Part shown: piece by piece, positions 1 through 64,000 of the stretch
Numbering within the stretch: the first letter of the stretch is position 1
How the letters are laid out: every line of letters begins with the position of its first letter
Source of the DNA: a virus
Lineage: Duplodnaviria > Heunggongvirae > Uroviricota > Caudoviricetes
DNA length: 64,000 nt
Virus record (IMG/VR): IMGVR_UViG_3300001688_000696
Direction: 5' to 3' (one strand)
Program-made: the position numbers and the translations under genes
The notes under the pieces: generated by a model
What the model saw: the letters and a program-made list of their open reading frames with translations, nothing else
Told to the model about the DNA's origin: nothing
The model's database searches: none

Positions 1-1318
1 CTTCCACCGCATGTTCGCGCAGCTTCATCATCGAGAATGGGTCTTGCGCCACACGGCTGTCAAGCTGGCCGGTCAGGTCAACGCCCAGCAAACGTTCTTC
101 TTCGCAGTTTTTCTTCCATTCGGGGCGTAGACCGGGGAAATATGTGGCGGTCGCCTGAATTGTACCGATGATGGTGGCGACTTCAACTTTCTCCATCAGG
201 CTTTCCAACGTGTCATCCGCACGAGCAACGGCAATTGACAGGTTGCAAAACTGCATGGGACGCAGCGAGATTTCACCGCATGGATTGCTGCCGAATTGTG
301 CGAAAGCCCGTCGTTCCGGTTTATTGAGGTTTGCAGCACGGCGATTGAAAATGCCCGGTTCACCGCGCCCGCTGGTATCCATATCTCGCATGAATTGTGC
401 GATTTCTTCGTAGGTCAGACGGCGGTCAGGCCACACCAACGAGATATTGGCATTCCAGCGATACCAGTGTTCGGTTTCAAAATCTCCGGTTTTTGCTTTG
501 CGGATGGCTTCGTCGTAAAAATCACCCAGCGCAATCATCGCTGTACGGCGAGTTCCGCCCTGCACCGCAGCATTACCGACCACGCACATCAAGTCCAGTG
601 CGTCCAGCGAGCTGAGTTTGCGCCCCTGATTTTCCAAAATCTTTTTGCGGGCGAAGTCCAACATGAAGCGCAGCGGTTCGGGGCCGCTGGCACGTCCACC
701 TTTGGTTTTCAACACCGCACCAGCCGGGCGAATGAGAGAATAATCGAACTCCACATCCTCGCCGTTCACCCACGTGTTCAAACCGAAGCGCAGTGCATCC
801 GCCCAACCCTCAGCGGTATCTTCGATGACATAAACGGGGTGCTTCACGCTGGTTTGTTCCTTGATGGTCGGAAGCTGGTTGACGTAGCGACGTTCTACGC
901 TAAAGCCCACGCCGCAGCCGTTCATGCTGATAATCAACGCTTCTACGAAGGCGTCCAGGCTGTCTACCGGCACGTAGGAACAGTTGTAAATGGCAATATT
1001 GTTCCGCCGTGCCGCTTCGCCGGCCATAGCCAGCAGACGCATCGAGGGCATCGCCTTCATGTGCAAAATAAATTCACGGATTCGGGCATAATCTGATTCC
1101 GGGAGACGATTTTGCGACAGCTCCCGCAGGTAAGAAACCGCCCGGTCAACCGTCTCTACCCACGTCTCACGGCGACCCTTCTCGTGGTCAAAACGGGAAT
1201 ACTTGTCGTAGAACTGGAACATCTGAAGTGGGGTGGTAAAGTATTTGGCAGCCTCGTCAAATGCTTCACGCACATCCTTTGGAACGAACATTAACCGAAA
1301 ATTGCTTGCGAAATCCAT
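1..1318 (-). CDS. nrdJ: Adenosylcobalamin-dependent (class II, monomeric RTPR-type) ribonucleotide reductase, 3'-truncated by window edge
   Basis: Absent from the ORF track. Manual translation from ATG 1318 (SD GGAGGT) gives MDFASNF...DKYSRFDHEKGRRETWVETVDR...MPSMRLL...YNCSY...GCGVGFSVE...GSNPCGEISLRPMQFCNL, with the NPCGEI thiyl-radical motif. Confidence 0.9.
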   Translation of the reverse strand, partial: MDFASNFRLMFVPKDVREAFDEAAKYFTTPLQMFQFYDKYSRFDHEKGRRETWVETVDRAVSYLRELSQNRLPESDYARIREFILHMKAMPSMRLLAMAGEAARRNNIAIYNCSYVPVDSLDAFVEALIISMNGCGVGFSVERRYVNQLPTIKEQTSVKHPVYVIEDTAEGWADALRFGLNTWVNGEDVEFDYSLIRPAGAVLKTKGGRASGPEPLRFMLDFARKKILENQGRKLSSLDALDLMCVVGNAAVQGGTRRTAMIALGDFYDEAIRKAKTGDFETEHWYRWNANISLVWPDRRLTYEEIAQFMRDMDTSGRGEPGIFNRRAANLNKPERRAFAQFGSNPCGEISLRPMQFCNLSIAVARADDTLESLMEKVEVATIIGTIQATATYFPGLRPEWKKNCEEERLLGVDLTGQLDSRVAQDPFSMMKLREHAVE

Positions 1319-1552
1319 TCTAAAATACCTCCACCGAGTGATAATTTGAATTTAAGGACACTAAATTAGCCTTCTCAAAATGGTTTCTAGAAGGGTGTTT
1401 AGTTGTTTGTGTGCTGTTTTTTACCTTATCCAATAGGGGTAAAGATATGACAGATACGGCGCTAAATTAGCATTTTTTGCAAGTTATCCTTTCGGAAGAA
1501 AGCACCGTAGAATATCACGTCTTGGATATGACGAACGACCGTTTCAAAACGC

Positions 1553-1589
1553 AAAAAGGCGGCTTACCATTTGTGCAAGCCGCCTTTTT
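1553..1589. terminator. Bidirectional intrinsic terminator
   Basis: aaaaaggcggctt-loop-aagccgccttttt. Confidence 0.75.
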
Positions 1590-1611
1590 GTTTAGTTTAT
1601 TCGCTGAATGG

Positions 1612-2841
1612 CTACAACAGCGTCAAAATCGAGTTCCAGAAGGCACCACCATCATCGGCATTTGGATTGCCTTTATCCAATGATTGAGCCTGATTTGGAG
1701 AGAACTTTTTCCCCAACGCCTTAGCCGACAGTTCCATCAAGCCGAGGCTTTTAGCAATTTGGTTAATCAATTCCCGGCTTTGGCCGTCAATCGTGCATAG
1801 GTGGTGTGCATGGTACAGGCAGTAGGGGTTTCCGCCAGCCATGACGAGCTGACTACCGATGGAAGCTGCCAATAATAGTTCGTCCTGCGGGGCAGTTTCT
1901 AAAAGCGCCTGCTCAATTTCATAACGCGCCGACCAGTAGTAGTACGGGTGTATCAAATAGCGAACTGCCATATCTTTCTTATGTTGGATTGGCGCAGAGA
2001 TATACAGTCCGTGGACATGGGGTTGGGCATGGATAACATTCAAAAGGTAAGTGGCGTCCGTAATCCCTGAATAGGGTTCGCAATCGAAGTTATATCCCAT
2101 ATGCCGTTCCCGGCAAATTTTGCAGTTCATCGGCATGGTCGGGTTGTCCCGGTAGGGACACATGTTGTACTGGATGACCGGCGAAATATAAAACGTGCGA
2201 GGCTTTACAGTGACGGTTGTCATTATGGCCTTCATCTCCGCCAGCTCATTTACGGCGTTGTCAAAAATCTGTTTTGAAGGATGGCTGTCAATGTCCTTCG
2301 TGATATTCAACTTTACTCGGATGAGATTGTTTTCGATGGATGAAAAATTGAGACCATCCATCAAAACAAACACACGGTAGTTCCCCTTCAATTCTTCCCG
2401 AATGTACTTCGCTGCCCCCGCCGTTTCATCAGCCAGCATATACAGCGTAGCGTCCTGGCTGATGACCATCGCATCCTCTAGACCGGAATACAGGTTGGTG
2501 TAAACCCGAAAGTCGTATTTTCCGGTTGCCGGGAAGAAAGCAAACACGGCGGTGTTGGTAATCACGGCTGGAATGCGGTAGTTCGGTGGAGAAAGAACCA
2601 TCTGCGAGCCATCGACGCCAAGGATGACCGTGTTAGCAGGAAATTCCTTGCAGATGGTCTTTAAATCCAAATGCGAAACCAACGGGTAGCCTTCCACCAG
2701 CGGGGCGATGTCCCGGTAAAAGTCCGAGATTTCTTCCGGGGTCGGCATTTCCAGCTTGTCAGCCGGAATTTCCAGCAGTTCGCTGTTTGTATCGGCGGTC
2801 AACGCCTTCATTTGTTTGATAAGCTCTGATTGGTTAATCAT
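1612..2841 (-). CDS. nurA: NurA-family 5'-3' nuclease
   Basis: ILGVDGSQ, VLMDGL and GNPYCLYHAHHLCTI motifs, plus a Cys-rich insert. ATG 2841 overlaps the stop of the upstream MTase. Confidence 0.8.
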   Translation of the reverse strand: MINQSELIKQMKALTADTNSELLEIPADKLEMPTPEEISDFYRDIAPLVEGYPLVSHLDLKTICKEFPANTVILGVDGSQMVLSPPNYRIPAVITNTAVFAFFPATGKYDFRVYTNLYSGLEDAMVISQDATLYMLADETAGAAKYIREELKGNYRVFVLMDGLNFSSIENNLIRVKLNITKDIDSHPSKQIFDNAVNELAEMKAIMTTVTVKPRTFYISPVIQYNMCPYRDNPTMPMNCKICRERHMGYNFDCEPYSGITDATYLLNVIHAQPHVHGLYISAPIQHKKDMAVRYLIHPYYYWSARYEIEQALLETAPQDELLLAASIGSQLVMAGGNPYCLYHAHHLCTIDGQSRELINQIAKSLGLMELSAKALGKKFSPNQAQSLDKGNPNADDGGAFWNSILTLL

Positions 2842-3709
2842 GATTCTTTCCGTTCCTCGCAAAAGCATTGACAATCATGGCGATACGGGGATTTGAGAGG
2901 TCGCCGTTTAAATAAGCCCAAATTTCATCATCTGAATGAATAATTGGTTCGACTTCTTCCAGACGGCGGGAAGCCAGCTCAAAATAAATCTGTTCCTTCT
3001 CAATACCGATAATCTTCCGGTTAAGAAGTCTTGCGGCAACCCCTGTTGTCCCCGTCCCGAAAAACGGGTCGAGAACGACATCTCCCGGCTTAGACGATAC
3101 AACTAAAGCCCGAATCAATAGACTGATGGGCTTCTGCGTGGAATGAATCGAATTGCCGTTTTCGTCTCGCAGACGTTCTTTCCCGGCGCAAATCGGCAGA
3201 TACCAGTCGCTCCGCAACTGCTTGCCACCGTTCAAAACCTTCACTAGTTTGTAATTGACAAACCGGAAGTTATCTTTTTTATCCCGGCTTTTTTGCGCCC
3301 AAATCAAATCTTCGTGGGCGTTGGTCAGGCGTGTGCCGCGAAAGTTTGGGGTTGGATTTGTCTTAATCCAGTTGACGTGGTTCAAAATCCAGTACCCGAT
3401 GTCCTGCATCGCCTTTCCGATACGAAAAATATTGTGATAGCTTCCCATCACCCAAATCGTCCCGCCCGGTTTGATAAGCCGCCGCGCCTTTCTCAACCAT
3501 TGAACGGTGAACTCATCATAAGAGGCAAACGATTCGTACTTGTCCCACTGTTCCACCACCCCATCGTAGGTGCTTCCATCGGGGCGAGTAAGCTGCTCGC
3601 CCAATTGCATGTTGTAAGGCGGGTCAGCGAAGATAACGTCCACACTGTTTTCTGGAATTGCGTCAAGTACATCTAAAGAGTCATTTTTGAAGAGGGTGAC
3701 TTCTTGCAT
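2834..3709 (-). CDS. CcrM/M.HinfI-like beta-class N6-adenine DNA methyltransferase
   Basis: IFADPPYNMQL, GSYHNIFRIG, KTNPTPNFRGTRLTNAHEDLIW, HSTQKP and DPFFGTGTT closely match CcrM-type (GANTC) MTases. Confidence 0.85.
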   Translation of the reverse strand: MQEVTLFKNDSLDVLDAIPENSVDVIFADPPYNMQLGEQLTRPDGSTYDGVVEQWDKYESFASYDEFTVQWLRKARRLIKPGGTIWVMGSYHNIFRIGKAMQDIGYWILNHVNWIKTNPTPNFRGTRLTNAHEDLIWAQKSRDKKDNFRFVNYKLVKVLNGGKQLRSDWYLPICAGKERLRDENGNSIHSTQKPISLLIRALVVSSKPGDVVLDPFFGTGTTGVAARLLNRKIIGIEKEQIYFELASRRLEEVEPIIHSDDEIWAYLNGDLSNPRIAMIVNAFARNGKNHD

Positions 3710-3790
3710 TATTCACCTGTAATTGTGAATTGGTATTTTTATGATAGCAGGTGAATTAGTCTAATTAGTATAATGGGAGTTTGTTGTCTG

Positions 3791-4154
3791 ATGATTAAAA
3801 ACACAACCAATCACAATTCTTATCGGAAAAGTTTGTGCCAGCAGTTAGCTATTGCTCTACGCTTTCTGGCAACGCAGGAAAAAATGACCAAAGAAACGGT
3901 TGACGTGGTGGCATTCATGACCTGCACGCTAAAAGAAATTAACAAAAGCGTAAATGAAGTTTTACAATACGCAATTGACCACCATCCTCGAAAGCAAAAA
4001 CACAGACAATTTGCCTTTGGTGATGGCATCACTTGGACAAGCTCTGACCAAAAATGGGATTGAACTTCCAAAGAAACAGCTAAAAACGAAGCTATGGGAA
4101 GGCGCTTACAAACAGTGGCTTTCAAAACATGCGCCGAAACAGCCGGGAAAGTGA
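3791..4154 (+). pseudogene. Two overlapping short ORFs (3791-4063, 3954-4154), possibly one frameshifted gene
   Basis: Promoter-like TTAGTATAAT upstream. The first half reads as protein in one frame and the second half (…KLWEGAYKQW) in another. Confidence 0.3.
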
Positions 4155-4244
4155 AAAAAACGTTCCCCAAACCCATAAATGCCGTTTTTTCGTTGCTATC
4201 ATATTTCGTAGAACGGTAATTTCAATTGGAGGAACGATTTCAAA

Positions 4245-5381
4245 ATGGCAAAGGCAAAAACAACAAATCCAACCCCTGAAACATCTGCTTTGACCCCTAC
4301 TGCTGGTGGTCTTTCCCCTGAAAAGATGAAGCTGTTACAACAGGCTCTTTCAGCCGTTGAGAAGAAGCACGGCACGGGTTCGGTAATGTTTTTTGGGTCG
4401 AAAGCTCAAGCTAAGATAGACACCGTTTCGACCGGTTCGCTCGGGCTTGACCTCGCTGTAGGGGTTGGTGGTTTTCCACGTGGTCGTATTTCAGAAATCT
4501 ACGGCCCTGAATCCTCTGGTAAGACGACGATTTGTTTGCTCGCGGTAGCCGATGCACAGCGTCAGGGGCTTGCGGCTTTGTACATCGATACCGAACACGC
4601 CCTTGACCCGGCCTATGCCCGGAAGTTGGGCGTTGACCTCGATTCGATGCTGATTGCCCAGCCAGACAGCGGCGAGGAAGCACTCGATATTGCCCAAACA
4701 TTTATCGAGATGGGCGCAGTCGGCATTGTAATTGTCGATTCGGTTGCGACCCTCGTCCCGAAGGCAGAAATCGAAAAGGATACCGGTGAATCCAGCATGG
4801 GTGTTCAGGCTCGTATGATGAGCCAGGCCATGCGGAAGCTGAGCGCCCCGGTAAGCAAGATGAATGTGGCGCTTGTCTTTACGAACCAGATTCGCCAGAA
4901 GATTGGCGTAATGTTTGGCAACCCTGAAACGACCCCCGGTGGTATGGCACTGCGGTTTCACGCCTCGGTGCGTATGGAAATCCGCAAGATTCAGGAAGTC
5001 AAGGATGCCAGCGGCGAAAGCCTCGGCAGCCGTGTCCGGGTAAGGGTTGTAAAGAACAAAGTCGCCCCGCCCTTCCGCGTTTCCGAATTTAACATCTTGT
5101 ACGGCGCGGGTGTCGATAAGTATCAGGAAATCCTCGACCTGGGCGAAAAAACCGGCATCCTGAACAAGAAGGGTTCGTACATTTACGGCATTGATGGCGA
5201 CCGGGGCATCCAGGGTGCGAACAGCGCCAAAGCCTTCTTGAGCCAGCACCCGGAGATTGCCGAAGCTCTGGAAAAGCAAATCCGGGCGAAGTTCGCCGGT
5301 GGTGAGGCTGAGTTGGAAGAAGAAATCATCCCCAGTGAAGATGATGTCGCTCCCGATGGTATCAAACTGGACATCGAGTAA
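4245..5381 (+). CDS. recA: Recombinase RecA
   Basis: STGSLGLDLAVGVGGFPRGRISEIYGPESSGKTT, DSVATLVPKAEI, QARMMSQAMRKL, GNPETTPGG, KNKVAPPF. Extended -10 TGCTATCAT and SD GGAGG upstream. Confidence 0.98.
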   Translation: MAKAKTTNPTPETSALTPTAGGLSPEKMKLLQQALSAVEKKHGTGSVMFFGSKAQAKIDTVSTGSLGLDLAVGVGGFPRGRISEIYGPESSGKTTICLLAVADAQRQGLAALYIDTEHALDPAYARKLGVDLDSMLIAQPDSGEEALDIAQTFIEMGAVGIVIVDSVATLVPKAEIEKDTGESSMGVQARMMSQAMRKLSAPVSKMNVALVFTNQIRQKIGVMFGNPETTPGGMALRFHASVRMEIRKIQEVKDASGESLGSRVRVRVVKNKVAPPFRVSEFNILYGAGVDKYQEILDLGEKTGILNKKGSYIYGIDGDRGIQGANSAKAFLSQHPEIAEALEKQIRAKFAGGEAELEEEIIPSEDDVAPDGIKLDIE

Positions 5382-5408
5382 CCCGTAATCCACAAAGCAT
5401 TCTCTTTC

Positions 5409-5436
5409 AAAAAAGACCGATTGCTCGGTCTTTTTT
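5409..5436. terminator. Intrinsic terminator after recA
   Basis: aaaaaagaccga-ttgc-tcggtctttttt. Confidence 0.8.
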
Positions 5437-5467
5437 GATTCATGGGGACGCGTCTCGTCAGAGAAAT

Positions 5468-5629
5468 ATGAAAACGTCCCTGAAAGTTCTCCTTATCCTT
5501 TTTTTGATTTTGATTTTTGTTTTCGCTGGACTGGCACGTGTGGCTACCGGCATCGTTGACCCTATCCTTGTCCCAACCCCCTACCCTGCTGATATGCCAT
5601 ATCCCATGCTGTTTGAGGGGCTTGTATAG
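5468..5629 (+). CDS. Small membrane protein
   Basis: Hydrophobic N-terminal helix (VLLILFLILIFVFAGLA). Stop abuts the next ATG. Confidence 0.5.
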   Translation: MKTSLKVLLILFLILIFVFAGLARVATGIVDPILVPTPYPADMPYPMLFEGLV

Positions 5630-6469
5630 ATGTCAGCCCATGAGCGCAAAGAGTCAGCACTTCAGCCGCCATGTGCCTACCAGGGCGGAAAACAGAGGTT
5701 GGCTAAAGCCATTACCAGCATCATCCGTTTAGACAAACAATATTTTTATGACTTGTGCTGTGGCTCGGGAGCGGTTTCGCTGGCGTTCCGCAGCAAGGGT
5801 GTTTCTCCTGACCGGCTGGTGCTGGTGGACAAAAGCCCGTGGGGGTTATTCTGGCAGGAAATCGGCAGAGGGACGTTTTCCCTGAAGGAGTTCCGTTATC
5901 ACCTAGACCAGCTCCCGGCGAATATCGAACAAATCCCAACCTACCTGCGTACCCTTTCACAGACACTTGCGGAACCGGAGACCTGCGTTTACATCTACCT
6001 TTTATTGCAGTCCGGTAGTTTCGGCTCTAAGGCTATCTGGATTGATGGCGGGAGATGGCGTAACTGCACCTTCCGTTCTTATTGGAAGCCAACAGCGATT
6101 TCCAGCCGCCATTCCCCGGTCAATCCGATGATGCCAATGCCAGATACCCTTTATGAACGAGTATGCCGGATTGCAGAAGCTATGTACGGCTGTCAGGGTA
6201 TTTGGGGTGATGTCCGAGATGTTCAGATAAGCGAAAACAGTGTGGTCTACATTGACCCGCCCTATCAGGGTACGACAGCATACGGTTTCAATTTTGACGT
6301 ACTGGATTTTGTGAAATCGTTGAACGTCCGGGCATATGTATCCGAAGCCGTCCCGCTTTCACCGCAAGCTGTACAGGTTTCCGGCACACGGAGTAAAGGG
6401 GGTATTTCCGGGGTGCGCCAGACCGCCAATCAAGAATGGATTTCGTGTTTTAATGGGGACATTACCTGA
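5630..6469 (+). CDS. Dam-like (D12 class) N6-adenine DNA methyltransferase
   Basis: YQGGKQRLA, YDLCCGSGAV, VYIDPPY. Confidence 0.8.
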   Translation: MSAHERKESALQPPCAYQGGKQRLAKAITSIIRLDKQYFYDLCCGSGAVSLAFRSKGVSPDRLVLVDKSPWGLFWQEIGRGTFSLKEFRYHLDQLPANIEQIPTYLRTLSQTLAEPETCVYIYLLLQSGSFGSKAIWIDGGRWRNCTFRSYWKPTAISSRHSPVNPMMPMPDTLYERVCRIAEAMYGCQGIWGDVRDVQISENSVVYIDPPYQGTTAYGFNFDVLDFVKSLNVRAYVSEAVPLSPQAVQVSGTRSKGGISGVRQTANQEWISCFNGDIT

Positions 6470-6528
6470 GGCAAATGGCAGTTTGCTCGTCATATTATAA
6501 TAATTATACCATATTAATTGGATAGGCT

Positions 6529-7008
6529 ATGGACTGTCAAATCCATTTTACGCGGCTGGACAAAACGATTAAGGTATTGGGCGGGGTCAGGGCGTTGAAG
6601 CACAGAAATAAGCGTTTCAACGTTTTCAAGGAATGGAGTGACCTCAAAATCGACTCTCGATTACAAAAGGTCGTCCCATCTCGCAGCAATCATGGCTTTT
6701 TCACTTTCAACTATTCTGCCCCAAACTTGCTGGGGGATGAAACGCTGTCTTTCGTGACCAACGATAACGGGCGACATTTTTCCTGTACTGTGACCGGGCA
6801 GGATTATAAAACGTATGAACTAATCAAAGTGTGGGTTGTATTCAATCAGTATGGGGATATTCTCTTTGCGGTTCCGGCACCCGAAACGCCGCAGCGTTAC
6901 GAACTGCCGCCGCCAGAAGGGAGAATTACCATCAATATCGGCAGCGCATTGACCGATGCCATCCGAGATTTCCTTGTTCGTTATTCAATGGGAGATTACA
7001 CGTGTTGA
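6529..7008 (+). CDS. Hypothetical protein
   Basis: 159 aa ORF with own promoter motif upstream and terminator downstream. Confidence 0.65.
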   Translation: MDCQIHFTRLDKTIKVLGGVRALKHRNKRFNVFKEWSDLKIDSRLQKVVPSRSNHGFFTFNYSAPNLLGDETLSFVTNDNGRHFSCTVTGQDYKTYELIKVWVVFNQYGDILFAVPAPETPQRYELPPPEGRITINIGSALTDAIRDFLVRYSMGDYTC

Positions 7009-7012
7009 AACG

Positions 7013-7038
7013 AAAAAGGCTGCTTTCGCAGCCCTTTT
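7013..7038. terminator. Bidirectional terminator between convergent genes
   Basis: aaaaaggctgc-tttc-gcagcccttt. Confidence 0.7.
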
Positions 7039-7042
7039 CGTT

Positions 7043-7843
7043 TTAGAACGGTAACAAGTCAATTGGAAGCGGGGTCAGTATTTCAACCTCCCCATTCATC
7101 AGGACAACGGTCATTTCGTACTGTGCCGAAATGGAACCATCCACTGAAACCATTGTCCATGCGTCATTGTCCGGGTCTTTGAGCGTCAATTTGACCACCG
7201 GCGACCGGCTGAGAAATCCGAGTGGTTCAACAGCGATAACCATCCCATCCCGAAAACGAACACGTTTATCACTTCCCAATACGGGCTGTTCGTGCAGCGA
7301 AAAACCAACACCGTGACCGGCGTACTCATCGCTAACCCCAAAGCCATTTTCGCTCAGGTGTGCATTCATGACGTTGGTCATCATGGCGACCGTGTTCCCC
7401 GGCCGAAAACAATCAATCCCCTTCAGCGTAGCTTCATATGTGGTGCGCAGCAAGCGCAGGATTTCTGGGCTGACCTCCCCCACCGGGACAGTCACGGCAG
7501 CATCGGTAATTAGCCACTTGTAGTCAACACCACAGTCAATTTTCAGCACGTCCCCGTTTTGAAGAACGCGCTGGTTGGGGATGCCGTGAATGGCTTCTTC
7601 ATTCACAGACAGGTTGGTAACAGCGGGATACGGAAAATCTTCATCCATGATGTAGTCAAGAAATGCTGGGGATGCCCATTTGTGGTTTTCAATAATTTCC
7701 CTCGCCCGCATTTCTAAGTCCATGAGACACGCACCGGGCTTCGCCATCAAGGTAAGTTCCCTCAGCACCTCGGCATTAATTTTTCCGCTAACGCGCAGCA
7801 ATTCGATGTCTTTCGGCTTCTTTAGTTTTAGCTCGGCAATCAT
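7043..7843 (-). CDS. map: Methionine aminopeptidase type I
   Basis: SVNEEAIHGIP, DVLKIDCGV, ITDAAVT, YAGHGVGFSLHEQP, IAVEP, SAQYEMTV metal-ligand motifs. Confidence 0.92.
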   Translation of the reverse strand: MIAELKLKKPKDIELLRVSGKINAEVLRELTLMAKPGACLMDLEMRAREIIENHKWASPAFLDYIMDEDFPYPAVTNLSVNEEAIHGIPNQRVLQNGDVLKIDCGVDYKWLITDAAVTVPVGEVSPEILRLLRTTYEATLKGIDCFRPGNTVAMMTNVMNAHLSENGFGVSDEYAGHGVGFSLHEQPVLGSDKRVRFRDGMVIAVEPLGFLSRSPVVKLTLKDPDNDAWTMVSVDGSISAQYEMTVVLMNGEVEILTPLPIDLLPF

Positions 7844-7852
7844 GCATTCCCC

Positions 7853-9028
7853 CTAGAAGGTCAGAATGCGAAAAGCCTGTGCATCCGGTTTGCCATGATA
7901 CAGGGCGATATAAGCCTTCTGTGCTGGATTGACCTTCGACACAAGCATGGTTTCCGTCTTTGACTGGCTTCCAAACTCGGTTTTGCTGGTGGCAACGGTC
8001 TGGACGTTGAAGTTGCCAATCATTTGCTGGTATTCACGGTTGTTTTCGTTCAGGGCATACAGCGTAATCAGAGCGCATTCTGTCCCCGCCATCTGGAAGG
8101 CAGGCTCGGTTTTGACCGTGAAGGTCGTCTTTTCAAGCTGTTTGGCGACATAGTGCGGATTGTTGTGGTCGCCGTTGGTCAGCCAGTCCGAAATGGCTTT
8201 TAGGACATCCTGCGGCACGCCCTTCAGCTCCTTGCGGGACTTCAGGATAGAAAGCGCCGACTGAACCTTCGGACTTTTCACTTTCCCGGCTGCTTCCGGT
8301 TCCTCGTCAAATTCGGCGTTTTCATCCACGTAAGGGGCGGCTTTGCTGGCGAACGTACCCGCAGCGTCCGGTTCATCCTCACTGGCTTCATCAATCGAAA
8401 ACAGGTCATCATCGTCATCCGATTCGGATGCCGCTGCAAACGAGTCTGATGTGTGACCGGCAGGCGCTTCGTTTTCTGGATGACCGGTGGGTTCTTCGCC
8501 TTCTTCCGCTTCATCATCGCCATCATCCAGCGCAAAGATGTCCTCGCCCCAATCATCATCTACCGGGTTGAACGTCACCGGGGATGATTCTTTTTCGTCA
8601 TCGCCAGAACCGGACTTCTTCGCATCGGGAGAAATCGCATCAATGATGCTCTCAACACCGAATCCTTTACCCTGTTCATCCTCGTGGAAGTCCAGCACTT
8701 CCATCATCTTCGCCGTATTCAGCGCACGGGTTTCCCAGTCTTCGTTTTTGCCGAAATCGAATGGAACGACATCAACCAGCAGTTTCGTTTTTGCCGTCGG
8801 GCCTTGAATGCGCAGCCCGATGCCGTCACCAATCTCGATAAGAACCTGACTGAAGTCAGCAATGCCATCCCGCCAAACTCGCAGTTTCAAAGCCTTTTTG
8901 ATAACGTCCCAAAACATAAGCGATGTTTCGTTGCTGAAGCGGGTGCGCGGCTTTTTTACTTTTGTCTGCCATTCCAACAGTTCTTGGGGGTTGGTCGGGG
9001 GAATCAAAGTCTCTTGCTCATCCGTCAT
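7853..9028 (-). CDS. Hypothetical protein with long acidic linker
   Basis: ATG 9028 with SD AAGAGG. D/E-rich middle segment flanked by globular-looking domains. Confidence 0.7.
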   Translation of the reverse strand: MTDEQETLIPPTNPQELLEWQTKVKKPRTRFSNETSLMFWDVIKKALKLRVWRDGIADFSQVLIEIGDGIGLRIQGPTAKTKLLVDVVPFDFGKNEDWETRALNTAKMMEVLDFHEDEQGKGFGVESIIDAISPDAKKSGSGDDEKESSPVTFNPVDDDWGEDIFALDDGDDEAEEGEEPTGHPENEAPAGHTSDSFAAASESDDDDDLFSIDEASEDEPDAAGTFASKAAPYVDENAEFDEEPEAAGKVKSPKVQSALSILKSRKELKGVPQDVLKAISDWLTNGDHNNPHYVAKQLEKTTFTVKTEPAFQMAGTECALITLYALNENNREYQQMIGNFNVQTVATSKTEFGSQSKTETMLVSKVNPAQKAYIALYHGKPDAQAFRILTF

Positions 9029-9122
9029 AAATAACCTCTTTAGACATAATTGTTGGTTATTTCCATGACGGGTTTTCAGACGGGTTCGCAAAAAGCCCTC
9101 TACCTACTGCTATCATATAAGT

Positions 9123-9319
9123 AACACAGCACCTTTATTCATCCGGCAGAACCACAAGCAATCAAAATCACTTATCTGACCTTCGCCGGTGAATATCCAA
9201 TCAACCCGGTTTCCAATGACCGGCTTCAGGGTACTATCATGCGCCAGAACCTAAACTTTTCCCGTCTGATTGGCACGGTAGCTGTGCTGATGAAAAAGGG
9301 AGACCACCGTCTCCCTTTT
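9123..9319 (+). ncRNA. Candidate stand-alone structured RNA (6S-like architecture)
   Basis: Extended -10 TGCTATCAT at 9108-9116. Ends pair (cacagcacc 9125-33 with ggtagctgtg 9277-86), with an apical stem gccggt/accggc and an unpaired central region. Terminator gggagac/gtctccc at 9298-9319. No convincing ORF. Confidence 0.4.
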
Positions 9320-9403
9320 CGTTTTTGTACGGTTTTGACCTACATTCCTGAGTTTTCGTCATATTATTAGTATAATTTTTATAAAAAGATTGCGAGGTGC
9401 GAG

Positions 9404-10141
9404 ATGGATTGTAGAAACCAAAGCGAAACGGCAGAAACGGCTACTACAGAAACGGGTGGTATAGACAAACAGCCTGTTTGTCCCAATGCAGTTGCGGTAG
9501 CAGTGCAGGAATCCGAGCAACTGGAACGGGCTGCCCGATACACCCATCAAAGTCAGCAATACGAGGATGAGCATTGGGAGTTTCCATCTTCGTCCAACCC
9601 AAACAAGAAATATAAGGTTTCCCGGCGTAAGGTAGATGGGCTGCTGGTCTGTTCCTGCCCGAAGTTCATTTTCCAAAGAGTCCCGGTTGAAAAGAAAAAG
9701 CCCTGCAAACACATCCTTGAAGTGTTAGGTGGAAATGTTCAGCCAGTGGGGGCAATTCAGAAGCCAGCCCCGCAGATTGTCCTATATAACATTCAGGAAG
9801 TTACGCCGGTCATGGACGCAGCGGGAAATGTGATAGAAGTCAAAACACCGCTTATCCCGGCGGGAAACGACAACTTCGCAACCCATTTCCAGGCGACTCT
9901 GATTTACGACCTGCTGCGATACGGCGTCCCCTATTCGCAAATCCGGGAACGCTACGGGCTGGCGAGGGTCAATTCTGCGAAAGACATCGTGCGATATGTA
10001 AGGGCAAACGGGCGCATGGTTTATAAACCCGAGGCGTTGACCGGCGAAGGCAGAAGTATTCCATACGGAGAACAATTCCAGAGAGTCGAAGCGCCAGAAA
10101 ATGACGGGTTGGACGCCATAGCTGGAACAGCACCGTTTTGA
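9404..10141 (+). CDS. SWIM zinc-finger protein
   Basis: LVCSCPKF...KPCKHILEV (CxC...CxH). Confidence 0.75.
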   Translation: MDCRNQSETAETATTETGGIDKQPVCPNAVAVAVQESEQLERAARYTHQSQQYEDEHWEFPSSSNPNKKYKVSRRKVDGLLVCSCPKFIFQRVPVEKKKPCKHILEVLGGNVQPVGAIQKPAPQIVLYNIQEVTPVMDAAGNVIEVKTPLIPAGNDNFATHFQATLIYDLLRYGVPYSQIRERYGLARVNSAKDIVRYVRANGRMVYKPEALTGEGRSIPYGEQFQRVEAPENDGLDAIAGTAPF

Positions 10142-10177
10142 ATCAAAAAGCCCCGCTTCAAACCGGGGCTTTTTGAT
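10142..10177. terminator. Bidirectional terminator
   Basis: atcaaaaagccccg-loop-cggggctttttgat. Confidence 0.8.
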
Positions 10178-10194
10178 GTTTCTGTTACGTTTGG

Positions 10195-10833
10195 TTAGGT
10201 GTGAAACTCCCGATAAAACTTCTCGATGCGGCGGCAGGCAGTGTCGAAGTGCTTCGGGTCAATTTCGATGCCGATGAACGGCAAATCTTTCTTGATACAG
10301 GATAAAGCAGTAGTTCCGCCACCCATCACCGGGTCAAGCACTACCCCACCCTCTTTCGGGACAAAGGAATGAACACAGTAATCCGACCAGTCGAGTGACT
10401 GTTCCCATTCATGGTGTATTTTGTCCGGCTGGCGGTTGTGAAACACGTCCTTGATGAAACCGCGTCCCTGCGGCCATGACTTCTTCACCCACCAAAGAAC
10501 GGGCTTGAAGCAGACCTCAATCCCCATCGCCATACGGGGGTGGCGGCCTTCTTCCTGAATCATGCCGATAATCCAGCGGTACTTCAGGTGTTGGGTGACA
10601 TTCGTCACAATCTCCGCCAAAGCGTACTGTGGGACAATCGGCACATAGCTGCCGCCCGGCACCAAGATGCGCTTCAGCTCGCGGGCGATTTCCCAATACA
10701 GATGGATGTATTTGCGCGGGTACGGCGGGTCAGTGATGCACGCCGTAACTGATTCATCCGGCAAGGTTGGTAGAATATCGAGGCAGTCGCCCAAATACAG
10801 TTCGCACTTTCCGATAGTTTCTTTTCTCATCAT
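10195..10833 (-). CDS. Beta-class N4/N6 DNA methyltransferase
   Basis: LYLGDCLDIL, ITDPPY, VLDPVMGGGTT, IGIEID. Confidence 0.8.
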   Translation of the reverse strand: MMRKETIGKCELYLGDCLDILPTLPDESVTACITDPPYPRKYIHLYWEIARELKRILVPGGSYVPIVPQYALAEIVTNVTQHLKYRWIIGMIQEEGRHPRMAMGIEVCFKPVLWWVKKSWPQGRGFIKDVFHNRQPDKIHHEWEQSLDWSDYCVHSFVPKEGGVVLDPVMGGGTTALSCIKKDLPFIGIEIDPKHFDTACRRIEKFYREFHT

Positions 10834-10855
10834 TTAACTAACCCAATTCAATCCG

Positions 10856-11527
10856 TTATGAACCGGACTTCCAAACAAATCCGCTTCGCATCAGAAATTC
10901 CACTGCCTGACGAGCGCAGTCCAACGGGGTCTGATAAAGTTCCTGCCCGGTGAAACGAACAACCGGGATGTTTTCACTTTGTAGTTGCAGGTCTTTGCGG
11001 TTGTCTTTCCTGATGGTTTTCGTGGCGTTGTGGTATTTTCGCCCATCGCATTCGACCGCCAGCTTCCGTTGGGCATAAGACAGCAAGAAATCCAGCTTGT
11101 ATTTGTGGAAGGGATACTGCGGGTAAACGTACAGCGGCTCAACCCGACCGCTGGTCAGCACACTGGTGTGCAGCCAGTAAGTCTGTTCGTCGTAGACAAT
11201 CTGGATAGGCGTTCCCAACGCCGCGCCGACGTACACAACCAGTCCGTGCATGAAGTTTTTTTCAATCGGGGATTTGATAATCTGGTCAACCTGGTGGAGA
11301 AAATATGCCACCTGCTTTTCAAAGTAATGCGCCAGCATTTTGGTGGTCGCGTCGCGAAACGGGGCATCCTCCACCCCACTCAACTCGCCCACCCGGTTCA
11401 CGTCAAACAGGTTCGGGTTGACCATCATGGTTTGCATGGCGAACCCTTGCGCCAATTCGCGTGAACTCATCTGCCGGCCGGGGTTTTCGTATTCCTCTAA
11501 GTCGTAGTCATCGTCTCGAAACAGCAT
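10856..11527 (-). CDS. DUF559 / very-short-patch-like endonuclease
   Basis: YKLDFLL...LAVECDGRKYH...DNRKDLQLQ...VVRFTGQEL. Confidence 0.75.
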   Translation of the reverse strand: MLFRDDDYDLEEYENPGRQMSSRELAQGFAMQTMMVNPNLFDVNRVGELSGVEDAPFRDATTKMLAHYFEKQVAYFLHQVDQIIKSPIEKNFMHGLVVYVGAALGTPIQIVYDEQTYWLHTSVLTSGRVEPLYVYPQYPFHKYKLDFLLSYAQRKLAVECDGRKYHNATKTIRKDNRKDLQLQSENIPVVRFTGQELYQTPLDCARQAVEFLMRSGFVWKSGS

Positions 11528-11550
11528 TTATCAACCCACCAACAATTAAT

Positions 11551-11889
11551 CTATGCGCAACCCTGCCCTACCCCACGAAGAAAGTGGATGTTTTCAAGCA
11601 GAGTGCTTTTCCTTTCCATCGGGTCAACCCACTGGTGCAGATATTGTTCGTCATTGACCAGCTCGCCAACAGATTCGACTGCTGCCCGCACCCATTTCAC
11701 GGACACAGGCGCTTTTTGACTGACCAGCCAGACAACGGCACCAACCTGCGCTTCCTTTGCCCGTGCAAAAGAAAAGACCTGAGACAAGCAGCCGTCAACC
11801 TGTTCAGCGGTCATGCTGCCCGGTTCTAAGCCGTTCATGATTTCAACCAAATCTGGGTCGTCAATTTCTGGATAATAAGGACGACACAT
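11551..11889 (-). CDS. Hypothetical protein
   Basis: ATG 11889 with SD GGAG, co-oriented in an operon. Confidence 0.55.
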   Translation of the reverse strand: MCRPYYPEIDDPDLVEIMNGLEPGSMTAEQVDGCLSQVFSFARAKEAQVGAVVWLVSQKAPVSVKWVRAAVESVGELVNDEQYLHQWVDPMERKSTLLENIHFLRGVGQGCA

Positions 11890-11950
11890 GAGGTCTCCTT
11901 TTTTATTGTAGTTTCTGTATCTATGATAGGAATGACAATTTGGAGACCGG

Positions 11951-12649
11951 TCAGAAAGTAGGCAGGTTGACACTCACCTGCCTGCTGCGGGTGTAGGCAC
12001 GGATGGTGTCACCGTCCTTGCAAAGTAAAATTCCGCAAAGATAATCCGGGGAAAAGGAATATGGGTTTATCTCAAAGTCATCGGGGGCTTCCCGGAACAG
12101 GAAGGCGTAAAAAGCCATCAGAGTTGTATCGTGCGCAACCGCCAGATTGATGGACTGCCAATGCCCGGCGTAAGGGAAATTGCGCAGCATCCGGCGTATA
12201 TGCCCATCCAGGGCGCATCTGGCGGGATTGTAGGCGATAAAGGTGTTGAGATAACTTCTGACCTGCTGCGGAAGGTCACAGCGTCCGTCAGAAGCGATAT
12301 AAGGCATTTTCACGTATGCCAGATAAGGTTCAGAGCGCAGACAAAAATGCAGGTCATGAGAACGGTCAATGACGCAGGTAGATTGTCCGCCTTTTGCCAT
12401 ATTCTCGGCAGTTTGGAAGCAACGTTGCCGGATACTGGTGATTGCATAGTCAATGTGGTAGCCAGCCATGCGCAGCGCCTTGCCAAACGCTTTCGCTGAC
12501 TGCACTCCTCTTTCGGTTAGCGGCACGTCCCGGTTTCCCCCTGCGGGCTGAAAAGCGCACCGCTCGGCATGACGAATCAGCAAAAGCTTTTGCGGTTCAT
12601 CTGGATAGCTGGCAACATCTGCGGGAGAAAAATAATCAATGCCGTTCAT
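11951..12649 (-). CDS. Histidine phosphatase superfamily protein
   Basis: LLIRHAER, LTERGVQSA, AITSIRQRCFQTA, AVAHDTT. Confidence 0.8.
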   Translation of the reverse strand: MNGIDYFSPADVASYPDEPQKLLLIRHAERCAFQPAGGNRDVPLTERGVQSAKAFGKALRMAGYHIDYAITSIRQRCFQTAENMAKGGQSTCVIDRSHDLHFCLRSEPYLAYVKMPYIASDGRCDLPQQVRSYLNTFIAYNPARCALDGHIRRMLRNFPYAGHWQSINLAVAHDTTLMAFYAFLFREAPDDFEINPYSFSPDYLCGILLCKDGDTIRAYTRSRQVSVNLPTF

Positions 12650-12725
12650 GCTCCCACCCCGAGCAGTGGTTTGTTATTTACAATGACGGACAGTGAGAGT
12701 AATGAGCGAAATTATGCAGAGAATC

Positions 12726-12752
12726 AAAAAGACCGCCATGAGCGGTCTTTTT
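12726..12752. terminator. Terminator downstream of rep
   Basis: aaaaagaccgc-catga-gcggtcttttt. Confidence 0.75.
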
Positions 12753-12773
12753 GAAAGAGAAAGTGCGAAGGAA

Positions 12774-15038
12774 TTATGCCTGATTGTCTGCGACAATCAC
12801 AAGGGTTACAGAACGGTTCAGGATGCCGGTAAATATCCGGGTTAGCGTGCTGTTGAAACGGCTGTCAATCAAATCACGGGTATAAGCGTCGGCCGCCGTA
12901 AACGTCAGCGTGCCAGTCTCCTTGGCATAGGCTGTCAGTCTGAGCGTTTTCAAAGTATCCCGCAGGTGTTTAGAGATTGAATAATCTTCCAGTTGCGCGA
13001 ACGCGGCTTCCCATGCCCGCTGAATAGACACGGGGATGCCACTGTCCTCAGGAATAGTGTTCGATGGGGGCGGTACTAACTCCCCTGCCCCACCGGGTTC
13101 ATCTGCGCTATCTTCGGGTGCGTCACTGCCCAAATTTTCATCAGGTTCGTTGTATTCATCATCGGCTTCGTATTCGGCAATTAATTCTTTCAAGACGGAC
13201 GTAAAGCCCTTTTCTCGCAGGTTTTTTTCTATCTGCCGGATGGCTGGATTGGAATAAAGCCCGCCGTAGCCATTGGTGGAGAAATACTCATCGTAAAAAT
13301 CACAGGGGTGCATCTGTGCAATGTCCATGTAGACCGCTGGCGAAGGTTCTTGCCAGCGTTTCAGCGCATACCATTCAGGGGACTGGATGCCCCTACCTTC
13401 CAGATTAACCGCCTTTCGTTCATACGCCCAAATCCATTTTGCGATGAATTTTTCGCCGGTGGTTGGGTCGCCGCGCGCCTGTTCCAGCAGCCGTTGGGCA
13501 TAACGGCTGGATAGCGTTCCACCCCACGCGAGTATCTTCGTCAAATTCCATCCATTCACAACAACAGCTACAACCTGCCCTTCCAGTGGTTGTTGTTGTG
13601 AATTAAAAAAGGGTGTATTAAAAGACTCAGATTCAGACTTAATTAATGTGTCAACATTTTGCGGCTCATCTGTCAACAATTTGCTGTCAGGCTGTAAACT
13701 ATTTGCGGGTTCCCTGTTAACTTCTTGCGGTTCACCTGTTAACTTTTTGCCGTTGGCCTGTAAACCTTTTGCGCTTAATCTGTAAACAATTTGCAGTTCA
13801 TCTGATAACAAAATGCGGTCGGGCTGTAAACAATTTGCGGTCGAGCTGTTAACATTTTGCGCTTGACCGTTAGATTTGATTTTGGCATCGGCATATTTCC
13901 GTTTGCGGTTGCCGGTCTTTTTCTCTTTTTCATCCGGGCGAGTTTCCAACTCATCCACCGGGACGCCGTTCAACAAAGCCTCGACCAATGATTCATACCA
14001 CTCCATGTCCTTTGGATGGATGGGGTCAATCATCGCGACCTCGACTTTGACAGCCCGGCTGACCTCATCTCTGGTGATTTTCAGAAACTTCGAGATGGGT
14101 TTCTGCGGGTTCAGACTGTCGTTCATTATCCGGCGTGCGGTACGTTCGTCTATCTTCAGTTCGTTGGCGAAATCCTTAAGTGTGGCAAAGGTAAGCTGTC
14201 CGATGGTCTTTTTGCTATAGACTTTTAGCCGGAGATATTGGATAGTTATGGCTTCCAGACTGTTAAGCTCCGACAGCCAGTTCTTTGCGTAATAGTGAGA
14301 TATGACGAAGGTATCATCCGGTCGAATAATTTTCGCTTCAAAGTTCTCGCAGAAGGCGACTGCCTCGATGCTGAGTCTCTGAAAATACTTCTTCAGAATA
14401 TCTACCGTGTTGTAATATTCGGGCGGACGCTGCCCTTTCCCGTTCTGTTCTTGATAAAACGCCATCAGCTTGTGTTCATCGGGGATTTGCTTCTCGAAGT
14501 AAAGCAGAAAGCTCATCGCATCCTGCTGTGAATTTGCCTTCTGCCAGCGGTTATAGTAATGCTGGATGGCGTTTTCAATCGCTATTAGGTGGTGGAGCGC
14601 AAGGGGGACATCGATGCGTACCGAGAAGGAGTTTTGTTTTCGCCGGTGATGAGTCAAGCGTTTGAAAAACCAGCTCAAATACGACTCATCGGCTTTATCC
14701 AGCATGGTTGAGATACGAGCAAAGCTGAACCCGCACCACGTTTCAACGTGCCGGAGCGATATTTCCGTTTCTTTCGTCTTTCGAGGCGATTCTTTGGGGA
14801 GAAAGGCGGCCTGCCGGATTCCAACCACCAGGGCGACTTCCGGCGCGCTGAGCCAGCCGTAACCATACCAGTGTTGTAGAAGGTATTTCGGGTTTGGGAT
14901 TACCGGTTTCGGGGATATTACAATGTTTCTTGCAGTACTAACAACCCTGTGCAAAATTAAATCGTTTTGCGTTGGGCTGTCAACCGGCGACAAAATCCCA
15001 CCCTCTTGACTTTGTAGGTCAGAGTATGTTATAGTCAT
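12774..15038 (-). CDS. Replication initiator with wHTH-like regions and C-terminal DnaA N-terminal-like domain
   Basis: C-terminus RAWEAAFAQLE...TLTFTAADAYTRDLIDSRFNSTLTRIF resembles DnaA domain I. Contains an iteron array and lies next to parAB. Confidence 0.7.
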   Translation of the reverse strand: MTITYSDLQSQEGGILSPVDSPTQNDLILHRVVSTARNIVISPKPVIPNPKYLLQHWYGYGWLSAPEVALVVGIRQAAFLPKESPRKTKETEISLRHVETWCGFSFARISTMLDKADESYLSWFFKRLTHHRRKQNSFSVRIDVPLALHHLIAIENAIQHYYNRWQKANSQQDAMSFLLYFEKQIPDEHKLMAFYQEQNGKGQRPPEYYNTVDILKKYFQRLSIEAVAFCENFEAKIIRPDDTFVISHYYAKNWLSELNSLEAITIQYLRLKVYSKKTIGQLTFATLKDFANELKIDERTARRIMNDSLNPQKPISKFLKITRDEVSRAVKVEVAMIDPIHPKDMEWYESLVEALLNGVPVDELETRPDEKEKKTGNRKRKYADAKIKSNGQAQNVNSSTANCLQPDRILLSDELQIVYRLSAKGLQANGKKLTGEPQEVNREPANSLQPDSKLLTDEPQNVDTLIKSESESFNTPFFNSQQQPLEGQVVAVVVNGWNLTKILAWGGTLSSRYAQRLLEQARGDPTTGEKFIAKWIWAYERKAVNLEGRGIQSPEWYALKRWQEPSPAVYMDIAQMHPCDFYDEYFSTNGYGGLYSNPAIRQIEKNLREKGFTSVLKELIAEYEADDEYNEPDENLGSDAPEDSADEPGGAGELVPPPSNTIPEDSGIPVSIQRAWEAAFAQLEDYSISKHLRDTLKTLRLTAYAKETGTLTFTAADAYTRDLIDSRFNSTLTRIFTGILNRSVTLVIVADNQA
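13648..13867. repeat. Ten tandem 22-bp iterons (putative origin) inside rep
   Basis: Units start at 13648, 13670, 13692, 13714, 13736, 13758, 13780, 13802, 13824 and 13846, consensus CTGTHAACWWTTTGCGGTY. AT-rich tract adjacent at ~13590-13647. Confidence 0.85.
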
Positions 15039-15121
15039 ATCACCTTGGGGAGCATTTCAACCGAAATGCACTTAGTGGCAGGAATCCGTTGCGGCGGATT
15101 TCTGTCTTATTTAAACCTTCT

Positions 15122-16144
15122 TTATCTGGCGAAACTCCCTTCCGGCATGTCCATCTGAACATCAGCCGTATTCTCTTCTTGCGAAGAAGGCGGGGTAATA
15201 TCCAGACCATCAGGCACCATCTCTTCGGTGATGATGCTGCCATTGGATTTAATCAGCTCCAAAAGAGCTTGGTTGGCAAGTTCCATCAACTTGCCGGGGA
15301 CTCTCTGGGATGCTTCTATCAGAAGGTCAACGGCTTCATCTGTAAACAGCGGTTCGCTTCTGCCGGCCGCTACGACTTGCTTTTTCAGCAGATTCGCAAG
15401 TTCCAAAATGGAAGGCGTTCCCCACGTGCGGGAATTGTTCGTTTGAAGGGTCAGGGAATCGATTTGGGGGAACATCCGTTCCGCATAAAATGGCGAAGTC
15501 CTCCGCCCTATCAGCAGGACTTGGACGAGGCTTTTGTTAACGGGCTTCCCGCGTGGACGCTTGAATTCCAGATACCAGTTACCAATCTCTAGCAGGATGT
15601 TCATCGCATCCAGATTGATTTCGGTATCTATCACGAGAAACAAACTTTCCCCGCGTTCTTCCATCTGTTTCACAAGATAGTTACGCAGGGCTTCCATACG
15701 CTCTGCATTGTTGCTGATGTGCGGCAAGCCCAATGTGGATGCGATGATTTTGACCAGGTTCGCGGGGGTAACGGGTTTTCCGCTAATCAAAATGCTTTGC
15801 GCTTTAAGTGATGGGTCGGAGCGGATGACGGAATGCAGTCGCCGCGCCAGTTGAGTCTTACCCATCTGCGGGTTTCCCACGATGATGTTGATGTTTTTCA
15901 AAGGCTTTTCCACGACCAGAGAGATGGCATCGTTATAAGACAATGCCTGTTCTGCCAGCGGGAAAAAATACCTCCCATCGTTATACGGGCAAAAAGGATT
16001 GTCAACCAACCCTAGTCTTTGGAGTCGTTTGTGGTATTGGAATGGTTCTAATGCTGAAATATTCGCCACGCGGTTCCTCCCGACAGGCGCTCTTGCCAGA
16101 TTGTCGAGTCCATTATGGCACAAAACCTGCCTGAATGCAAGCAA
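15122..16144 (-). CDS. ExeA-like AAA+ ATPase (start uncertain)
   Basis: LGLVDNPF...YFFP, Walker A GNPQMGKT, LFLVID, LFTDEAVDLLIEASQRVPGKL. Confidence 0.7.
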   Translation of the reverse strand: MLAFRQVLCHNGLDNLARAPVGRNRVANISALEPFQYHKRLQRLGLVDNPFCPYNDGRYFFPLAEQALSYNDAISLVVEKPLKNINIIVGNPQMGKTQLARRLHSVIRSDPSLKAQSILISGKPVTPANLVKIIASTLGLPHISNNAERMEALRNYLVKQMEERGESLFLVIDTEINLDAMNILLEIGNWYLEFKRPRGKPVNKSLVQVLLIGRRTSPFYAERMFPQIDSLTLQTNNSRTWGTPSILELANLLKKQVVAAGRSEPLFTDEAVDLLIEASQRVPGKLMELANQALLELIKSNGSIITEEMVPDGLDITPPSSQEENTADVQMDMPEGSFAR

Positions 16145-16281
16145 AAATCAGGAGAATTTTCCGAGACCGAAGAAAATTTTCGAAAAATTTGCCACAATCA
16201 TGGATAATAATATTGCACATTTATCTTTCCTGTGATAATATGCGGTTATCGAAAAAATATTTGTTTAATCGGGGAGGCCGC

Positions 16282-17166
16282 ATGTATCGCATTGCAATCA
16301 TCAATCAGAAAGGTGGCGTCGCGAAAACTACAACTTCGGTCAACCTTGCTGCTGGTCTGGCGCTTCTGGAGTTCGAGTTGAACCCAGAAAGTCCAGAACG
16401 GGTGTTGTACGTTCAGTTGGATAAACAAGCTGACGGGACGGCGATACTCAACCATACCATGTACAAGGGAGAAGGCGAAGACCGTAGGCTGGCGGACGAA
16501 ACGCTTCTAACTATCGCCAACATATTGATTGATGAAGAACCACCATCAACTCGCAAAGTGATACAAAAGGCTCAAATGCCAGCTTCTCTGGCAAAAATCG
16601 ACCGCAACAATCTCGATTTCATCCCCACCGACCCGCCTACGATGGCGCAGGTAGACGAATTTATCAACATGGTAGATATGCGGGAACAGCGGTTGGACTT
16701 CGGGCTGCAAGAGGTCGACCCGCTGTACAAATACTGCGTTATCGACACCCCACCAGGACATAAGGTGCTTATTAAAAACGCCCTGACCGCTGCTACTCAT
16801 GTCATCATTCCGGTTGTCGCCTCTGGTGCTGGACTGCGGTCTTTGAACGATTCGCTGGCGACCGTACGAAGCGTCCAACGGCGGCTCAACCCTGATTTGA
16901 AGGTGTTGGGTATCCTGCCATCTCGTTGTGACCTGACCCGGTCGGAAGCCAAAATCGTTTTGGAAGAACTAGAACGACATTACACAAACTTACTATTCGA
17001 ACCAATTGCAGAACGGGCGGATGTTTCGGCTGCATATTCCTTGGGCTACGATATTTTTTCGTATCTCCCGCCCAAATCTGGGAGTTCATCATTCATTTCA
17101 AAGAAGGACGCGGCGATTGAGTTTGGCAAGCTCGTGCAGGAAGTTTATCGTCGCCTGCATTACTAA
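16282..17166 (+). CDS. parA: ParA partition ATPase
   Basis: IAIINQKGGVAKTTT deviant Walker A, VIDTPP, ALTAATHVIIPV. SD GGGAGG before ATG 16282. Confidence 0.92.
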   Translation: MYRIAIINQKGGVAKTTTSVNLAAGLALLEFELNPESPERVLYVQLDKQADGTAILNHTMYKGEGEDRRLADETLLTIANILIDEEPPSTRKVIQKAQMPASLAKIDRNNLDFIPTDPPTMAQVDEFINMVDMREQRLDFGLQEVDPLYKYCVIDTPPGHKVLIKNALTAATHVIIPVVASGAGLRSLNDSLATVRSVQRRLNPDLKVLGILPSRCDLTRSEAKIVLEELERHYTNLLFEPIAERADVSAAYSLGYDIFSYLPPKSGSSSFISKKDAAIEFGKLVQEVYRRLHY

Positions 17167-17213
17167 GGGGTAATTTGTTCCGAGGAACAAGTTTTAGGAA
17201 GAAGGATGTACCG

Positions 17214-18470
17214 ATGGCGAAAAAGGATTTGCGCAATATCTCCCTGGCAACTCAAGCTATCGAACGCCCACAGGCGGCGCTGGATGATTTAGTGCCCGCC
17301 CCAAATATTTCCGGTAAGCGCCGGGCTATCACCTACATTTCCGTCACGGACATCATTCCCGACCAGTACCAGTCCCGCCCTTTGCTTCCCCCCGCGGTTG
17401 GGAAACGTTTTTTCAACTTCGAGATTGATTGCTTCGAGGCGATGCGTCAATGGATACAAGCTGCTAAGGTAGACCCCGTATATCGCAAAAAGTTGGAGGG
17501 GTTGAGCGGGCTGGAAGAAAGCCTCGACAAGCAAGGACAAATCAACGCCATTTTTGGTTACTGGAAACAGGCGCAAAATGGGCGGGATTACTTCTTTATC
17601 GAGTCTGGCGAGCGGCGTTTCTGGAGTACGGTACTTGGCGCGGTACGGCGGAAGGAGACAGGCGAAAACGTCCGGGTTGCCTGCATCGTTGTGCCTGAAT
17701 TCAGTCTGGAACGCCAGGTAGCGGAAAACGAAAAATCAGAGGGTCTTTCTGCTGTCGGTAAGGCCAGAGAGGTGGCGCGCCTGATACTGGAGTATAAAGG
17801 GATAAAACCAGACCCTTCCGAGGACGGCTACGGGTTCAGTTACCATCGCAAAGCAATTGGTCTGCGTGCTAGCGAGGATGTTTGGCAGAAAATCGGGGCG
17901 CTGGTAAACATTGAATCCCGGTCGCAATTGAGCAAGTATATAAAAATTTTGTCGCTGGATGATGAGCTACTGATTGCGGCGGACGCTTATAATGTCTCGT
18001 TCAAGGCGCTGTATCACATCGTGAATAATGTTCCGCGGGAAAATCAGATGACTGTGCTGATGGACGAGATAAATTACATGTTTCAGCGTAGCGGTCAGGC
18101 GGATTCTGAAGATGATGATAAATATGAACCCGCCGCAGATGGAAATAGAAACGCAGCGAATGCTCCATTTGTAAACACGCAGACACCAGCGCCTTCTGCT
18201 GCGGATACAAACAAGCCAACGAACAGGTCTCCTAGAAAACCTGTCCGGCAAGTTCCGTTCCACACAAAAGCCGCCAGAAGGTTTAAAAATACTTACGCAG
18301 TCATCCTCAAGGAAAGGCGGAAAGACAGAGATTTTATCAGTAAAATCGCCACCGAGACCGTTAACGAACTCGATGACATTGAACAGATGCGAGATTTTGT
18401 CAGTACGCTGAAGGAATATATAAATCAAGTTGAGATGCGGATTGCATCTCTGACGAATGATTATCCCTGA
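17214..18470 (+). CDS. parB: ParB-family partition protein
   Basis: IIPDQYQSR, GQINAI, ESGERRFWS (GxRR CTPase motif), followed by HTH region. Confidence 0.8.
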   Translation: MAKKDLRNISLATQAIERPQAALDDLVPAPNISGKRRAITYISVTDIIPDQYQSRPLLPPAVGKRFFNFEIDCFEAMRQWIQAAKVDPVYRKKLEGLSGLEESLDKQGQINAIFGYWKQAQNGRDYFFIESGERRFWSTVLGAVRRKETGENVRVACIVVPEFSLERQVAENEKSEGLSAVGKAREVARLILEYKGIKPDPSEDGYGFSYHRKAIGLRASEDVWQKIGALVNIESRSQLSKYIKILSLDDELLIAADAYNVSFKALYHIVNNVPRENQMTVLMDEINYMFQRSGQADSEDDDKYEPAADGNRNAANAPFVNTQTPAPSAADTNKPTNRSPRKPVRQVPFHTKAARRFKNTYAVILKERRKDRDFISKIATETVNELDDIEQMRDFVSTLKEYINQVEMRIASLTNDYP

Positions 18471-18488
18471 CAAGCGTATTTCCAGATG

Positions 18489-18522
18489 AAGCGGAGCTGG
18501 ACGCCACCAGCTCCGCTTTTTT
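18489..18522 (+). terminator. Terminator after parB
   Basis: aagcggagctgg-acgcca-ccagctccgctttttt. Confidence 0.8.
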
Positions 18523-18567
18523 ATTGTCTGCGGCGCTCCGGTGCAAGACTATTTTGGATGTATGCAA

Positions 18568-18591
18568 AAACTTTTCCCGCGGGAAAAGTTT
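18568..18591. promoter_or_regulatory. parS-like palindrome 1
   Basis: AAACTTTTCCCGCGGGAAAAGTTT, perfect 24-bp palindrome. Confidence 0.8.
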
Positions 18592-18753
18592 GAAACCTAA
18601 AACTTCTGTTTTGTCGAACAGATACGAAAATATTGACCGCTGATAGATTGTTGTCCCTGATTCCCAATTTACCGAAATCAATTGGTTACATCAAAAAGCT
18701 GTGGTGGGAGCATGTACGTGGTTGCATTTTTCGATACAGGCTTGTTTATCGAA

Positions 18754-18777
18754 AAACTTTTCCCGCGGGAAAAGTTT
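18754..18777. promoter_or_regulatory. parS-like palindrome 2
   Basis: Identical 24-bp palindrome. Confidence 0.8.
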
Positions 18778-18964
18778 GAATATCGAAACCCCGTAAAACG
18801 GAGCAAATTTGAAAAACACTGGCTATCAGATGCTTTCTAGCCCATGCCATTAAATCTCTAGAAAAGTCCGTTTCGTCAGGGGATTAATGTAATAGTGTCT
18901 TTTTTGATGCCATGCGACTTGTCGAAAAGATTTGTTTTTTCAGAAGCGACTTGTCTAATCCGGG

Positions 18965-18988
18965 AAACTTTTCCCGCGGAACAAATTT
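18965..18988. promoter_or_regulatory. parS-like palindrome 3 (degenerate)
   Basis: AAACTTTTCCCGCGGAACAAATTT. Confidence 0.6.
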
Positions 18989-19242
18989 CGTTATCAATAG
19001 GGGTAGGGGACTGGTTACTATTTTTATCTCTGGTAAATCATGTCCCAAAAACTAACATTTTAACTTTTGAAAACAGAAGAAATGTTGTGAGTTGAACGAA
19101 TAAAGCAATAAAAATATCATGCAATATATGGCAGTTGTTGAATGCAAATATGACGACTGTAAATAAATGCATGTTTTGATTAGTCATAGTTGGAAAAAAG
19201 ACAGGATGTGGATTTCCAGGTCTTAAATTGTGTTTAAACACA

Positions 19243-19266
19243 AAACTTTTCCCGCGGGAAAAGTTT
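19243..19266. promoter_or_regulatory. parS-like palindrome 4
   Basis: Identical 24-bp palindrome. Confidence 0.8.
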
Positions 19267-19428
19267 TTGACTTAGTAAAAGGTGTTCTGGTTTCTATTGG
19301 GAGAGTAATGCGCATAGTATAACGTCGAGCATTTTTTTTTCGGTAGGCGGGGGAATGGGCGGCTGAAAATTGATTATCCAGATGGGGTCTCGTCATTAAG
19401 GTGAAAACCACTTCAGTAAGGAGTTTAT

Positions 19429-19650
19429 ATGAACGAGACCCGGCATGTCGTTATTTCGTTTCTGACTAACATCCTGATGGCGGTGGCGCTCATCGCCGTT
19501 TGGTATCAGGTTTCGGTGGTATTGATGCGCTTTGCTCCGGCATTTTCTGCTTATGAAAATATCCTGACCTTCCCGGTTTTCTGGACTGGGGTAGGGGTGA
19601 TTTCGTCCATTTGTGGGCTGAGAGCAGTTGTTCAGGCGAACTCGCGCTGA
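19429..19650 (+). CDS. Small two-helix membrane protein
   Basis: SD AAGGAG; two hydrophobic segments. Confidence 0.55.
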   Translation: MNETRHVVISFLTNILMAVALIAVWYQVSVVLMRFAPAFSAYENILTFPVFWTGVGVISSICGLRAVVQANSR

Positions 19651-19713
19651 TAAGAACGTATCAGCGCGCAGGCAGTAACCGGCACAATATCTAGTCTGAA
19701 AATTCAACACGAA

Positions 19714-19737
19714 AAACTTTTCCCGCGGGAAAAGTTT
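19714..19737. promoter_or_regulatory. parS-like palindrome 5
   Basis: Identical 24-bp palindrome. Confidence 0.8.
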
Positions 19738-19776
19738 AAATCAAAAGCTCCGGTTGATTGCCGGAGCTTTTGATTT
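19738..19776. terminator. Bidirectional terminator
   Basis: aaatcaaaagctccgg-loop-ccggagcttttgattt. Confidence 0.75.
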
Positions 19777-19955
19777 GACGAAAAGGATGTGTGGGGTAGG
19801 GTGAGGGGAAGTGACGCTAAATTTAGCCGCGAGTTCGTGAAGGTGTGCAGTCGCTAGAGGTTATTCGATAGCTTTGGGTTGGTTTTGACCGGTCTTGCGC
19901 GGCCGGCCGCCTTTCTTTTCATTGGCGGAGCTGGCGGCGGCTTTGCGTTCGCTCT

Positions 19956-20285
19956 TCACCGAACCGCCGCCGCCGCTTTGATGTCGTCCAGCTCAAACAG
20001 CGGCGCATCTCCGATGGTCTCCGCCACAATTTGCCCATTGCCGTCCAAATACAACCATTTGAACAAGCCGTTTTCGTAGTCGACCGCCTTTTCGATTTTT
20101 TCGGTGTAGCTGCGGACAATGCGCACCAGCCGGACGTGATAGCCAGTGTAGTACGCATTTTTGGAACCATCACTAATGTTTGCCTGATGGCCGGCAGCAT
20201 CGGCGTCCAACTGGCTTTCCCGCTCGATTTTGTGCATGGCGGCGGTGTTGTGTTTGTAGGTGGTAGTGTCGATGAGAACCTTCAT
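19956..20285 (-). CDS. Hypothetical protein
   Basis: ATG 20285 with SD AAGGAG. Confidence 0.6.
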   Translation of the reverse strand: MKVLIDTTTYKHNTAAMHKIERESQLDADAAGHQANISDGSKNAYYTGYHVRLVRIVRSYTEKIEKAVDYENGLFKWLYLDGNGQIVAETIGDAPLFELDDIKAAAAVR

Positions 20286-20483
20286 TTTTTGCTCCTTTTT
20301 TGCTCCGAAAAAATGACCTTTTCGCAAGTCATTTTTAACCTAAACCTAACCGCTTGGGATAAACCAAATCGCTTAAAGAACTTTATCAATTATTGCACAA
20401 ATGTGCTGCTTTTTCAATAGTTTTTGTATAAATATGATGATTGTCATTGTAAAATCGTGATGAATCTCCGTTCTTTTCTATAA

Positions 20484-21452
20484 TTATTCTTCGTCAATCA
20501 AATCCGAGATGTCTTCGCCGTCCAGCGCTCGCTTGAAAATGTCCTGTAACTCACGTTGGATGCTCTGAATGCGGGAAGCGGGTACTTCAAGAGTCCTGGC
20601 GATTTCATCAGCCCTGTAACCTTGCAGCAGGAGATGAAGAATCTGCATCTGTTCTGGCTTCAATACCTCTACCACTTTTTCATAGGTCATGCGAACATTT
20701 AGATGCTCTTCCAGCATTGTCTGGTCTCCGCCAAAGCCGTTTTCGACCCACGGATAGTCGCCCTGATGGGTTGCAACTCGGTCTTCCCACGCTGAAGCTT
20801 CGTTATTGGTTGATTCACCATCATCGAAGTCGTAGTCGCTGAAAGTCATTTCTTTGCTGCGCTGGCGTTCAATGAACGCGTTCTTCGCCACACGAACCAG
20901 CCACGCTTCGATTGAGCCTTCGCCGCTCCAACCATTTGTTTTGTTTGTCGTCTCGATAAGGCGAGTGAAAGCGTATTGGACGTAATCTTCTACAATGTCA
21001 ACCGGCATACTCGTTGACAGCCCGCGCTTAATCCGGTCTGCGAGAAGTTCATAAAGGGCATTGACGGTTTCCAGCGGGCGGTGGCGTGTTTCACGCTTCA
21101 GCCGCATGAAGTCCCTTTCGTTCAGCATTTGTTCAATTTCTGCCCGGAACTCGTCGCTGATAGTAATGTGTTTGAAGTGTTCGTCCGTTTTTGGTGCGGA
21201 TAACGGTTCACTGGCGTGATTTGTAGGGGCATCCGGTTCGATAACAAAATCTGTATTGTCGTTCGCTGCGGCGAGAAAACTTTGGAAAATTTCTTCAAAT
21301 CGTGCCTCAGCATCGATGTCGGACGTTTCGGAGGGGGGCAACGCCCCGTTCAATGCATCGTCAACGGACGATAATAGTTGGTCTCGTTGTGATGCGATTT
21401 TTGTTCGATAACCTCTACGGCGAGAGGAGGTAGATAGAGTATCGGGTGCCAT
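20484..21452 (-). CDS. ECF-type sigma-70 factor with N-terminal extension
   Basis: Region 2-like EDYVQYAFTRL...SIEAWLVRVAKNAFIERQR and region 4-like LKPEQMQILHLLLQGYRADEIARTLEV. ATG 21452 with SD GAGG. Confidence 0.75.
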   Translation of the reverse strand: MAPDTLSTSSRRRGYRTKIASQRDQLLSSVDDALNGALPPSETSDIDAEARFEEIFQSFLAAANDNTDFVIEPDAPTNHASEPLSAPKTDEHFKHITISDEFRAEIEQMLNERDFMRLKRETRHRPLETVNALYELLADRIKRGLSTSMPVDIVEDYVQYAFTRLIETTNKTNGWSGEGSIEAWLVRVAKNAFIERQRSKEMTFSDYDFDDGESTNNEASAWEDRVATHQGDYPWVENGFGGDQTMLEEHLNVRMTYEKVVEVLKPEQMQILHLLLQGYRADEIARTLEVPASRIQSIQRELQDIFKRALDGEDISDLIDEE

Positions 21453-21474
21453 AGTTTTCCTCACCGGTAATTTT

Positions 21475-22932
21475 TTAAAATGGAATAGAGTCGGCGTCAT
21501 CGCCAAAATATTCGTCTCCAATTTCAGGGGGTTCGTTGCCCAGCGGTGGAAGGCTTTCGGTTTCTTTTTCCGCAGCGGTTTCAAGATAACCTTTGAAGAT
21601 GCCCTGAGCGGCAGCGTTCCAGTCATCCTCCTCGAAAAAGCTGGTGATGTTGGCGTTCCAAATCAGCTCGATGTTGACATCGGACGGCCCGAAGCGGTTC
21701 TTTTTGATTTTCAAAAGGCGCTTGTTTTCGTCAGTCGGGTTTTTATCAAGGAACAGAACAAGGTCAGCGGCGTGTTCAATTGCCCGAGCGCCGTAAGATT
21801 TCACCTGACCATCCGAACCCTCTGTGATTTGAGAAGCAATCATCATGTGTGTGTTGTATTGCTGAGAAAAACCACGTAGGGCGCGAGAAACAGCTTCCAA
21901 ATCATCCGGGCGAGAAACAAAGCGACCAAGATTGCCCATCGTCAACTGCTGGATATAGTCAACGATTACCAATTCCGGCGATTTCCCGTGAATGCGGATG
22001 TAATCTAAAATTTCCGCCTCGATGTACGAGATTTCCCCTGTGTTTCCCGGATACTGAATGGAAACACGCTGGTCGAGTTTTTCCGCCGTCTCGATGATTT
22101 CGTCGGGTATATGCCCACTTTTCATGGTATTCAGCAGGAGCGTCACCGGCTGGCGGGTGGCTTGAGAAAGCATTCTGTCCATGAGCTGAGACTGCGACAT
22201 CTCAAAGCTCAGAATGAGGACATCCCTTTCTTCTTCTAAAGCCACATGATTTGCCAATTGCAGAATGAAGGACGTTTTACCGAAACCGCTCCTCGCTTCC
22301 ACAATAGTTGCCCGCTTCTGAATCAGACCGCCTTCATTGATGCGATTGTTCAGGCTGGAAAAGCCCGTGCCTAGCTTGTATTCAGTTACCTGGTTGTTCG
22401 GGTCAGAGGCAGCCTTGATGCGTTCCATGAAGGTCTTTGGTTCATTGTCTGTTTCCAGGAAATAGACCTTCGTGAGTACCAGCATTTCGTTGGTGACATC
22501 TTTCAGGTCGCTGTACTTTTTCAGCAAACCAAAAACGACATCATCCTTTTGCATCTGGTACATATCGTTGAGGTATTCTCGCAGCAGCTTGGTCAGCACA
22601 CCCTGCACATACACGATGTTGTAGGGGGCAGTCTTCGTCAGCATATCGCTTTCGACACGTTCGTGAGCTGTGTTGTAATAAATGTCCAGGGCATTTTTTG
22701 TGCTTGGCTCACCGGCGAACTTGTCGATAATGCCCGACATGATGCTGTGTTCATTTCCTTTGGCGATTTTCAAATTCGGGTCGGCCAAAGCTTTGATGAC
22801 CGGATGCAAAACCGGGAACCGGATTTCAGAATAGGCGGCGATTGAATTGCGAAGCTGACCGTCAAGATACGGCCATGCCGCCAGAATTTCAGCGACCGCA
22901 ATAATTTCCTTTTCAATATTTTTATGCGTCAT
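21475..22932 (-). CDS. dnaB: Replicative DNA helicase
   Basis: EARSGFGKTSF, LSFEMS, IVDYIQQL, ASQI, AIEHAADLVLFL, KKNRFGP. Confidence 0.88.
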   Translation of the reverse strand: MTHKNIEKEIIAVAEILAAWPYLDGQLRNSIAAYSEIRFPVLHPVIKALADPNLKIAKGNEHSIMSGIIDKFAGEPSTKNALDIYYNTAHERVESDMLTKTAPYNIVYVQGVLTKLLREYLNDMYQMQKDDVVFGLLKKYSDLKDVTNEMLVLTKVYFLETDNEPKTFMERIKAASDPNNQVTEYKLGTGFSSLNNRINEGGLIQKRATIVEARSGFGKTSFILQLANHVALEEERDVLILSFEMSQSQLMDRMLSQATRQPVTLLLNTMKSGHIPDEIIETAEKLDQRVSIQYPGNTGEISYIEAEILDYIRIHGKSPELVIVDYIQQLTMGNLGRFVSRPDDLEAVSRALRGFSQQYNTHMMIASQITEGSDGQVKSYGARAIEHAADLVLFLDKNPTDENKRLLKIKKNRFGPSDVNIELIWNANITSFFEEDDWNAAAQGIFKGYLETAAEKETESLPPLGNEPPEIGDEYFGDDADSIPF

Positions 22933-23150
22933 ACGGTTCAATGCACCTTAAGTTGAAAATTCGTAAATCAGGCGAAAAATACTGACTATTACGTTTATGA
23001 TAGCAATGGGGATATTGCACCTCGATGCGGCTAATAAAAGGGATAAAAATCGCTCAAAAATGCTTTTTGTAGACTGTCAAAAGCCCATAAAAAGCACAAA
23101 AGGCAGGTCTTATTTCCCTGCCTTTTGTTTTGTATAATTATTATAGTTAT

Positions 23151-25358
23151 TTACAAACTGGAAGCGGTGTTGATGTTTATCTGACTGTGGTTCTGGTGGT
23201 CACGGTAAACATGGGCGATAGTCGGGTACATGTTCGCCACGTCTTCCAAATGGGTGATGACCATCACCTGTGGAACATTCATGGCTTGCAGCAAGCTGAC
23301 CATCTTTTGTCGGGATTCGGCATCCAGAGAAGCCATCGCCTCGTCTACGATGAAGAACTGGATATTCTTGCTGGACAGCAGCATGGTCGAAATCGCCACG
23401 CGAATGGCGAAGGCAATCTTCACCCGTTCACCACCAGACAGAGCGCCGTAAGCAACGACCCCATCCTTTTTGATGATTTGAATTTCCAGAGTCGGGGTCT
23501 CGTTCCCGTTTTGGTTTTGCTTGCGGGAAATGAAGTCGATTTTCAGCACGTCCGGGGCAAGATTGACGGCGAACTGGGTTGAAATGATGCTGAGTTTTTG
23601 AAGCGATTCTTCCAGCATCATGGCCGGCGCGCCATCCTTGATGGACAGCACCGAAAGCAGCAGATTTTCAATCTCCGCCTGTTCCCGGTAGCTGGTCAGC
23701 GAATTATCAATCTCCACCAGCAAGGCTTTGGATTTTTCGCTCTGTTCGATGCGGTACTGGTTCTTTGCCAGTGTGGAACGCAGTTCCGAGATTTTCGCTT
23801 GCAGTTCTTTGAGTGAGCCGAACTCGATAGGGGAGTGGTCAGCTTCGCTGTTCCCCTCGCCCTGCGCTTCCAGTTCGCTTTCTGCGTAGCGGGCATCTTC
23901 CAGAACAAAGTCGCTGATGGACGCTTTCAGATGGCAATACGCCCTGAACGCATATAAGGCGGCTTTGTAGTCTCCGGTTTCGACCATTTTGCGCAGGGGG
24001 CTGTTTTGGTAAAAGTCCACCGCGAACTGACGCCGGTCAGATAGCTTTTCACGGATTTCCTTGCCCGTCTCCGTTACCTTCTTGAACTCCGGTAGCAGGA
24101 CATTTTTCAAATAATTCAGCCGTTCCGTGCGCTTGTTCAGCAGGGTTTCTTTTTCGGAAGCCGTCTTTAGTTTTGCTTGCACAGCATCAATCTGTTTGAT
24201 GACGGTTTCCAGCCGGTGCTGTGCTTCCTTGCGGTACTGACGGACGTGTTCAACTTCATCCCCGGTAATCGGACGGCCGCACAGCGGGCAATTGCCGTCA
24301 TCCGGGCTGTCGATGCGTAAAACCTGTTCCAGTCTGGCTTTTTCGGCGATTAAAGCATCTCGTTTTTTGGAAAGGGAAGCAACTTCATCTTTGAAGTGCG
24401 CCAGTTCAGCCACTTCTTTTTCCAGATGCGGGATGTCGGCGGTCTGTTTTTTCAATTCAGCGTAGCGCTCTCGCAGGTTTTCCAGCCGGGATTGCAGGTT
24501 CTCCCGTTCCTGATGTAGACGGGCGACGTGCTTTTTGAACGCCTGTTGATAGCGGTTCTGATAATTCAGCGCACCCTGGATAAATTCTTCGGGTTCCAGA
24601 CCAAAGTCATCCAACACCTTTGCAATCGTGCGGTAGCGTTCCCGTTTGTGGAAATTCATCGCCACATTTTCGTAGAACTCTACCTGTGACTGCAACTGCT
24701 GGTTTGTCTGTTCCAGCGCGGCGACTTCATCATCGCTAAGAATGTCCCGCAAGAGAACTAATCGGCGGGCGGTCAACTCACCAATGGATTGATTGATTGC
24801 CTTCAGCGATTTGTTGATTTGCGCATTGACCTTCGCAATGGTCTTCCCTTCGCACAGCAGGTCAATCAGCAGGGAACGCCGCTCGCTTGGGCCGAGTGTG
24901 CTGATGCCGTCAATATCGTTCTGCCCGATGATGAATGTGTTGCGGGCAGACTCTCCATCCAGCCCGAACAGGGTGTCGCTGATATTCCAGTCGGCGCTTA
25001 CTGACCGCGTGGTAAGAACCGTCCATTCTTCATTAGAACCCTCCGGGCGGCTGCGCACCAGCACGTATTTTTTCTTGTTGGTGTTTGCCCGGTGGTATTC
25101 CCGGACGATATGAAACTCCACACCCTGATGAACCAGATACAGTTCGACGCGGTGGAACTCGGCATCATTGTTGGTGATTTCATTGAACGAAGCATCCCGC
25201 AGGATTTTTCCGGTGAGGGCATAATAAATGCCCTCGACCAGCGAAGATTTTCCAGTGCCGTTCTGACCAACGATGCTCATCGCCATCGGAAAGTCGAACT
25301 GGATAAACGTATCACGATGGGAAAGGAAGTTTTGTAAACGCAGTGATTTTAGGTACAT
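23151..25358 (-). CDS. sbcC: SbcC/Rad50 SMC-like ATPase
   Basis: GQNGTGKSS, coiled coils with zinc hook CPLCG, LSGGER, IVDEAMASLD, ITH. Confidence 0.93.
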   Translation of the reverse strand: MYLKSLRLQNFLSHRDTFIQFDFPMAMSIVGQNGTGKSSLVEGIYYALTGKILRDASFNEITNNDAEFHRVELYLVHQGVEFHIVREYHRANTNKKKYVLVRSRPEGSNEEWTVLTTRSVSADWNISDTLFGLDGESARNTFIIGQNDIDGISTLGPSERRSLLIDLLCEGKTIAKVNAQINKSLKAINQSIGELTARRLVLLRDILSDDEVAALEQTNQQLQSQVEFYENVAMNFHKRERYRTIAKVLDDFGLEPEEFIQGALNYQNRYQQAFKKHVARLHQERENLQSRLENLRERYAELKKQTADIPHLEKEVAELAHFKDEVASLSKKRDALIAEKARLEQVLRIDSPDDGNCPLCGRPITGDEVEHVRQYRKEAQHRLETVIKQIDAVQAKLKTASEKETLLNKRTERLNYLKNVLLPEFKKVTETGKEIREKLSDRRQFAVDFYQNSPLRKMVETGDYKAALYAFRAYCHLKASISDFVLEDARYAESELEAQGEGNSEADHSPIEFGSLKELQAKISELRSTLAKNQYRIEQSEKSKALLVEIDNSLTSYREQAEIENLLLSVLSIKDGAPAMMLEESLQKLSIISTQFAVNLAPDVLKIDFISRKQNQNGNETPTLEIQIIKKDGVVAYGALSGGERVKIAFAIRVAISTMLLSSKNIQFFIVDEAMASLDAESRQKMVSLLQAMNVPQVMVITHLEDVANMYPTIAHVYRDHQNHSQININTASSL

Positions 25359-25360
25359 AA

Positions 25361-26635
25361 CTAATCCTGAGATACCTTATTGATATAGCTTCTCAGGGTT
25401 ATGATAGCTTTATCCGCTTGAGGAGGCGTGATAGCGCCCTTTTCAATTTCACCCTGTAAATAACGCTTCGTGATAGAAAGCACCGTATCCCCTTGATGCC
25501 ACGTAATCGGGTCGTTGGAGATGATTTCCAAATCAGCGGCGTAAGTCTTTTCAATGGTCAGGAAACCATAGTGCTGTTCCAGCACTTCTACAAATGATGC
25601 CGGGTTTACGTCCAAACCATTGTTGTCCACGATAAACTTTACCCGCACGAAACGCTCCTTGTCGGGTGGGGCGGTCGTCAGAATGTGGGTGACAATCTGG
25701 TCTTCCGATGAGAATTTGCTTGTTTTCAAAAAAAAATTGGTGTAGGGGCGGATGACAATATCACGGGGTTCAAGGAACAATTCCTTTGTATCCGCATCAA
25801 TTGTCGCCACCACATAACCGTGCGGGGTTTTGCTTTCACCGAAATTCACCGGGTACAGCGAACCGGGGTAGGCGGTACGCTTATCGGCTTTGAGAGAACG
25901 CAGGTGAATATGACCGAGGGCGATATAGTCGTATCCGGTGAAGTTCGCCGGGTAGAACATCAGGTCGTCCTTCATTATCCCGGAAGTAAAATCTTCGCCG
26001 CCCAGCAGTTCGACTTCTTCAGAACTGTAAAAGTCGGTCATCATGCCGTGACCGGCAAATACTTTGACCGTGCCGGCCGGGATGTTTTCTGCCGTTTCTT
26101 TGGCAAAGTTGTTAATCATCCACTGCAATTTCTGTTTGGTGGATGTTTTCATCTGATTGAGCTGGTCGGTTTCATCTTCTTCTGCCAGCATGGTCGTGTC
26201 GGGCCACCCGGCGCAAACCAGCGTCACCGGAATGCCGTCCTTCGTCTCAAAAGACAGTGGGGTAGGGATGTCCACGATATACAGGTTGTTGATTGGCAGC
26301 TCCGCATAATCCGACAGCATATGGGCGTTGCCAATCAGGTCGTGGTTGCCGACCAGAATGATGGTCGGGGCAATCTGTGTCATCCGGGCGAGGCGTTCTG
26401 CCAGAGAACGCAGGATGACGCGGCTGTTAATCGTGCGGTGAAACAAGTCGCCGGTAATCAGGATAAAGTCGGGCTGTTCAGCCTGTGCATCTTCAATGAC
26501 CTTATCCAGCGCCCTGAATACATCAAACACGCTTTGATGCAATGACAGCGCGGCATTCGGAATCGGCTGGAGCTTACCGATATATGTCCCTAAATGAATG
26601 TCGCTAATGTGAAAGATTTTTACCTGTCGGGTCAT
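25361..26635 (-). CDS. sbcD: SbcD/Mre11 nuclease
   Basis: HISDIHLG, TGDLFH, GNHD, AGH, ALGHIH metallophosphoesterase motifs; adjacent to sbcC. Confidence 0.93.
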   Translation of the reverse strand: MTRQVKIFHISDIHLGTYIGKLQPIPNAALSLHQSVFDVFRALDKVIEDAQAEQPDFILITGDLFHRTINSRVILRSLAERLARMTQIAPTIILVGNHDLIGNAHMLSDYAELPINNLYIVDIPTPLSFETKDGIPVTLVCAGWPDTTMLAEEDETDQLNQMKTSTKQKLQWMINNFAKETAENIPAGTVKVFAGHGMMTDFYSSEEVELLGGEDFTSGIMKDDLMFYPANFTGYDYIALGHIHLRSLKADKRTAYPGSLYPVNFGESKTPHGYVVATIDADTKELFLEPRDIVIRPYTNFFLKTSKFSSEDQIVTHILTTAPPDKERFVRVKFIVDNNGLDVNPASFVEVLEQHYGFLTIEKTYAADLEIISNDPITWHQGDTVLSITKRYLQGEIEKGAITPPQADKAIITLRSYINKVSQD

Positions 26636-26643
26636 AAAACCTC

Positions 26644-27375
26644 TTATTCCTTCGTTTTAGTGCCAGCAGGCTGCGGGTCAATTAGTATTGTATTGAGCGA
26701 TATATAGGCCTCGTGCCATTCCTGTGTGCAGAAGAAAAATGCTGGATGACTCATATAGCGGGTAATCAGCGGGATGTAGGGGTATATCGACTGTGGCAGC
26801 ATGGTGTTGAGCCCCATGTAAACATACACCGCGTCTTTTGAGTTCATCAGCAATTTTTCCAGAGCTTCCACATACTCCGGGTTGTTGAGTTCCAGTACGT
26901 TGATATAGATGAAGCCCCGCAATTTTGCTTTGTGTTTTTTTTCGGACAGCTTTCTGAGCAGCTTAAACCGGGACTTGAAAAATTCATCTGGCTGTATATT
27001 CGTATAGCAAAAGCGGGTTTTCCATGTCCCGTTTTTAGCTAAATGGCGATAATTTTCCTCGTCGAGTTTGGCAAGCGTCTTGTCTGTCGGGATTACGCTA
27101 TCGGGTAGATTGACGGCATCAGGAATAAAGAGACTTTGCAGCAGTAAACTTTGTGCTTCACGAATGAAGGCAAACTGCTGTGACATCCCGCAAGCACACG
27201 GCATTCCAGTAGCCACTTCTCGCCCTGTATTCAGGCAAATGCGGCACATTTTTCCCGTGCCGAGACAGGTTTTGCAAAACCGTTGACCTTTACCATTGCA
27301 TTCAGTGCAGGGGATAAACTTATCGCCCCAATCAGGATTCAGAAAGGAAAGTTCTAAAAAGGGTTTAATCGTCAT
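26644..27375 (-). CDS. Zinc-finger protein (CxxCxGxG repeats), possibly a degenerate DnaC/DnaI-like loader
   Basis: CTECNGKG, CKTCLGTG, CRICLNTG...PCAC. No Walker A visible. Confidence 0.5.
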   Translation of the reverse strand: MTIKPFLELSFLNPDWGDKFIPCTECNGKGQRFCKTCLGTGKMCRICLNTGREVATGMPCACGMSQQFAFIREAQSLLLQSLFIPDAVNLPDSVIPTDKTLAKLDEENYRHLAKNGTWKTRFCYTNIQPDEFFKSRFKLLRKLSEKKHKAKLRGFIYINVLELNNPEYVEALEKLLMNSKDAVYVYMGLNTMLPQSIYPYIPLITRYMSHPAFFFCTQEWHEAYISLNTILIDPQPAGTKTKE

Positions 27376-27388
27376 TGTGTTTTTCCTT

Positions 27389-28429
27389 TTACTCGATAAC
27401 TTCGGCCACAAACAACGGGTTATTTTTCTTAGGGGGTTTTTTGCGCCGCCGTTCCCGTTCAACCATCATCATGGTTCCGAGATGGGTCATGGTGGGGTTT
27501 TTCGGCTTCGGTTTTTTGAATGGGTCAGGTACGTACTTGTACCGGTCAAACAGCGCCGGTAGCATTTCCAGAATTTCTTCAGCCGTGATGTTCTTTTCGG
27601 CAATGATTTGCTGCCACCCGGCTCGCCATTCGCTATAGGTTTCCCGTTTTAGCGTATCTGCAACGGCATCGCCATCCCGGAGACGGAAGTATGTCTGTGT
27701 CAGTTCATCCAACATATTGCTTTCGCCCTGCACGCTGGCGGTGACAATATCCGCGTTGTCTAAAATATCTGCGATGACCTCGCCGTTTTTTACCCGGATG
27801 GTCGTGGACAAATCGGTAGAAGCGTGTACCTGCCAGTCGTGTTCGCTTTCGTAGCAGGTCTTTGCGATGGCATATAAAAGATTGTCTCGGTCAGCCACCA
27901 GACATTTGCCGCCGCAGTAATAATCATCCTTCAGGAATTTTTCCCCGTTCATGGTGACAAGCTGGAAAATAAAGCCGAGGATAAATGCGGATGTCTTGTT
28001 TCGCTTTTCACCATTTTTTCCGGTGAGTTTCATATGCTTCAAAACATCCAGAAACTCTTTCGGGAACGGAAAGGAGCGGAATTCGCCAGCGATGAACAGG
28101 GGGTAGCCACCTTCGCCTTCGAGTTCAGGGTAGAGGACGTGGTAGATGGGGAGTAGGGAGTAATCCCCGTCGGCGTCTACTTCCACATAGGACTTGTTTT
28201 GCATTTTTTCTACCAGACCAGCAATTTCGTTTTGACATCCAGCGGTCGGGTCACAGTCCTGCAAAAGGGAATATATGCGCAGAAGGATGACTTTATCTGT
28301 TTCGCTCAGGTCGGCGTCATACAGAAAGTCAATAAACCGCAGGGGAAGGTGCAAAGTTTCTTCCCAGACGATTCCTGCGCTGTACCAATTTATATAATTT
28401 CTAAACTTCAAAGGCATTCTTCGCTCCAT
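27389..28429 (-). CDS. DnaD-like (N-terminal winged-helix) primosome protein
   Basis: LPLRFIDFLYDADLSETDKVILLRIYSL...YSLLPIYHVL resembles the DnaD N-domain; lies upstream of sbcDC-dnaB. Confidence 0.45.
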   Translation of the reverse strand: MERRMPLKFRNYINWYSAGIVWEETLHLPLRFIDFLYDADLSETDKVILLRIYSLLQDCDPTAGCQNEIAGLVEKMQNKSYVEVDADGDYSLLPIYHVLYPELEGEGGYPLFIAGEFRSFPFPKEFLDVLKHMKLTGKNGEKRNKTSAFILGFIFQLVTMNGEKFLKDDYYCGGKCLVADRDNLLYAIAKTCYESEHDWQVHASTDLSTTIRVKNGEVIADILDNADIVTASVQGESNMLDELTQTYFRLRDGDAVADTLKRETYSEWRAGWQQIIAEKNITAEEILEMLPALFDRYKYVPDPFKKPKPKNPTMTHLGTMMMVERERRRKKPPKKNNPLFVAEVIE

Positions 28430-28534
28430 TATTTTTTAGCAAATACTACTTTCATTATAGCGACTGGATTTTTGCGAAAATCTGGTCGCTATAATATTTT
28501 TAGTCACAAATAATATTTTCAAGGGAATAACTCT

Positions 28535-30730
28535 ATGAGCTTTGAAAAATTCATGGTTGTCGGTTACGAAGGCAACATGGTCAAGGTCAAAAAAAACAAT
28601 GATGACCCGACCAATGATGTAGGAAAGATTTTGTATATTCCACAAAATCAATCCTTCGCACTGGTGATAAAACCAGAGGTGGTCGCGTTGAATTCGCCCA
28701 TCTTCGAAGATACGCTCTCCGAGGCCAATGTTGGCCTGGTTCAAAGCTATAAGCTGCTGGAAACAAGCAAGCGGTGCTACATTTGTCAGTGGCTTTTTTA
28801 TAAAAAGGGTGATTACGTTAATCCCGGTTCGGCAGCAACACTGCCGGAAATTGGCAGTTTTGCGTTTGAACTCACTGATACCGAAAATACCGGGTTTACC
28901 GCGTTCCCGGATTTCAGCGGCTTGATTGGCATTTACGCGCCAATGGTTGTAGAACACGGGCTGGTTGACAAACATCTGGATTTTTTGGCAGGACTTCCGT
29001 ATCAGCCGGAAAAGTTTGTTTACGAACTGGTTGTGCAGGTTTTGCAGTACGCCATTCGCCAGCGAAACACCAGAGTCATTTCACTGGTTGACAATCTTTT
29101 GCGGTATGAGCATTACTACAACCTGGTCATGAAGTATCAGGAATCTCATCCGGTTGAAAGTCAGGTCGTCACGGTGGAAGATGGGAATATCAAAGCCGTC
29201 CACTACGACATGCCGGGGGTGGGGAATATTGGCAAGGTTGCAACCAAAAACGGCGTTATTTATGGCTCAGTGATGGATGTCAGCTTCTCGTTTGACCCCA
29301 TTCAGCTCGGGGAACGCACACTGGAGCTGCTGCGGCGCTGTTTGGTTATCAAAAATGTCACGTATAAGCCGATGGTGTACCTGCCAAACGGTTCAGCAAA
29401 CCCGGAAATTGCTATTCGGGAATATCCCGAATACGGTACAAGGGTCAACGCCATTTCTGAAAAAGATATTCAAATTCTGTATCCTGGAACTGGCCGGCTC
29501 GGTCATACTGGCAAGTACGAAATTCATTTTGATGTCGAAAAACTGTGCGAGCGTTCGTTTGGCGTATTCGGCAAGTCCGGTACGGGTAAGTCAACGCTTG
29601 TCCAGTTACTTGCTCTGGAAATCATCGGAAAGCACAAAAATGGTGTGGCTCTGATTTTCGATGAGCATACCGAGCTGGCGAAAACCCACAAGGCGGCGGG
29701 CGGCATCATCAAGCGCGGCTTGCAGGATGTTTTCCCGGATAAGGTGCGAACGGTAGCTTTTGGTAAGGCGACTTACAACACGCCCGACGGGGTGCAGCAT
29801 CAGGCGGATACGACCATCAAAATCCCGCTGTCGGAGATTACGGAAGAAGATATTCTCTCTGCAAAAGAGGAACTGCGATTGACGAAGTACGCGCCGGTGA
29901 TTATCTCGGCTGTGCGCCGCCTGTTGGAAAAGGAATGGAAGGGCGAATACGGCAGTCTGGTGGAAGCACTGCTGTTCATGAAGCCTGACCACAAAGAAGA
30001 ACTGGTCAAGGGGTCGGATGTCGTAGAAAACCCGGTGAACGAGTACGGCCTAAATGCCCTTCAGGTCAAGTTGAAGCGGGTGTTCCTGTCCAAGAGTGAT
30101 GAACTGAAAGATACGTTCACCGACAAACCGGAAGGCGAAATTAAGAACTCCATCTCGACTATTGTGGAGTGGTTGAAAGCCGGGCAGTCGGTAATCGTTA
30201 ACTCGCCGTCCGATAGTTCCATTCTGGTCGTCAATATGATTTTCCGGCTGGTAATTGATGAGTGGAAAGAAAAGAAACCGCGCCAGTTGGTCATCTTCCT
30301 CGAAGAAGCCCACCGGCTTATCCCCCCGGATAACGAAACGCTGGTTAGCGTGGTCGCCCGTGAAATGCGCAAGTATGGCGCTACGCTGGCGATTATAGAC
30401 CAGACCCCGAAGAAGATTGACAGCGATACGGTCAAGCAAATCGGGACATATTTTGTGTTCCCGTTGGACTACTCAGAAGCGAGCTGCGGTGTAATGCCCG
30501 AAGGTACGCCGGTCTCCGAAGTCCTGTCCAAACTGGGGCAGTTTGGGGAAGCCTACGTTCATGGTAGCGCCTTCCTAGTTCCAACCTTTGTCAAGGTGTG
30601 GGAATATCAAGAGATTTCAAAGATAATCATGGAAGAACACCAGAAGGAATTGGGGCTGGAAGGCTTGGGCACAAAGAAAAAGAACCCGCTGTCTAGCTTT
30701 TATTCCACGAGCAAAAAAGCGGGTCTCTAA
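28535..30730 (+). CDS. herA: HerA helicase/translocase, with apparently two N-terminal HAS-barrel-like segments
   Basis: GVFGKSGTGKST, LIFDEH, IFLEEAHRLIP, AREMRKYGATLAIIDQTP. Confidence 0.85.
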   Translation: MSFEKFMVVGYEGNMVKVKKNNDDPTNDVGKILYIPQNQSFALVIKPEVVALNSPIFEDTLSEANVGLVQSYKLLETSKRCYICQWLFYKKGDYVNPGSAATLPEIGSFAFELTDTENTGFTAFPDFSGLIGIYAPMVVEHGLVDKHLDFLAGLPYQPEKFVYELVVQVLQYAIRQRNTRVISLVDNLLRYEHYYNLVMKYQESHPVESQVVTVEDGNIKAVHYDMPGVGNIGKVATKNGVIYGSVMDVSFSFDPIQLGERTLELLRRCLVIKNVTYKPMVYLPNGSANPEIAIREYPEYGTRVNAISEKDIQILYPGTGRLGHTGKYEIHFDVEKLCERSFGVFGKSGTGKSTLVQLLALEIIGKHKNGVALIFDEHTELAKTHKAAGGIIKRGLQDVFPDKVRTVAFGKATYNTPDGVQHQADTTIKIPLSEITEEDILSAKEELRLTKYAPVIISAVRRLLEKEWKGEYGSLVEALLFMKPDHKEELVKGSDVVENPVNEYGLNALQVKLKRVFLSKSDELKDTFTDKPEGEIKNSISTIVEWLKAGQSVIVNSPSDSSILVVNMIFRLVIDEWKEKKPRQLVIFLEEAHRLIPPDNETLVSVVAREMRKYGATLAIIDQTPKKIDSDTVKQIGTYFVFPLDYSEASCGVMPEGTPVSEVLSKLGQFGEAYVHGSAFLVPTFVKVWEYQEISKIIMEEHQKELGLEGLGTKKKNPLSSFYSTSKKAGL

Positions 30731-30763
30731 TTATTTTATACTAATTATACGGATTGGTGGACT

Positions 30764-31228
30764 ATGGAACGGGCAATTGGCATTTATCGGTGCGTGAAAT
30801 ATAGACCAAAAGCCGGGGAACCTTACATTCTGACTTTGTATTTTCGTATTGTTCCCGGACTTCTGGCATCCAAAAAAATTATCACCTATCTTGAACCATG
30901 GCTAGCCTCGCTGCTGGGGGATGACACCTTTTCCTTTGTCGCTCTGATTAAGAACGACAAGGGAATTTGGGCGAAATATACAACCGAAAGTGGTATCGGC
31001 TTCCGGGTTCTGGTGAACGGCGGGAACGCTGACCGGAGGAATGGAGTGATTTTCTACAGTCAGAATGAATCTGCACTGGACGACATCATTTCAAATATCA
31101 CAAAAGAATTCGGTATTGAAGCAGAAGAAGCCGACGACATTGATGATGGCGGCGTTTCCTTAGACGAACAGGCAGTTGAAGTTGTAGAAACGAACAACAT
31201 CACCTTACTATTCCCAATTTCGAGGTAG
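30764..31228 (+). CDS. Hypothetical protein
   Basis: 154 aa with SD GGTGG and a promoter motif upstream. Confidence 0.6.
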   Translation: MERAIGIYRCVKYRPKAGEPYILTLYFRIVPGLLASKKIITYLEPWLASLLGDDTFSFVALIKNDKGIWAKYTTESGIGFRVLVNGGNADRRNGVIFYSQNESALDDIISNITKEFGIEAEEADDIDDGGVSLDEQAVEVVETNNITLLFPISR

Positions 31229-31232
31229 GATA

Positions 31233-32105
31233 ATGATACACCCTGATTTCACCCATCTGCCGTCATACAGTTTTTTCTTTGGAGATAATCTGTCCCTGCT
31301 GAAATCCCTGCCGGACGAGTCGGTGGCTTTGATATATATTGACCCGCCCTTTAACAGCGGCAAGGTTCAAAAGCGGGTCAACGCCAAAGCGATTGCCGTG
31401 GATGCAGAACAATCGGAGCGCGTCGGATTTCAAGGAAAAAATTACGTTTTAGAAGTCAGCGGAGAAAACAGTTATAACGATAGCTTTGACGATTTTCTCG
31501 GCTTTATTCGTCCTCGCATGGAGGAAGCGCACCGGGTTTTGAAGCCCAATGGGGCGCTGTATTTCCACATCGACTATCGAGAAGTCCACTACTGCAAGGT
31601 GATGCTGGATGAGGTTTTCGGGCGCGAAAACTTCTTGAACGAAATCATCTGGGCGTATGACTATGGGGCGAAAACCAAAAGCCGCTGGCCGGTCAAGCAC
31701 CAGAATATTTTGTACTACGTCAAAGACCGGGATAATTATGTGTTCCATCAGGAACGCTGCGACCGTATCCCCTACATGGCACCGGGACTGGTGACAAGCG
31801 AAAAGGCACAGGCAGGTAAAGTCCCGACTGATGTCTGGTGGCTGACCATTGTCAGCCCGATGGGGAAGGAAAAAACCGGCTACCCGTCCCAGAAACCGGA
31901 AAAGTTGCTCCAGCGCATTATCGAAGTCTGTTCGGAAGAAGGCGATGTGGTGCTGGACTTCTTTGCCGGGTCAGGCACAACGGGAGCAGTCGCTTATAAA
32001 CTAAAGCGAAAGTTCATCATGGCAGATAACAATCCAGAGGCGTTGGAAGTCATTCGTAAGCGGCTGGATGCCTGCGGTTGCCCTGCTGCGTATTTCGACC
32101 TCTAA
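31233..32105 (+). CDS. Beta-class site-specific DNA methyltransferase
   Basis: IYIDPPFNSG, FLNEIIWAYDYG, GYPSQKPEKLL, LDFFAGSGTT. Confidence 0.88.
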   Translation: MIHPDFTHLPSYSFFFGDNLSLLKSLPDESVALIYIDPPFNSGKVQKRVNAKAIAVDAEQSERVGFQGKNYVLEVSGENSYNDSFDDFLGFIRPRMEEAHRVLKPNGALYFHIDYREVHYCKVMLDEVFGRENFLNEIIWAYDYGAKTKSRWPVKHQNILYYVKDRDNYVFHQERCDRIPYMAPGLVTSEKAQAGKVPTDVWWLTIVSPMGKEKTGYPSQKPEKLLQRIIEVCSEEGDVVLDFFAGSGTTGAVAYKLKRKFIMADNNPEALEVIRKRLDACGCPAAYFDL

Positions 32106-32227
32106 AATCACCATCAAAATCACAAAACTTGAAAAGAGCGCATAATTTGCGCTCTTTTTGTTTCCTAATCGTGCGCGTATAAGTAGAAAACCGTCCTTTG
32201 AATAACAGGTTTTTCAGGAGGTTTTCG

Positions 32228-33109
32228 ATGATATGCAACGAAGAAGTCGCCAAAATTATTCGGTTCTTGAAGTTGGGTTCTAACGTTTCTGATGAAATTG
32301 TGGAACGTTATGCCCGCCGCGCTGCCAACGCGGTTATTCATATTGGCGACAAACTCAAACCAGAACTGGCGGAACTGCTTCACGACAAGCTGCTGGATGG
32401 CGACCCCCGGACACGCTACCACGTTGCTTTTATGCTCGGCAGCATTCCCAGCAAACAATCTGCACAGATTTTAGGGAAAGCGCTTCGGGCGTTTGAAAAC
32501 GATAAAAGTTTTTGCGCCAAGGCATTTGAAAGTCTGGTGCGCCTTGACAAAGATGGAGAAGATGTCCTCCGGTCGCATATGGCTGCGGGGCGGCACAGCG
32601 AGGAGATTGCTTCTGCAATTGTCGAATGCGCCGAGACATATCGGGTGATGCTCCCTATGCACCGGCAGATGCTTGAAGAATTGGCGGTGAGTCTGACTGA
32701 CCCCAAAGGTCGGGAAATTGCTATCAATTATCTTGTTAAGCAGTCCAATCCGCCCATTGGTAAGTTTTATGATGCGTTCAAGACAAAATCGAAAAACCTG
32801 CTGCTGTCGAAACGGCTGCGAGAAGATATGGTCAAGGCAATTTTCAGCACCTATCTTTACCAGAACGACATTTACCGCACTTTTGGCACGTCAACGATGA
32901 GTGCGAATGAAAAACGGCAGGTCGTCAACCGGCTTGTGACCTGCCGTGAATTGCTGAGTAAAATTGAAGCGGCCGGCGGCGATATGGGTAAACTGGCGAG
33001 TGATTATTTGAAGCGGTTGCCACCTTATGATAAAAACGTCAGCACTTATCTAGACCGCATTGGAAACGTAGGTTTGTTTAAAGTGGTTTCCGGTGTAGTC
33101 AACGCCTAA
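32228..33109 (+). CDS. HEAT-repeat-like alpha-helical protein
   Basis: LLDGDPRTRYHVAFMLGSI...AQILGKAL. Confidence 0.55.
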   Translation: MICNEEVAKIIRFLKLGSNVSDEIVERYARRAANAVIHIGDKLKPELAELLHDKLLDGDPRTRYHVAFMLGSIPSKQSAQILGKALRAFENDKSFCAKAFESLVRLDKDGEDVLRSHMAAGRHSEEIASAIVECAETYRVMLPMHRQMLEELAVSLTDPKGREIAINYLVKQSNPPIGKFYDAFKTKSKNLLLSKRLREDMVKAIFSTYLYQNDIYRTFGTSTMSANEKRQVVNRLVTCRELLSKIEAAGGDMGKLASDYLKRLPPYDKNVSTYLDRIGNVGLFKVVSGVVNA

Positions 33110-33916
33110 AGACTGGCAGTTCGGACAGAAATGCGTGGAGCGCCCGTTCAGCTTGATGAGTTGAATGGGCGTTTTGCATTTGGGGCAGGGCAGACCGGTT
33201 CTGTTATATACGTTCAGGTAATCCTGATAATGCCCGCCGCGATGGACGCTTTCCAGGCTGGTGCCTTCGTGGTCAATGCTGTCCTGCAAAATTTGCCGGA
33301 TGGCTGCGACAAGTTGTTCGACCTGTCCTTCGGACAAAGCCGAAGATTTGGTGCGAGGGTGGATGCCGGCCGCGAACAGGATTTCATCAGCGTAGATGTT
33401 GCCAATCCCGGCGATGATACTCTGGTCAGTCAGCGCACCTTTGATGTTGCGGTTGGTTGAATTGAGTTTGTTAAATAAGCCAATTGCGTTCAAGTCAGGG
33501 CTGAGCGGCTCGACCCCTAACTGAGAGAACGCCGCTTCACAGTCATCCACCAGCCGGGCTTGAGCAAGCCCCTGCACATCATCGATGTCCAACCGGCGCT
33601 CGTTGTCTAATTTTAAAGACAGCCGGGTAGCCCAGCCGACCGGTTTGCCGCTGTTTCTCATGTTCAAATTGCCGGTCAGCTTCAGGTGGACAATCAGATA
33701 TTTTCCGTTGGACAGCGAAAAAACGATTTGCTTCCCGCGCCGAAAGGCCTTTGTGATTTTGTTTCCAGATATTCCGATATTCAGGGTGGGGGAGGAGATT
33801 TCGCCGTGCAAAATCCGGGCATCTGAAACCAGCACAGAAAGGATGGTTCTCCCAACCACCAAACCAGAAGCGTTGATTCTTCGGACAACGGTTTCAATTT
33901 CGGGCAGCTCAGGCAT
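33050..33916 (-). CDS. mutM: Formamidopyrimidine-DNA glycosylase
   Basis: N-terminal (M)PELPEIE, RRGKQI, HLKLTG, IAGIGNIYADEILF, C4 zinc finger CPKC...CPNCQ. ATG 33916 overlaps the recX stop. Confidence 0.95.
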   Translation of the reverse strand: MPELPEIETVVRRINASGLVVGRTILSVLVSDARILHGEISSPTLNIGISGNKITKAFRRGKQIVFSLSNGKYLIVHLKLTGNLNMRNSGKPVGWATRLSLKLDNERRLDIDDVQGLAQARLVDDCEAAFSQLGVEPLSPDLNAIGLFNKLNSTNRNIKGALTDQSIIAGIGNIYADEILFAAGIHPRTKSSALSEGQVEQLVAAIRQILQDSIDHEGTSLESVHRGGHYQDYLNVYNRTGLPCPKCKTPIQLIKLNGRSTHFCPNCQSLGVDYTGNHFKQTYVSNAV

Positions 33917-34964
33917 CGTACCCCCAATCTTCTTCGTCACTACCGGAAAATAGCTGGTCGATGGCTTCCCGGATGATGTCGTAGCCGATTCCCTTACCAG
34001 CAAGGAACTGGTACAGCTTTTGTTTTGCCTTCAGGGGATGAATGTCCCCATACTGCTGTTTTTTCTTGCGAACTAATTCCAGCACCTCGGTCAGCTCGTA
34101 TTCCTTTTGGGGCTTTTCCTTGACAACCGGCTGTTTGGGCGCTTCAGGTGGATTATCGAACTTCATCTGCTGCATGACATCCTTAGCCAGGTCGGGGGGG
34201 ATGTGGCGGCTAATCAGAAATTGATAGACCTTACGGCGAGCGGATTGCAGAGTCTCACCAGCGAGCTTGTCTTTCTTCTCATTCGCCAGCCGCAGAACTT
34301 CTTCAAAATCGAAATCGTTATCATCGGGCGTATAATCTATGTTTTCATCGCTTCCAATGGTTTCGTTTACCGCCCATTCCACATCGGCGTAATCGAAACC
34401 TCGCCCAATAAGGTACTGCGTCAACTTCTGGCGGGCAGCATTGCGGGGCAGGTTTTTGTACAGCCGCAGCCTTTTTTCTGCCACCTTCAAAATCACATCC
34501 CGGTCATCGAGTTGAGAAACATGATTTTCGATGACATCATTATCGACACCTTTGAGTTTCAATTTGTTGGCGATAGCACGGCGGCTTTTCCAATTGCTTT
34601 CCGATTCAATTTCTGTGTAAAGTTCTGCAAACTGTTCATCTGTTGGAATCAGCCCAATTTCCAGCATTCGCTGGATAACCCGTTCGATAATTTCGGGGTC
34701 ATATTCTTTCTTTTCGAGCTTCTTCCGAACCTGTGCAGCAGTTTTCCACGCCTTTTCGACAATATTCAGCGTGTACGCATAGCAGGAGTAGTACGAATCT
34801 TCTTTCTTGATTTCTTCAATCTGGGCTTTAGTAAGTTCCATGCCCCGATGAAGAGAGAATTTGTAGATAGTTTCGATTTGCAAACCAAAGGCAAACTCAT
34901 CGTCAATATAGACATTCGCCCGGTTTTCGTTCTTTTGTTGTGCTACCAGTCGAGTAATTTTCAT
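33909..34964 (-). CDS. recX: RecX regulatory protein with extra C-terminal repeat
   Basis: MKITRLVAQQKNENRANVYIDDEFAFG, QVRKKLEKKEY, IANKLKLKGV, three KL(Y/T)Q(F/Y)L..(R/K)G-type repeats. Confidence 0.85.
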   Translation of the reverse strand: MKITRLVAQQKNENRANVYIDDEFAFGLQIETIYKFSLHRGMELTKAQIEEIKKEDSYYSCYAYTLNIVEKAWKTAAQVRKKLEKKEYDPEIIERVIQRMLEIGLIPTDEQFAELYTEIESESNWKSRRAIANKLKLKGVDNDVIENHVSQLDDRDVILKVAEKRLRLYKNLPRNAARQKLTQYLIGRGFDYADVEWAVNETIGSDENIDYTPDDNDFDFEEVLRLANEKKDKLAGETLQSARRKVYQFLISRHIPPDLAKDVMQQMKFDNPPEAPKQPVVKEKPQKEYELTEVLELVRKKKQQYGDIHPLKAKQKLYQFLAGKGIGYDIIREAIDQLFSGSDEEDWGYDA

Positions 34965-35081
34965 GCATTTCTCCGCAACAAAGTCTTTAAGTGATTATAG
35001 GAACGAAATTGCATAAACCGTTTGTTAATTGGACGGGGGCGTCATACAAACAGACGATACATGTTTTTTAGGCAGGAATGA

Positions 35082-35432
35082 ATGAGATGCAGTAAGGAAA
35101 CTTTTAAGATAAAAGAAATTGTTAAGTTGTTGGGCGGGAATGATGTGATGACTACCATCCGAAATCGACTTATAACCGAGGAAATACACCTGCTCCAAGA
35201 AATATCGAACAAAACCACGCAATTCGCCATAGACATGGGTTGTGGCGCACTGGCGAGGATGATGGATACGGAAACTGGTAGGGAAGAACTGAACGAAATC
35301 TCAATGTGGATAAAACCTGAGTTTCAAGTTCAGGTGCGGTTTGAACTATCTGCCAAGATAGATGGCTATGTCCCGACGAATCGTAAGGGAGTGAAGCACC
35401 GCCCGCTGAAGCGGGTGGTTTTCAGGCCGTAG
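35082..35432 (+). CDS. Hypothetical protein
   Basis: ORF only. Confidence 0.5.
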   Translation: MRCSKETFKIKEIVKLLGGNDVMTTIRNRLITEEIHLLQEISNKTTQFAIDMGCGALARMMDTETGREELNEISMWIKPEFQVQVRFELSAKIDGYVPTNRKGVKHRPLKRVVFRP

Positions 35433-35473
35433 AGTCTATAAATATTCAGCCGTTTGAAGCAGCGTCATCGCTC

Positions 35474-36118
35474 ATGCCTCGTATGGTTATCCGAGGGAAG
35501 GTGCGGAATATTTTGAAAATGTCGGCAAAATTAAAAAAGCGAACCGTCCATCCTGCCATTCGTCCAGGTGATTATGATGATATGGCGTTCTATGCCATTG
35601 TGCGGGCGACCGAAAATTATTTGAAAAGGAAGTCTCGTAACTATGTAGAAGCAGAGCTTCAGCCTGACAACGACCTTACTACAAAAAAGGTGCGCTGGTT
35701 CCATGCCAGTCCGAGGAAATTACCCAAGGGAACGATACTCACACCTGGTCACAAACCATCCGGTAATTGGAGTGAAAAGAACATGGTCTTTTTATCGTCC
35801 TCACCGCAGCCGCACCATACGATTGTGTCGACCATTCTTGAAGACGAAAAAACCACGTGGCATATATATGAGGTGGAACCTTTAGGCAAAATATTTATGG
35901 GAGAGTGGCAGGATGGTGCGGTAGATAAGGCAATGGTGGTGCGTTATATTGGCACGGCAAGGGGCTTACTCAACCGCATATTTCCGCATCAGCTTGTGAG
36001 GATGAAACGCTATCACAGCATTGGGTCGGTGGTGCGAGGCATTGAAATCAAAAACGGTCGCCGGAAGGTGAAAGCGCACCGTAACCGCATGAAAGAAAAG
36101 GCAAAGCAAAATAGATAG
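35474..36118 (+). CDS. Arr-like (rifampin ADP-ribosyltransferase family) ART-domain protein
   Basis: WFHASPRKLPKGTILTPG, VFLSSS, HIYEVEPLG, MVVRYIG align with Arr motifs FYHGT..L..GDLL.PG / IYFT / VYIVEPTG. Confidence 0.55.
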   Translation: MPRMVIRGKVRNILKMSAKLKKRTVHPAIRPGDYDDMAFYAIVRATENYLKRKSRNYVEAELQPDNDLTTKKVRWFHASPRKLPKGTILTPGHKPSGNWSEKNMVFLSSSPQPHHTIVSTILEDEKTTWHIYEVEPLGKIFMGEWQDGAVDKAMVVRYIGTARGLLNRIFPHQLVRMKRYHSIGSVVRGIEIKNGRRKVKAHRNRMKEKAKQNR

Positions 36119-36222
36119 TTTTGTAAGGTACAAAAACCAGACTGCGCATAGTTGTAGTCTGGTTTTGGATGTGTAGACAAAAAGGGGGGGCGGTAACTCC
36201 ACCCCTTTTTGTTGATGACTTT

Positions 36223-36399
36223 CTATTTCTTTGGCTCTGGCATCACGGGGACTTTATCCAGTGCGCCTTCAATGGTGTTCGCCGTTTTTTGGTTGGTTTT
36301 GAGGAGACCAGAAAAAATAATCGCGGCGAACGCGACAGCGACCAGCCCCAGGATGATGTAACTGATGGTTTCCATTCCCGTGCGATTTTTGATAAACAT
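36223..36399 (-). CDS. Flp-type pilin 2
   Basis: MFIKNRTG|METISYIILGLVAVAFAAIIF; SD AAGGAG. Confidence 0.7.
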   Translation of the reverse strand: MFIKNRTGMETISYIILGLVAVAFAAIIFSGLLKTNQKTANTIEGALDKVPVMPEPKK

Positions 36400-36418
36400 G
36401 GCTTGCTCCTTTCCGGCG

Positions 36419-36934
36419 TTAGTTACTGATGATTTCAACAGAACTGATGCTGTAAACAGATGTTTCGAGATTCAACCCACTCAATAATGGCATTTCGATA
36501 AGCGCCGGTATATTCATGCGAATGACGACTACAAACGGCTGGCGATAGTTGTATAGTCCATTTGTCCCTTTAATGGAGTTATCGCAATTCGATGCCTGTT
36601 GGATACAACCGTTGATGTCTCTAGCCGACCAGTTGACCTGAAATTCGCCTTTGTTAGCGGCGCTACCGCTTCTTAACTTAATGAAGGCTGTATCACCATA
36701 ACTGGCGACAATCACATTGCGTGCGTAATCACCGCTGCCATCTTCGTGGGTCGCTAGATAACGGGCTGCTACATCCGCCGCTGTCGCCATGCGCATTTTT
36801 GTGAACGCCTGGAACATGATGTTCATGCTCATGAACACGAGGAACAGGAAGAAGGCGATAGTCAGCACAGATGTTGCGGCATCATTGGCTGTTACACGAC
36901 TTTCGTTGTTGACAATCTTTGAACGTAGAAACAT
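36419..36934 (-). CDS. TadE-like pseudopilin
   Basis: N-terminal TM followed by ATAADVAARYLA. Confidence 0.65.
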   Translation of the reverse strand: MFLRSKIVNNESRVTANDAATSVLTIAFFLFLVFMSMNIMFQAFTKMRMATAADVAARYLATHEDGSGDYARNVIVASYGDTAFIKLRSGSAANKGEFQVNWSARDINGCIQQASNCDNSIKGTNGLYNYRQPFVVVIRMNIPALIEMPLLSGLNLETSVYSISSVEIISN

Positions 36935-36947
36935 GGTTCAACCACCT

Positions 36948-37556
36948 TTATTCCCACGGCAACTGACCTGGCTTTGGCGTATTATCCAGAACGGACAGGT
37001 TCGCCTCTCCCATTGCCTTTACGGTAACATTGCCCATAATGAACCCTGGCACGTAAACTTCAGCGGTGAGTAACACTCCCACATAGGGTGTGCCTGGATA
37101 AAACGTATAAACCCCACCTTCTGTTGAATACTCTGGGTTGATAGATTCCGCCGGAACGTAATCAAAAGAGATTTGCGTACCATCACTGTCGAATTTCCCG
37201 TAAGCCCGCACCACTGGACTACTGGTAAATTTGCACTTTGTTTCCGGGCAAACGAGTTTGCTGTAGGATTCGTAATATTTTTTCCAACCCTTTTCGCCTT
37301 CTCCACTTGATACTACGCTCGCATCAAAAATGGCGTTCCCGTGTTCCTGTGCGTATTGAAAATCACGTCCCTGAGATAATGTGTAAAGCGCCATCCCTTT
37401 TGCGAAGCGTGTCAGCTCGTTATGCACAGTCAGGACATAGAACATGTCGCTAAAGCCGACAAACATGAAGGTCAACAAGCTAATCAGCATGACCTGTACA
37501 GCGATGGATGAGCCGTTGATGCGAGGGATAGATGGAGAAATTGTCCTAAGAAACAT
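36948..37556 (-). CDS. TadE/TadG-like pseudopilin
   Basis: RING|SSIAVQVMLISLLTFMFVGFSDMFY...ELTRFAKGMALY. Confidence 0.55.
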   Translation of the reverse strand: MFLRTISPSIPRINGSSIAVQVMLISLLTFMFVGFSDMFYVLTVHNELTRFAKGMALYTLSQGRDFQYAQEHGNAIFDASVVSSGEGEKGWKKYYESYSKLVCPETKCKFTSSPVVRAYGKFDSDGTQISFDYVPAESINPEYSTEGGVYTFYPGTPYVGVLLTAEVYVPGFIMGNVTVKAMGEANLSVLDNTPKPGQLPWE

Positions 37557-38382
37557 TTACCTCAGCCTCTTTTCTGCTGTTGATATTTTTGTTGCGTAAT
37601 ACCAGCACGGCAACAACCAGCCCAACCAGAGAAAGAACACCCGGAATCCATAACATCCATGCGTTTGCAATTGCGCCGTAGATGATGCTGGTCAGCATGG
37701 TCGCCACCATCATGAGCGGGATAAGCGGAATGGGCGTTTCACCCTGTGCATCCAGCGGGGCATCCGGGTAGAGTTCCTGAATGCGCATTGCCATCGGCGT
37801 GTTTTTGGCGGTCGGGTCAGTCAGTTCAAAGTAGAAGGCGTACACCAAATATAGGAAATTCTTCGTCTTGTTCTGGAAGCGGGAGATAATCTTTGCGCCA
37901 AGCATCAGGAAGTAAAGCACGGTCAGCACAATGATAAAGACCATGTATCCTTCAACGCCGAAGAACGCCATATTCGTGTACAGGATGTTGAAATCCGACT
38001 CGCCCCGGCGCGGCATGGAGAACGCTAATGACCACAGAAAACCCATAATGGCAATTTGCACTGTTTGTTCCATCGGGAACCAGCCCATTGCGAGAGACGC
38101 TATTGCCACACTGACGAACACCAGACCACCAGCAATTTGCACAGGTCGAACTTCGTACAGGAAGTAGCTCCACAGGAAGAAAACCCAGTAGGCTGCCAGC
38201 GCAAACCAATAACCGCGCAGGACGTAAGAAATCGTGGTGATGATAATAAACGCCCACGCCATTTTGACGGTCAATGCACGGTGCTTGAAGTCCTGGTCGG
38301 ATGCGACAATCAGGCAGTACCCGTAAACACCAGCGAGAATAGCGTATAGAATTTTCACAATCAAAGGCAAATCAGTCAGCAT
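37546..38382 (-). CDS. A24-family prepilin peptidase
   Basis: Multi-TM; ASDQDFKHR (first Asp motif) and RGESDFNIL (GxxD); within the pilin cluster. Confidence 0.65.
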   Translation of the reverse strand: MLTDLPLIVKILYAILAGVYGYCLIVASDQDFKHRALTVKMAWAFIIITTISYVLRGYWFALAAYWVFFLWSYFLYEVRPVQIAGGLVFVSVAIASLAMGWFPMEQTVQIAIMGFLWSLAFSMPRRGESDFNILYTNMAFFGVEGYMVFIIVLTVLYFLMLGAKIISRFQNKTKNFLYLVYAFYFELTDPTAKNTPMAMRIQELYPDAPLDAQGETPIPLIPLMMVATMLTSIIYGAIANAWMLWIPGVLSLVGLVVAVLVLRNKNINSRKEAEVNVS

Positions 38383-38409
38383 GTTTCTATATCCTTTTTA
38401 GAATGAGAA

Positions 38410-38562
38410 TTAGTCGCCAAGCCGTTCGCGGACGGAGTCCATGCGATTGCCAAAAGAACTCATCAGCCTCCACAGCGGAACGACGACCGCGATAAGGCTG
38501 ACCAGAATAATCATGATGATTTCAGTCGTATTCAGACTTCCAGTGCGGTTTTTCAAGAACAT
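38410..38562 (-). CDS. Flp-type pilin 1
   Basis: MFLKNRTG|SLNTTEIIMIILVSLIAVVVPL; SD GGAGGA. Confidence 0.7.
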   Translation of the reverse strand: MFLKNRTGSLNTTEIIMIILVSLIAVVVPLWRLMSSFGNRMDSVRERLGD

Positions 38563-38705
38563 TGCTATATCCTCCAAGATAAATGATTTGGATTTCGTTA
38601 CTTTATAGACGCTTATCAAAAGCAATTTGCAGAATTGTCCATATTCACTCTTGACGAACAATTCTGCAAATTCGCAAAAACCGATGTCCGATGAGGTTTT
38701 TTGGT

Positions 38706-39977
38706 CTATTCAATGTCAATAGCGTCGCCCTTTTTAGACGAGGATGCCTTTGCCGGTAGTAAGATTTCCCGTTCCTCGATGAACTTTTCCAGCTCCATTT
38801 TCAGGAAGTAGTTTTCATCCTGTACCTGATTGTCCTCATACATACCTCGCAGCGGCGAGTACAAATCATTTTCCGCCAACTTCTGTTCAATCTCCGGGAA
38901 CGTGCTTTCTCGGTTCGTTACTGAACCAGAAGAGTCGCCGCTCCCGTCATTTGTTCCACTTTTTTGGGTGGCATCGACACAAATCCAGTCCGGGCTAAAG
39001 AAACCCTTCTGGTAAACATTGTCCAGCGTATTGACATAGATTTTTTTCAGGCTGGTCATAAACTCCCGTTTGATGTTTTTTGCGACCAGCTTGACAAAGC
39101 GCGTGGCGCGGCGGCTGTCGTTGAAAATAAACGCCAGCGAAGTATTAGCTGGAGACCCAAGCGGGAAAGCGCCGGCCGTGTACGCCATGTGGTAATCGGT
39201 GAGTTTCTTCAGGACAATATCCAGCGATTCTGTCCCGTTATCATATTCAAGGAAGAAGGTTTTGACCACAGGGTTGCTTTCGCCCTCCTGAAACTTCAGG
39301 CGAATCGTGTAATCCGGGCGGGCGATAACTTTTTTCGTTCCGCCTTTGTGGAAAATTCGCCCTTCCCATTCGCTTGCTACTTCATATTCAATGCCGATGC
39401 TGGGCACCATTTGCAGCAGACGAACCAGATGGGTGAGGCGGATGATGAGTTCGGTTACGATGATGTTGTGCACCCCGTAAGCCTTGTCTCCGAAGTAATT
39501 GGATTTCGTCCAGCCAATGTCGCTCAGGCTTTTATCTTTGCTCGAAGCCAGAAAACGAGCGCCGGCCGCGTCCAGCACGAAGGTCAGGGACGGCAGGGGA
39601 TAGTGCGCCGGGTTCTTTTTGAGCTTTTCTTCGATGTCAATCGGGCGAATGAAGTGCAGGTAGTACAGGCGGGCGAACAGCGGTGCGATAAAGTGCTGGT
39701 GCGCTTCTACCGAATACTGCGGAAGCAAAAACATGGACGCTTGATGGATGCTAATAGTGCGGAACAGGGTAAAAATTTCAAGGAGCTTTTCGTAGTCGTC
39801 GTTAAAAATACCCTTTTCCTTTAAATTGATTATGTAATCCGGGGACTGCGTGACGCGCAAATCTTTGAACTCGCGCTTGTAATCTTTTTCAAGCCGAGTG
39901 GTGTATGTTTCTTGCCTGATACCTAACTGGTTTTGGTTATAAAAAGACACCAAATTTGTTGGCATAAACTTCTCCAA
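38706..39977 (-). CDS. Replication-relaxation (Replic_Relax) family PD-(D/E)XK nuclease
   Basis: RLYYLHFI, FVLDAAGARFL, HNIIVTELIIRL, RPDYTIRL, FFLEYDNGTESLDIVLKKLTDY. Confidence 0.8.
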   Translation of the reverse strand: MEKFMPTNLVSFYNQNQLGIRQETYTTRLEKDYKREFKDLRVTQSPDYIINLKEKGIFNDDYEKLLEIFTLFRTISIHQASMFLLPQYSVEAHQHFIAPLFARLYYLHFIRPIDIEEKLKKNPAHYPLPSLTFVLDAAGARFLASSKDKSLSDIGWTKSNYFGDKAYGVHNIIVTELIIRLTHLVRLLQMVPSIGIEYEVASEWEGRIFHKGGTKKVIARPDYTIRLKFQEGESNPVVKTFFLEYDNGTESLDIVLKKLTDYHMAYTAGAFPLGSPANTSLAFIFNDSRRATRFVKLVAKNIKREFMTSLKKIYVNTLDNVYQKGFFSPDWICVDATQKSGTNDGSGDSSGSVTNRESTFPEIEQKLAENDLYSPLRGMYEDNQVQDENYFLKMELEKFIEEREILLPAKASSSKKGDAIDIE

Positions 39978-40529
39978 TCAACTTTCGACTAAATGCTTGA
40001 TGAGTATTCCAGGGTATTCCAATCTTCTGTTTTGCAAGGTTGGCATCGGGAAAACGAAGAAACGATTATTACTCAGATGTTCCTGCTGCCAGCGGGCGAT
40101 AACTGCGAGAATTTCGTCATATTCCTTTTGTTTTTCTTGCTGCAAATCAAGAAGCGCCTGTTTCAATACGAAAATAGGGTAAACCTTACCTTTTTCCACA
40201 TAGCGGCACTCTTTTTTGCTCAGGTTTGCAGAAATTTTTTGTTTGAGCAACCCTTTCCACTTGCGGGCATCGATGCCAAGTTCCCGGCACATGTCGGTAA
40301 TCGAAAGACACTCCTGCTGCGTAGACAAATTATCTAAGCTACACCGCAACATATTTTCGATGTCAACCAAAAGCGTATCTTCCAGATAAACTCGCAAGTC
40401 AGGCCAGTAAATATAGTATTGGCGGTCGAGGATAATCGCCCGCACCTTCTTATCGTGAATTAATTTGAACAGGGTAGACTTTGCCAGTTGGTTCACATAT
40501 TTCGGAACAAGTGAAGCTTTGATATACAT
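39978..40529 (-). CDS. Excisionase/HTH_17-like DNA-binding protein
   Basis: AKSTLFKLIHDKKVRAIILDRQYYIYWPDLRVYLE. Confidence 0.5.
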   Translation of the reverse strand: MYIKASLVPKYVNQLAKSTLFKLIHDKKVRAIILDRQYYIYWPDLRVYLEDTLLVDIENMLRCSLDNLSTQQECLSITDMCRELGIDARKWKGLLKQKISANLSKKECRYVEKGKVYPIFVLKQALLDLQQEKQKEYDEILAVIARWQQEHLSNNRFFVFPMPTLQNRRLEYPGILIKHLVES

Positions 40530-40662
40530 AATTCCAATCCGCTTTTTCGATAAAAATAAAATCTACTTCCAAAGTCATAAAGAAGGGCACCCCTCCTTAA
40601 ATAAACGGGAAATGACAGCATTTTGCATTTTTTCTGGTTTGTTTCTTCGGGAAATGGGAATC

Positions 40663-40692
40663 AAAAAGCCCCCTGTGGGGTAGGGGGCTTTT
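40663..40692. terminator. Terminator after coupling-protein gene
   Basis: aaaaagccccc-loop-gggggctttt. Confidence 0.75.
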
Positions 40693-40697
40693 GTGTT

Positions 40698-43600
40698 TTA
40701 GAAGGCATCGAAGAAGGATGCGAGGTCATCATCATCGAAATCGCCGCCCTTTTTCTTGCCTTTCGCGGGGGACGATTTACCTCCGCCTTTGCCACCTTTG
40801 CCGCCTTTGCTGCTCTTGCTTCCACCGCCGAAGCTGAAGAAGTCGTCATCACCACCCATTTCATCCTCGCCAGCAGCTTCCGCACGCTCGTTCATGATGC
40901 GCTGAATTTGATTGTTAAGGCGGGTCAGCAGGGCGTCAATCTCGAAAGCCGGAACACCCACGCGCAGGCGGCTTAACTGTTCGATGCGCTTTTTCTTATC
41001 CGGGATGTATCCAGGTTCTTTGAGAATGATTTTTCGCTGGGCTTCACCCCACTTTTTACGAAGGGTCTGGTAGTCCCGGAAGATTTCATCGCTGACTTCG
41101 CCACAGGCAGTGACAAGCCGTTTGTGAACTTCCGGGTCATCCATATCGCGCGGGTTCAGCTTCATGCAAAAGCCGAGAAGCTGTTCGGCGTTGGTGAACA
41201 CCTTCGGGCGGTTTTCGGTCAGCGTGATGCCCAGAATCCTTGCGGTTTCCTCGTCAACGTCCTTCGTGATGGGTTCGAGTTTTGCCGATTCGGGAATCGG
41301 CGGATTGGGGTAGGTATACACCGTCACGATTTCCGGGTTTTCTTTGCTCATAATCTTCAGGTGCGCCATGTAACGCTGGAGACCGGTGAAGTCAGAAGCA
41401 GTCAGCTTGCCGAGGAAATATTTTTCAAACAGGCGGGCATCTTCTGGCTCGCAGCGGAACACGACCTTAGAACCGGTGTTGTTACCGACAGCAGACTGGA
41501 CATCGGGCGGGAGCTGGTTGAAGAACTGCGAAACGAGCGTCAACCCCAAGCGGAACTTGCGGGCTTCAGCCAGAATTGCTTCGATGTCCTTGCCCGTACC
41601 ATTGACGAAGGATGCGAACTCGTCAATGTAAAAGCCGGTAGGCTGGCGGAGCTGGATGTCGATTTCGCCGCGCGCCATAGCGGATTTGAACACGGCGTTG
41701 ACGATAAGTGACCCCAATAGCGCCCGGTTCGATTCGCCCATGCGGTTGTTCATTTTCGCCAGAATAATTGTTCCGGCGTCCATCAGTTTGCCGAAGTCCA
41801 GTGAGTTCTTCGGCTGGGCGATAATACGGCGCAAAATCTGGTTGTTGAGGAAGGTATTGATACGGGTAACAGCCGGGTCGAGAATGTTTGCCTGTTCGCC
41901 TTCGCTCTTGCTCAAAAAGGTCATCCACTCATTCATCAGCATACCGTCATCTGCTGTCAACCCCTCGATAATGTACTGTCGGTAAGTCGGGTTCGTCAGG
42001 AAGGCTTGCAGGTGCAAAATAGTCGGGATTTCCTTGCGCGCCGGAACCACACGCATAATGGTCTGAACAGCGTTTCCCATCATGCGCTTCATACGCACCG
42101 CCGAATCCCATGTGGAACCCATTGCCTTCGCGAAGATACCCATAACCCGGCCGGCGTCCACTTCGACATCTTCGGGCTTGCCGGATGTTTCCATCATGTT
42201 CAACCCAAAAGGCCAGGGGTCGAGCGGGTCAATCAAAATGACATCGCCTTCACGGTTGTCCGGGACACGGATAAGGATGTCTTTGGTCAGGTCTTCATGC
42301 GGTTCGAGGACGATGACGCTGAACGGGCGGCCGGTTGGTTCGTGGATGGCGTTCATGTCGCAAACAATCATGTTTTGCAAACAAACCGACTTACCAACGC
42401 CGGTCGGGCCGACCACGTAAGTGTGGAAGAAGATGTCCGGGTTGCGTCCGGTCTGCCGGATGCCGATAGGCAGTTTCACGCCGTTTGCTGTGGGGTAATA
42501 ACCAATCAAACGCGCCTTTTCGTGTGCCTGGATGATGGCGTTTTGCGGTGGCGGCACCATGCGGAAGCTGGCGCGGCTCAGAATAGAAATATTGTCCTGT
42601 ACATCCGGGATGTGCCAGATATTCGCCAGTTCAATCGGAGAAATGCTGGACAGATACTTGTGCTTTGATGGATAACGGCGCTCTTCAACCGTCTCGAAAT
42701 CCGTCCCTTCGCCAATTTTGACCAGCGAGTTTTTGCCTGAGATTTGCCGAATCCATTCGGTCATCCCCAGCAGAGTCATTTTGATTTGGTTTTCATCCTG
42801 TCCAACAGCGTAGATGCGGATAACAATGTCGTAATTGATGTCGTTGGAACTGTACAGCTTTTTTTGTTCCAGTTCCCTGACCATCGCCTTGCCCTGCTCG
42901 TCTAACGGCTTGCGTTTCTGGTCAGGTGTGTACTGCATCTGCTGGGCTTGTTCGCTGATTTCTGCGTATAGATTAAGGGCGTCGCGCACCAAAACCTGCA
43001 CGCCAGCCGAATAAACGCCGGTGGAAATGTCCCGGATGGTGGTCGCCAGCAGGCGGAAGCTGTCCATCGCCGTGTCTGTTTGCATCATGCTGGCGGCGCT
43101 ACCAGCAGGGGTGTAATCCTGCCAGATGATTTGGGCGTTATCTTCGTTGGAGATACCGGCAATCAGCGGTTCTTCCGGGTAGTCCATCACCATGTCGTTA
43201 TGTAGAGCTTGAAGCTGAGTAAGGACGCTCTGGATTTTTTCCTTATCCATTGTCACGGCGATGGCAAAATCGGGACGCTTGTTTTTCGTCAGCCACGGGC
43301 CGTAGCGCAGGATTTCAAACGAGGCGTAAGGCGTTTTTTGGAGGAGAACGTCTTTGTCAGCTACCCTAAACTGGCGGTGAATAACCTGCCAGAAACCGCT
43401 GTAGGTGTCCCGCCACTTGTTTTTGTCGTCGCCGCGCGGCTTCAAAATGACGGTGACTTTCTTTTCAGTGAATGCCTTTTGAATTTCGGCAAAGTTTTTC
43501 TCCCGCTGCCTGCGCCACAGCCAGCCGCCCAGCAGGACGAAAACTGGCAGGATTTGCAAGAAGAAGATAATGGGGTTGGCGATTTTGACGACCTGTTCGG

Positions 43601-43952
43601 GCAGGCCTTCAACCATCGGGAGCCATGTTTCTTCGTAGACTGTCGGAAGGAACAGGGGGAAGAAAATTGGGAAGCCGTATAAAACAATATAGACGGCAGC
43701 GATAATATACGAGATTTTGCCGCGAAACTGTGCCGGGATTTTGGAACCATAAAGACTGGTAAAGATAGAAAAAAGTTCTCTACCTTCGTTCACTTCTTTG
43801 AAGAAGCGCAGGATGTCCTTAAAAGAAAAAGACGCAGCGGGTGTTTCGCCGTTTCCAGTAGGGGAGGGCGGTATCCCACCGGGTTTTTCCCCTTTCCCTG
43901 CAAGGTTTTCAAGTGGGTTTCCAATCGGTAGTTTTTTATCTGCCATGCGCAA
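40698..43952 (-). CDS. VirD4/TraD-like type IV coupling ATPase with N-terminal membrane region
   Basis: Two TMs; HTYVVGPTGVGKS, IVLEPHEDL, FYIDEFASF, ILAEARKFRLGLTLVSQFFNQLP. Confidence 0.85.
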   Translation of the reverse strand: MRMADKKLPIGNPLENLAGKGEKPGGIPPSPTGNGETPAASFSFKDILRFFKEVNEGRELFSIFTSLYGSKIPAQFRGKISYIIAAVYIVLYGFPIFFPLFLPTVYEETWLPMVEGLPEQVVKIANPIIFFLQILPVFVLLGGWLWRRQREKNFAEIQKAFTEKKVTVILKPRGDDKNKWRDTYSGFWQVIHRQFRVADKDVLLQKTPYASFEILRYGPWLTKNKRPDFAIAVTMDKEKIQSVLTQLQALHNDMVMDYPEEPLIAGISNEDNAQIIWQDYTPAGSAASMMQTDTAMDSFRLLATTIRDISTGVYSAGVQVLVRDALNLYAEISEQAQQMQYTPDQKRKPLDEQGKAMVRELEQKKLYSSNDINYDIVIRIYAVGQDENQIKMTLLGMTEWIRQISGKNSLVKIGEGTDFETVEERRYPSKHKYLSSISPIELANIWHIPDVQDNISILSRASFRMVPPPQNAIIQAHEKARLIGYYPTANGVKLPIGIRQTGRNPDIFFHTYVVGPTGVGKSVCLQNMIVCDMNAIHEPTGRPFSVIVLEPHEDLTKDILIRVPDNREGDVILIDPLDPWPFGLNMMETSGKPEDVEVDAGRVMGIFAKAMGSTWDSAVRMKRMMGNAVQTIMRVVPARKEIPTILHLQAFLTNPTYRQYIIEGLTADDGMLMNEWMTFLSKSEGEQANILDPAVTRINTFLNNQILRRIIAQPKNSLDFGKLMDAGTIILAKMNNRMGESNRALLGSLIVNAVFKSAMARGEIDIQLRQPTGFYIDEFASFVNGTGKDIEAILAEARKFRLGLTLVSQFFNQLPPDVQSAVGNNTGSKVVFRCEPEDARLFEKYFLGKLTASDFTGLQRYMAHLKIMSKENPEIVTVYTYPNPPIPESAKLEPITKDVDEETARILGITLTENRPKVFTNAEQLLGFCMKLNPRDMDDPEVHKRLVTACGEVSDEIFRDYQTLRKKWGEAQRKIILKEPGYIPDKKKRIEQLSRLRVGVPAFEIDALLTRLNNQIQRIMNERAEAAGEDEMGGDDDFFSFGGGSKSSKGGKGGKGGGKSSPAKGKKKGGDFDDDDLASFFDAF

Positions 43953-44139
43953 GACCTCAAAACAAGTTTTCTTTGTTATTGGACGGGATAGGGGGGCATT
44001 ACGCAGATAGCCTTATTCAGTTTCCATTTCGACAAGTAGAATGGGCAGGATGACTTTGACGATGCAGCAAGCCTTGTCGTATTTTTGTGGATATGGTTTA
44101 ATAAATAATAAAGATAATTTTTATAAAAAATGAGGACGC

Positions 44140-46044
44140 ATGATAATTGAAGTAAAACAGAACGCAAAAAACGAATTCTATACTCAACTTCAAATCGGCA
44201 GCTACGATGAAGGGGCAGTATTGAACCTGATGGTCAGCGGCCCTGCCTATGTGGATGCCGAGAAATTTTTTGCTGCGTTTAGTAATCTGCTGGCGGATAA
44301 ATATTTCGATTGGTCAAGGCAGCCAATTTTTGATATGGAGAACCGCCCGGACTGGCAGTATTTTTCCGGGAATGTGAAAGTAAACAACACATTGTTTGGT
44401 ATTTCTCTGGCTTATAAGAAATTAAGCCTGACAAATGCGCTGATACGAATCGAGGATGTCGAAGGAGACGTTCTGCCTTCCGCCCTGGTTTTGGCGCTGA
44501 TTTCTGGGGAACGGGCGATGCGTTATGCGGAAAATAAAAAAATCCCCCGCATTTTTATTTCAATTATTCCAAGAGCCTGTACGATGACTCTGTCCGGTCG
44601 CGGGGGGACAGGACGCAAACCGCCACTGCCGCCGCCGCTTACGGAAAGCGAGATGCTGCGGATGGTGCGCGAAGTAGACCATTCGTTTTTTGATGGCACA
44701 GCTTTCCGTGCGGAGCTGGCGAATCTTCACAGCGTCATCGAAATGATGCTTCCAAAGCTAAAAAATGCCAGAACAACGGATTACATCCGCACGATTGTTG
44801 TTTTTGCTCGTTATTTATGGAGCGATGAATGGTGGTCATCATCCAAATTGCGGGGGTTTGCCAACAGCACGAACTCCGCTTTGGCATCCATTATCGAAAT
44901 GCTTTCTTCTTATGAAAATTATTTCTTGGGGCCGACCTTCAACTACAAAGGTTATCCTGTTTTGATTGGTACGAATCACATCGATGATTATTGGAATTTA
45001 GTGGATGAAGATAATTTCAGGCGCTATGTCACTACGAATTTGCGGAGTTGGTTGCAGTTTGTGGAGTTATACGCCAATGACTGCCCTGTAGAAGTGCTGA
45101 AGTCCATGCTTCCCAATAGGTCTTACGTGTATACCCATTTGGGGCTGGATGTGAAATTCTATCTGGAAGATGAAAAAATGTTGCTGTCACTGGCGGAGTC
45201 GCTCATCGAAAGCGCCAATGAAAATGCAGCTTATGCGCCCTTCGGTTTTTTCTCCGTTCCCCTGCCCCCCGATATTGTCAGTCGTATTGCGGACTTAGAG
45301 TTTGAACCGACCGTCATGCCGGATGGCACGGTATTGGACTGGGGCATTGATTTCAATTCCATGCAGATATGGGCGGAACCTGACCAGCTTTGGGTGCGAT
45401 TGGTAGGTGAACAGGGGAGAGGCCCGATTATTCACTGGAGTCCGACCAAACCGCCAATGGATAACCTGTTGTCGCAATCCTTTGGCATCTTCCTGAATGC
45501 GATTCTGGCGGCTTTGTGGCATGATTTGCGGGTTGCCGGCCCCGCATCGTTCTTTATGCCGGGACATCAAAAACAGGTAAAACCCAGTTCGCATGAACCG
45601 CGGCAGACATCTCGCCGGTCTACCCCGAAGAAAAGCCGGGGGCTGAGTGCAGCATCCGGTGATAATGATGGTGTTGCACGCCCCGGAAGCCGTTATCTAC
45701 CCCGGTCAGGTGGCCAAACCCGGTTTGAAGTCCGTAAGGGGATGCAGTGGGCGGGGGAAGAAGAACGGAATGTTATTCGGAAACGCCTGCACGGTGTCAG
45801 CGGTTTCCCTCGCCGTCTGCCGCCCGGCCAGAAACCGAGTGAACAAGCGTTGAAGATGGCGGAGTATTTTGGTGTGGTACTTCCAAAGGGGAAAACCTTT
45901 GTGAGACCGCATGTGCGCGGGAAGCGTGGTGCAGAGGCAGAAGCCATCCCGGAATCCAATCCGGTCGTCTCCAAAGGACTGGCGACAATCATGCTGTTTT
46001 TGGAAAGCAAGCGAAAAGACGATTCCGAAGAAAAAACCGATTGA
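44140..46044 (+). CDS. Large hypothetical protein
   Basis: 634 aa, SD GAGG. C-terminal LHGVSGFPRRLPPG...TFVRPHVRG motif. Confidence 0.75.
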   Translation: MIIEVKQNAKNEFYTQLQIGSYDEGAVLNLMVSGPAYVDAEKFFAAFSNLLADKYFDWSRQPIFDMENRPDWQYFSGNVKVNNTLFGISLAYKKLSLTNALIRIEDVEGDVLPSALVLALISGERAMRYAENKKIPRIFISIIPRACTMTLSGRGGTGRKPPLPPPLTESEMLRMVREVDHSFFDGTAFRAELANLHSVIEMMLPKLKNARTTDYIRTIVVFARYLWSDEWWSSSKLRGFANSTNSALASIIEMLSSYENYFLGPTFNYKGYPVLIGTNHIDDYWNLVDEDNFRRYVTTNLRSWLQFVELYANDCPVEVLKSMLPNRSYVYTHLGLDVKFYLEDEKMLLSLAESLIESANENAAYAPFGFFSVPLPPDIVSRIADLEFEPTVMPDGTVLDWGIDFNSMQIWAEPDQLWVRLVGEQGRGPIIHWSPTKPPMDNLLSQSFGIFLNAILAALWHDLRVAGPASFFMPGHQKQVKPSSHEPRQTSRRSTPKKSRGLSAASGDNDGVARPGSRYLPRSGGQTRFEVRKGMQWAGEEERNVIRKRLHGVSGFPRRLPPGQKPSEQALKMAEYFGVVLPKGKTFVRPHVRGKRGAEAEAIPESNPVVSKGLATIMLFLESKRKDDSEEKTD

Positions 46045-46066
46045 GCATTTTTCGGCTCATTTCGGG

Positions 46067-46098
46067 CGTCTCCCGTCTCCCTGACGGGAGACGTTTTT
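46067..46098 (+). terminator. Intrinsic terminator
   Basis: cgtctcccgtc-tccct-gacgggagacg-ttttt. Confidence 0.8.
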
Positions 46099-46160
46099 GT
46101 TAATCCTTCTTGCTATCATCTTTTTACCTTACTAATTTCAATGAAGGAGTTTTTTCACAT

Positions 46161-46727
46161 ATGGGTATCATGCCTGACAAGTGGTTAATCGAACAGGGTG
46201 AGAAAATTATCCGCCCGTTCCATGCTGGCCAGGTCGCCAAGGGTCAAATTTCGTATGGTGTTTCATCTTACGGGTATGACATCCGTCTGGCAAATGAGTT
46301 CAAAATTTTCACCAACGTCCGAAACGCAATCGTTGACCCAAAGAATTTCACCAGCGCCTCCTTTGTGGAATACGATGCTTCAGAAACCGGCTACTGCATT
46401 TTGCCGCCTAATTCGTTCCTGCTGTGTCGCAGTCTGGAATGGATTGAAGTACCGCGCGACATGCTGGTCTTGGTTATCGGGAAAAGCACCTATGCCCGCT
46501 GCGGTCTGATTTTGAACTGCACCCCGCTCGAACCAGAGTGGAAGGGGCATATTACGCTGGAAATTTCGAATACCACGACCCTTCCGGCGAAGATTTATGC
46601 CGGTGAAGGCATCGGTCAGCTTCTTTTCTTCAAAGCAGAGGAAGTCTGTGATGTGTCTTATGCTGACCGCAAGGGCAAGTACCAGAATCAGGTAGGCGTG
46701 GTGCTGCCTCGCATCCTGAACGGCTAA
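46161..46727 (+). CDS. dcd: dCTP deaminase
   Basis: [52 protein letters not shown]. Confidence 0.95.
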
Positions 46728-46873
46728 TTCCTTTGAAGAAACAAACAGAAAACGCCCTGATAAATTTTAGGGGCGTTTTTTGTTTCTGGAAGTTATCGCC
46801 AAAACTATCCGGTTTTGTTTAACCGCCCAAAAATCCATCTCTGTAATGGGAAAATTTTCGGGAATGATAGGAT

Positions 46874-47371
46874 ATGACGAAAAGAATTATTGGTTTATTA
46901 ATCTTTGTTTTGTTTTTTCTGGCAGGATGCTCGCCCGCTGAAGCTGAAAAGGCTGCCGAACAACCAAAAGCGCCCGAGGCTGAAGTGATGATGGCGACGG
47001 AAAACACGGATTCACCATCTTTGATGATGGTAAATCCAACTCCTACAGAAAATGTGGAAACTGGCGTACTGGTAAGGAAGGTAGAACGAGAAAGCATCGT
47101 CGGACAGCGGACGGCAACATCGGATAATCCTTCGCGCCAAATATTCTTTTTATTGAAAAAGTTCCCGGTAGAAAGTAAAGACCATGTAGAACTTCCGGCG
47201 AACACCCCGATTTACGCTGAACCTGCTGCCGATAGCAACGTAATTTACATTACGCCCACGTCCGCTATCCTTGTATGGGATACCAACAGGATAGAGGGGG
47301 ATGAAAACGGTTCTTTGTGGGTTGGAGTCGTTACCCCGGACGGTCAGAACGGATGGTTGAAGATTGAATAA
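46874..47371 (+). CDS. Lipoprotein with C-terminal SH3-like domain
   Basis: Lipobox FLAG-C; C-terminal WVGVVTPDGQNGWLK. Confidence 0.65.
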   Translation: MTKRIIGLLIFVLFFLAGCSPAEAEKAAEQPKAPEAEVMMATENTDSPSLMMVNPTPTENVETGVLVRKVERESIVGQRTATSDNPSRQIFFLLKKFPVESKDHVELPANTPIYAEPAADSNVIYITPTSAILVWDTNRIEGDENGSLWVGVVTPDGQNGWLKIE

Positions 47372-47409
47372 GCCGTGTCAAATCTAGTTATTTAAATAAG
47401 TTCAAATGC

Positions 47410-47438
47410 TTGCATTTTGAATGCGGTTATAGTATAAT
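47410..47438 (+). promoter_or_regulatory. Sigma-70 promoter upstream of RNase P RNA
   Basis: TTGCAT-N17-TATAAT. Confidence 0.7.
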
Positions 47439-47549
47439 AAGTATAAGACCACCGGAAACGGGAACGGGTAAACATCGAAATCAGAAAGGGGAAAAACAAT
47501 TATCGCCAGATTGAGGCAGAAGAAGCGATGAAAATCGCTCACCTAATTG

Positions 47550-47905
47550 GGTTGGATGACCGGGCGTTCGCTCGACCCCGGTAGCGAGGAGAGAGGAAAT
47601 TCCGCACTTCAAGGGCAGGGTGGTGGTTAACGGCCACCTGTGGTAACACAGAAACAGGGCCACAGAAACAAACCGCCGATGGGGTAGGAGTCTACTCACA
47701 GGCAAGGGTGAAAAGGTGGTGTAAGAGACCACCGGCGACCGCAGTGATGCGGCGGCCAGGCATCCTTCACTCGAAGCAAGGCAAATTGGGGCGAGGTGCT
47801 GCCCGCACCGCTTGAGCCTCTGGTAGCCGCAAAGACCTTCATGGCAACATGAAGGCAAGACAGATGAACGTCTAAAACAGAATGCGGATTACGGGTTGTC
47901 CAACC
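47550..47905 (+). ncRNA. rnpB: Bacterial type A RNase P RNA
   Basis: P1 ggttggatgacc/ggttgtccaacc; GAGGAAATTCCGCA...ACAGAATGCGGATTA P4; P8 UAACG loop; P9 GUAA; agggccacagaaac; gggtgaaaaggtggtgtaagagaccacc; GGU in L15; P18 GCAA hairpin. Confidence 0.95.
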
Positions 47906-47934
47906 AAAAAGCGGCAGATTACCTGTCGCTTTTT
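47906..47934 (+). terminator. Terminator of rnpB
   Basis: aaaaagcggcag-attac-ctgtcgcttttt. Confidence 0.8.
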
Positions 47935-48006
47935 AATTTAATTGCCCAAAGGCGTTGACATTGAGCGATATAACAATTATTTAAAAAGCAATAGCCGGGA
48001 GGAATG

Positions 48007-48183
48007 ATGTCTCTTTTTAGGCTGCATTGGCTGACTGGCGAAACGCAAGTTGTTGAAGGCGATGACATTGCTGATGCGATGAATCAGGTGGGTATTGGGG
48101 CGGGCGCACTGTGCGCTCTGGATTATTATGAGCGAATCGAAGATGAAGATGCCGGGGAGGAAATCTCCGTCACCGAAGAATAG
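48007..48183 (+). CDS. Small phage-type hypothetical protein (58 aa, below ORF-track cutoff)
   Basis: SD GGGAGGA; MSLFRLHWLTGETQVVEGDDIADAMNQVGIGAGALCALDYYE…. Confidence 0.7.
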   Translation: MSLFRLHWLTGETQVVEGDDIADAMNQVGIGAGALCALDYYERIEDEDAGEEISVTEE

Positions 48184-48317
48184 CAAAAATTAGAACCAAA
48201 GCTACAGAGTTACAAAAAATGCCCCCCTACAAACCGGGCATTTTTTGTTTAAATGAAACGAATTCCTCCGTTTTGTCATCCAGCCCGTCATTAGTATACT
48301 AATTATACAAAGAAAAG

Positions 48318-48722
48318 GTGGTTCAGATGCGATACGGTGACGAATCCAGGCATAAAACAATAGAAATCAGGAAGGTGGGCGGCGGGGAATACGAAATTGT
48401 GATAACTACGAGACACACGCTTTCTGGTTCGGCGTTGGAACGCATCAAGTCCTTCATGAGGTGGTCAGATGCGGAGTTTTTCGCATTCCTCCAGAAACAC
48501 CCGGACTATCTGGAAAGGTTGGACGGCAATGACCTGCAAATCGCCGCCGAACTTATCCTGCTCAAATCCAGTCTGGAATGGGGGGATGAACAACCGGAAG
48601 CTATCGCACCGGATGACTGGTTGCCGGTTGAATCGGAACAAAACGAACATCACCCACTGTCCGACCGGCGTAATTCCGAGCCATTCGACTTTTTGAGTTT
48701 GATTGAATCTATGGACGATTAA
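48318..48722 (+). CDS. Hypothetical protein
   Basis: ORF with promoter motif upstream. Confidence 0.55.
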   Translation: MVQMRYGDESRHKTIEIRKVGGGEYEIVITTRHTLSGSALERIKSFMRWSDAEFFAFLQKHPDYLERLDGNDLQIAAELILLKSSLEWGDEQPEAIAPDDWLPVESEQNEHHPLSDRRNSEPFDFLSLIESMDD

Positions 48723-48978
48723 AACGGTTTTTCGTCATGGAATTATGGGGCTGTTTTTACGCAGATTACTTCTGAGCATTATTTTGGTCACGCTTTCATT
48801 GGTGCTGACTCAAGCATTTTTGCTTCCCTATTTGATGGAGAGGTTCAGCAATAACACCTTTTTGACAACATATCTCCCCATCTGGCTGCCCCGCTGTGCG
48901 GCGCTTTATGGGTTTTATTTGGCTTTTTTGAAACCTCATCCGCACCATCACGGGCATGATGACAAACAAAGCAACTGA
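48703..48978 (+). CDS. Small membrane protein
   Basis: Two hydrophobic segments; overlaps the previous stop. Confidence 0.5.
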   Translation: MNLWTIKTVFRHGIMGLFLRRLLLSIILVTLSLVLTQAFLLPYLMERFSNNTFLTTYLPIWLPRCAALYGFYLAFLKPHPHHHGHDDKQSN

Positions 48979-48991
48979 ACTGACTGGACAT

Positions 48992-49661
48992 TCAGCCGGT
49001 TACGGCGGCAATAAGCTCCCGCAGTTTTCGACAATCCTCGCAATAAGCCCGTTCAAAGTAGCTGTGTATGTTGCTGTCTGGTGCGATAGGGAAGTAGTGT
49101 GCCTGAAACGGCAGCATGAAACTATGGCGCTTCAGGTACTTCTTCGGCATCCCCACTTCTCCATTGACCAGCAACGGTTCATAGTACAGCAGCCCCAGAT
49201 GACTGACCGGACGGTAGCCCAGCGTCTCTGCGATAAAGGCATAAATGGATAGCTGTGCGCGATAGATGGGGTTATCAGAGCGGGCGGATTCGTTGACGTT
49301 GGAAACCTTGTAGTCAATGATGGCATACGTCCGGTCTTCCAGTTCGAACAACGCATCCGGCACGCCGGTCACTCGCAGTCCTGTCCTCGGGTCAATTACA
49401 AAGAACCTTTTCGCGCTGGACACCCGGATTTCATTCCGAATGGGCGGCAGCTCATCCATCCACCGCAAAGGCATTTTTTTCGTGAATTGCGGTTTTAGAC
49501 ACCGACTTTGCCGCCAGGTCTAAGCGGCTGAACACGCTTGGAAAGTAGTTGTAGGGGAGTTTCAGTTTGTTTGTTATCCAGAAACAGCGCGGGCAAAAAG
49601 TCGGCATAGAAAGCTCGGCTATCCTTTTTGCCGATAGGCTGAGATGTTGGCTTTTTTCCAT
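48992..49661 (-). pseudogene. Cas4/RecB-like PD-(D/E)XK nuclease split by a +1 frameshift in an A7 run
   Basis: N-part ...FCPRCFW...IHEK (49452-49661) and C-part MPLRW...TGVPDALF...IIDYK...QLSIYA (48992-49474). Removing one A from the T7 at 49474-49480 fuses them in frame. Confidence 0.7.
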
Positions 49662-49791
49662 GATGCTTTCCTCCTACCATTAAGACGTTGAATTTCCTGA
49701 TGCGCAAAAAAATATACAAATTATACTTTCGCCCGAAATCCAGTTGCTAACATAAATATAGAGATTATCAGGGATAGGATTTGCGCACTGG

Positions 49792-52700
49792 ATGAGCGGT
49801 TATTTTGGTTTCAAGAAAGCCTACATTGATTCGCTCGGAATCGCCGGATACCCGGAAATTTGGCATTGGATGACCAACTACTTGTTTAAAAAGGCAGGGA
49901 TTGGAAAGGCACAGGCTGTTCAATATTACCAAAGCCACAAAACGGATTTTGACGGCGTTCCTACTTGCGCGTTTTGTGGTAGCCCGCTTCAACCTGAAAC
50001 ATTAGCCTGCGGCAATCAGTCTTGCGTGCTTTTCGGGAAGCCGGTCTATCGGCGGCATATCGAAAATTTGCATCCCGCTGATGCCCCGGACGCCGTTACC
50101 ACCAATCATGCGCTTAAGCAGCTTACCTATGTTGATTGGGCGAACATGATTGTCGCTTTCGCCCCGGAGACTTACCCGTGGGAATCAGACTTCATGCTGG
50201 CATATCAGATGATGTGCCGGGATGTGTCCATCCTGATTGAGTTCGCCAAACAAATTCAGGCAAAGCAAAACTCGAATACGCTGAGATATTGGGGGGTGGC
50301 GCTTGCCAAATGCGACCGTGTGCTGGTTTCATTGCCGACTGAGCAACTGGTCACACTGGCTTACTGGCGCAATTTTCAAGCACCTTCACTGGTTGAACGA
50401 ATTTATGCCGGTCGCAATTATTTGGCTGCCTATCTGAACCCTGCCAGTCACGAAAGAGTTCACCGGTATCTGCGCCCGCATTTTCTCGAAGTAACGAATT
50501 ATATCGAGAATTACGGCACAGATATGGTGTACAAGGCGTACCAGTTCAACAAAAAGATAGTATTGCTTTTTGCGGAGATGCTGGGCGTCGTGGAGTTCCA
50601 GGCTTCTAGTGAACTGGCGAATATTCTCAAAAACGAGATTTTGGAAGCCGAAGAAAAAATCCATGCCAGCTTGAAGGGGTTGGGGTATGAGACCGATTCT
50701 CCTTCGGAACGCTACGGCTGGCAGTTCAACCAACAGTATAAGGACAACCCCGGATTAGGCGAGTTCATGGAAAAGAACCGCCTGCTGGACTTCTTTGCCA
50801 AAATCGAGACCACAAAAGAGGGCAACCCATATGTAGAAACCTGTAAATTGGTTCGCTCCTATGGGGTTGATTTTTCGATGCCGTTTGAAACGGTGCTGAG
50901 TAAAGTTTGGGAAGCAAAAGATGAAAATAACGGCATCAGCGACTACTTATTCGGGCACCTGTATTTCCTATATCAGGGCGGTTATTACTCTACACCGAAG
51001 TGTTCCAGTCAGGAAAGCCTGACATCTTATTTGGACGATAACTTTGTTTCACCAGAAAAAATTTTTATTCTTTCCAAAGTTTATGATTGGAATGCACAGA
51101 CTCTCCTGAATTATTCTGAGACGCTAGAAACTCTCAGCAGGTTTATTGAAAAACTGGTCGGGATTACAGTCAAAAAGAAAGACCCTAACCCTTACCCGCC
51201 CTTCCTGACGAATAAACAGGTTTCTACGCTGTTTGAATTACAGCAGAAGGCTTATAGCTTGCTGTGCAAGCTACCGATAACCGACAAAAACATTTCTACC
51301 GAAAACTGGCTGGAACCGAAGTTCGTCCCTGTCGCCCATTTTGCCCTTATCTGGAAAGAGCCTCTCAACCAGAAACAGTTTGCGAAGGCTCTGGAAAATT
51401 TTGGCATCCCGGCAGAGATTGGCGAAAAAATCGGGCAGAACAACCTGTATTCCTTTTTGAAGTACACGAAGGGGCTAATCGAATTATACAAAACCCTTCA
51501 TTGCGATATTGCCCATGAACTGTACCAGACCCCCAGCCAGCAGGTCGCCCGCCGCGCGGTTTTGAGCGACAAAAAATACAGCACTTTCATGATGTTTGTC
51601 CTTGAAGAAAAGGCAAACAAAAAAGTCAACGTGAAAATGCTGGCTTATGCAATGGGGAAAAAGAGCGAAGAAGAAATAGATAAAAACTTTGACGTTCTTC
51701 TGAAAGAGCTGGTCGGTGCGGGGAAAATCCTATACTGTCCGTCCTGCGGTTCACCGGTCAGTTTGACAGATGCCGCCTGTGGCAGTTGCGGTTGCACAGA
51801 AAAATACAAAACCTTCCCGGTTGAAAAGGTCTACGAACCGCCGCAGTCCATTTACACCGTAGCGGGCGGGCTGTCGATTCAGGCCGAGTTCACGAATATC
51901 AGTGGTCTGATGTCGACCTACCTGACCAACAGCGCCCCGGCTGTGGAAATGGACATTGTGGCGCTTCCGAAGCTCCCGATTGTCAAAGCGGGCGAATTCG
52001 GAAAGAAAATCGCCCTTCTTTCCAGTAAGCTGGCAAGCATCTACCTGCCGGGGTATCTGAGCCTTCCGCAGTTTTCAGACATCGATGGACTGGTCTTCGA
52101 ATTCGCCGGTGTCGCTCATCTCGGCGGCGTCCATGAAAAGCACCTGTTGAAAGACCAGAACGGCGTCACGTGGCTGGCAAAGCCCGACAAGCACCTGTTG
52201 GGGGTGCGTGCTTACGTGGAAGCGTTTGCTTCGCAGGTGTTCAAACTGTGCGGAATTTACACCCCGCCAACTTTCGTTATCCAGCACAACGATTACCTAA
52301 CGTCCGTCCAGCCGCTTTTGGATAATGTCAAGCCGCTGTCCCCTGACCCGCAGGAATGGACGAAAGAGCAATGCAAAACTGTCGTTCAAAGCCAGATTGT
52401 GCGCTGGGTGCTGTCCGACCATGATGGGAATGTTACAAATTACCTGGTGTTGAGCGGTAAAGACTGCGTTTTCCCGGTCGATATGGGACAGGCTTACCGC
52501 TATTTCGGGAAAGACGAATTGTCTCTAACCTATCACCCGAACAGCGCCTTTGCTACGCCAGAGCCGTTGTCGAATATTTTCTGGCGGGAAGTTAAGCACG
52601 GCGAGCTATCATTTGAGTGGGACTGGATTTTAGAAACCGTCTCGAAAATCGAAGAAATTGACAACCAGTTCTACGCCGAACAGGTGGCAAATTTTGCGAA

Positions 52701-52908
52701 TATCGCTGTCCAAAGCGATAAAATCGAATGGGTTGGTTCCTTCCGTCAAAAAATTGCTGAAGAAAAGAATATTAACTTGAAAAAAGTCAAAAGGGAAGAA
52801 ATTGCCGCACGGTTCGTAGATATGGCGTTGGAACGCAAGAACAGTGTAAGGGCGGACTATGAAAAGTTCATCCAAAGCATTGTCGGTAATTCTTTTTCAC
52901 TCTCCTAA
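49792..52908 (+). CDS. Large multidomain protein: two double zinc ribbons + helical region + C-terminal HipA/PI3K-like kinase
   Basis: CAFC..CGNQSC and CPSC..CGSCGC. Kinase motifs LGGVHEK, WLAKP, VEAFASQV, SDHDGNVTNY, VDMGQAY. Confidence 0.75.
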   Translation: MSGYFGFKKAYIDSLGIAGYPEIWHWMTNYLFKKAGIGKAQAVQYYQSHKTDFDGVPTCAFCGSPLQPETLACGNQSCVLFGKPVYRRHIENLHPADAPDAVTTNHALKQLTYVDWANMIVAFAPETYPWESDFMLAYQMMCRDVSILIEFAKQIQAKQNSNTLRYWGVALAKCDRVLVSLPTEQLVTLAYWRNFQAPSLVERIYAGRNYLAAYLNPASHERVHRYLRPHFLEVTNYIENYGTDMVYKAYQFNKKIVLLFAEMLGVVEFQASSELANILKNEILEAEEKIHASLKGLGYETDSPSERYGWQFNQQYKDNPGLGEFMEKNRLLDFFAKIETTKEGNPYVETCKLVRSYGVDFSMPFETVLSKVWEAKDENNGISDYLFGHLYFLYQGGYYSTPKCSSQESLTSYLDDNFVSPEKIFILSKVYDWNAQTLLNYSETLETLSRFIEKLVGITVKKKDPNPYPPFLTNKQVSTLFELQQKAYSLLCKLPITDKNISTENWLEPKFVPVAHFALIWKEPLNQKQFAKALENFGIPAEIGEKIGQNNLYSFLKYTKGLIELYKTLHCDIAHELYQTPSQQVARRAVLSDKKYSTFMMFVLEEKANKKVNVKMLAYAMGKKSEEEIDKNFDVLLKELVGAGKILYCPSCGSPVSLTDAACGSCGCTEKYKTFPVEKVYEPPQSIYTVAGGLSIQAEFTNISGLMSTYLTNSAPAVEMDIVALPKLPIVKAGEFGKKIALLSSKLASIYLPGYLSLPQFSDIDGLVFEFAGVAHLGGVHEKHLLKDQNGVTWLAKPDKHLLGVRAYVEAFASQVFKLCGIYTPPTFVIQHNDYLTSVQPLLDNVKPLSPDPQEWTKEQCKTVVQSQIVRWVLSDHDGNVTNYLVLSGKDCVFPVDMGQAYRYFGKDELSLTYHPNSAFATPEPLSNIFWREVKHGELSFEWDWILETVSKIEEIDNQFYAEQVANFANIAVQSDKIEWVGSFRQKIAEEKNINLKKVKREEIAARFVDMALERKNSVRADYEKFIQSIVGNSFSLS

Positions 52909-52922
52909 TAATGAGGTAATCA

Positions 52923-53672
52923 GTGGACGACATTACCAATAAGACTGATAAAACCCCATTGGACTGCCAGATTATATTCAAGCCAGACCTGTATAACTCC
53001 GGTTTGAATATCGTCTTAGAAGTAAACGACTCTCATATCGCTTACAAAAACGGGGAAAATCCTTGCGAGCAATACGCCATTCGAGGCTATTTGGGCGAGT
53101 CCCCGGATGGCATCCAATCCATTTATTCGTGGTTGATTTCGCGGCCAGCGACTTCGCTGGTGCTTATCGTTCCAGATGGCAAGCTGAACTGCCCGGAGAA
53201 TGTTGCTCTGGTCTATTTGCTGGTTGCGGTGCTTTTGAAAAAAATGCGTTTGACGAAAGCGATTGAATACATGTACAACCGTGGGTTCACGCTGTCTAAC
53301 AGCCGCTATCTTGATGTGGTGGATTTCATTCGGGCGAAAATTTCCGAGAATGAAAGGGCTGTTTTGAATATCCCAGCTTATCCAATTGACCAACCCAAAA
53401 AGCCATCTGCTGCATTTGCGTTAGCTTCCAGAGAAATTCCACCGCTTGACCGGATGGAGATGCTGCTGCGGGAATATACGCTGACATCCCTTCTTGAGGT
53501 TGAAGAAAGCAGCACCGATGTCCTGATACAGCAAATCGCTTCGCTGATGGATATTTTGACGGATGCCCAATTGAAAGAAGTTATCCGTCGTATTTACCCG
53601 TTGCAATCGCGGAATGGAGAGTTTGTAGATTCATTGGTTCACCATTATCGGAGTTTTTTTCAAAGGGAGTGA
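52923..53672 (+). CDS. Hypothetical protein, possible DSP-fold pseudophosphatase
   Basis: LVLIVPDGKLNCPENVALVYLL...LTKAIEYMYNR parallels VxVHCxxGxxRS...ayL...eAi..v..R but lacks the catalytic Cys/Arg. Confidence 0.4.
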   Translation: MDDITNKTDKTPLDCQIIFKPDLYNSGLNIVLEVNDSHIAYKNGENPCEQYAIRGYLGESPDGIQSIYSWLISRPATSLVLIVPDGKLNCPENVALVYLLVAVLLKKMRLTKAIEYMYNRGFTLSNSRYLDVVDFIRAKISENERAVLNIPAYPIDQPKKPSAAFALASREIPPLDRMEMLLREYTLTSLLEVEESSTDVLIQQIASLMDILTDAQLKEVIRRIYPLQSRNGEFVDSLVHHYRSFFQRE

Positions 53673-53681
53673 AGTGAGAAA

Positions 53682-55019
53682 ATGGATGATATGCAGGTAT
53701 GGTGCCCGCGCTGTGGTCAACTGGTGGACGCTCTTTCTGTGAAAAATCATAACTGTCCTGCCAAGAGCGAAAGAAAAATCACGGCTGGCGATTGGGTTGC
53801 GTTCTTAGCCCAGCGGTATCCAGAAGAAAACGCCTTGTCGCTTATTAGTTGGCACAAGGTGCTGCTGGAGAAGTACGGTGAGGCTGAGTTGTTCCAGGCT
53901 GCCAAAGATTTCGCCCGCAAAAACGGAGATTTTTCGGCATTTGCCCCGACCTACCCCGTAAAGTTGGAGCGAAAACCGGAGGTCGGCCCGAATCTCGACA
54001 GTCGGGAATATCAAAACCGGGTGAGTGGAATGATGGTTGGTATGGCGGTCGGGGACGCGTTGGGCTACCGGGATGAATTCCTTCATCCGCAGAGTCTTTT
54101 AGAGAAGTATGGTCTACTCGGCGTGTGTGACCCGCAGGGCGTCAACCGAAAGGGCGAATTTTTGTACACAGATGACACCCAAATGGCGGTCGCTCTCGCC
54201 GAAGGCTTGCTGGAAACGAAAGATTATACTAATTATACTGGTGTGGTAAAGAAGTTCGTTGAGTGGCTTCACTCCCCGGATAACAATCGTGCGCCCGGTA
54301 ATGCCTGTATGCGCGGTTGCCAGCAGTTGAACATGGGGCAGGTTTGGTACAAAGCTGGCGATTTAAATTCAAAAGGTGCTGGCAGCGTCATGCGAGTTTT
54401 CCCGGTCGGAGCGCTGTATCGCGACAATCTGAATGCTATCGTTGTGGTCAGCGCTGACCAGGCGGTGATGACCCACGCCCATCCTACGGGCATCTTGGCG
54501 GCGGTTGTCGGGGCGTATGTGGTGTCGCTGGCGCTGAAAGACGTGCCACCGGCAGAGTTGCTGCCGAAAACAATTGGATTTACCGAAAAATTCTTCAATA
54601 ACAAGGAAATGTTGGCTGTCCTGCGCGGCGTTGAACGTGTAATGCAGGAAGGTTTGGATGATTACGCCGCGTCCGATATTTTGGGCAGCGGTTGGGTTGC
54701 TGAGGAAGCGTTAGGAATAGGGCTGCTTTCCTTCCTGCGAAGCCCGGATGATTTCGCAGCCGTTGTCCGGCGCGCAGTGAATTTCCCTGGCAGGGGCGGT
54801 TCGTGTGACCGGGATACGGTCGGAGCGATTGCAGGGGCTATCGCTGGCGCTTATGTAGGGTTGGATGGCATCCTGCCCCGCTGGGAAAGCCGGATTGAAA
54901 ACCGGGGGATGCTGCTCGAACTCGGCCGGAAGCTGGCGAAACACAGCACCGAATATTGCCAGCATGAATTGAAACCAAGCCAGTCGAAGGGCATTGCCCT
55001 GCTGACACGCCCATTTTAG
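53682..55019 (+). CDS. ADP-ribosylglycohydrolase (DraG/ARH family) with N-terminal zinc ribbon
   Basis: GMAVGDALG, YTDDTQMA, GSVMRVFPVG, THAHP, DRDTVGAIAGAIAGAYVG; N-terminal CPRC..HNC. Confidence 0.92.
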   Translation: MDDMQVWCPRCGQLVDALSVKNHNCPAKSERKITAGDWVAFLAQRYPEENALSLISWHKVLLEKYGEAELFQAAKDFARKNGDFSAFAPTYPVKLERKPEVGPNLDSREYQNRVSGMMVGMAVGDALGYRDEFLHPQSLLEKYGLLGVCDPQGVNRKGEFLYTDDTQMAVALAEGLLETKDYTNYTGVVKKFVEWLHSPDNNRAPGNACMRGCQQLNMGQVWYKAGDLNSKGAGSVMRVFPVGALYRDNLNAIVVVSADQAVMTHAHPTGILAAVVGAYVVSLALKDVPPAELLPKTIGFTEKFFNNKEMLAVLRGVERVMQEGLDDYAASDILGSGWVAEEALGIGLLSFLRSPDDFAAVVRRAVNFPGRGGSCDRDTVGAIAGAIAGAYVGLDGILPRWESRIENRGMLLELGRKLAKHSTEYCQHELKPSQSKGIALLTRPF

Positions 55020-55025
55020 AGGAGA

Positions 55026-55748
55026 ATGATGAGCCGTACTTGCAACAAATGTAACAACCAGATGCAAGAAATTAGGGGGTTGTTTGGCATGATGTATTTC
55101 TGCCCGCACTGCGGCAACCTGAATGAAAGCGTGTTTCCGGCGGCAAACCAGATGCCGAGGCCGAGCGTTGGTTCATATTACAGTCCAGCAGATACATTTT
55201 TGCCGCCTTTCAAGCCGCGGCCTTTGGATATGTCCGAAATCACCCCAGAAATCGGGGTAGGTGCCAGCCCGGATACGCTTTCTAATTTAAATGACCTGCG
55301 TGAGGCGGGCTATACCGCCATCATGAATTTGTTGGAAAATCATGAGTACCGGATTGGAGAAGATGAAATTGACTTCATCCGTGAAAATTTTGTGTGGCGC
55401 AACTATGCGACCATCGATTCGATGAATTTCGGCGTTCCTTCCCTGCGTTGGATTGATGCAACAACGCGCGAAGTCGAAAGGTTGGTGGATGCCGGTCATA
55501 AGGTATACATCCACTGCCGGATGGGGAAAGGGCGGTCGCCGTTGATTGTTCTGGCGCATTTGACCGTCAACCGGCACATGAATTTTGGCGAAGCCGTTGC
55601 AGTGCTGCGCGAGGGAAGAGATTATGCTGACCCGAATATCCATCAGGTTCACCAGCTTTTACGCTACGCTGCGCTGAGAGAAAAAGGGGAACCGCTCCCC
55701 CCCGAACCGATAGAAAAATCCATACCTATTCAATTCGATAGTTGGTGA
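55026..55748 (+). CDS. Dual-specificity protein phosphatase with N-terminal zinc ribbon
   Basis: VYIHCRMGKGRS (HCx5R), upstream TID acid loop; CNKC..CPHC. Confidence 0.9.
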   Translation: MMSRTCNKCNNQMQEIRGLFGMMYFCPHCGNLNESVFPAANQMPRPSVGSYYSPADTFLPPFKPRPLDMSEITPEIGVGASPDTLSNLNDLREAGYTAIMNLLENHEYRIGEDEIDFIRENFVWRNYATIDSMNFGVPSLRWIDATTREVERLVDAGHKVYIHCRMGKGRSPLIVLAHLTVNRHMNFGEAVAVLREGRDYADPNIHQVHQLLRYAALREKGEPLPPEPIEKSIPIQFDSW

Positions 55749-55751
55749 AAA

Positions 55752-56381
55752 ATGGCTCTGATTGACAGGTTGAACAAAACGCAAAAAATTATCTTGTTGG
55801 TGCTGGTGGCGCTGTTTGTCGCGGCTGATATTTGGATTTTGAAAAATGTGTTCTTCTACACGCCCGAATTTGTCGCCTCTCCGCCCAAACAGGTCGCCGT
55901 AGGAAAGGTTGTGCGCACTCTGAGCAACGGCGAGAAAATTGCCTACAGCAGCTCGGTCGCCGTACCAATTCCGAAAGGAAAGACCAGTTTCACGGCTTAT
56001 ATCAAGGCGAGTGCGCTTGTGTCCGGTGACAGGACGATGATTAAGGGGCAGACCGACCCGATTTTCAAGGTGCGAGTGGTCAGCAGCGCATATTTGCAAG
56101 AAAAGCATGTAAAAAACGTTTTGGCTGAAACCTATAACGTCTGGTACACCATCGGAGAAGGCGTCCCGATTGAGTTTCAGGTGGATAAAACCGATGACCA
56201 GCTTTATTTGTTGGTCACGGTTGATGATTTGAAGGTAGCGGAGTACCCGGAATATCATATCAATATCGGCGTGGATGACCGGGATAGAACAAGCAGTTTT
56301 TTGATTACGCAGTTTGATTCAACAAACAAAACGTTTGAATGGGTGACAATGTCCGGAAGAATTGATGTTGTTATCCATTAG
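55752..56381 (+). CDS. Membrane-anchored hypothetical protein
   Basis: N-terminal TM and a beta-rich C-terminus; 3 nt after the DSP stop. Confidence 0.7.
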   Translation: MALIDRLNKTQKIILLVLVALFVAADIWILKNVFFYTPEFVASPPKQVAVGKVVRTLSNGEKIAYSSSVAVPIPKGKTSFTAYIKASALVSGDRTMIKGQTDPIFKVRVVSSAYLQEKHVKNVLAETYNVWYTIGEGVPIEFQVDKTDDQLYLLVTVDDLKVAEYPEYHINIGVDDRDRTSSFLITQFDSTNKTFEWVTMSGRIDVVIH

Positions 56382-56428
56382 CAAATTGCTATCATGTAGT
56401 AGCAACGTTTATAGAAAAGGAAAACAGG

Positions 56429-56686
56429 ATGTTGTCAAAAGAAGAAAGAAATCGCAAGTACCAAGAGATTCTTGACCGGTTGAACCTCAAATTAGAGGAC
56501 TTTCCAACCATTGAGTCACTTTCATATGAAGAAAGAAAAGGTCTGATTGCCATTTGCGTTTGCGAATTTACGGGCGGGCGCACGGCGTCCGAAAAGGCGG
56601 CTGCGCATCCCTGTCTTATCCAACGGTTTTGGGGTGAGACAGACAATCTCAGATGGTATGTTTATCGGTTGAAAGGCGAAGCCTAA
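56429..56686 (+). CDS. Hypothetical protein
   Basis: Promoter TGCTATCAT, SD AGGA, terminator after. Confidence 0.6.
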   Translation: MLSKEERNRKYQEILDRLNLKLEDFPTIESLSYEERKGLIAICVCEFTGGRTASEKAAAHPCLIQRFWGETDNLRWYVYRLKGEA

Positions 56687-56791
56687 TGCTGAAGAAAAGC
56701 ACCCGAAAAACCGGGTGCTTTTCTTTTTTTAATTGACGACCGTGCAGGCTTGAAGTATAATTTTTATAAAATAACCATTCCAGGATTGTTT

Positions 56792-57541
56792 ATGTCATTC
56801 TCCCGAAAACTAAACAAAAAGCTCCCCAATCCGACCAGTGTTCCCGCAGATAAAGTCCTTATTTTCGCTTATCATTGGGAAGAAGCGGAGTTTTTTCGCT
56901 TTGCCGACTGTTATGTCATGCGCCAGTGGACGAAAAAACACGGCTGGAAGCTGATGGTCAACTGCAAAAATCGCCTGCCGGATTGGGACGACCTCGCCCA
57001 TGCCCGTTATAGCTTAGTCCCCAATCGGCTTTTTATGGCGGCGGTAGCCCCATCGGTGGAATCATGGGATGCTTTCAAAGCCAACGGCTTCTTCGTCTTT
57101 GAAATTCCCAACGAGGAAGAAATGCTGGCATATCTCGCCCATCATGGGGGATGGAAAAAGCCGGAAACATATCCATATTTGCGGCAGATAAATTGGAAGA
57201 AAATGCCACCGATACAGCCCGCTTCTGTCCCTGATGGCTACGAATTTTTCAGCCTGTTCAAGCCGACCACGCGGTTTTATTCGATAGGGGGCAGGGGGCA
57301 AATTCAGGTAGATTGGGAACCGGATAAGGGCTGGTCGCTGCATATGACCATGCGCCGCCGATACCCCACATGGGAAGAAATGGCTTATGCCCGCACCTGT
57401 CTCATTCCACCGGCTGCCCACATGTCATTGCTGATGCCGCCTGACGACAAATATATCAACGCCAGCCCGTACAATCTTATTTTGACGCAAACGCTGGGGC
57501 TGGACGAAATCGAGCGCAATTTTGAACGGGGAAAGCTATAA
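56792..57541 (+). CDS. Hypothetical protein with phage-type C-terminal R-x-P-T-W-E-E-M domain
   Basis: WSLHMTMRRRYPTWEEMAYAR...PPDDKYIN. Confidence 0.6.
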   Translation: MSFSRKLNKKLPNPTSVPADKVLIFAYHWEEAEFFRFADCYVMRQWTKKHGWKLMVNCKNRLPDWDDLAHARYSLVPNRLFMAAVAPSVESWDAFKANGFFVFEIPNEEEMLAYLAHHGGWKKPETYPYLRQINWKKMPPIQPASVPDGYEFFSLFKPTTRFYSIGGRGQIQVDWEPDKGWSLHMTMRRRYPTWEEMAYARTCLIPPAAHMSLLMPPDDKYINASPYNLILTQTLGLDEIERNFERGKL

Positions 57542-57619
57542 TCATAAGGCTGGTTTTGAAATTAGTCGGGCAGTTCCGGCCATTTGTAGCTGAATTTTCG
57601 GGCAATTTTTCAAAACCCC

Positions 57620-57648
57620 TTGACAAACAGCAAACTTTTTGCTATAAT
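57620..57648 (+). promoter_or_regulatory. Consensus sigma-70 promoter upstream of tRNA region
   Basis: TTGACA-N17-TATAAT, perfect. Confidence 0.9.
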
Positions 57649-57675
57649 ATGTATACAATCAATTTTTTGGAAGGA

Positions 57676-57789
57676 ATGGAAATGGTCAACGTCTGGTTCG
57701 GAATTATCGTAAATATTGCAAACATTGCGGGTAATGCCGCAGATGTTGACGTTTCTGTGTCCCACGAGGGAAAAGGGGTGAAGAAATAA
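57676..57789 (+). CDS. 37-aa peptide / possible leader
   Basis: SD GGAAGGA; MEMVNVWFGIIVNIANIAGNAADVDVSVSHEGKGVKK. Confidence 0.4.
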   Translation: MEMVNVWFGIIVNIANIAGNAADVDVSVSHEGKGVKK

Positions 57790-57818
57790 CCGCATCCCCA
57801 AAAGTGTAAGCAAACCTC

Positions 57819-57851
57819 GCCGGGACACCACAAGTGCCCCGGCTTTTTTTT
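57819..57851 (+). terminator. Intrinsic terminator just before tRNA array
   Basis: gccggg..cccggc followed by T8. Confidence 0.75.
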
Positions 57852-57971
57852 CGGAACTTTAATAACCGAATATACAGCAATTATCAGAGTTTCCTTTGCG
57901 GCTGGAGGGGCGGTTCGATACCGGCAGCCCGCCCCTCCCCCAGCGGCGGGGAAATTGGTTGGAATAAACTT

Positions 57972-58043
57972 TCCTCTCTAGCTTAATGGCAGAGCGTCCG
58001 GCTGTTAACCGGGAAGGTGCAGGTTCGAGTCCTGCGGGAGGAG
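57972..58043 (+). tRNA. tRNA-Asn(GTT)
   Basis: Cloverleaf; loop CT-GTT-AA; no encoded CCA. Confidence 0.92.
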
Positions 58044-58048
58044 CTGAT

Positions 58049-58120
58049 GCGGTAATAGGTCAACGGTAGACTGCCTGCTTCCCAAGCAGGAGGTTGCGAG
58101 TTCAAGTCTCGCTTACCGCT
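58049..58120 (+). tRNA. tRNA-Gly(CCC)
   Basis: GCGGTAA/TTACCGC; loop TT-CCC-AA; U73. Confidence 0.92.
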
Positions 58121-58126
58121 TCCGAT

Positions 58127-58197
58127 GCGGGCATAGTTCAACGGTAGAACATCGCCTTGCCATGGCGAAAATACGAGTTCGAGTCTCGTTGTCCGCT
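58127..58197 (+). tRNA. tRNA-Gly(GCC)
   Basis: GCGGGCA/TGTCCGC; loop TT-GCC-AT. Confidence 0.92.
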
Positions 58198-58198
58198 C

Positions 58199-58269
58199 TG
58201 CGGAGTAGAGAAGTGGCATCTCGACGGCCTCATAAGCCGTGAACGCAGGTTCGAGTCCTGCCTCCGCTA
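58199..58269 (+). tRNA. tRNA-Met(CAT), initiator-like
   Basis: 1:72 mismatch (T:T), A11-U24; loop CT-CAT-AA. Confidence 0.88.
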
Positions 58270-58275
58270 CCTGAT

Positions 58276-58349
58276 GCACCCGTGGTGTAGTGGTCTAACA
58301 TGCGGCCCTGTCAAGGCTGAGAACGCCAGTTCAAATCTGGTCGGGTGCG
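58276..58349 (+). tRNA. tRNA-Asp(GTC)
   Basis: GCACCCG/CGGGTGC, G73; loop CT-GTC-AA. Confidence 0.92.
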
Positions 58350-58354
58350 CCTAT

Positions 58355-58425
58355 GGGCGTGTAGTTCAATGGGAGAACGACGCTGTCGCATAGCGTAAAT
58401 CTGGGTTCGACCCCCAGCATGTCCA
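58355..58425 (+). tRNA. tRNA-Ala(CGC)
   Basis: G3.U70 pair; loop GT-CGC-AT. Confidence 0.85.
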
Positions 58426-58640
58426 CTCGCCAAAGTCTACCGCCATAGACAATGGCGACAGGTTTATCATCAAAGTCCGGTGGCGGCCGGGCGGAGAAAA
58501 TTTCCCTGACCGGCGTGAAACCCAATGGCGAGGCGTAGCGCCAGTGAAAAGAACCAAAGTCGTGTGGTGTAAGTTCGTAATAGCACACATCCATAGGGTG
58601 ATGAAGTCCGGTAAGCCGTGACCCCGGCGCGATTTTGGTC
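58426..58640 (+). ncRNA. Unidentified structured RNA candidate in tRNA array
   Basis: Two closed domains (ctcgcca/tggcgag; accaaagtcg/cgattttggt) with internal hairpins. Confidence 0.4.
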
Positions 58641-58667
58641 AATTTTTTAACCAGTAGGGCGTGATTT

Positions 58668-58738
58668 GGTCGGGTCTTTCAACGGCAGGAAACCGTTCTG
58701 ATAAAGCGGTAATGAGTGTTCGACTCACTCCCTGACCA
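58668..58738 (+). tRNA. tRNA-Ile(GAT), divergent
   Basis: GGTCGGG/CCTGACC; loop CT-GAT-AA; weak D-stem. Confidence 0.8.
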
Positions 58739-58745
58739 CTACTAT

Positions 58746-58819
58746 GGACTTTTAGCTCAGCCGGTTAGAGCGCCGCCTTGACATGGCGGGGGTCGTGCGT
58801 TCAAGTCGCACAAAGTCCA
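58746..58819 (+). tRNA. tRNA-Val(GAC)
   Basis: GGACTTT/AAAGTCC; loop TT-GAC-AT. Confidence 0.92.
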
Positions 58820-58824
58820 CTGAT

Positions 58825-58897
58825 GGGCGATTAGTTTAGCAGTCAGAACGCCCGGTTCACATCCGGGAGGTCGCAGGTGCAAATCCTGCATTGCCCA
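58825..58897 (+). tRNA. tRNA-Val(CAC)
   Basis: GGGCGAT/ATTGCCC; loop TT-CAC-AT; T-loop TGCAAAT. Confidence 0.88.
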
Positions 58898-58918
58898 CTC
58901 CGTTTGTTTCGTCGGATA

Positions 58919-58985
58919 GCACAGTTCGTCTAAGTGGTAGGACAGACCCAAGGGTCAGATGCAGGTTCGAATCCTGCACTGTGCG
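58919..58985 (+). ncRNA. tRNA-like RNA lacking an anticodon loop (67 nt)
   Basis: Acceptor GCACAGT/ACTGTGC, D-arm and T-arm GCAGG-TTCGAAT-CCTGC intact; anticodon arm is GACCC-AA-GGGTC. Confidence 0.8.
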
Positions 58986-59107
58986 AACGAAGGCGGCAGA
59001 CGAACAACGGGAAGCCGTCACTTCTCGGTTGGTAATCTGGTAGATAGGCGGAAGGCGGAGGCTTGACGGGGCTGATGCTGACAAATATCTACCGGGTTAT
59101 CATGAAT

Positions 59108-59181
59108 GGGCGGTTAGCTCAGGTGGTTAGAGCGCTGTGCTGATAACGCAGAGGTCGAAGGTTCGAATCCTTCACCGCCCA
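59108..59181 (+). tRNA. tRNA-Ile(GAT)
   Basis: Canonical GGGCGGT/ACCGCCC; loop CT-GAT-AA. Confidence 0.95.
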
Positions 59182-59191
59182 CCTTTGAGAT

Positions 59192-59264
59192 GGGTACATG
59201 GCGTTAATTGGGAACGCACCGCCTTTGCACGGCGGAGTTGTGGGTTCGAGTCCCACTGTATCCA
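59192..59264 (+). tRNA. tRNA-Ala(TGC)
   Basis: G3.U70; loop TT-TGC-AC. Confidence 0.92.
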
Positions 59265-59317
59265 CTATGGACGGTTCTAAAGAATTGTTTTGACTGGTCG
59301 GGTGCTGGTAAAAATTT

Positions 59318-59392
59318 GGGTGCTTAGCTCAGTTGGTCAGAGCGCCTCGTTTACACCGAGGAGGTCGGGGGGTTCGAGACCCTCAGCGCCCA
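59318..59392 (+). tRNA. tRNA-Val(TAC)
   Basis: GGGTGCT/AGCGCCC; loop TT-TAC-AC. Confidence 0.92.
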
Positions 59393-59396
59393 CTCG

Positions 59397-59583
59397 TCCC
59401 TGGCTCATCTCCTTGGCGCGCCGCAAAAAGTTATAAGGAGATATTGCCGCAACAATACACGGCGGATTCGCGATAATGCCGTTGAGGTAGTACGTGGTGA
59501 CACGGAATTGCCAGCAAAACTGGATGGTAGGAAACCAGGGATGAGCTGTGTCGGCGGGATTTCGATAACTATCCCGCCGACAC
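59397..59583 (+). ncRNA. Unidentified multibranch RNA candidate in tRNA array
   Basis: tccctgg/ccaggga closes five hairpins and is followed by a 13-bp hairpin. Confidence 0.4.
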
Positions 59584-59971
59584 GACAATAATCGAAATCG
59601 GTTTTTGAAGGCGGTAATGCGATAAAAAAGAGTTGGAATCAGGTTGGCGAACCGGACTTTTATCGCAATCAGCAAAATTTCCAAATCCTGCTGTCTTTTG
59701 ACCGGCCTTTGCTGACGGGCGCAAGTTTTTGGAACTGCTGGTACAGGAAAGCGCAAACGTAAGTCGCAATCTAATTTTCTTCTTGAACGAAGCCAAATTT
59801 GAGCCGTTCAAACAGGAACAGGTGTCCCTGCGGCAGTTGGTAGCCAACCTATTGGCGGTGAATACTGGTTGGTGAATACGGATGAAAATGGTTTTGCGAG
59901 CTGGTATTGCAAATATTCGCTTTCGCCAGCGGAATTTCCAGAAAAATATTTACTGTCTGAATAACAATTGC

Positions 59972-60042
59972 GCGGGCGTGATGTAACGGTAGCATGACTG
60001 CCCTCCAAGCAGCTCGTGTCGGTTCAAATCCGGCCGTCCGCT
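59972..60042 (+). tRNA. tRNA-Gly(TCC)
   Basis: GCGGGCG/CGTCCGC; loop CC-TCC-AA. Confidence 0.88.
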
Positions 60043-60067
60043 TATTTGGGAACAAACTAAAATCTGA

Positions 60068-60138
60068 AGGGGCGTAGTTTAATGGCAAAATGGCCGTCTC
60101 CAAAATGGCTGTTGGGAGTTCGATTCTCTCCGCCCCTG
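60068..60138 (+). tRNA. tRNA-Trp(CCA)
   Basis: AGGGGCG/CGCCCCT, G73; loop CT-CCA-AA. Confidence 0.92.
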
Positions 60139-60143
60139 TTGAT

Positions 60144-60215
60144 GGGCGCGTAGTTTAATCGGGAAAACGCATCAATGGCATTGATGTGACGCTGGTTCGA
60201 TTCCAGTCGCGTCCA
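60144..60215 (+). tRNA. tRNA-Ala(GGC)
   Basis: G3.U70; loop AT-GGC-AT with the A32-U38 typical of Ala(GGC). Confidence 0.92.
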
Positions 60216-60272
60216 CTTTCCTGTTTGTTTGCTAACCATGTGGAAATGGCAGCGGAGCGGCAGACAGAAATC

Positions 60273-60301
60273 AAAAAAGCAGGCGTGGTGCCTGCTTTTT
60301 T
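60273..60301 (+). terminator. Terminator ending tRNA array
   Basis: aaaaaagcaggc-gtggt-gcctgctttttt. Confidence 0.8.
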
Positions 60302-60882
60302 GATTTTACCCCGATGTTTTATCGAAAAAACTGAACAGAAAACTGTTTTTAGGAAACGAGGGATGCTGTTTCTGCCATTAGGCTGTTGATTTTTTTTCGA
60401 TTCCTACAGCCATTAAATTGGTCTAACAATTCCTTTGTTCTTTTTGCATGCATTGCCAGCGCCTTTTTTTTTGCTCTGGCGTAAGTTCCCGCCCAGTTTC
60501 ATATCTTTTAGGGCAGTGACAATTCTCGCCCAATTATGCCAAAGGGCGGTGCCATCGAGACTGTTTAGACGATTGGGAACACTAAAGTTTTCTATTGTTG
60601 CCAATCATTCAACGGCTTCTCCCCCAGAGGAATAAGATAATCGACCTGTTGCTCGATTAGTACGCCTAGCGGTATTTTTGCCAACAAAACGCCATTTTCG
60701 TCCTTTTGAAGAGGGCGAAAATGGAATGCAAACCGATTTACCAACTGGCAAAAAATACAAGCCGAAGCAACGGAGCAAGTGGTAGTTATGCCTTGCTGCC
60801 AGCAATCAAGCCAAAGGTTGTAGGCGGCGTCAAAATCGACGTCAGGACGCAACTTGTTTTGAATGTCATCATCCGCCGAAGG

Positions 60883-61278
60883 ATGAAAACGATTCAATCT
60901 GTGCTGAACTTAAATTTTCGTTCTCGGAAAGCCTTGCTGGAAAACGGCTGGAAGGAATACCTTCAATTTGATAACGCCGGATACGTTTACGAAAAGGATG
61001 GGGTGATTTTTAGGGTTAAGAAGCAGACCCCAGAGTTTGCGGTTAGTGACCGGCTGGTTGCCAGACTGCAAATTCGTTTATCACAGCATGAGTTGGAATC
61101 GATTGGCGATTCGTCACTAGTGCAGACCATCCCGACCGGCGAATCATTTTTAAACCTTACACTGACAGATGGAGAAGCCTGCCCGTGGCAGAATGGCAAC
61201 CCGCTTGTTCATCAGGAATTGTCCCTCAATAATCTCCAGCAATGGCTGGATAACTACCAACCGGAGCTGGTTTCCTAA
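60883..61278 (+). CDS. Hypothetical protein
   Basis: ATG 60883 with SD GAAGG; frame open from 60706. Confidence 0.55.
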   Translation: MKTIQSVLNLNFRSRKALLENGWKEYLQFDNAGYVYEKDGVIFRVKKQTPEFAVSDRLVARLQIRLSQHELESIGDSSLVQTIPTGESFLNLTLTDGEACPWQNGNPLVHQELSLNNLQQWLDNYQPELVS

Positions 61279-61402
61279 GCTGTTTCGCGTCCAAAACACA
61301 AATGCCGCCAGCTATATCTATATTTTCGTCATCCATGGTGGAGGTAGCGAAAAATGGAATGTTCCGGTAAAACACAAACTTGCAAAAATATTCAGGAAGG
61401 AC

Positions 61403-62311
61403 ATGGCGGCACTGTGGTGGGGGGTGCCAGCAAAACAAAAAATTTTTGAGGGCGAAGAAGCGCACCAGGTGCTTTGCGACTATTTTCAATTTGCACTGCC
61501 CAATCCCTGTGCGGCGGTTATTGAATGGTGCAACTTCGGATACAAAAGGATAAACGGCATCATTCGCACTCGTGGCGATGCTTCCGTTATTCTTGAATCA
61601 ACGATTGGCATGTCGAGTTACAGCCAATCTCAGCGGTTGGAGCGCTATGAAGAATTCAACCTGGAATGGTGGGAAAATTCTGTTTATGAACACATCGAAG
61701 AATTGGATGCCGTCCTGTCCAGCGTTCAACTGCCCGTTCCCGTCCGTGCTTATCGCGGTGTCTCGGTTTATGATTCTGCCCGCTGGATTAATGCGAAGCC
61801 GGGGGATATACAGGAAATAGACACCTTTTCTTCCCTTTCTTTGGACGAAAAGATTGCCGACCACTTTGCCACGCTCCCCGATTCAGATAATAACTACGGA
61901 AAACCGGTTGATGGCGGTGTTTTGCTGGAGATTGAACTTCCGGCAGGAACGCCCGGCATTTATATTCCGGGATTGGCTTCGTGGAATGACAACCGAATTA
62001 ATAGAAATGTCAGAGAAAAAGAACTGCTGATTCCTAGAAATGTCATTTTCGAGGTTGTGTCCAGAGAACGAGTCTCGTCTGAACGCGCCCCATCTGGCGA
62101 GCTGGTCAAAGTCAAGGTGCGCCTGACCGGGTTTTCTCAAAACAAGGAAGTGCCTCGCAGAAGTACGGATTTGTTCAAAGAACAAGCTGAAAAGCGCATT
62201 CAAGAGCTGGTGAATGATAACAGTGTGCAGGCGGTTTTGGGGATTGATGCCCCGGATACGCTGCGAGCTACTATTGAAAAAATGATGGAAAAGGTGGAAG
62301 GACGGGTTTAA
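61403..62311 (+). CDS. VIP2/Alt-like (R-S-E clade) ADP-ribosyltransferase (start uncertain; frame open from 61169)
   Basis: GYKRINGIIR, RAYRGV, TFSSLSL, LLEIELPAGTPGIYI, EKELLIPRN (ExE). Confidence 0.85.
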   Translation: MAALWWGVPAKQKIFEGEEAHQVLCDYFQFALPNPCAAVIEWCNFGYKRINGIIRTRGDASVILESTIGMSSYSQSQRLERYEEFNLEWWENSVYEHIEELDAVLSSVQLPVPVRAYRGVSVYDSARWINAKPGDIQEIDTFSSLSLDEKIADHFATLPDSDNNYGKPVDGGVLLEIELPAGTPGIYIPGLASWNDNRINRNVREKELLIPRNVIFEVVSRERVSSERAPSGELVKVKVRLTGFSQNKEVPRRSTDLFKEQAEKRIQELVNDNSVQAVLGIDAPDTLRATIEKMMEKVEGRV

Positions 62312-62330
62312 AGCTTCGAGCTATCGCTAT

Positions 62331-62993
62331 GTGACTGGTGATGATGAAGAAAAAATTGGACAGCTATCTGCCATTACCAGAGCGCAGTACGCCTGCTTAG
62401 GGGGACTGATTGAGGCAATTCGCAACGGAGATAAACTTCCACCAATGGCAAGAGGTGAAGACATTGCCTATCATTCCTATCATTTTGCTTCCGAAGCGAT
62501 AGGGGAGACAGCCGCCGAAATCAAAGACCCGTTGCAAACGGCGCTCGACGCGGTGCGTAAACTGGTGGGGGATTTCCCTGAAGATGACAGGTCGCGTGTG
62601 GATGAAACGGTGCGCAGGTCGTCTGTCTGGAAGCGAGATGACTTTTCCAATCGGGGGAAAGCGGTTTTTGCCCTTATGAAAGGACTGCGGGCGTCAGGAG
62701 TAGAAATTGGGACAATGAAAAACATTCCATCAGATAACTTCAGATTTTCCAAGTGGTTGGGATTCTATCAGCAATATTATCCAAACATGCAATGGGTAAA
62801 ATCGGTTGGGGCTTCTTGGGGAGAACGACCATCGTCAAAATCTAAACGGCTGGCAGTGTGTATCCCCAATTCTATTAGTGCAAAAGAAATGGTAATTATT
62901 CGCTGCACAATAGCCAGCAGCGCCATGCAGCGGAAAAGTGGAAAGCAGATGAAGCCCGATATGGAAAAAATGCTTTTTATCCTGGTGGTATAG
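62331..62993 (+). CDS. Hypothetical protein
   Basis: ORF following the ART; frame continues 46 codons past the TAG. Confidence 0.5.
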   Translation: MTGDDEEKIGQLSAITRAQYACLGGLIEAIRNGDKLPPMARGEDIAYHSYHFASEAIGETAAEIKDPLQTALDAVRKLVGDFPEDDRSRVDETVRRSSVWKRDDFSNRGKAVFALMKGLRASGVEIGTMKNIPSDNFRFSKWLGFYQQYYPNMQWVKSVGASWGERPSSKSKRLAVCIPNSISAKEMVIIRCTIASSAMQRKSGKQMKPDMEKMLFILVV

Positions 62994-63151
62994 ATAGGCG
63001 CTGGCGTGCAAATTGATACCTTCGACATCAATTTTGGAGATGGCGGCTTGGAAGTGCGCGAAGAACTGCATAAAAAGTTGGAACAGTTAGCAGCACAATT
63101 CCCGCAAATGCGCTGGGCGTGGGGAGAGTAGAAAATTGCTATAATTAATAA

Positions 63152-63310
63152 AGATATTCACAACTCGTCTGAACAGAGAATTAATGCTACCGAACCCTGG
63201 CATAGTTCGCCCCCGAAGAAATAAAAAATAAGGGCTGTTCCAATTACGGTTTTTGTAGTTGACGGTACAAAAAATATAGGGACGTGCGTACCGGGGCGGG
63301 TTCGTGAATA
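63152..63310 (+). ncRNA. Candidate stand-alone structured RNA
   Basis: TGCTATAAT promoter 63137-45; 15-bp closing stem 63155-69/63295-310; internal hairpins; terminator 63310-54. Confidence 0.45.
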
Positions 63311-63354
63311 AAAAAGCGGATTGCGTACTTCCAAAGTACTCAATCCGCTTTTTT
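63310..63354. terminator. Bidirectional terminator
   Basis: aaaaaagcggattg...caatccgctttttt. Confidence 0.8.
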
Positions 63355-63371
63355 AAATAAACAGAAAGAGT

Positions 63372-64000
63372 CTAATCTTTTTCGGTGTAATCACGGTACA
63401 GCCGCAAAATATGGGCAATGTTGAAAGTACCTTTGCCGTGATACAGGTCAACTAAACTTCCCACATACGGGCGCAGCTTCTTATCTGCGTTCGGGTCGGT
63501 AAAAATTTTCTTTTTGAGTTCGCCGTAGGACGCACCCGGGCTTTCGCTCATATAACGCTTCGCCAGCTCAGAAGCTGACTGCCAGTGAGAGAAAATCTCC
63601 GCACACAGGTCGTCAGCCCCTCCCAAATACCCATCAAAACGGTCGTTCAAATATTTGCTAAAGTCAGCGACCACAGTCTTGAATCTTTCTTCCGAAAAAG
63701 CATCCTTTGGCTTGATTTGGGTCACATCGAGGATTTCCTGCGGCAGAGAATTGACAAGACGTGAAACCTTTGCGTATTTGTTGGCTGCCATCATCACGCG
63801 GTTGGTTGCAAACCACCACGGTGTTTTGAATTTGATGCGCAGGATATTACCGGGGACACGTGTGTTCCCATTTGTGGCTTCCTTCATCCTGATGGTCGCC
63901 ACGAAGCCCTCTGCATTTTCCAATTTTTCCGTGTAGGCTTTGACCTCTGCGAAGCTCTTGAACTGATAAACTTTCGGAAAAAACAGCGGCGGTTCTTTCT
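63372..64000 (-). CDS. T4 Rnl1-like RNA ligase, C-terminal part (5'-truncated by window edge)
   Basis: Frame is open to the window end: ...FPKVYQFKSFAEVKAYTEKLENAEGFVAT...LRIKFKTPWW, with nucleotidyltransferase motif IV (EGFV) and V (RxKxK). Confidence 0.7.
   Translation of the reverse strand, partial: KEPPLFFPKVYQFKSFAEVKAYTEKLENAEGFVATIRMKEATNGNTRVPGNILRIKFKTPWWFATNRVMMAANKYAKVSRLVNSLPQEILDVTQIKPKDAFSEERFKTVVADFSKYLNDRFDGYLGGADDLCAEIFSHWQSASELAKRYMSESPGASYGELKKKIFTDPNADKKLRPYVGSLVDLYHGKGTFNIAHILRLYRDYTEKD

Follow-up and report, generated by a model that had tools for sequence, protein, structure and literature searches.

The window, i.e., the whole 64,000-nucleotide stretch of DNA analyzed in this study, contains a complete gene for the RNA subunit of RNase P (rnpB) of bacterial type A, in which three base pairs of the P4 helix are changed and all three are compensated. 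The gene is carried by what looks like a giant extrachromosomal element. In our assessment, with a probability of about 0.7, it specifies a functional P RNA of type A that relies on the RnpA protein of the host cell and aids the 5′ maturation of the element's own tRNAs, and the changes in P4 reflect neutral compensatory drift.

When the whole window was searched with Rfam cmscan, RF00010 (RNaseP_bact_a) was the sole RNase P match, scoring 230.7 bits where the gathering threshold is 100, with an E value of 1.1e-73, and it covered the model from position 1 to 367, i.e., over its full length. The same RF00010 match was repeated in a permissive rescan of positions 47200–48300. A preliminary description, made from the letters of the window alone, had claimed a complete type A rnpB and had proposed the comparison with RNaseP_bact_a; the full-length match and the pairing of all core helices confirm that claim. 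The interval of 47410–47934 that it had assigned to the ribozyme is wider than the RNA gene itself (Table 1) and corresponds to the presumed transcription unit.

Table 1. Positions of the rnpB gene of the window, of its parts and neighbors, and of rnpB loci used for comparison (positions of the window unless a locus or accession is given).
Feature	Position	Strand	Basis or remark
Promoter-like site TTGCAT-17 nt-TATAAT	47410..47438	+	Read from sequence; putative
Presumed leader, ~105 nt, between promoter-like site and P1	47446..47551	+	From coordinates
RNase P RNA gene (rnpB), bacterial type A, 356 nt	47552..47907	+	RF00010, full model length
P4 5′ strand AAAUUCCGCA, bulged U at 47601	47597..47606	+	Column-by-column alignment, direct pairing
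P6 pseudoknot 5′ strand GGGC	47613..47616	+	Pairs with GCCC 47801-47804 in the P17 loop, 4/4 Watson-Crick
L15 GGU motif, docking site for the tRNA 3′ CCA	47822..47824	+	Aligned to consensus CGGGUA in the Rfam alignment
J2/4 ACAGAA, conserved	47877-47882	+	Directly 5′ of the P4 3′ strand
P4 3′ strand UGCGGAUU	47883..47890	+	Column-by-column alignment, direct pairing
Intrinsic terminator directly 3′ of P1	47906..47934	+	12-bp stem, 5-nt loop, T run
Array of 15 tRNA genes, likely substrates, 10 kb downstream of rnpB	57972..60216	+	ARAGORN, Rfam
Nine IMG/VR rnpB loci of three sequence families, first part	L053:3492-3855, L091:5657-5988, L083:1002-1492, L071:1111-1452, L096:1571-1912		
Nine IMG/VR rnpB loci of three sequence families, second part	L054:4835-5181, L070:4579-4925, L086:9607-9953, L098:12329-12675		
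tRNA-rnpB-tRNA unit of a 162-kb IMG/VR contig	L058:727-1224		rnpB 800-1149; tRNAs 727-800 and 1151-1224
Seven small IMG/VR contigs with a shared P4 variant	L051, L057, L063, L064, L073, L076, L081		
Five bacterial genomes with the U-A form of P4	L130, L132, L133, L134, L131		Genomes G006-G010
"Plasmid 18" of Tsukamurella tyrosinosolvens NCTC13231	NZ_LR134460.1 142257-156395 (L156)		

Direct pairing showed that P1, P2, P5, P6, P7, P8, P9, P13, P17, and P18 are canonical, and P14 is paired as expected in the Rfam alignment. P13, a peripheral element of type A, lies at positions 47715–47733, P14 at 47735–47756 with a GUGA loop, and P18 at 47836–47855 with a GCAA loop. L9 (GUAA) and L8 (UAACG) both fit the consensus, and the GNRA loops L9, L14, and L18 are thus all present. 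According to the Rfam alignment, the consensus residues are also kept in J3/4, in J2/4, at the adenosines of J5/15, in the GGU of L15, and in the T-loop recognition module formed by J11/12 and J12/13. In its P1–P18 helices, its P4 and P6 pseudoknots, P13/P14, P18, and GNRA loops, the RNA resembles M1 RNA of E. coli and the P RNA of Thermotoga maritima (RF00010), and the bulged U in P4, the sequences of J3/4 and J2/4, and the GGU of L15 are those of bacterial type A P RNAs. The one weakness lies in P3: this helix is short and a poor match to the Rfam model. In addition to this short P3, the gene differs from bacterial type A genes in that it appears to reside on a giant extrachromosomal element, has no rnpA nearby, and forms a long branch without a close relative.

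For the analysis of P4, the rnpB of the window and 46 other type A rnpB genes were aligned (47 unique sequences in total), and the helix was compared column by column. P4 of the window consists of eight Watson-Crick pairs around the unpaired U47601, of which A47598-U47890, A47599-U47889, and U47600-A47888 precede the bulge, and C47602-G47887, C47603-G47886, G47604-C47885, C47605-G47884, and A47606-U47883 follow it. Because the Rfam model does not score P4 as pairs, this pairing is not an artefact of the alignment. The bulge column is invariantly U across the 47 sequences. Three of the pairs differ from the majority, which is G-C at each of them and in nearly all bacteria. Beside the bulged U (pair 47600-47888), the window has U-A, and the set contains 37 G-C and 9 U-A pairs at this position; the pair 47605-47884 is C-G, which is unique in the set (the others include 39 G-C and 5 A-U); and the pair 47606-47883 is A-U, for which the set contains 39 G-C and 6 A-U. 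All three changes are compensated in Watson-Crick fashion, which accounts for all six substitutions in P4, and the metal-binding bulged U and the A-rich 5′ strand are unaltered. The preliminary description had given the same P4 strands with three changed and compensated pairs, a reading that the 47-sequence alignment upholds, and its suggestion that the gene is under selection rather than decayed is supported by these three compensated changes. The fully co-varied P4 is good evidence of selection, not of new function, and the rnpB of the window as such shows no new chemistry.

All six strain copies of this rnpB are identical, and their flanks are 99.6–99.9% identical. Given that the available copies are all identical, selection cannot be demonstrated by covariation within the family. 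No diverged orthologue of the gene was found, the neighboring orphan gene has no relatives in IMG/VR, and the ORF directly upstream of rnpB has only a 99%-identical cluster of relatives. The identity between the rnpB of the window and the 46 other sequences is at most 64%, and its branch length in the tree is 0.57 vs. a median of 0.11. Among 103 near-invariant columns (i.e., those conserved in at least 93% of the 46 other sequences), only 4 deviate in the window, while deviations are found at 8 and 13 of the same columns in two bacterial rnpB genes, each of which is the sole copy in its genome. Such divergence (~36%) along a long branch, combined with helices that are nevertheless kept, indicates purifying selection on the structure without decay.

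These figures also bear on whether the gene is a non-functional passenger, i.e., an rnpB that was captured together with neighboring DNA, is not used and slowly decays. Its location 10 kb from the tRNA array rather than within it, the P3 that is degenerate relative to the model, and the long branch would all fit a passenger. The retention of all helices at ~36% divergence with changes in 4 of 103 conserved columns is, however, unlike neutral decay, and so are the placement of all six P4 substitutions in three compensated pairs and the possession of a terminator of its own. We therefore regard a passenger as unlikely; the rnpB of the window is real and intact, and it is probably functional.

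The preliminary description had called the canonical P4 strands near-universal. U-A beside the bulge is indeed rare, but the wording is overstated, as the distal pairs vary and U-A is native elsewhere. A total of 185,579 species genomes were scanned with a 20-base degenerate pattern that required U at the position of G68 and left the rest of P4 free, and whose sensitivity was ~55% (31 of the 56 type A genes in a test set were recovered). Twelve contigs were matched, including three of Krumholzibacteriota, three of Fibrobacteraceae, two of Elusimicrobia, one of a Peptostreptococcaceae metagenome-assembled genome (MAG), one of Steroidobacteraceae, which is probably a chance match, and two that were unclassified. 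A scan of the JGI metagenomes with the same pattern yielded 11 further contigs of the same kinds. The matching A is found on the 3′ strand in most of the pattern-matched contigs. Two other searches recovered no rnpB: the exact 15-mer of the variant P4 had 43 matches in IMG/VR, all of them by chance (without the partner strand or the core motifs), and none of the four matches to a second degenerate pattern was an rnpB.

Five bacterial genomes representing four lineages (Krumholzibacteriota, Fibrobacteraceae, Elusimicrobia, and one Peptostreptococcaceae MAG) were searched whole; in each of them, the sole rnpB is of the U-A form, and all five encode RnpA. Because these bacteria have no other form of rnpB, a U-A pair at this site is compatible with, and indeed supports, cellular life. 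In the tree, it occupies at least four separate places: Krumholzibacteriota and Fibrobacteraceae; Elusimicrobia; a Clostridia-like group together with one family from huge viral contigs; and the window. U-A beside the bulged U is thus a rare (roughly one species in ten thousand) but recurrent and viable natural variant. The native genes of Krumholzibacteriota, Fibrobacteraceae, and Elusimicrobia share with the window the replacement of G-C by U-A 5′ of the bulged U, whereas they are chromosomal, have canonical G-C pairs in the distal part of P4, and are 53–73% identical to the RNA of the window, depending on the alignment. Given that these native U-A genes sit elsewhere in the tree, the pair arose independently in the window.

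The two distal pairs of P4 vary by compensation in many lineages, which makes them a case of ordinary variation. Such covariation of distal pairs is of the kind from which P4 was first deduced. The distal part of the window's P4 (CGCA/UGCG) is absent from all pattern-matched contigs of the species genomes, and the exact combination found in the window was detected neither in the 185,579 species genomes, at the pattern's sensitivity of ~55%, nor in the JGI metagenomes or IMG/VR. The preliminary description had allowed that this P4 variant might be the norm in the phylum of the host; the exact variant occurred in 0 of the 185,579 species genomes, as far as a ~55% sensitive scan of the set as a whole reaches. 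The P4 combination of the window is unique in everything searched, yet it is built of ordinary parts.

The preliminary description had also proposed that plasmid and phage databases be searched for rnpB, which was positive for IMG/VR and gave no convincing copies for PLSDB or the phage records of GenBank. With a core motif that is independent of P4, type A rnpB was found on 56 IMG/VR contigs, nine of which are 94–497 kb. Full-length rnpB genes with Rfam scores of 247–288 bits were found at twelve IMG/VR contig loci of 34–497 kb, some of which may be copies of one element, and they lie mostly within dense tRNA arrays. None of the IMG/VR genes is close to that of the window (≤64% identity). The rnpB matches in PLSDB were to chromids or to mislabelled pieces of chromosomes, not to true plasmid copies; for example, "plasmid 18" of T. 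tyrosinosolvens, in which rnpB has an ordinary chromosomal gene context, looks like a mislabelled chromosome fragment. In the phage records of GenBank, rnpB-like DNA was confined to small unannotated contigs of faecal viromes and to mis-filed bacterial contigs.

Compensated P4 variants are found on six of the nine IMG/VR rnpB contigs of at least 94 kb: the 446-kb and 94-kb contigs have U-A and, in addition, a U-G wobble; the 481-kb and 267-kb contigs combine a swap of C-G to G-C with a change of G-C to A-U; and the 279-kb and 129-kb contigs show a swap of C-G to G-C. Nine IMG/VR loci of three sequence families, most of them on contigs of 94–481 kb, have a full-length rnpB inside tRNA arrays with such compensated variants (Table 1). 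The P4 variants of the three families are AAAGUCGGAG/CUCCGCUU, AAAGUCGGGA/UCCCGCUU, and AAAUUCUGGG/CCCGGAUU; in the last of these, the pair that corresponds to E. coli C71 is a U-G wobble. On a 162-kb contig, rnpB abuts a tRNA on either side with spacers of 0–1 nt, and freeing this ribozyme from a tRNA-rnpB-tRNA precursor would require, in part, its own activity. A further compensated P4, AACGUCC.../...GGCGU, is common to seven small IMG/VR contigs; in it, C-G replaces the second A-U pair, and the rnpB of the window groups weakly (support 0.63) with two of these seven.

No 16S rRNA was found in five huge IMG/VR records with rnpB that were searched whole (controls 14/14), nor was any RnpA (controls positive in 10 of 14 genomes); in particular, the 446-, 481-, and 279-kb records, searched whole, contain neither. 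A search for Terminase_6N in the five records gave one sub-threshold match, and their viral label rests on the classification by IMG/VR and the absence of 16S rRNA. The rnpB genes of the 446-, 481-, 279-, 372-, and 497-kb records are similar to that of the window in that they are full-length type A genes on very large, tRNA-rich, non-cellular replicons. They differ in that they lie inside tRNA arrays, whereas the rnpB of the window stands apart as a unit of its own, 10 kb away from the array, and in that the carrier of the window has plasmid-type partition and transfer genes with no virion genes seen in the window.

Many of the 56 IMG/VR contigs are short and end in rnpB, as expected of prophage flanks or integration sites. 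By analogy to these small contigs, the sequence in the window could be a mimic of an integration site, i.e., an attachment site for integration into the rnpB of the host. The gene of the window is, however, a complete one of 356 nt with its terminator rather than a 3′ fragment, its identity of at most 64% to any rnpB seen is too low for it to recombine site-specifically with the gene of a host, and no integrase was found among the neighbors examined. We consider an attachment site to be extremely improbable.

The compensated variants on other large contigs, and the P4 combination of the window with its C-G pair at 47605-47884, which was unique among the 47 sequences and was found in none of the 185,579 species genomes, JGI metagenomes, or IMG/VR, would fit a specialized or insulated RNase P. 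A recoded P4 might in that case alter the use of metals or the choice of substrates; alternatively, it might let the ribozyme evade an agent of the element or the host aimed at the canonical P4, and the ribozyme would then replace rather than supplement the RNase P of the host. In E. coli, substitutions in P4 (e.g., C70U) are known to change the metal preference of the enzyme, which is in favor of this possibility. Against it, all changed pairs are Watson-Crick pairs and the bulged U and the A-rich strand are intact; U-A is the sole cellular form in several lineages and distal compensation is common; and the modules for substrate recognition are at consensus. Likewise, the altered specificity that the preliminary description had raised as a possibility found no evidence, because every module that contacts the substrate (J5/15, L15 GGU, J11/12, and J12/13) matches the consensus, as do L8, L9, L14, and L18. 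We know of no agent that targets the canonical P4. A specialized enzyme is unlikely. Still less probable by a clear step is its most elaborate form, in which the recoded P4 serves as an insulation device: the P RNA of the host would be disabled or outcompeted via the canonical P4 or its surroundings, the ribozyme of the element would escape, and tRNA maturation would become dependent on the element; in a variant of this idea, metal or substrate preferences would be tuned to tightly spaced, CCA-less tRNA precursors.

The genes of the window are consistent with a large plasmid- or phage-like carrier. They include those for RecA, RecX, DnaB, SbcCD, HerA, a class II ribonucleotide reductase (RNR), and dCTP deaminase (dcd); ParA, a sigma factor, a Replic_Relax protein, a VirD4-like ATPase, and several orphan DNA methyltransferases; and an ADP-ribosyltransferase, an ADP-ribosylhydrolase (ART/ARH), and phosphatases, along with PHROG matches and many large orphans, which make up most of the large ORFs. 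Among the annotated ORFs of the 64-kb window, no ribosomal, rRNA, central-metabolism/housekeeping, or virion genes were found. Contigs that encode the RecA of the element number 21; they come from ENA, JGI, and several Logan run series, and the two longest measure 295,894 and 399,701 bp. As a marker of the host, RecA was uninformative, being 53–58% identical to proteins of many phyla. On the strength of the plasmid- and phage-type genes, the lack of housekeeping genes in the window, and the recurrent contigs of 296–400 kb, the carrier has the appearance of a giant extrachromosomal element, as judged from 64 kb of at least 296 kb. The preliminary description had called the ribozyme mobile-element-encoded; the ParA, Replic_Relax, and VirD4-like proteins and a window free of chromosomal hallmarks agree with this, with the qualification that the same 64 kb of at least 296 kb are the basis of the judgment.

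Contigs of up to 400 kb with RecA, RecX, DnaB, RNR, tRNAs, and rnpB could alternatively represent the chromosome of a bacterium with a tiny genome, for which this would be the only and an ordinary rnpB. Such a chromosome is hard to reconcile with large ORFs that are mostly orphans; with ParA, Replic_Relax, the VirD4-like ATPase, the PHROG matches, and the orphan methyltransferases; with the lack of ribosomal, rRNA, or central-metabolism genes among the annotated ORFs of the 64 kb and of rnpA in the window; and with a tRNA array that has redundant isoacceptors. It is a very unlikely explanation. It should be noted that five of six Logan contigs from different runs stop at positions 47730–47736, within the most conserved core of rnpB (P13), which suggests a branch in the assembly graph at 31-mers that are common to another rnpB, possibly that of the host. 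Just downstream of rnpB, a 160-aa ORF (48992–49474, minus strand) has a motif of the D...IDYK type, which suggests a PD-(D/E)XK nuclease.

The preliminary description had assigned to rnpB a promoter and a terminator of its own. The terminator is confirmed (Table 1), while the promoter is putative: the −10 element is perfect, but the −35 element matches at only 3 of 6 positions, and the site was not called by a consensus scanner. No Rfam family was matched in the presumed leader, even at E values of up to 1. The leader contains a small hairpin with a GAAA loop (AGCGAU-GAAA-AUCGCU) at about 47526–47541.

A profile of RnpA (PF00825) was built from five bacterial genomes and gave E values of 1e-32 to 1e-50 for positive controls. 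In a six-frame HMM search of the window, which covers 64 kb of the at least 296 kb of the element, RnpA was not found, and the best E value was 1.3. This bears out the statement of the preliminary description that RnpA is absent from the window. Returning to the reading that we prefer, the P RNA would be transcribed as a separate unit from a plasmid/huge-phage hybrid of at least 296–400 kb that resides in anaerobic digesters and biogas reactors, with a host that is possibly a member of Anaerolineae. It would most likely assemble with the RnpA of this host. The ribozyme may thereby raise or secure the removal of 5′ leaders from the tRNA precursors of the element, i.e., the 15 in the window and those of further arrays elsewhere. 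The three swapped pairs of P4 would be compensatory substitutions that built up as the lineage evolved fast along its long branch, with selection retaining the helix, and they would leave the geometry of the catalytic core and the activity of the enzyme unchanged.

Huge phages and large plasmids are known to bring translation parts of their own, such as tRNA arrays, tmRNA, aminoacyl-tRNA synthetases, and ribosomal proteins (PMC7162821), and the element of the window is similar to them in this respect. In the study by Al-Shayeb et al. (2020; PMC7162821), annotation was confined to tRNAs and tmRNAs, and RNase P RNA is not mentioned. No paper in the literature searched describes a phage, a plasmid, or another extrachromosomal element that encodes an RNase P RNA, and, as far as we found, the context provided by the carrier is noteworthy and unpublished.

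Few ribozymes are universal, and RNase P RNA is among them; the textbook view of its gene is that of a single-copy chromosomal gene. An rnpB without rnpA raises the question of whether one host protein can serve two quite different P RNAs in each cell. In the element-borne rnpB genes, nature moreover offers a series of P4 variants, including U-A beside the bulge, swaps between C-G and G-C, and a U-G wobble, with which the tolerance of the catalytic core can be studied. If copies of rnpB are indeed selectively maintained on giant elements, the enzyme that processes the 5′ ends of tRNAs would join the translation parts that such elements carry.

Follow-up and report, generated by a model that had tools for sequence, protein, structure and literature searches.

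A conserved kinase-ADP-ribosylhydrolase linkage in a putative modification toolkit carried by a giant mobile element

In a stretch of viral DNA (IMG/VR record IMGVR_UViG_3300001688_000696), analysed over its whole length of 64,000 nucleotides and hereafter called the window, a gene for an atypical kinase and a gene for an ADP-ribosylhydrolase (ARH) lie in one operon with a gene for a dual-specificity phosphatase (DSP). Judged from sequence comparison, the linkage between kinase and ARH is kept across independent, diverged lineages despite altered gene order, and no description of it was found in the literature. Our preferred reading, to which we give a little less than even weight, is that the cluster is a putative toolkit of modifying enzymes for host takeover or counter-defence, carried by a giant mobile element and expressed from a single transcript.

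The ORFs of the unit (49792-56726) are genuine and closely spaced, with 6 nt between the ARH and DSP genes, and one strong terminator stands at its end (Table 1). An earlier note on this DNA had described a five-gene operon; the tight spacing holds, while the count rises to six with the addition of P0160, a homologue of which (32% identity, E 5e-10) directly follows the ARH gene in L002 and L094. The PD-(D/E)XK gene keeps its place upstream of the kinase gene in L004. On its two sides, in the window as well as in a 43%-identical relative, the cluster has an RNase P RNA gene and a tRNA array; in a third lineage it adjoins a tmRNA. Besides, the window encodes Replic_Relax and a coupling-ATPase-like gene, and the element, a giant plasmid- or phage-like one from biogas reactors, carries partition and conjugation-like genes. 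PADLOC models gave no meaningful match to any of the proteins.

Table 1. Coordinates of the operon and of neighbouring features in the window
Feature	Position	Strand	Evidence or remark
PD-(D/E)XK / Cas4-like nuclease gene, divergent, upstream of kinase gene	48992..49474	-	
P0001, 1038-aa kinase protein	49792..52908	+	full-length homologues P0007 (43%), P0010 and P0011, same architecture
P0001 predicted kinase domain, residues about 765-1038	52084..52905	+	AF2 pLDDT 89, pTM 0.82
P0002, 249-aa orphan, GTG start	52923..53672	+	
P0003, 445-aa ADP-ribosylhydrolase	53682..55019	+	Pfam PF03747, 216 bits
P0004, 240-aa dual-specificity phosphatase	55026..55748	+	Pfam DSPc 57 bits, Tc-R-P 32 bits
P0005, 209-aa protein, single N-terminal TM helix	55752..56381	+	orphan
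P0160, 85-aa conserved small protein	56429..56686	+	final gene of the six
Intrinsic terminator closing the unit	56691..56726	+	15-bp stem, 7 GC pairs, T-run
Promoter-like TTGACG-17-TATAAT	56733-56761		3' of the terminator
R-S-ExE ADP-ribosyltransferase gene	61169..62311	+	outside the operon; Pfam ADPrib_exo_Tox 6e-8; phrog_3895

P0001 displays, in this order, a first Zn ribbon (C59-C78), an N-domain that is conserved across the family (about residues 120-238), a helical region, a second Zn ribbon (C649-C668) and the C-terminal atypical kinase domain. The model of the kinase domain is bilobal and its Foldseek and VIA matches are PI4KIIa, CtkA, LepB, HipT and HipA, the closest solved structures being PI4KIIa and CtkA, not HipA; two-domain proteins that join a kinase to a Nudix or to an ADP-ribosyltransferase (ART) domain are also among the structural neighbours. 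The catalytic set is complete: a G-rich loop (LGGVHEK, 777-783), the Lys/Glu pair (K797 and E810), Q840, a D-x4-N catalytic loop (H877-D878-x4-N883) and the metal-binding Asp of the DxG motif (D897, in VDMGQ). D878 and D897 are invariant among 45 family members, in which K797, H877 and N883 are at least 90% conserved, and in the family profile alignment D878/N883/D897 fall on the GDRHxxN/IDFG motifs of Vps34. The HipA/PI3K-like kinase motifs proposed earlier are upheld structurally, both by the predicted fold and by the presence of every catalytic residue, and on this model the C terminus of P0001 is an active-looking Ser/Thr-type atypical kinase of the HipA/PI3-PI4-kinase-like superfamily. 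It differs from the HipA/HipT toxin kinases in that HipA_C (PF07804) scores 18.2-21 bits, under the Pfam gathering threshold of 30.5, and Pfam searches of P0001 and its neighbours gave no match to the HipA N-terminal domains or to a HipB- or HipS-type partner. A Zn ribbon of P0001 has a weak TerY_C-like match (E 0.012); the TerY-P triad (vWA, PP2C and ePK kinase) was rejected, as neither vWA nor PP2C is present.

P0003 carries an N-terminal extension of ~110 residues (CxxC...HxC at 8-25) followed by an ARH/DraG-type catalytic domain (111-428), which exceeds the threshold of PF03747 (26.2 bits) by far. Its metal-binding acidic motifs (GDALG 124, TDDT 163 and CDRDT 375) are invariant in three orthologues, those of L002 and L012 being 57% and 45% identical, the latter with the extension included. 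In agreement with the earlier description of an intact ARH/DraG hydrolase, P0003 is by these profile and motif matches an intact ADP-ribosylhydrolase related to Arg-specific DraG, Tri1 and ARH1, with PDB matches to MJ1187 (3e-21), ARH1 (7e-17) and DraG (2e-16). A candidate writer for this hydrolase is the R-S-ExE ART (R196 in AYRGV, SSLS 221-224, E283-K-E285), the gene of which belongs to a separate transcription unit 4.8 kb downstream of the operon, beyond the tRNA array; a search of the sequenced portion of L094, the closest relative, gave no homologue. When compared to the DraT/DraG and Tre1/Tri1 pairs, the element likewise combines an ART on the same replicon with a hydrolase related to DraG (NCBIfam TIGR02662, 2.6e-28) and Tri1 (NF041672, 1.8e-22), but the scores of 99 and 80 bits stay far under the equivalog cut-offs of 337 and 490, the ART is non-adjacent and P0003 has its additional Zn-ribbon/helical extension.

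P0004 has an N-terminal Zn ribbon (C6, C9, C26 and C29) and then a VHR-like catalytic domain with H163-C164-x5-R170-S171 as active site (HCRMGKGRS at 163-171) and Asp131 as general acid. DSPc (PF00782) scores 57.3 bits against a threshold of 33.5, the alignment to VHR/DUSP3 (1.4e-9) superimposes the active sites, D131 included, and an orthologue, P0163, is 40% identical and found in L010-L013. These matches bear out the intact HCx5R phosphatase of the earlier note and identify P0004, as far as a sequence can, as an intact VHR-like dual-specificity phosphatase. They also bear on an alternative raised from the start, namely RNA-end healing for the nearby tRNAs, with the kinase acting on RNA 5'-OH ends and the phosphatase removing 2',3' or 3' phosphates. 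The location beside tRNA, RNase P RNA and tmRNA genes is its sole support. The RNA 5'-kinases known to us are P-loop enzymes, whereas the fold of P0001 is PI3/4K/HipA-like; the nearest relative of the DSP is the protein phosphatase VHR, and the operon holds no RNA ligase, 2H, HD or HAD end-healing partner. We regard RNA-end healing as very improbable.

The two remaining genes of the earlier proposal, P0002 and P0005, appear from sequence searches to be lineage-specific orphans of this element. P0002 had been taken for a pseudophosphatase, a fold that the analysis did not confirm: it has no HMM match in family searches, its comparison with the DSP is non-significant by both BLASTP and hhalign (0.15%), its AF2 model reaches a pLDDT of only 56 with meaningless Foldseek matches, and its Atlas feature scores of 0.87-0.88 go with few shared features. 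A search of 5.8 billion proteins gave a single match, 99% identical and presumably from the same element. P0005 has a TM helix at residues 13-31 and a remainder that is apparently beta-rich by eye, and neither a family match nor a homologue in the related loci was found.

Gene order in the relatives separates these orphans from a conserved core. In a relative 43-57% identical (L002/L003/L094/L095) the kinase and ARH genes are neighbours, L002 and L094 having the order kinase-ARH-small ORF; the DSP was not found in the sequenced contig of this closest relative. In the third lineage (L010-L013), translational coupling joins the genes for an ARH, a kinase-only protein and a Zn-ribbon DSP, in L012 in the order ARH-kinase-DSP with overlaps of 1-4 nt and the kinase gene in the middle. 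The phosphatase accompanies the kinase-ARH pair in two of the three lineages, and conservation beside the kinase is highest for the ARH, not the phosphatase; the comparison covers three metagenomic lineages only, two of them perhaps fairly close kin. Partner genes were found in 0/80 viral kinase-domain loci and in 0/78 loci of other ARHs. The earlier expectation that gene order would persist in some relative is borne out for kinase-ARH and for ARH-kinase-DSP, while P0002 and the membrane protein fall outside the conserved module.

Outside these lineages the kinase-domain family is large (841 clusters), and no Pfam model captures it. The best viral structural match is gp16 of Mycobacterium phage Onyinye (TM 0.66, E 1e-13). 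Among 12 mycobacteriophage records that tblastn found to have the domain, nine place it in 'minor capsid/ADP-ribosyltransferase' fusion or ADP-ribosyltransferase proteins and three in hypothetical proteins; in 80 IMG/VR loci it lies within ORFs of 944-2445 aa. P0090 joins portal, MuF, ART-PolyVal and a P0001-type kinase, and P0016, an actinomycete member, adjoins Replic_Relax and ParB. Members of the family occur in polyvalent proteins delivered by virions or by conjugation, with portal, MuF and ADP-ribosyltransferase parts in the virion-delivered ones, and also at ICE-like loci, an association with MuF, portal and ART that holds for the relatives of the kinase domain and not for P0001 itself. 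The domain is the same as, or very close to, that of the polyvalent-protein kinases of Iyer, Burroughs, Anand, de Souza and Aravind (2017, PMC5512222), found in phages and conjugative elements, for example in the MuF/ADP-ribosyltransferase fusion proteins of Mycobacterium phages Onyinye and McProf; Q840, the Gln in the last N-lobe strand, is conserved as described there. In contrast, the P0001 kinase follows a private 690-residue Zn-ribbon/helical region in no delivery or polyvalent protein, and, with no ART fused to it, has an ADP-ribose eraser and a phosphatase as its genetic partners. The published clade has also lost the C-terminal kinase subdomain and has an insert between the catalytic His and Asp, whereas H877 and D878 are adjacent and the C-lobe is present and helical in the P0001 model, which leaves it unproven that the domain belongs to precisely that clade.

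These family contexts bear on a second alternative, a self-directed toxin/antidote (addiction or exclusion) set that would stabilise the element in its host. The phosphatase would restrain a HipA-like kinase toxin and the ARH would do so for the ART, on the pattern of DraT/DraG or Tre1/Tri1. Kinases structurally of the HipA class act as toxins, DraG and Tri1 are among the relatives of the ARH, writer and eraser are found on one element, and that element has partition and conjugation-like genes. However, the HipB/HipS-type antitoxin and the HipA N-terminal domains are missing, the closest relative retains kinase and ARH with no DSP found in its contig, and the ART, unseen in that relative, stands 4.8 kb away behind the tRNA array. 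Moreover, the usual setting of the family in delivered polyvalent proteins indicates effectors directed outwards. Altogether, we consider a toxin/antidote function doubtful.

Another alternative, also unlikely in our view though a shade less so, follows the ARG-centric systems of Burroughs, Iyer and Aravind (2022, PMC9503650). Here the ARH and the Cys phosphatase would share a substrate; candidates are structured RNAs of the element that carry ADP-ribose, such as tRNAs, RNase P RNA or tmRNA, and released ADP-ribose derivatives. The kinase would regulate the two enzymes or act on the same sugar-phosphate chemistry, not on host proteins. More than 55% of ARG-centric systems couple ARG with a phosphatase of the rhodanese-phosphatase superfamily, often with REase-fold nucleases too (PMC9503650); similarly, the ARH adjoins the DSP here with the PD-(D/E)XK gene upstream, and both settings show fast-varying accessory genes in genetic conflict. 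ART toxins modifying tRNA, tmRNA and RNase P RNA have been described (PMC12340436, PMC13617354), and the cluster lies among just such RNA genes in the window, the 43% relative and the third lineage; with tRNA arrays so numerous in these elements, that proximity counts for little. The kinase+Nudix and kinase+ART proteins among the structural neighbours of the kinase also speak for this reading. Against this, the kinase fold is nearest to protein and lipid kinases, the ARH most resembles Arg-specific protein hydrolases, and the closest cellular ARHs pair with YjbR instead of phosphatases. The published systems are host-encoded and proposed to counter viral ARTs, usually have a Nudix- or WYL-type repressor and chaperones, are defined by the lack of a coupled ART and have no reported kinase (PMC9503650), whereas the window operon is on a mobile element, adds a kinase and has an ART downstream. 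Of the regulators and chaperones of those systems, Nudix, WYL, vWA and SseB were covered by model searches and had no match in the operon. As to the claim that the module was undescribed, no description of the kinase-ARH linkage was found, while parts of the module have been published as polyvalent-protein kinases (PMC5512222) and ARG-phosphatase coupling (PMC9503650).

A toolkit for host takeover or counter-defence, the reading we prefer, fits by analogy the conflict role suggested by the other contexts of the family, the portal/MuF/ART polyvalent proteins and ICE-like loci. The kinase would phosphorylate host proteins at entry or in residence, thereby diverting or disabling them in the manner of the T7 kinase. 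That enzyme, gp0.7, is a broad anti-defence kinase of a mobile element proposed to act on host proteins (PMC13645617) and offers a functional precedent, although it belongs to a different kinase family with no homology shown and T7 has no linked ARH or phosphatase. The hydrolase would strip ADP-ribose marks from proteins: if these were written by host or competitor ADP-ribosyltransferases, its role would be counter-defence, for which AdfN is a precedent among phage eraser enzymes (PMC11825919), and if they came from the R-S-ExE transferase of the element itself, it might serve timing or self-protection. The phosphatase may curb or undo phosphorylation, or trim phosphate off ADP-ribose-derived products. 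The Zn ribbons and long N-terminal region of P0001 are probably for targeting, and P0002 and the membrane-anchored P0005 may be lineage-specific accessories. Kinases and ARTs are both known in polyvalent proteins (PMC5512222). Several observations count against the toolkit reading: the linkage was found in three metagenomic lineages only, PADLOC models gave no meaningful match, the kinase here is unfused to any delivery module, and the ART belongs to another transcription unit, with no homologue found in what has been sequenced of the closest relative.

Nor does a simple writer/eraser logic explain why the ARH is better conserved beside the kinase than the phosphatase is. A further idea, which we hold improbable, is that one class of ADP-ribosylated targets is processed in successive steps by the kinase, the ARH and, where there is one, the Cys phosphatase. 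They might, for instance, shield translation factors or the translation RNAs of the element (tRNA arrays, RNase P RNA and tmRNA) from ART toxins directed at RNA or protein, with phosphorylation gating or completing adduct removal. If true, this sequence of reactions would represent a new phospho-dependent de-ADP-ribosylation repair pathway on giant mobile elements.

The window carries genes for ribonucleotide reductase, RecA, DnaB, SbcCD, ParA, several DNA methylases, a sigma factor, Replic_Relax and a coupling-ATPase-like protein, and is part of a large mobile element. The operon DNA had no blastn match among 50,697 phage records; one of the operon's products, the 249-aa P0002, has a 99% identical copy on a 367-kb contig. 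The five ORFs that the earlier note had joined into an operon lie on the plus strand as it described, separated by gaps of 14, 9, 6 and 3 nt, and Shine-Dalgarno-like motifs precede four of them, the first gene being the exception. The unit itself is probably longer than claimed: since a sixth ORF (product P0160) follows with a strong terminator right behind it, the transcription unit most likely spans 49792-56726 and comprises six genes. A near-consensus promoter (56733-56761) comes after the terminator and before a DUF7694 gene (56750-57541), and a perfect TTGACA-17-TATAAT with an extended -10 TG (57620-57648, plus strand) precedes the first tRNA (57972) by about 320 nt.

Features within and around the kinase operon (window coordinates; L004 is another locus with an orthologue of the kinase gene)
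Feature	Position	Strand	Remark
Cas4-like PD-(D/E)XK nuclease gene	48992-49474	-	divergent from the kinase gene; 42% identical counterpart at the same position in L004
68-aa ORF	49452-49661	-	divergent from the kinase gene; 54% identical counterpart at the same position in L004
Sixth ORF, 85 aa	56429-56686		47 nt after the fifth ORF
Intrinsic terminator, 15-bp stem and T-run	56691-56726		directly behind the sixth ORF; sole strong one in the region
15 tRNA genes	57972-60216
ADP-ribosyltransferase (ART) gene, ADPrib_exo_Tox 6e-8	61169-62311	+	just after the tRNA array

The first gene encodes P0001, a 1038-aa protein whose kinase domain is real despite a sub-threshold HipA_C match in Pfam (18 bits). 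When 1.84 billion cluster representatives were searched exhaustively with HMMER to gauge family size, 841 relatives of the domain scored E <= 1e-3, and 431 reached E <= 1e-10; no model in Pfam, PHROG or NCBIfam captures these 841 clusters (50% identity), and a kinase family this large without a curated model is notable by itself. A 45-member alignment shows no variation at D878 and D897 (P0001 numbering) and conservation of at least 90% at K797, Q840, W872, H877, N883 and Q900, and the family profile gDhDxxxxN...iDxG aligned onto the GDRHxxN...IDFG motifs of Vps34. The predicted phosphotransfer elements form a complete set. In agreement with the HipA/PI3K-like kinase proposed earlier, 18 of the 45 members match HipA_C below threshold, while PI3_PI4_kinase is matched by 3 and LepB_N by 2. 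The kinase fold argues against the operon serving RNA-end healing, which we regard as very improbable. The layout of P0001, in which a zinc ribbon, a helical region and a second zinc ribbon precede the kinase, is common to its full-length homologues P0007, P0010 and P0011, and an iterated search detected an N-terminal module of ~110 residues (P0001 residues ~120-238) in roughly half of the top 152 representatives of the family. The N-terminal 690 residues had no match in the Atlas search, and no relatives came from a genome-contig search using the five closest kinases.

Elsewhere the kinase domain is embedded in larger proteins, as in 80 IMG/VR loci where it lies inside ORFs of 944-2445 aa. 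One family member, P0090, joins portal, MuF, ART-PolyVal and kinase in a single protein of 2799 aa, another (P0008) comes after a Mu-type portal gene, and the actinomycete member P0016 adjoins Replic_Relax and ParB-like genes. The best viral structural match is a 1340-aa 'ADP-ribosyltransferase' of Mycobacterium phage Onyinye (BFVD; TM 0.66, E 1e-13), and by tblastn against cultured phages the domain matches 12 mycobacteriophage records, nine of these matches being inside proteins called 'minor capsid and ADP-ribosyltransferase fusion' or 'ADP-ribosyltransferase' and three in hypothetical proteins. The unannotated part of such fusions is hereby flagged as a kinase domain; it occurs in ART-annotated proteins of Mycobacterium phages Onyinye, Leopard, Aikoy, McProf and prophiFSIL01-1 (tblastn E 1e-8 to 1e-14; e.g. 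MN813687.1 6188-6946). A jackhmmer result suggesting that P0118 and P0123 fuse the kinase with the window's ART was dropped, the match being merely a repeated 45-residue segment. A distinctive kinase clade has been described within polyvalent proteins by Iyer et al. 2017 (PMC5512222). The contexts of the P0001-family domain match the polyvalent theme, although P0001 itself differs in architecture, with its zinc ribbon, helical region, second zinc ribbon and kinase; exact clade identity is left open, since the conserved Gln fits, whereas the helical C-lobe in the P0001 model is not an obvious fit to the 'loss of the C-terminal subdomain' described for that clade.

The third gene product, the 445-aa P0003, is a clear ADP_ribosyl_GH member (9e-64) with intact metal-site motifs, which bears out the claim of an intact ADP-ribosylhydrolase (ARH). 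Its nearest characterised relatives are Arg-specific (ARH1, 7e-17, and DraG, 2e-16, in PDB), and its scores against the NCBIfam models DraG (2.6e-28) and Tri1 (1.8e-22) are all far below the equivalog cut-offs. Likewise, the 240-aa P0004 is a VHR-like dual-specificity phosphatase (DSP) whose HCRMGKGRS motif and general-acid Asp coincide, in the alignment, with the active site of VHR, as expected for the intact HCx5R enzyme; an IMG/VR locus search gave no relatives of it or of its orthologue P0163. The N-terminal Cys clusters noted earlier are present as zinc ribbons in P0001 and, N-terminal to the catalytic domain, in P0004, and as a CxxC...HxC cluster within a ~110-residue extension of P0003. 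A gene at L005:6634-6930, which follows the kinase orthologue P0011, begins with several CxxC pairs (a double zinc ribbon) and in this resembles P0163 and the window's ARH and DSP at the N-terminus; its contig stops before the catalytic part. The 209-aa P0005, the protein noted as membrane-anchored, has a single N-terminal hydrophobic helix, with no recognisable family and a poor model in the Atlas itself.

The pseudophosphatase assigned to P0002 found no comparable support. The sole relative of P0002 is its own near-identical copy; nothing significant linked it to DSPs in Pfam, PHROG, PADLOC, NCBIfam or PDB phmmer, and comparisons with P0004 by BLASTP and with the DSP pair by hhalign were non-significant. 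A DSP-like register is visible by eye and is the one that hhalign picks, at 0.15% probability. Language-model similarity to DSP clusters is below the 0.9 level, with few shared features, and the AF2 single-sequence model is so poor (pLDDT 56) that its Foldseek matches are meaningless. Given the lack of a family match in four libraries, the hhalign probability and the unusable model, the pseudophosphatase is a guess.

Gene order was compared with that of other elements; the earlier note had named a lack of conservation in any relative as refuting its proposal, and the core of the set withstands this test. In the closest relative (L002/L003 in ENA, L094/L095 in JGI) an ARH orthologue (57%) comes directly after a kinase protein of 1044 aa (43% identical); next come a homologue of the 85-aa sixth gene and a tRNA array that, as in the window, starts with tRNA-Asn. 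An RNase P RNA stretch at 47484-47932 is conserved in this relative (L002:3033-3386, L094:5530-5883), ~0.9 kb upstream of the kinase gene, so that both elements share one arrangement: RNase P RNA, kinase, ARH, small ORF, tRNA array. In a third lineage (L010-L013, Logan assemblies) the genes are arranged ARH, kinase, DSP, with overlaps of 1-4 nt: the ARH has 516 aa and is 45% identical, its N-terminal extension included; the kinase protein (352 aa, 28%) consists of the kinase domain alone; and the DSP orthologue (364 aa, 40%) bears a double zinc ribbon. Here a tmRNA gene whose tag, ANKRIAQPVFAGVKSYFALPLAA, is unusually long lies on the minus strand (L010:3151-3552, L011:2811-3212), 25 nt past a 137-aa gene that comes after ARH-kinase-DSP; L010 also holds a Csc2 (type I-D Cas7) fragment at 8509-8955. 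The RNase P RNA, tRNA and tmRNA neighbours would favour a joint pathway processing ADP-ribose adducts, possibly on structured RNAs, a reading that we consider rather unlikely overall. Upstream of a third kinase orthologue, in L004, the divergent PD-(D/E)XK gene is kept.

As controls, none of the 80 viral kinase loci has an ARH or a DSP within 10 kb, and the kinase and a P0004-type DSP are both missing from all 78 metagenomic loci that encode a different ARH (30-40% identical). The nearest cellular ARHs, checked for phosphatase, kinase and ART neighbours, are paired instead with YjbR in three loci; the two genes overlap (L098, ARH ~6535-7455; L101, ~4600-5532; L103, ~7493-8428), and a CtpB-like S41 peptidase is divergently upstream of the pair in two of the three. 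From the relatives' gene orders and these negative controls it follows that kinase and ARH are the conserved core, with DSP added in two of three lineages; the remainder of the proposed set, P0002 and P0005, is private to the window's element. The presence, integrity, fold and linkage of the genes are matters of observation, and the evidence for a conserved module is good but not overwhelming, because the sample comprises just three lineages, all of them metagenomic. A complex prediction for kinase domain and ARH scored 0.00 with controls not run and speaks neither for nor against binding. We did not find a description of the P0001 architecture or of the conserved kinase-ARH(-DSP) linkage, the parts of which are of known kinds.

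ARH-DSP adjacency has a precedent, since the host 'ARG-centric' systems of Burroughs et al. 2022 couple an ARG-type hydrolase with a phosphatase of the rhodanese-phosphatase superfamily in >55% of cases; they often include REase-fold genes and were proposed to counter viral ADP-ribosylation (PMC9503650). There the phosphatase works with the hydrolase and not against a kinase, whereas the window's operon adds a kinase and a mobile-element location and is without Nudix/WYL regulators.

The ART downstream of the tRNA array, in a different transcription unit from the operon, displays the motifs R (AYRGV at 194), S-x-S (FSSLS at 220) and E-x-E (EKE at 283-285). The R-S-ExE set is the signature of Arg-directed transferases and, judged from these motifs, such an enzyme would suit an ARH1/DraG-like eraser. 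No ART homologue was found in the sequenced part of the closest relative. The 5' end of the gene overlaps an ORF at 60706-61278, and its true start may therefore be internal.

As to substrates, direction of action and interactions, our leading though tentative inference is that the operon is a toolkit for host takeover or counter-defence. Its kinase, directed outwards, would act on host proteins, for which the T7 kinase is a functional precedent (PMC13645617), and an eraser of Arg-linked ADP-ribose together with a phosphatase would undo marks set by host or competitor, or bound the element's own writers. That all of it forms a self-directed toxin/antidote set appears distinctly unlikely, and the probability left beyond the four readings named goes to chance or something not yet imagined. 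A general role in host takeover and counter-defence is becoming apparent for the kinases, ADP-ribosyltransferases and erasers that phages and plasmids encode. Because a kinase from a large unmodelled family is co-inherited with an ARH and a phosphatase, the operon links two modification systems usually studied apart, and offers a compact testable case of a kinase co-inherited with an ADP-ribose eraser and a phosphatase.

Follow-up and report, generated by a model that had tools for sequence, protein, structure and literature searches.

A mobile, compact tRNA array without encoded CCA ends, with junctions that probably follow the general bacterial RNase P consensus

A tRNA gene array lies near the genes of an RNase P RNA and an RNA ligase on a mobile element, and the question arises whether its junctions are made for the element's own RNase P. 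The stretch of DNA analysed here (the window) has a length of 64,000 nucleotides and belongs to a 399,701-bp contig, which occurs in anaerobic digesters (biogas reactors). The source is a giant plasmid-like element. RecA, ParA, DnaB, SbcCD and many orphan genes are encoded in the window, together with a relaxase-like nuclease (Replic_Relax) and a coupling ATPase (weak match). According to this gene content, with ParA, the relaxase-like nuclease and the weakly matched coupling ATPase, the window looks conjugative. The first-pass annotation proposed that the junctions of the array are tailored to the element's RNase P, and that the array and the ligase make up a self-contained system of tRNA maturation and repair, complete except for a CCA-adding enzyme. 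The two genes on which this proposal depends are real. The type A RNase P RNA (P RNA; Rfam, 230.7 bits) is located at 47552–47907 on the plus strand, 10 kb upstream of the array. The 3′ part of the T4 Rnl1-family RNA ligase gene (488 aa) occupies 63372–64000 on the minus strand, opposite to the array and 3.1 kb downstream of it, and the product is assigned to the Rnl1 type by PF09511 (E 1.4e-18, 68 bits).

ARAGORN and Rfam each detected 15 tRNAs on the plus strand at 57972–60215. These tRNAs occupy 2.24 kb of one strand, with a promoter before and a terminator-like hairpin after them, and the order of the isoacceptors is non-periodic. A sigma-70-type promoter with an extended −10 element (57620–57648, plus strand, consensus match 12/12) likely drives the array. 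A leader ORF of 37 codons follows on the same strand (57676–57789). Of the first 26 residues of this ORF, 24 belong to amino acids for which the array has a tRNA. After the leader ORF, a hairpin and a U-run are present near 57817–57852 (plus strand), which form a candidate attenuator.

The array genes, all on the plus strand, are arranged in groups. The group at 57972–58425 consists of Asn-GTT, Gly-CCC, Gly-GCC, Met-CAT, Asp-GTC and Ala-CGC, separated in order by CTGAT, TCCGAT, C, CCTGAT and CCTAT. The tRNA Met-CAT has a U1:U72 mismatch and is initiator-like. After a 242-nt spacer (58426–58667) without an Rfam family, Ile-GAT, Val-GAC and Val-CAC are located at 58668–58897 with the spacers CTACTAT and CTGAT. 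This Ile-GAT is atypical, with a weak D arm and the lowest Rfam score of the array (50.5). The tRNA-like unit at 58919–58985 has a cloverleaf fold (z = −3.1), in which the acceptor, D and T arms are intact and a 4-nt loop replaces the anticodon loop. Its leader ends with UA, and its trailer starts with AAC. The group Ile-GAT, Ala-TGC and Val-TAC at 59108–59392 (ARAGORN and Rfam) has gaps of 10 and 53 nt. A 579-nt spacer (59393–59971), to which Rfam assigned no family either, precedes Gly-TCC, Trp-CCA and Ala-GGC at 59972–60215, which are separated by 25 nt and by TTGAT. The array is closed by a strong terminator-like hairpin at 60266–60306 (plus strand), which is flanked by A and T runs (z = −4.6 for 60216–60320).

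RNA-library contigs in three studies extend over much of the array, and RNA ends, strand and level are not readable from such contigs. The P RNA is also covered, and this cover comes partly from other organisms. Contigs of two studies start at 57677 and 57679, just past the promoter, and one DNA contig continues through this position. These starts are a weak hint of array transcription. The strength of the promoter and the leader ORF suggest that the array may be expressed as an inducible burst.

Eight near-identical copies of the element were compared, and the leaders and trailers of the array are identical in 8/8. Therefore, an assembly artefact at the junctions is ruled out, and these strain copies are too alike for any test of spacer conservation. 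A search of IMG/VR with ARH, ligase, RecA, the tRNA-like unit, tRNA-Ile and the P4 motif of the P RNA as queries gave no close relative of the element. When plasmids and phages were searched by BLAST with the array, only short, tRNA-sized matches were obtained.

The tRNA ends were set by the T-loop and the acceptor pairing before N(−1), N(−2) and N74–75 were scored. With the ends fixed by structure, CCA is encoded in 0/16 units (15 tRNAs and the one tRNA-like unit). U(−1) is present in 12/16 units (p = 2.7e-5) and A(−2)U(−1) in 9/16 (p = 3e-8), both against the local base composition. Gly-GCC U73 and Met U1 are separated by a lone C at 58198, which counts both as C74 for tRNA-Gly(GCC) and as N(−1) for tRNA-Met. 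The absence of CCA, the two leader features and the lone C had been noticed in the first-pass annotation, and the counts agree. The spacers had also been described as often 4–6 nt, which is correct in part. The 15 gaps are 5, 6, 1, 6, 5, 242, 7, 5, 21, 122, 10, 53, 579, 25 and 5 nt. Six of them are 5–6 nt and none is 4 nt; eight are at most 7 nt, and the other seven are 10–579 nt. Among the short spacers, CTGAT occurs twice, and the others are TCCGAT, C, CCTGAT, CCTAT, CTACTAT and TTGAT. One feature had not been reported. The trailers open with C74-pyrimidine75 (C74Y75) in 12 of the 16 units (p = 4e-9), and N76 is unbiased. Bacterial RNase P favours U(−1), as the annotation had stated, and A(−2) as well (PMC10731613, PMC9433436). 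With 8/15 gaps of at most 7 nt and with the above frequencies of U(−1) and AU, the array has the short gaps and RNase P-optimal sites of a valV-valW-type polycistron.

If the junctions were matched to the element's own RNase P, its P RNA might have altered substrate contacts. The element P RNA retains CAAG in J5/15 (the A248 equivalent) and GGU in L15, and its J18/2 is AGACAGAUG. The RCC sequence of a substrate pairs with the L15 GGU of RNase P (PMC10731613), and the element P RNA keeps this GGU although none of the 16 array substrates encodes CCA. In J18/2, A is located at the position of E. coli G332, as in B. subtilis, and this A-G type is found in 19/48 chromosomal comparators. Among 49 chromosomal P RNAs, the substrate-contact sites of the element P RNA are ordinary. 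For P RNAs with A at the G332 position, a preference for U or A at N(−4) has been proposed (PMC9433436). In the array leaders, 9/16 have U or A at N(−4), compared with 0.48 in the background (p = 0.35), which is no match, and n = 16 could miss a mild preference. Thus, no altered contact of the P RNA matched by the substrates was found, as both the GGU and the A248 motif are present and N(−4) is unbiased. The element P RNA probably adds processing capacity and not a private specificity.

Arrays on replicons without their own RNase P were then used as comparators. Of these 14 arrays, four belong to named replicons and ten to near-complete viral records, none of which matched type A P RNA, type B P RNA or HARP. 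The viral comparators were picked via one CTGAT junction, and that junction was excluded from the tallies. In the pooled 14 arrays, U(−1) is present in 152/235, AU in 106/235 and C74Y75 in 142/237, and CCA is absent throughout 7/14 of the arrays. The leader features are thus shared by arrays that lack an RNase P of their own. For U(−1), AU and C74Y75, no significant difference was detected between the window and either control group (p 0.11–1). CCA is rarer in the window than in the complete viral group without RNase P (0/16 against 32/132, p = 0.02; the genes are not independent). An IMG/VR phage (L140, 196 kb, CheckV 100%) encodes 0 CCA and has U(−1) at 0.78 and AU at 0.67, and neither P RNA nor a CCA enzyme was detected in this complete record. 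In the array of the Anabaena plasmid pCC7120delta, U(−1) is 22/23, AU is 14/23, and one spacer, CCTAT, is identical to that of the window. Virus Rctr197k has CCA in 0/32 genes and gaps of 0–1 nt, and Streptomyces phage Blueeyedbeauty has a lone C ahead of a tRNA-Met with U1, as in the window. Among the viral spacers of 3–8 nt (n = 140), 105 start with CT or CC and 56 end with AT. These results do not support the proposal that the junctions are tailored to the element's RNase P, since leaders, spacers and single-C junctions of this type also occur in arrays without RNase P and N(−4) is unmatched. Because phage and plasmid arrays without RNase P use the same spacers, the array of the window is ordinary and not a self-contained system.

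The leader pattern is also found on some chromosomes. The leaders of enterobacterial chromosomal tRNA-Arg(ACG) often end with CCCGAT, CCTGAT or TCCGAT (related genomes). In two chromosomal, mostly CCA-less tRNA sets, U(−1) is only 4/31 and 8/31. The leader bias is therefore not shared by all tRNA sets and may be missing in the host. The pattern is thus typical of arrays and not of all CCA-less genes. Three T. roseum plasmid tRNAs encode CCA in 3/3, and they were dropped as a host baseline as they are few (n = 3) and distant.

The enzymes for maturation were searched for in about 76 kb of the 399,701-bp contig (the window and about 12 kb downstream). RnpA, RNase Z, a CCA-adding enzyme and Pnk/Pnkp were not found in this region. 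For Pnkp, Pfam scans and one tblastn query were used. Two RnpA queries failed to match each other by tblastn, and because this search is weak for RnpA, the negative result for RnpA rests on a Pfam scan with a positive control and on a motif search. After the RNase P cuts, 15/16 precursors would retain trailers of at least 5 nt, and only Gly(GCC) would end as tRNA-C. RNase Z or exonucleases would therefore be needed for 15/16 precursors. The results from about 76 kb do not support a system that is self-contained except for a CCA enzyme. The earlier proposal that one cut matures a 5′ end and nearly finishes the upstream 3′ end holds in its first half, since for host enzymes a cut that frees the upstream tRNA is known from E. 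coli valV-valW (PMC2190699), and a nearly finished 3′ end would be left in 1/16 only. As for repair, the window supplies the ligase half of the T4-type pair (Pnkp plus Rnl1). An Rnl1-type ligase requires a healing kinase-phosphatase for anticodon breaks. In a related element, a 49% identical ligase has a type I-D cas operon and a tmRNA as neighbours; a walk from this ligase reached the tmRNA but no tRNA array, and tRNA genes number 0 within 10 kb on either side of it.

We consider it likely that the locus is a mobile polycistronic tRNA array that requires host enzymes and has its short junctions pared down to the consensus of bacterial RNase P in general. The fit to RNase P in general is preferred because arrays without RNase P share the biases, the P RNA contacts are ordinary and N(−4) is unmatched. 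In the background, E. coli RNase P alone splits valV-valW across a 4-nt gap (PMC2190699), CCA-less precursors are substrates of RNase P in vivo, though cut less efficiently (PMC1874595), and in several phyla the tRNA genes usually lack CCA (PMC5143459). The array would be transcribed as a single RNA, and a holoenzyme of RNase P, built on the host P RNA or on the element P RNA plus the host protein, would cut at each +1 and separate the units. As with E. coli RNase P on valV-valW, each cut would make the downstream 5′ end and free the upstream tRNA. In the consensus junction, C74-Y75 comes after one tRNA and A(−2)U(−1) before the next, so that the spacer may serve RNase P twice. C74-Y75 would allow a CCA-less precursor to pair with the L15 GGU (G293 with C74, and G292 with C or a wobble U), and would leave one C already present. 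Host RNase Z or 3′ exonucleases would trim the trailers of 5–579 nt, and the host CCA-adding enzyme would complete the ends; tRNA-Gly(GCC) alone would be left ready as tRNA-C. C74Y75 could instead reflect preferences of exonucleases or of the CCA enzyme.

The co-adaptation of the leaders to the element's own RNase P, with the RNA ligase completing a self-contained system minus the CCA enzyme, is highly improbable. An intact P RNA within 10 kb and a ligase within 3 kb of the array favour it, as do a leader bias that exceeds that of the two chromosomal sets and the P RNAs located inside the tRNA arrays of three other viruses (L217, L219 and L221). However, AU is not more frequent in arrays with their own P RNA (21/91 against 106/235 in those without; four arrays only, GC-confounded), and a true negative trend is not claimed from these four GC-confounded arrays. 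The unbiased N(−4) despite the B. subtilis-like A, the enzymes not found in about 76 kb, the 15 trailers that still require trimming and the ligase of the related element, which has no tRNA gene within 10 kb, also argue against it. Another explanation is that the spacers are decayed CCA ends and copies of one ancestral junction, propagated by duplication and recombination and under no current selection by RNase P. The trailers resemble degenerate CCA (C74 in 12/16, N76 unbiased), and the spacers CTGAT, CCTGAT, TCCGAT and TTGAT are nearly identical. We nevertheless regard this explanation as quite unlikely, as the flanking tRNAs are different isoacceptors without tandem duplicates, and unrelated phages and plasmids show the CY..AU pattern as well. 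In addition, the downstream tRNA at 1-nt gaps of viral arrays starts with a pyrimidine in 10/15 against 124/526 (p = 6e-4; tRNA class confounds). Such gaps would keep C74Y75, and Gly-C-Met of the window fits this, with the same confounding by tRNA class.

An element P RNA without special specificity may still be needed when the array is switched on, since CCA-less substrates are slow and extra enzyme would clear the burst. This is a reasonable though minor possibility. CCA-less precursors are cut less efficiently, and a higher level of RNase P rescues defects of the CCA interaction (PMC1874595). The strong promoter and the leader ORF suggest the burst, and the RNA-library contigs span both the array and the P RNA (for the P RNA partly from other organisms). 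Against it, most comparable arrays lack their own P RNA (a match was detected in 5/30 records), and the holoenzyme would still compete for the host RnpA. This need for extra enzyme and the general RNase P consensus are mutually compatible. A bolder version seems unlikely to us. In this version, the element P RNA with the host protein would do most of the array cutting once the leader-peptide switch opens, and would beat the host ribozyme on tight, CCA-less precursors; CY..AU would be a two-sided RNase P signal, and the Gly-Met junction would borrow the unpaired U1 of Met as position 75.

The preferred reading, a mobile array with junctions of the general RNase P type, is compared with known systems as follows. 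The kind of array is already known from mobile long tRNA arrays (L-arrays) and from the tRNA clusters of large phages. The closest case is the trn operon on a plasmid of Anabaena PCC 7120 (PMC8421152), which is also a co-oriented polycistron on a mobile element. It shares with the window the short CY..AU spacers including CCTAT, a likely conditional expression and mostly CCA-less genes. It has 26 units, of which 8–9 encode CCA by our own calls, whereas the window has 16 units and 0 CCA. The link to an RNA ligase is made by a co-regulated RtcB in Anabaena and by an Rnl1-type ligase in the window. The control is by a repressor in Anabaena and apparently by a leader peptide in the window, and only the window element carries its own P RNA. 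The formal cut-off for a tRNA array unit is at least 20 tRNA genes (PMC4758250). With 15 genes and one tRNA-like unit, the array of the window is below this cut-off, and it has the co-orientation, the mobility and the non-periodic order of an L-array.

The clusters of large phages (Rctr197k, Blueeyedbeauty and the huge phages of PMC7162821) share with the window the CCA-less genes, gaps of 0–6 nt, the lone C ahead of a tRNA with U as its first nucleotide and, in Blueeyedbeauty, a nearby Rnl1 ligase. A polynucleotide kinase adjoins the ligase in Blueeyedbeauty, and a CCA enzyme is present in 6/12 near-complete viruses tested, whereas the search of about 76 kb of the window element revealed neither. 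The window also looks conjugative, unlike these clusters. In E. coli valV-valW, as proposed for the window, a single RNase P cut at a gap of a few nt yields the downstream 5′ end and releases the upstream tRNA. The E. coli genes encode CCA and exonucleases finish the ends, whereas CCA must be rebuilt in the array of the window. In the CCA-less pathway of B. subtilis (RNase P, RNase Z and CCA-adding enzyme; PMC1874595), CCA-less precursors are likewise cut, trailers are removed and CCA is added. The genes there are chromosomal and just one third of them are CCA-less, whereas the array of the window is mobile and entirely CCA-less.

As read here, the array is one more compact tRNA array, and by itself it matters little. 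The CY..AU and single-C junctions recur in unrelated phage and plasmid arrays regardless of a carried RNase P, and this recurrence was not found stated in the searched literature. The element offers a natural pair, a mobile P RNA and CCA-less substrates, for the question of why mobile elements carry RNase P RNA.

Window 57620–57852, upstream of the tRNA array, carries a promoter, a leader ORF, a hairpin and a U-run in this order. The promoter at the start of this region is a perfect match, and 24 of the first 26 residues of the 37-codon ORF that follows it are amino acids of the array's tRNAs (Met, Val, Asn, Trp, Gly, Ile, Ala and Asp). The layout makes this region a candidate attenuator. A DUF7694 gene (window 56750–57541) is located immediately 5' of the promoter. 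This gene is absent in some strains, as seen from joints in the matching contigs, and it is missing from L001 and L428, two of the loci compared as strains or copies of the element.

Three long spacers are present within the array (window 58426–58667, 58986–59107 and 59393–59971), and none of them matched an Rfam family. The first two spacers lie inside the contigs from RNA libraries in all three studies. In contrast to most tRNAs of the array, the anticodon-less tRNA-like unit (window 58919–58985) lacks both U(-1) and a pyrimidine at position 74. Therefore, this unit may be cut or tailed differently from the real tRNAs. No exact match to the unit was found in IMG/VR. A second tRNA-Ile(GAU) (window 58668–58738) is atypical: its D arm is weak, and it has the lowest Rfam score of all tRNAs in the array. 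The canonical tRNA-Ile(GAU) is located at window 59108. In tRNA-Val(TAC), six G's are observed at window 59363–59368, whereas five are observed in seven of the eight other copies. The extra G is probably a strain variant or a homopolymer error of the window sequence.

Downstream of the array, the ADP-ribosyltransferase-like gene (window 61169–62993) is a single ORF of 532 aa in L418 and L425, but in the window, as in other strains, it is divided between two or three ORFs. In the related element (L099:9863–21167, 111-kb contig), the RNA ligase adjoins a type I-D cas operon, and the element also encodes its own tmRNA.

RNase P RNA is located inside the tRNA array in three other viral records (L217:1425–1961, L219:1430–1910 and L221:1425–1802), where it lies within a few bases of a tRNA. 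Two of these copies, those of L219 and L221, are divergent (47–63 bits, below the Rfam cut-off). RnpA was looked for in three records of this kind and was found in none. Among the viral comparator loci L106–L212, the tRNA after a one-nucleotide gap starts with U or C in 10 of 15 cases, compared with 124 of 526 (p = 6e-4), as if position 75 were supplied by the following tRNA.
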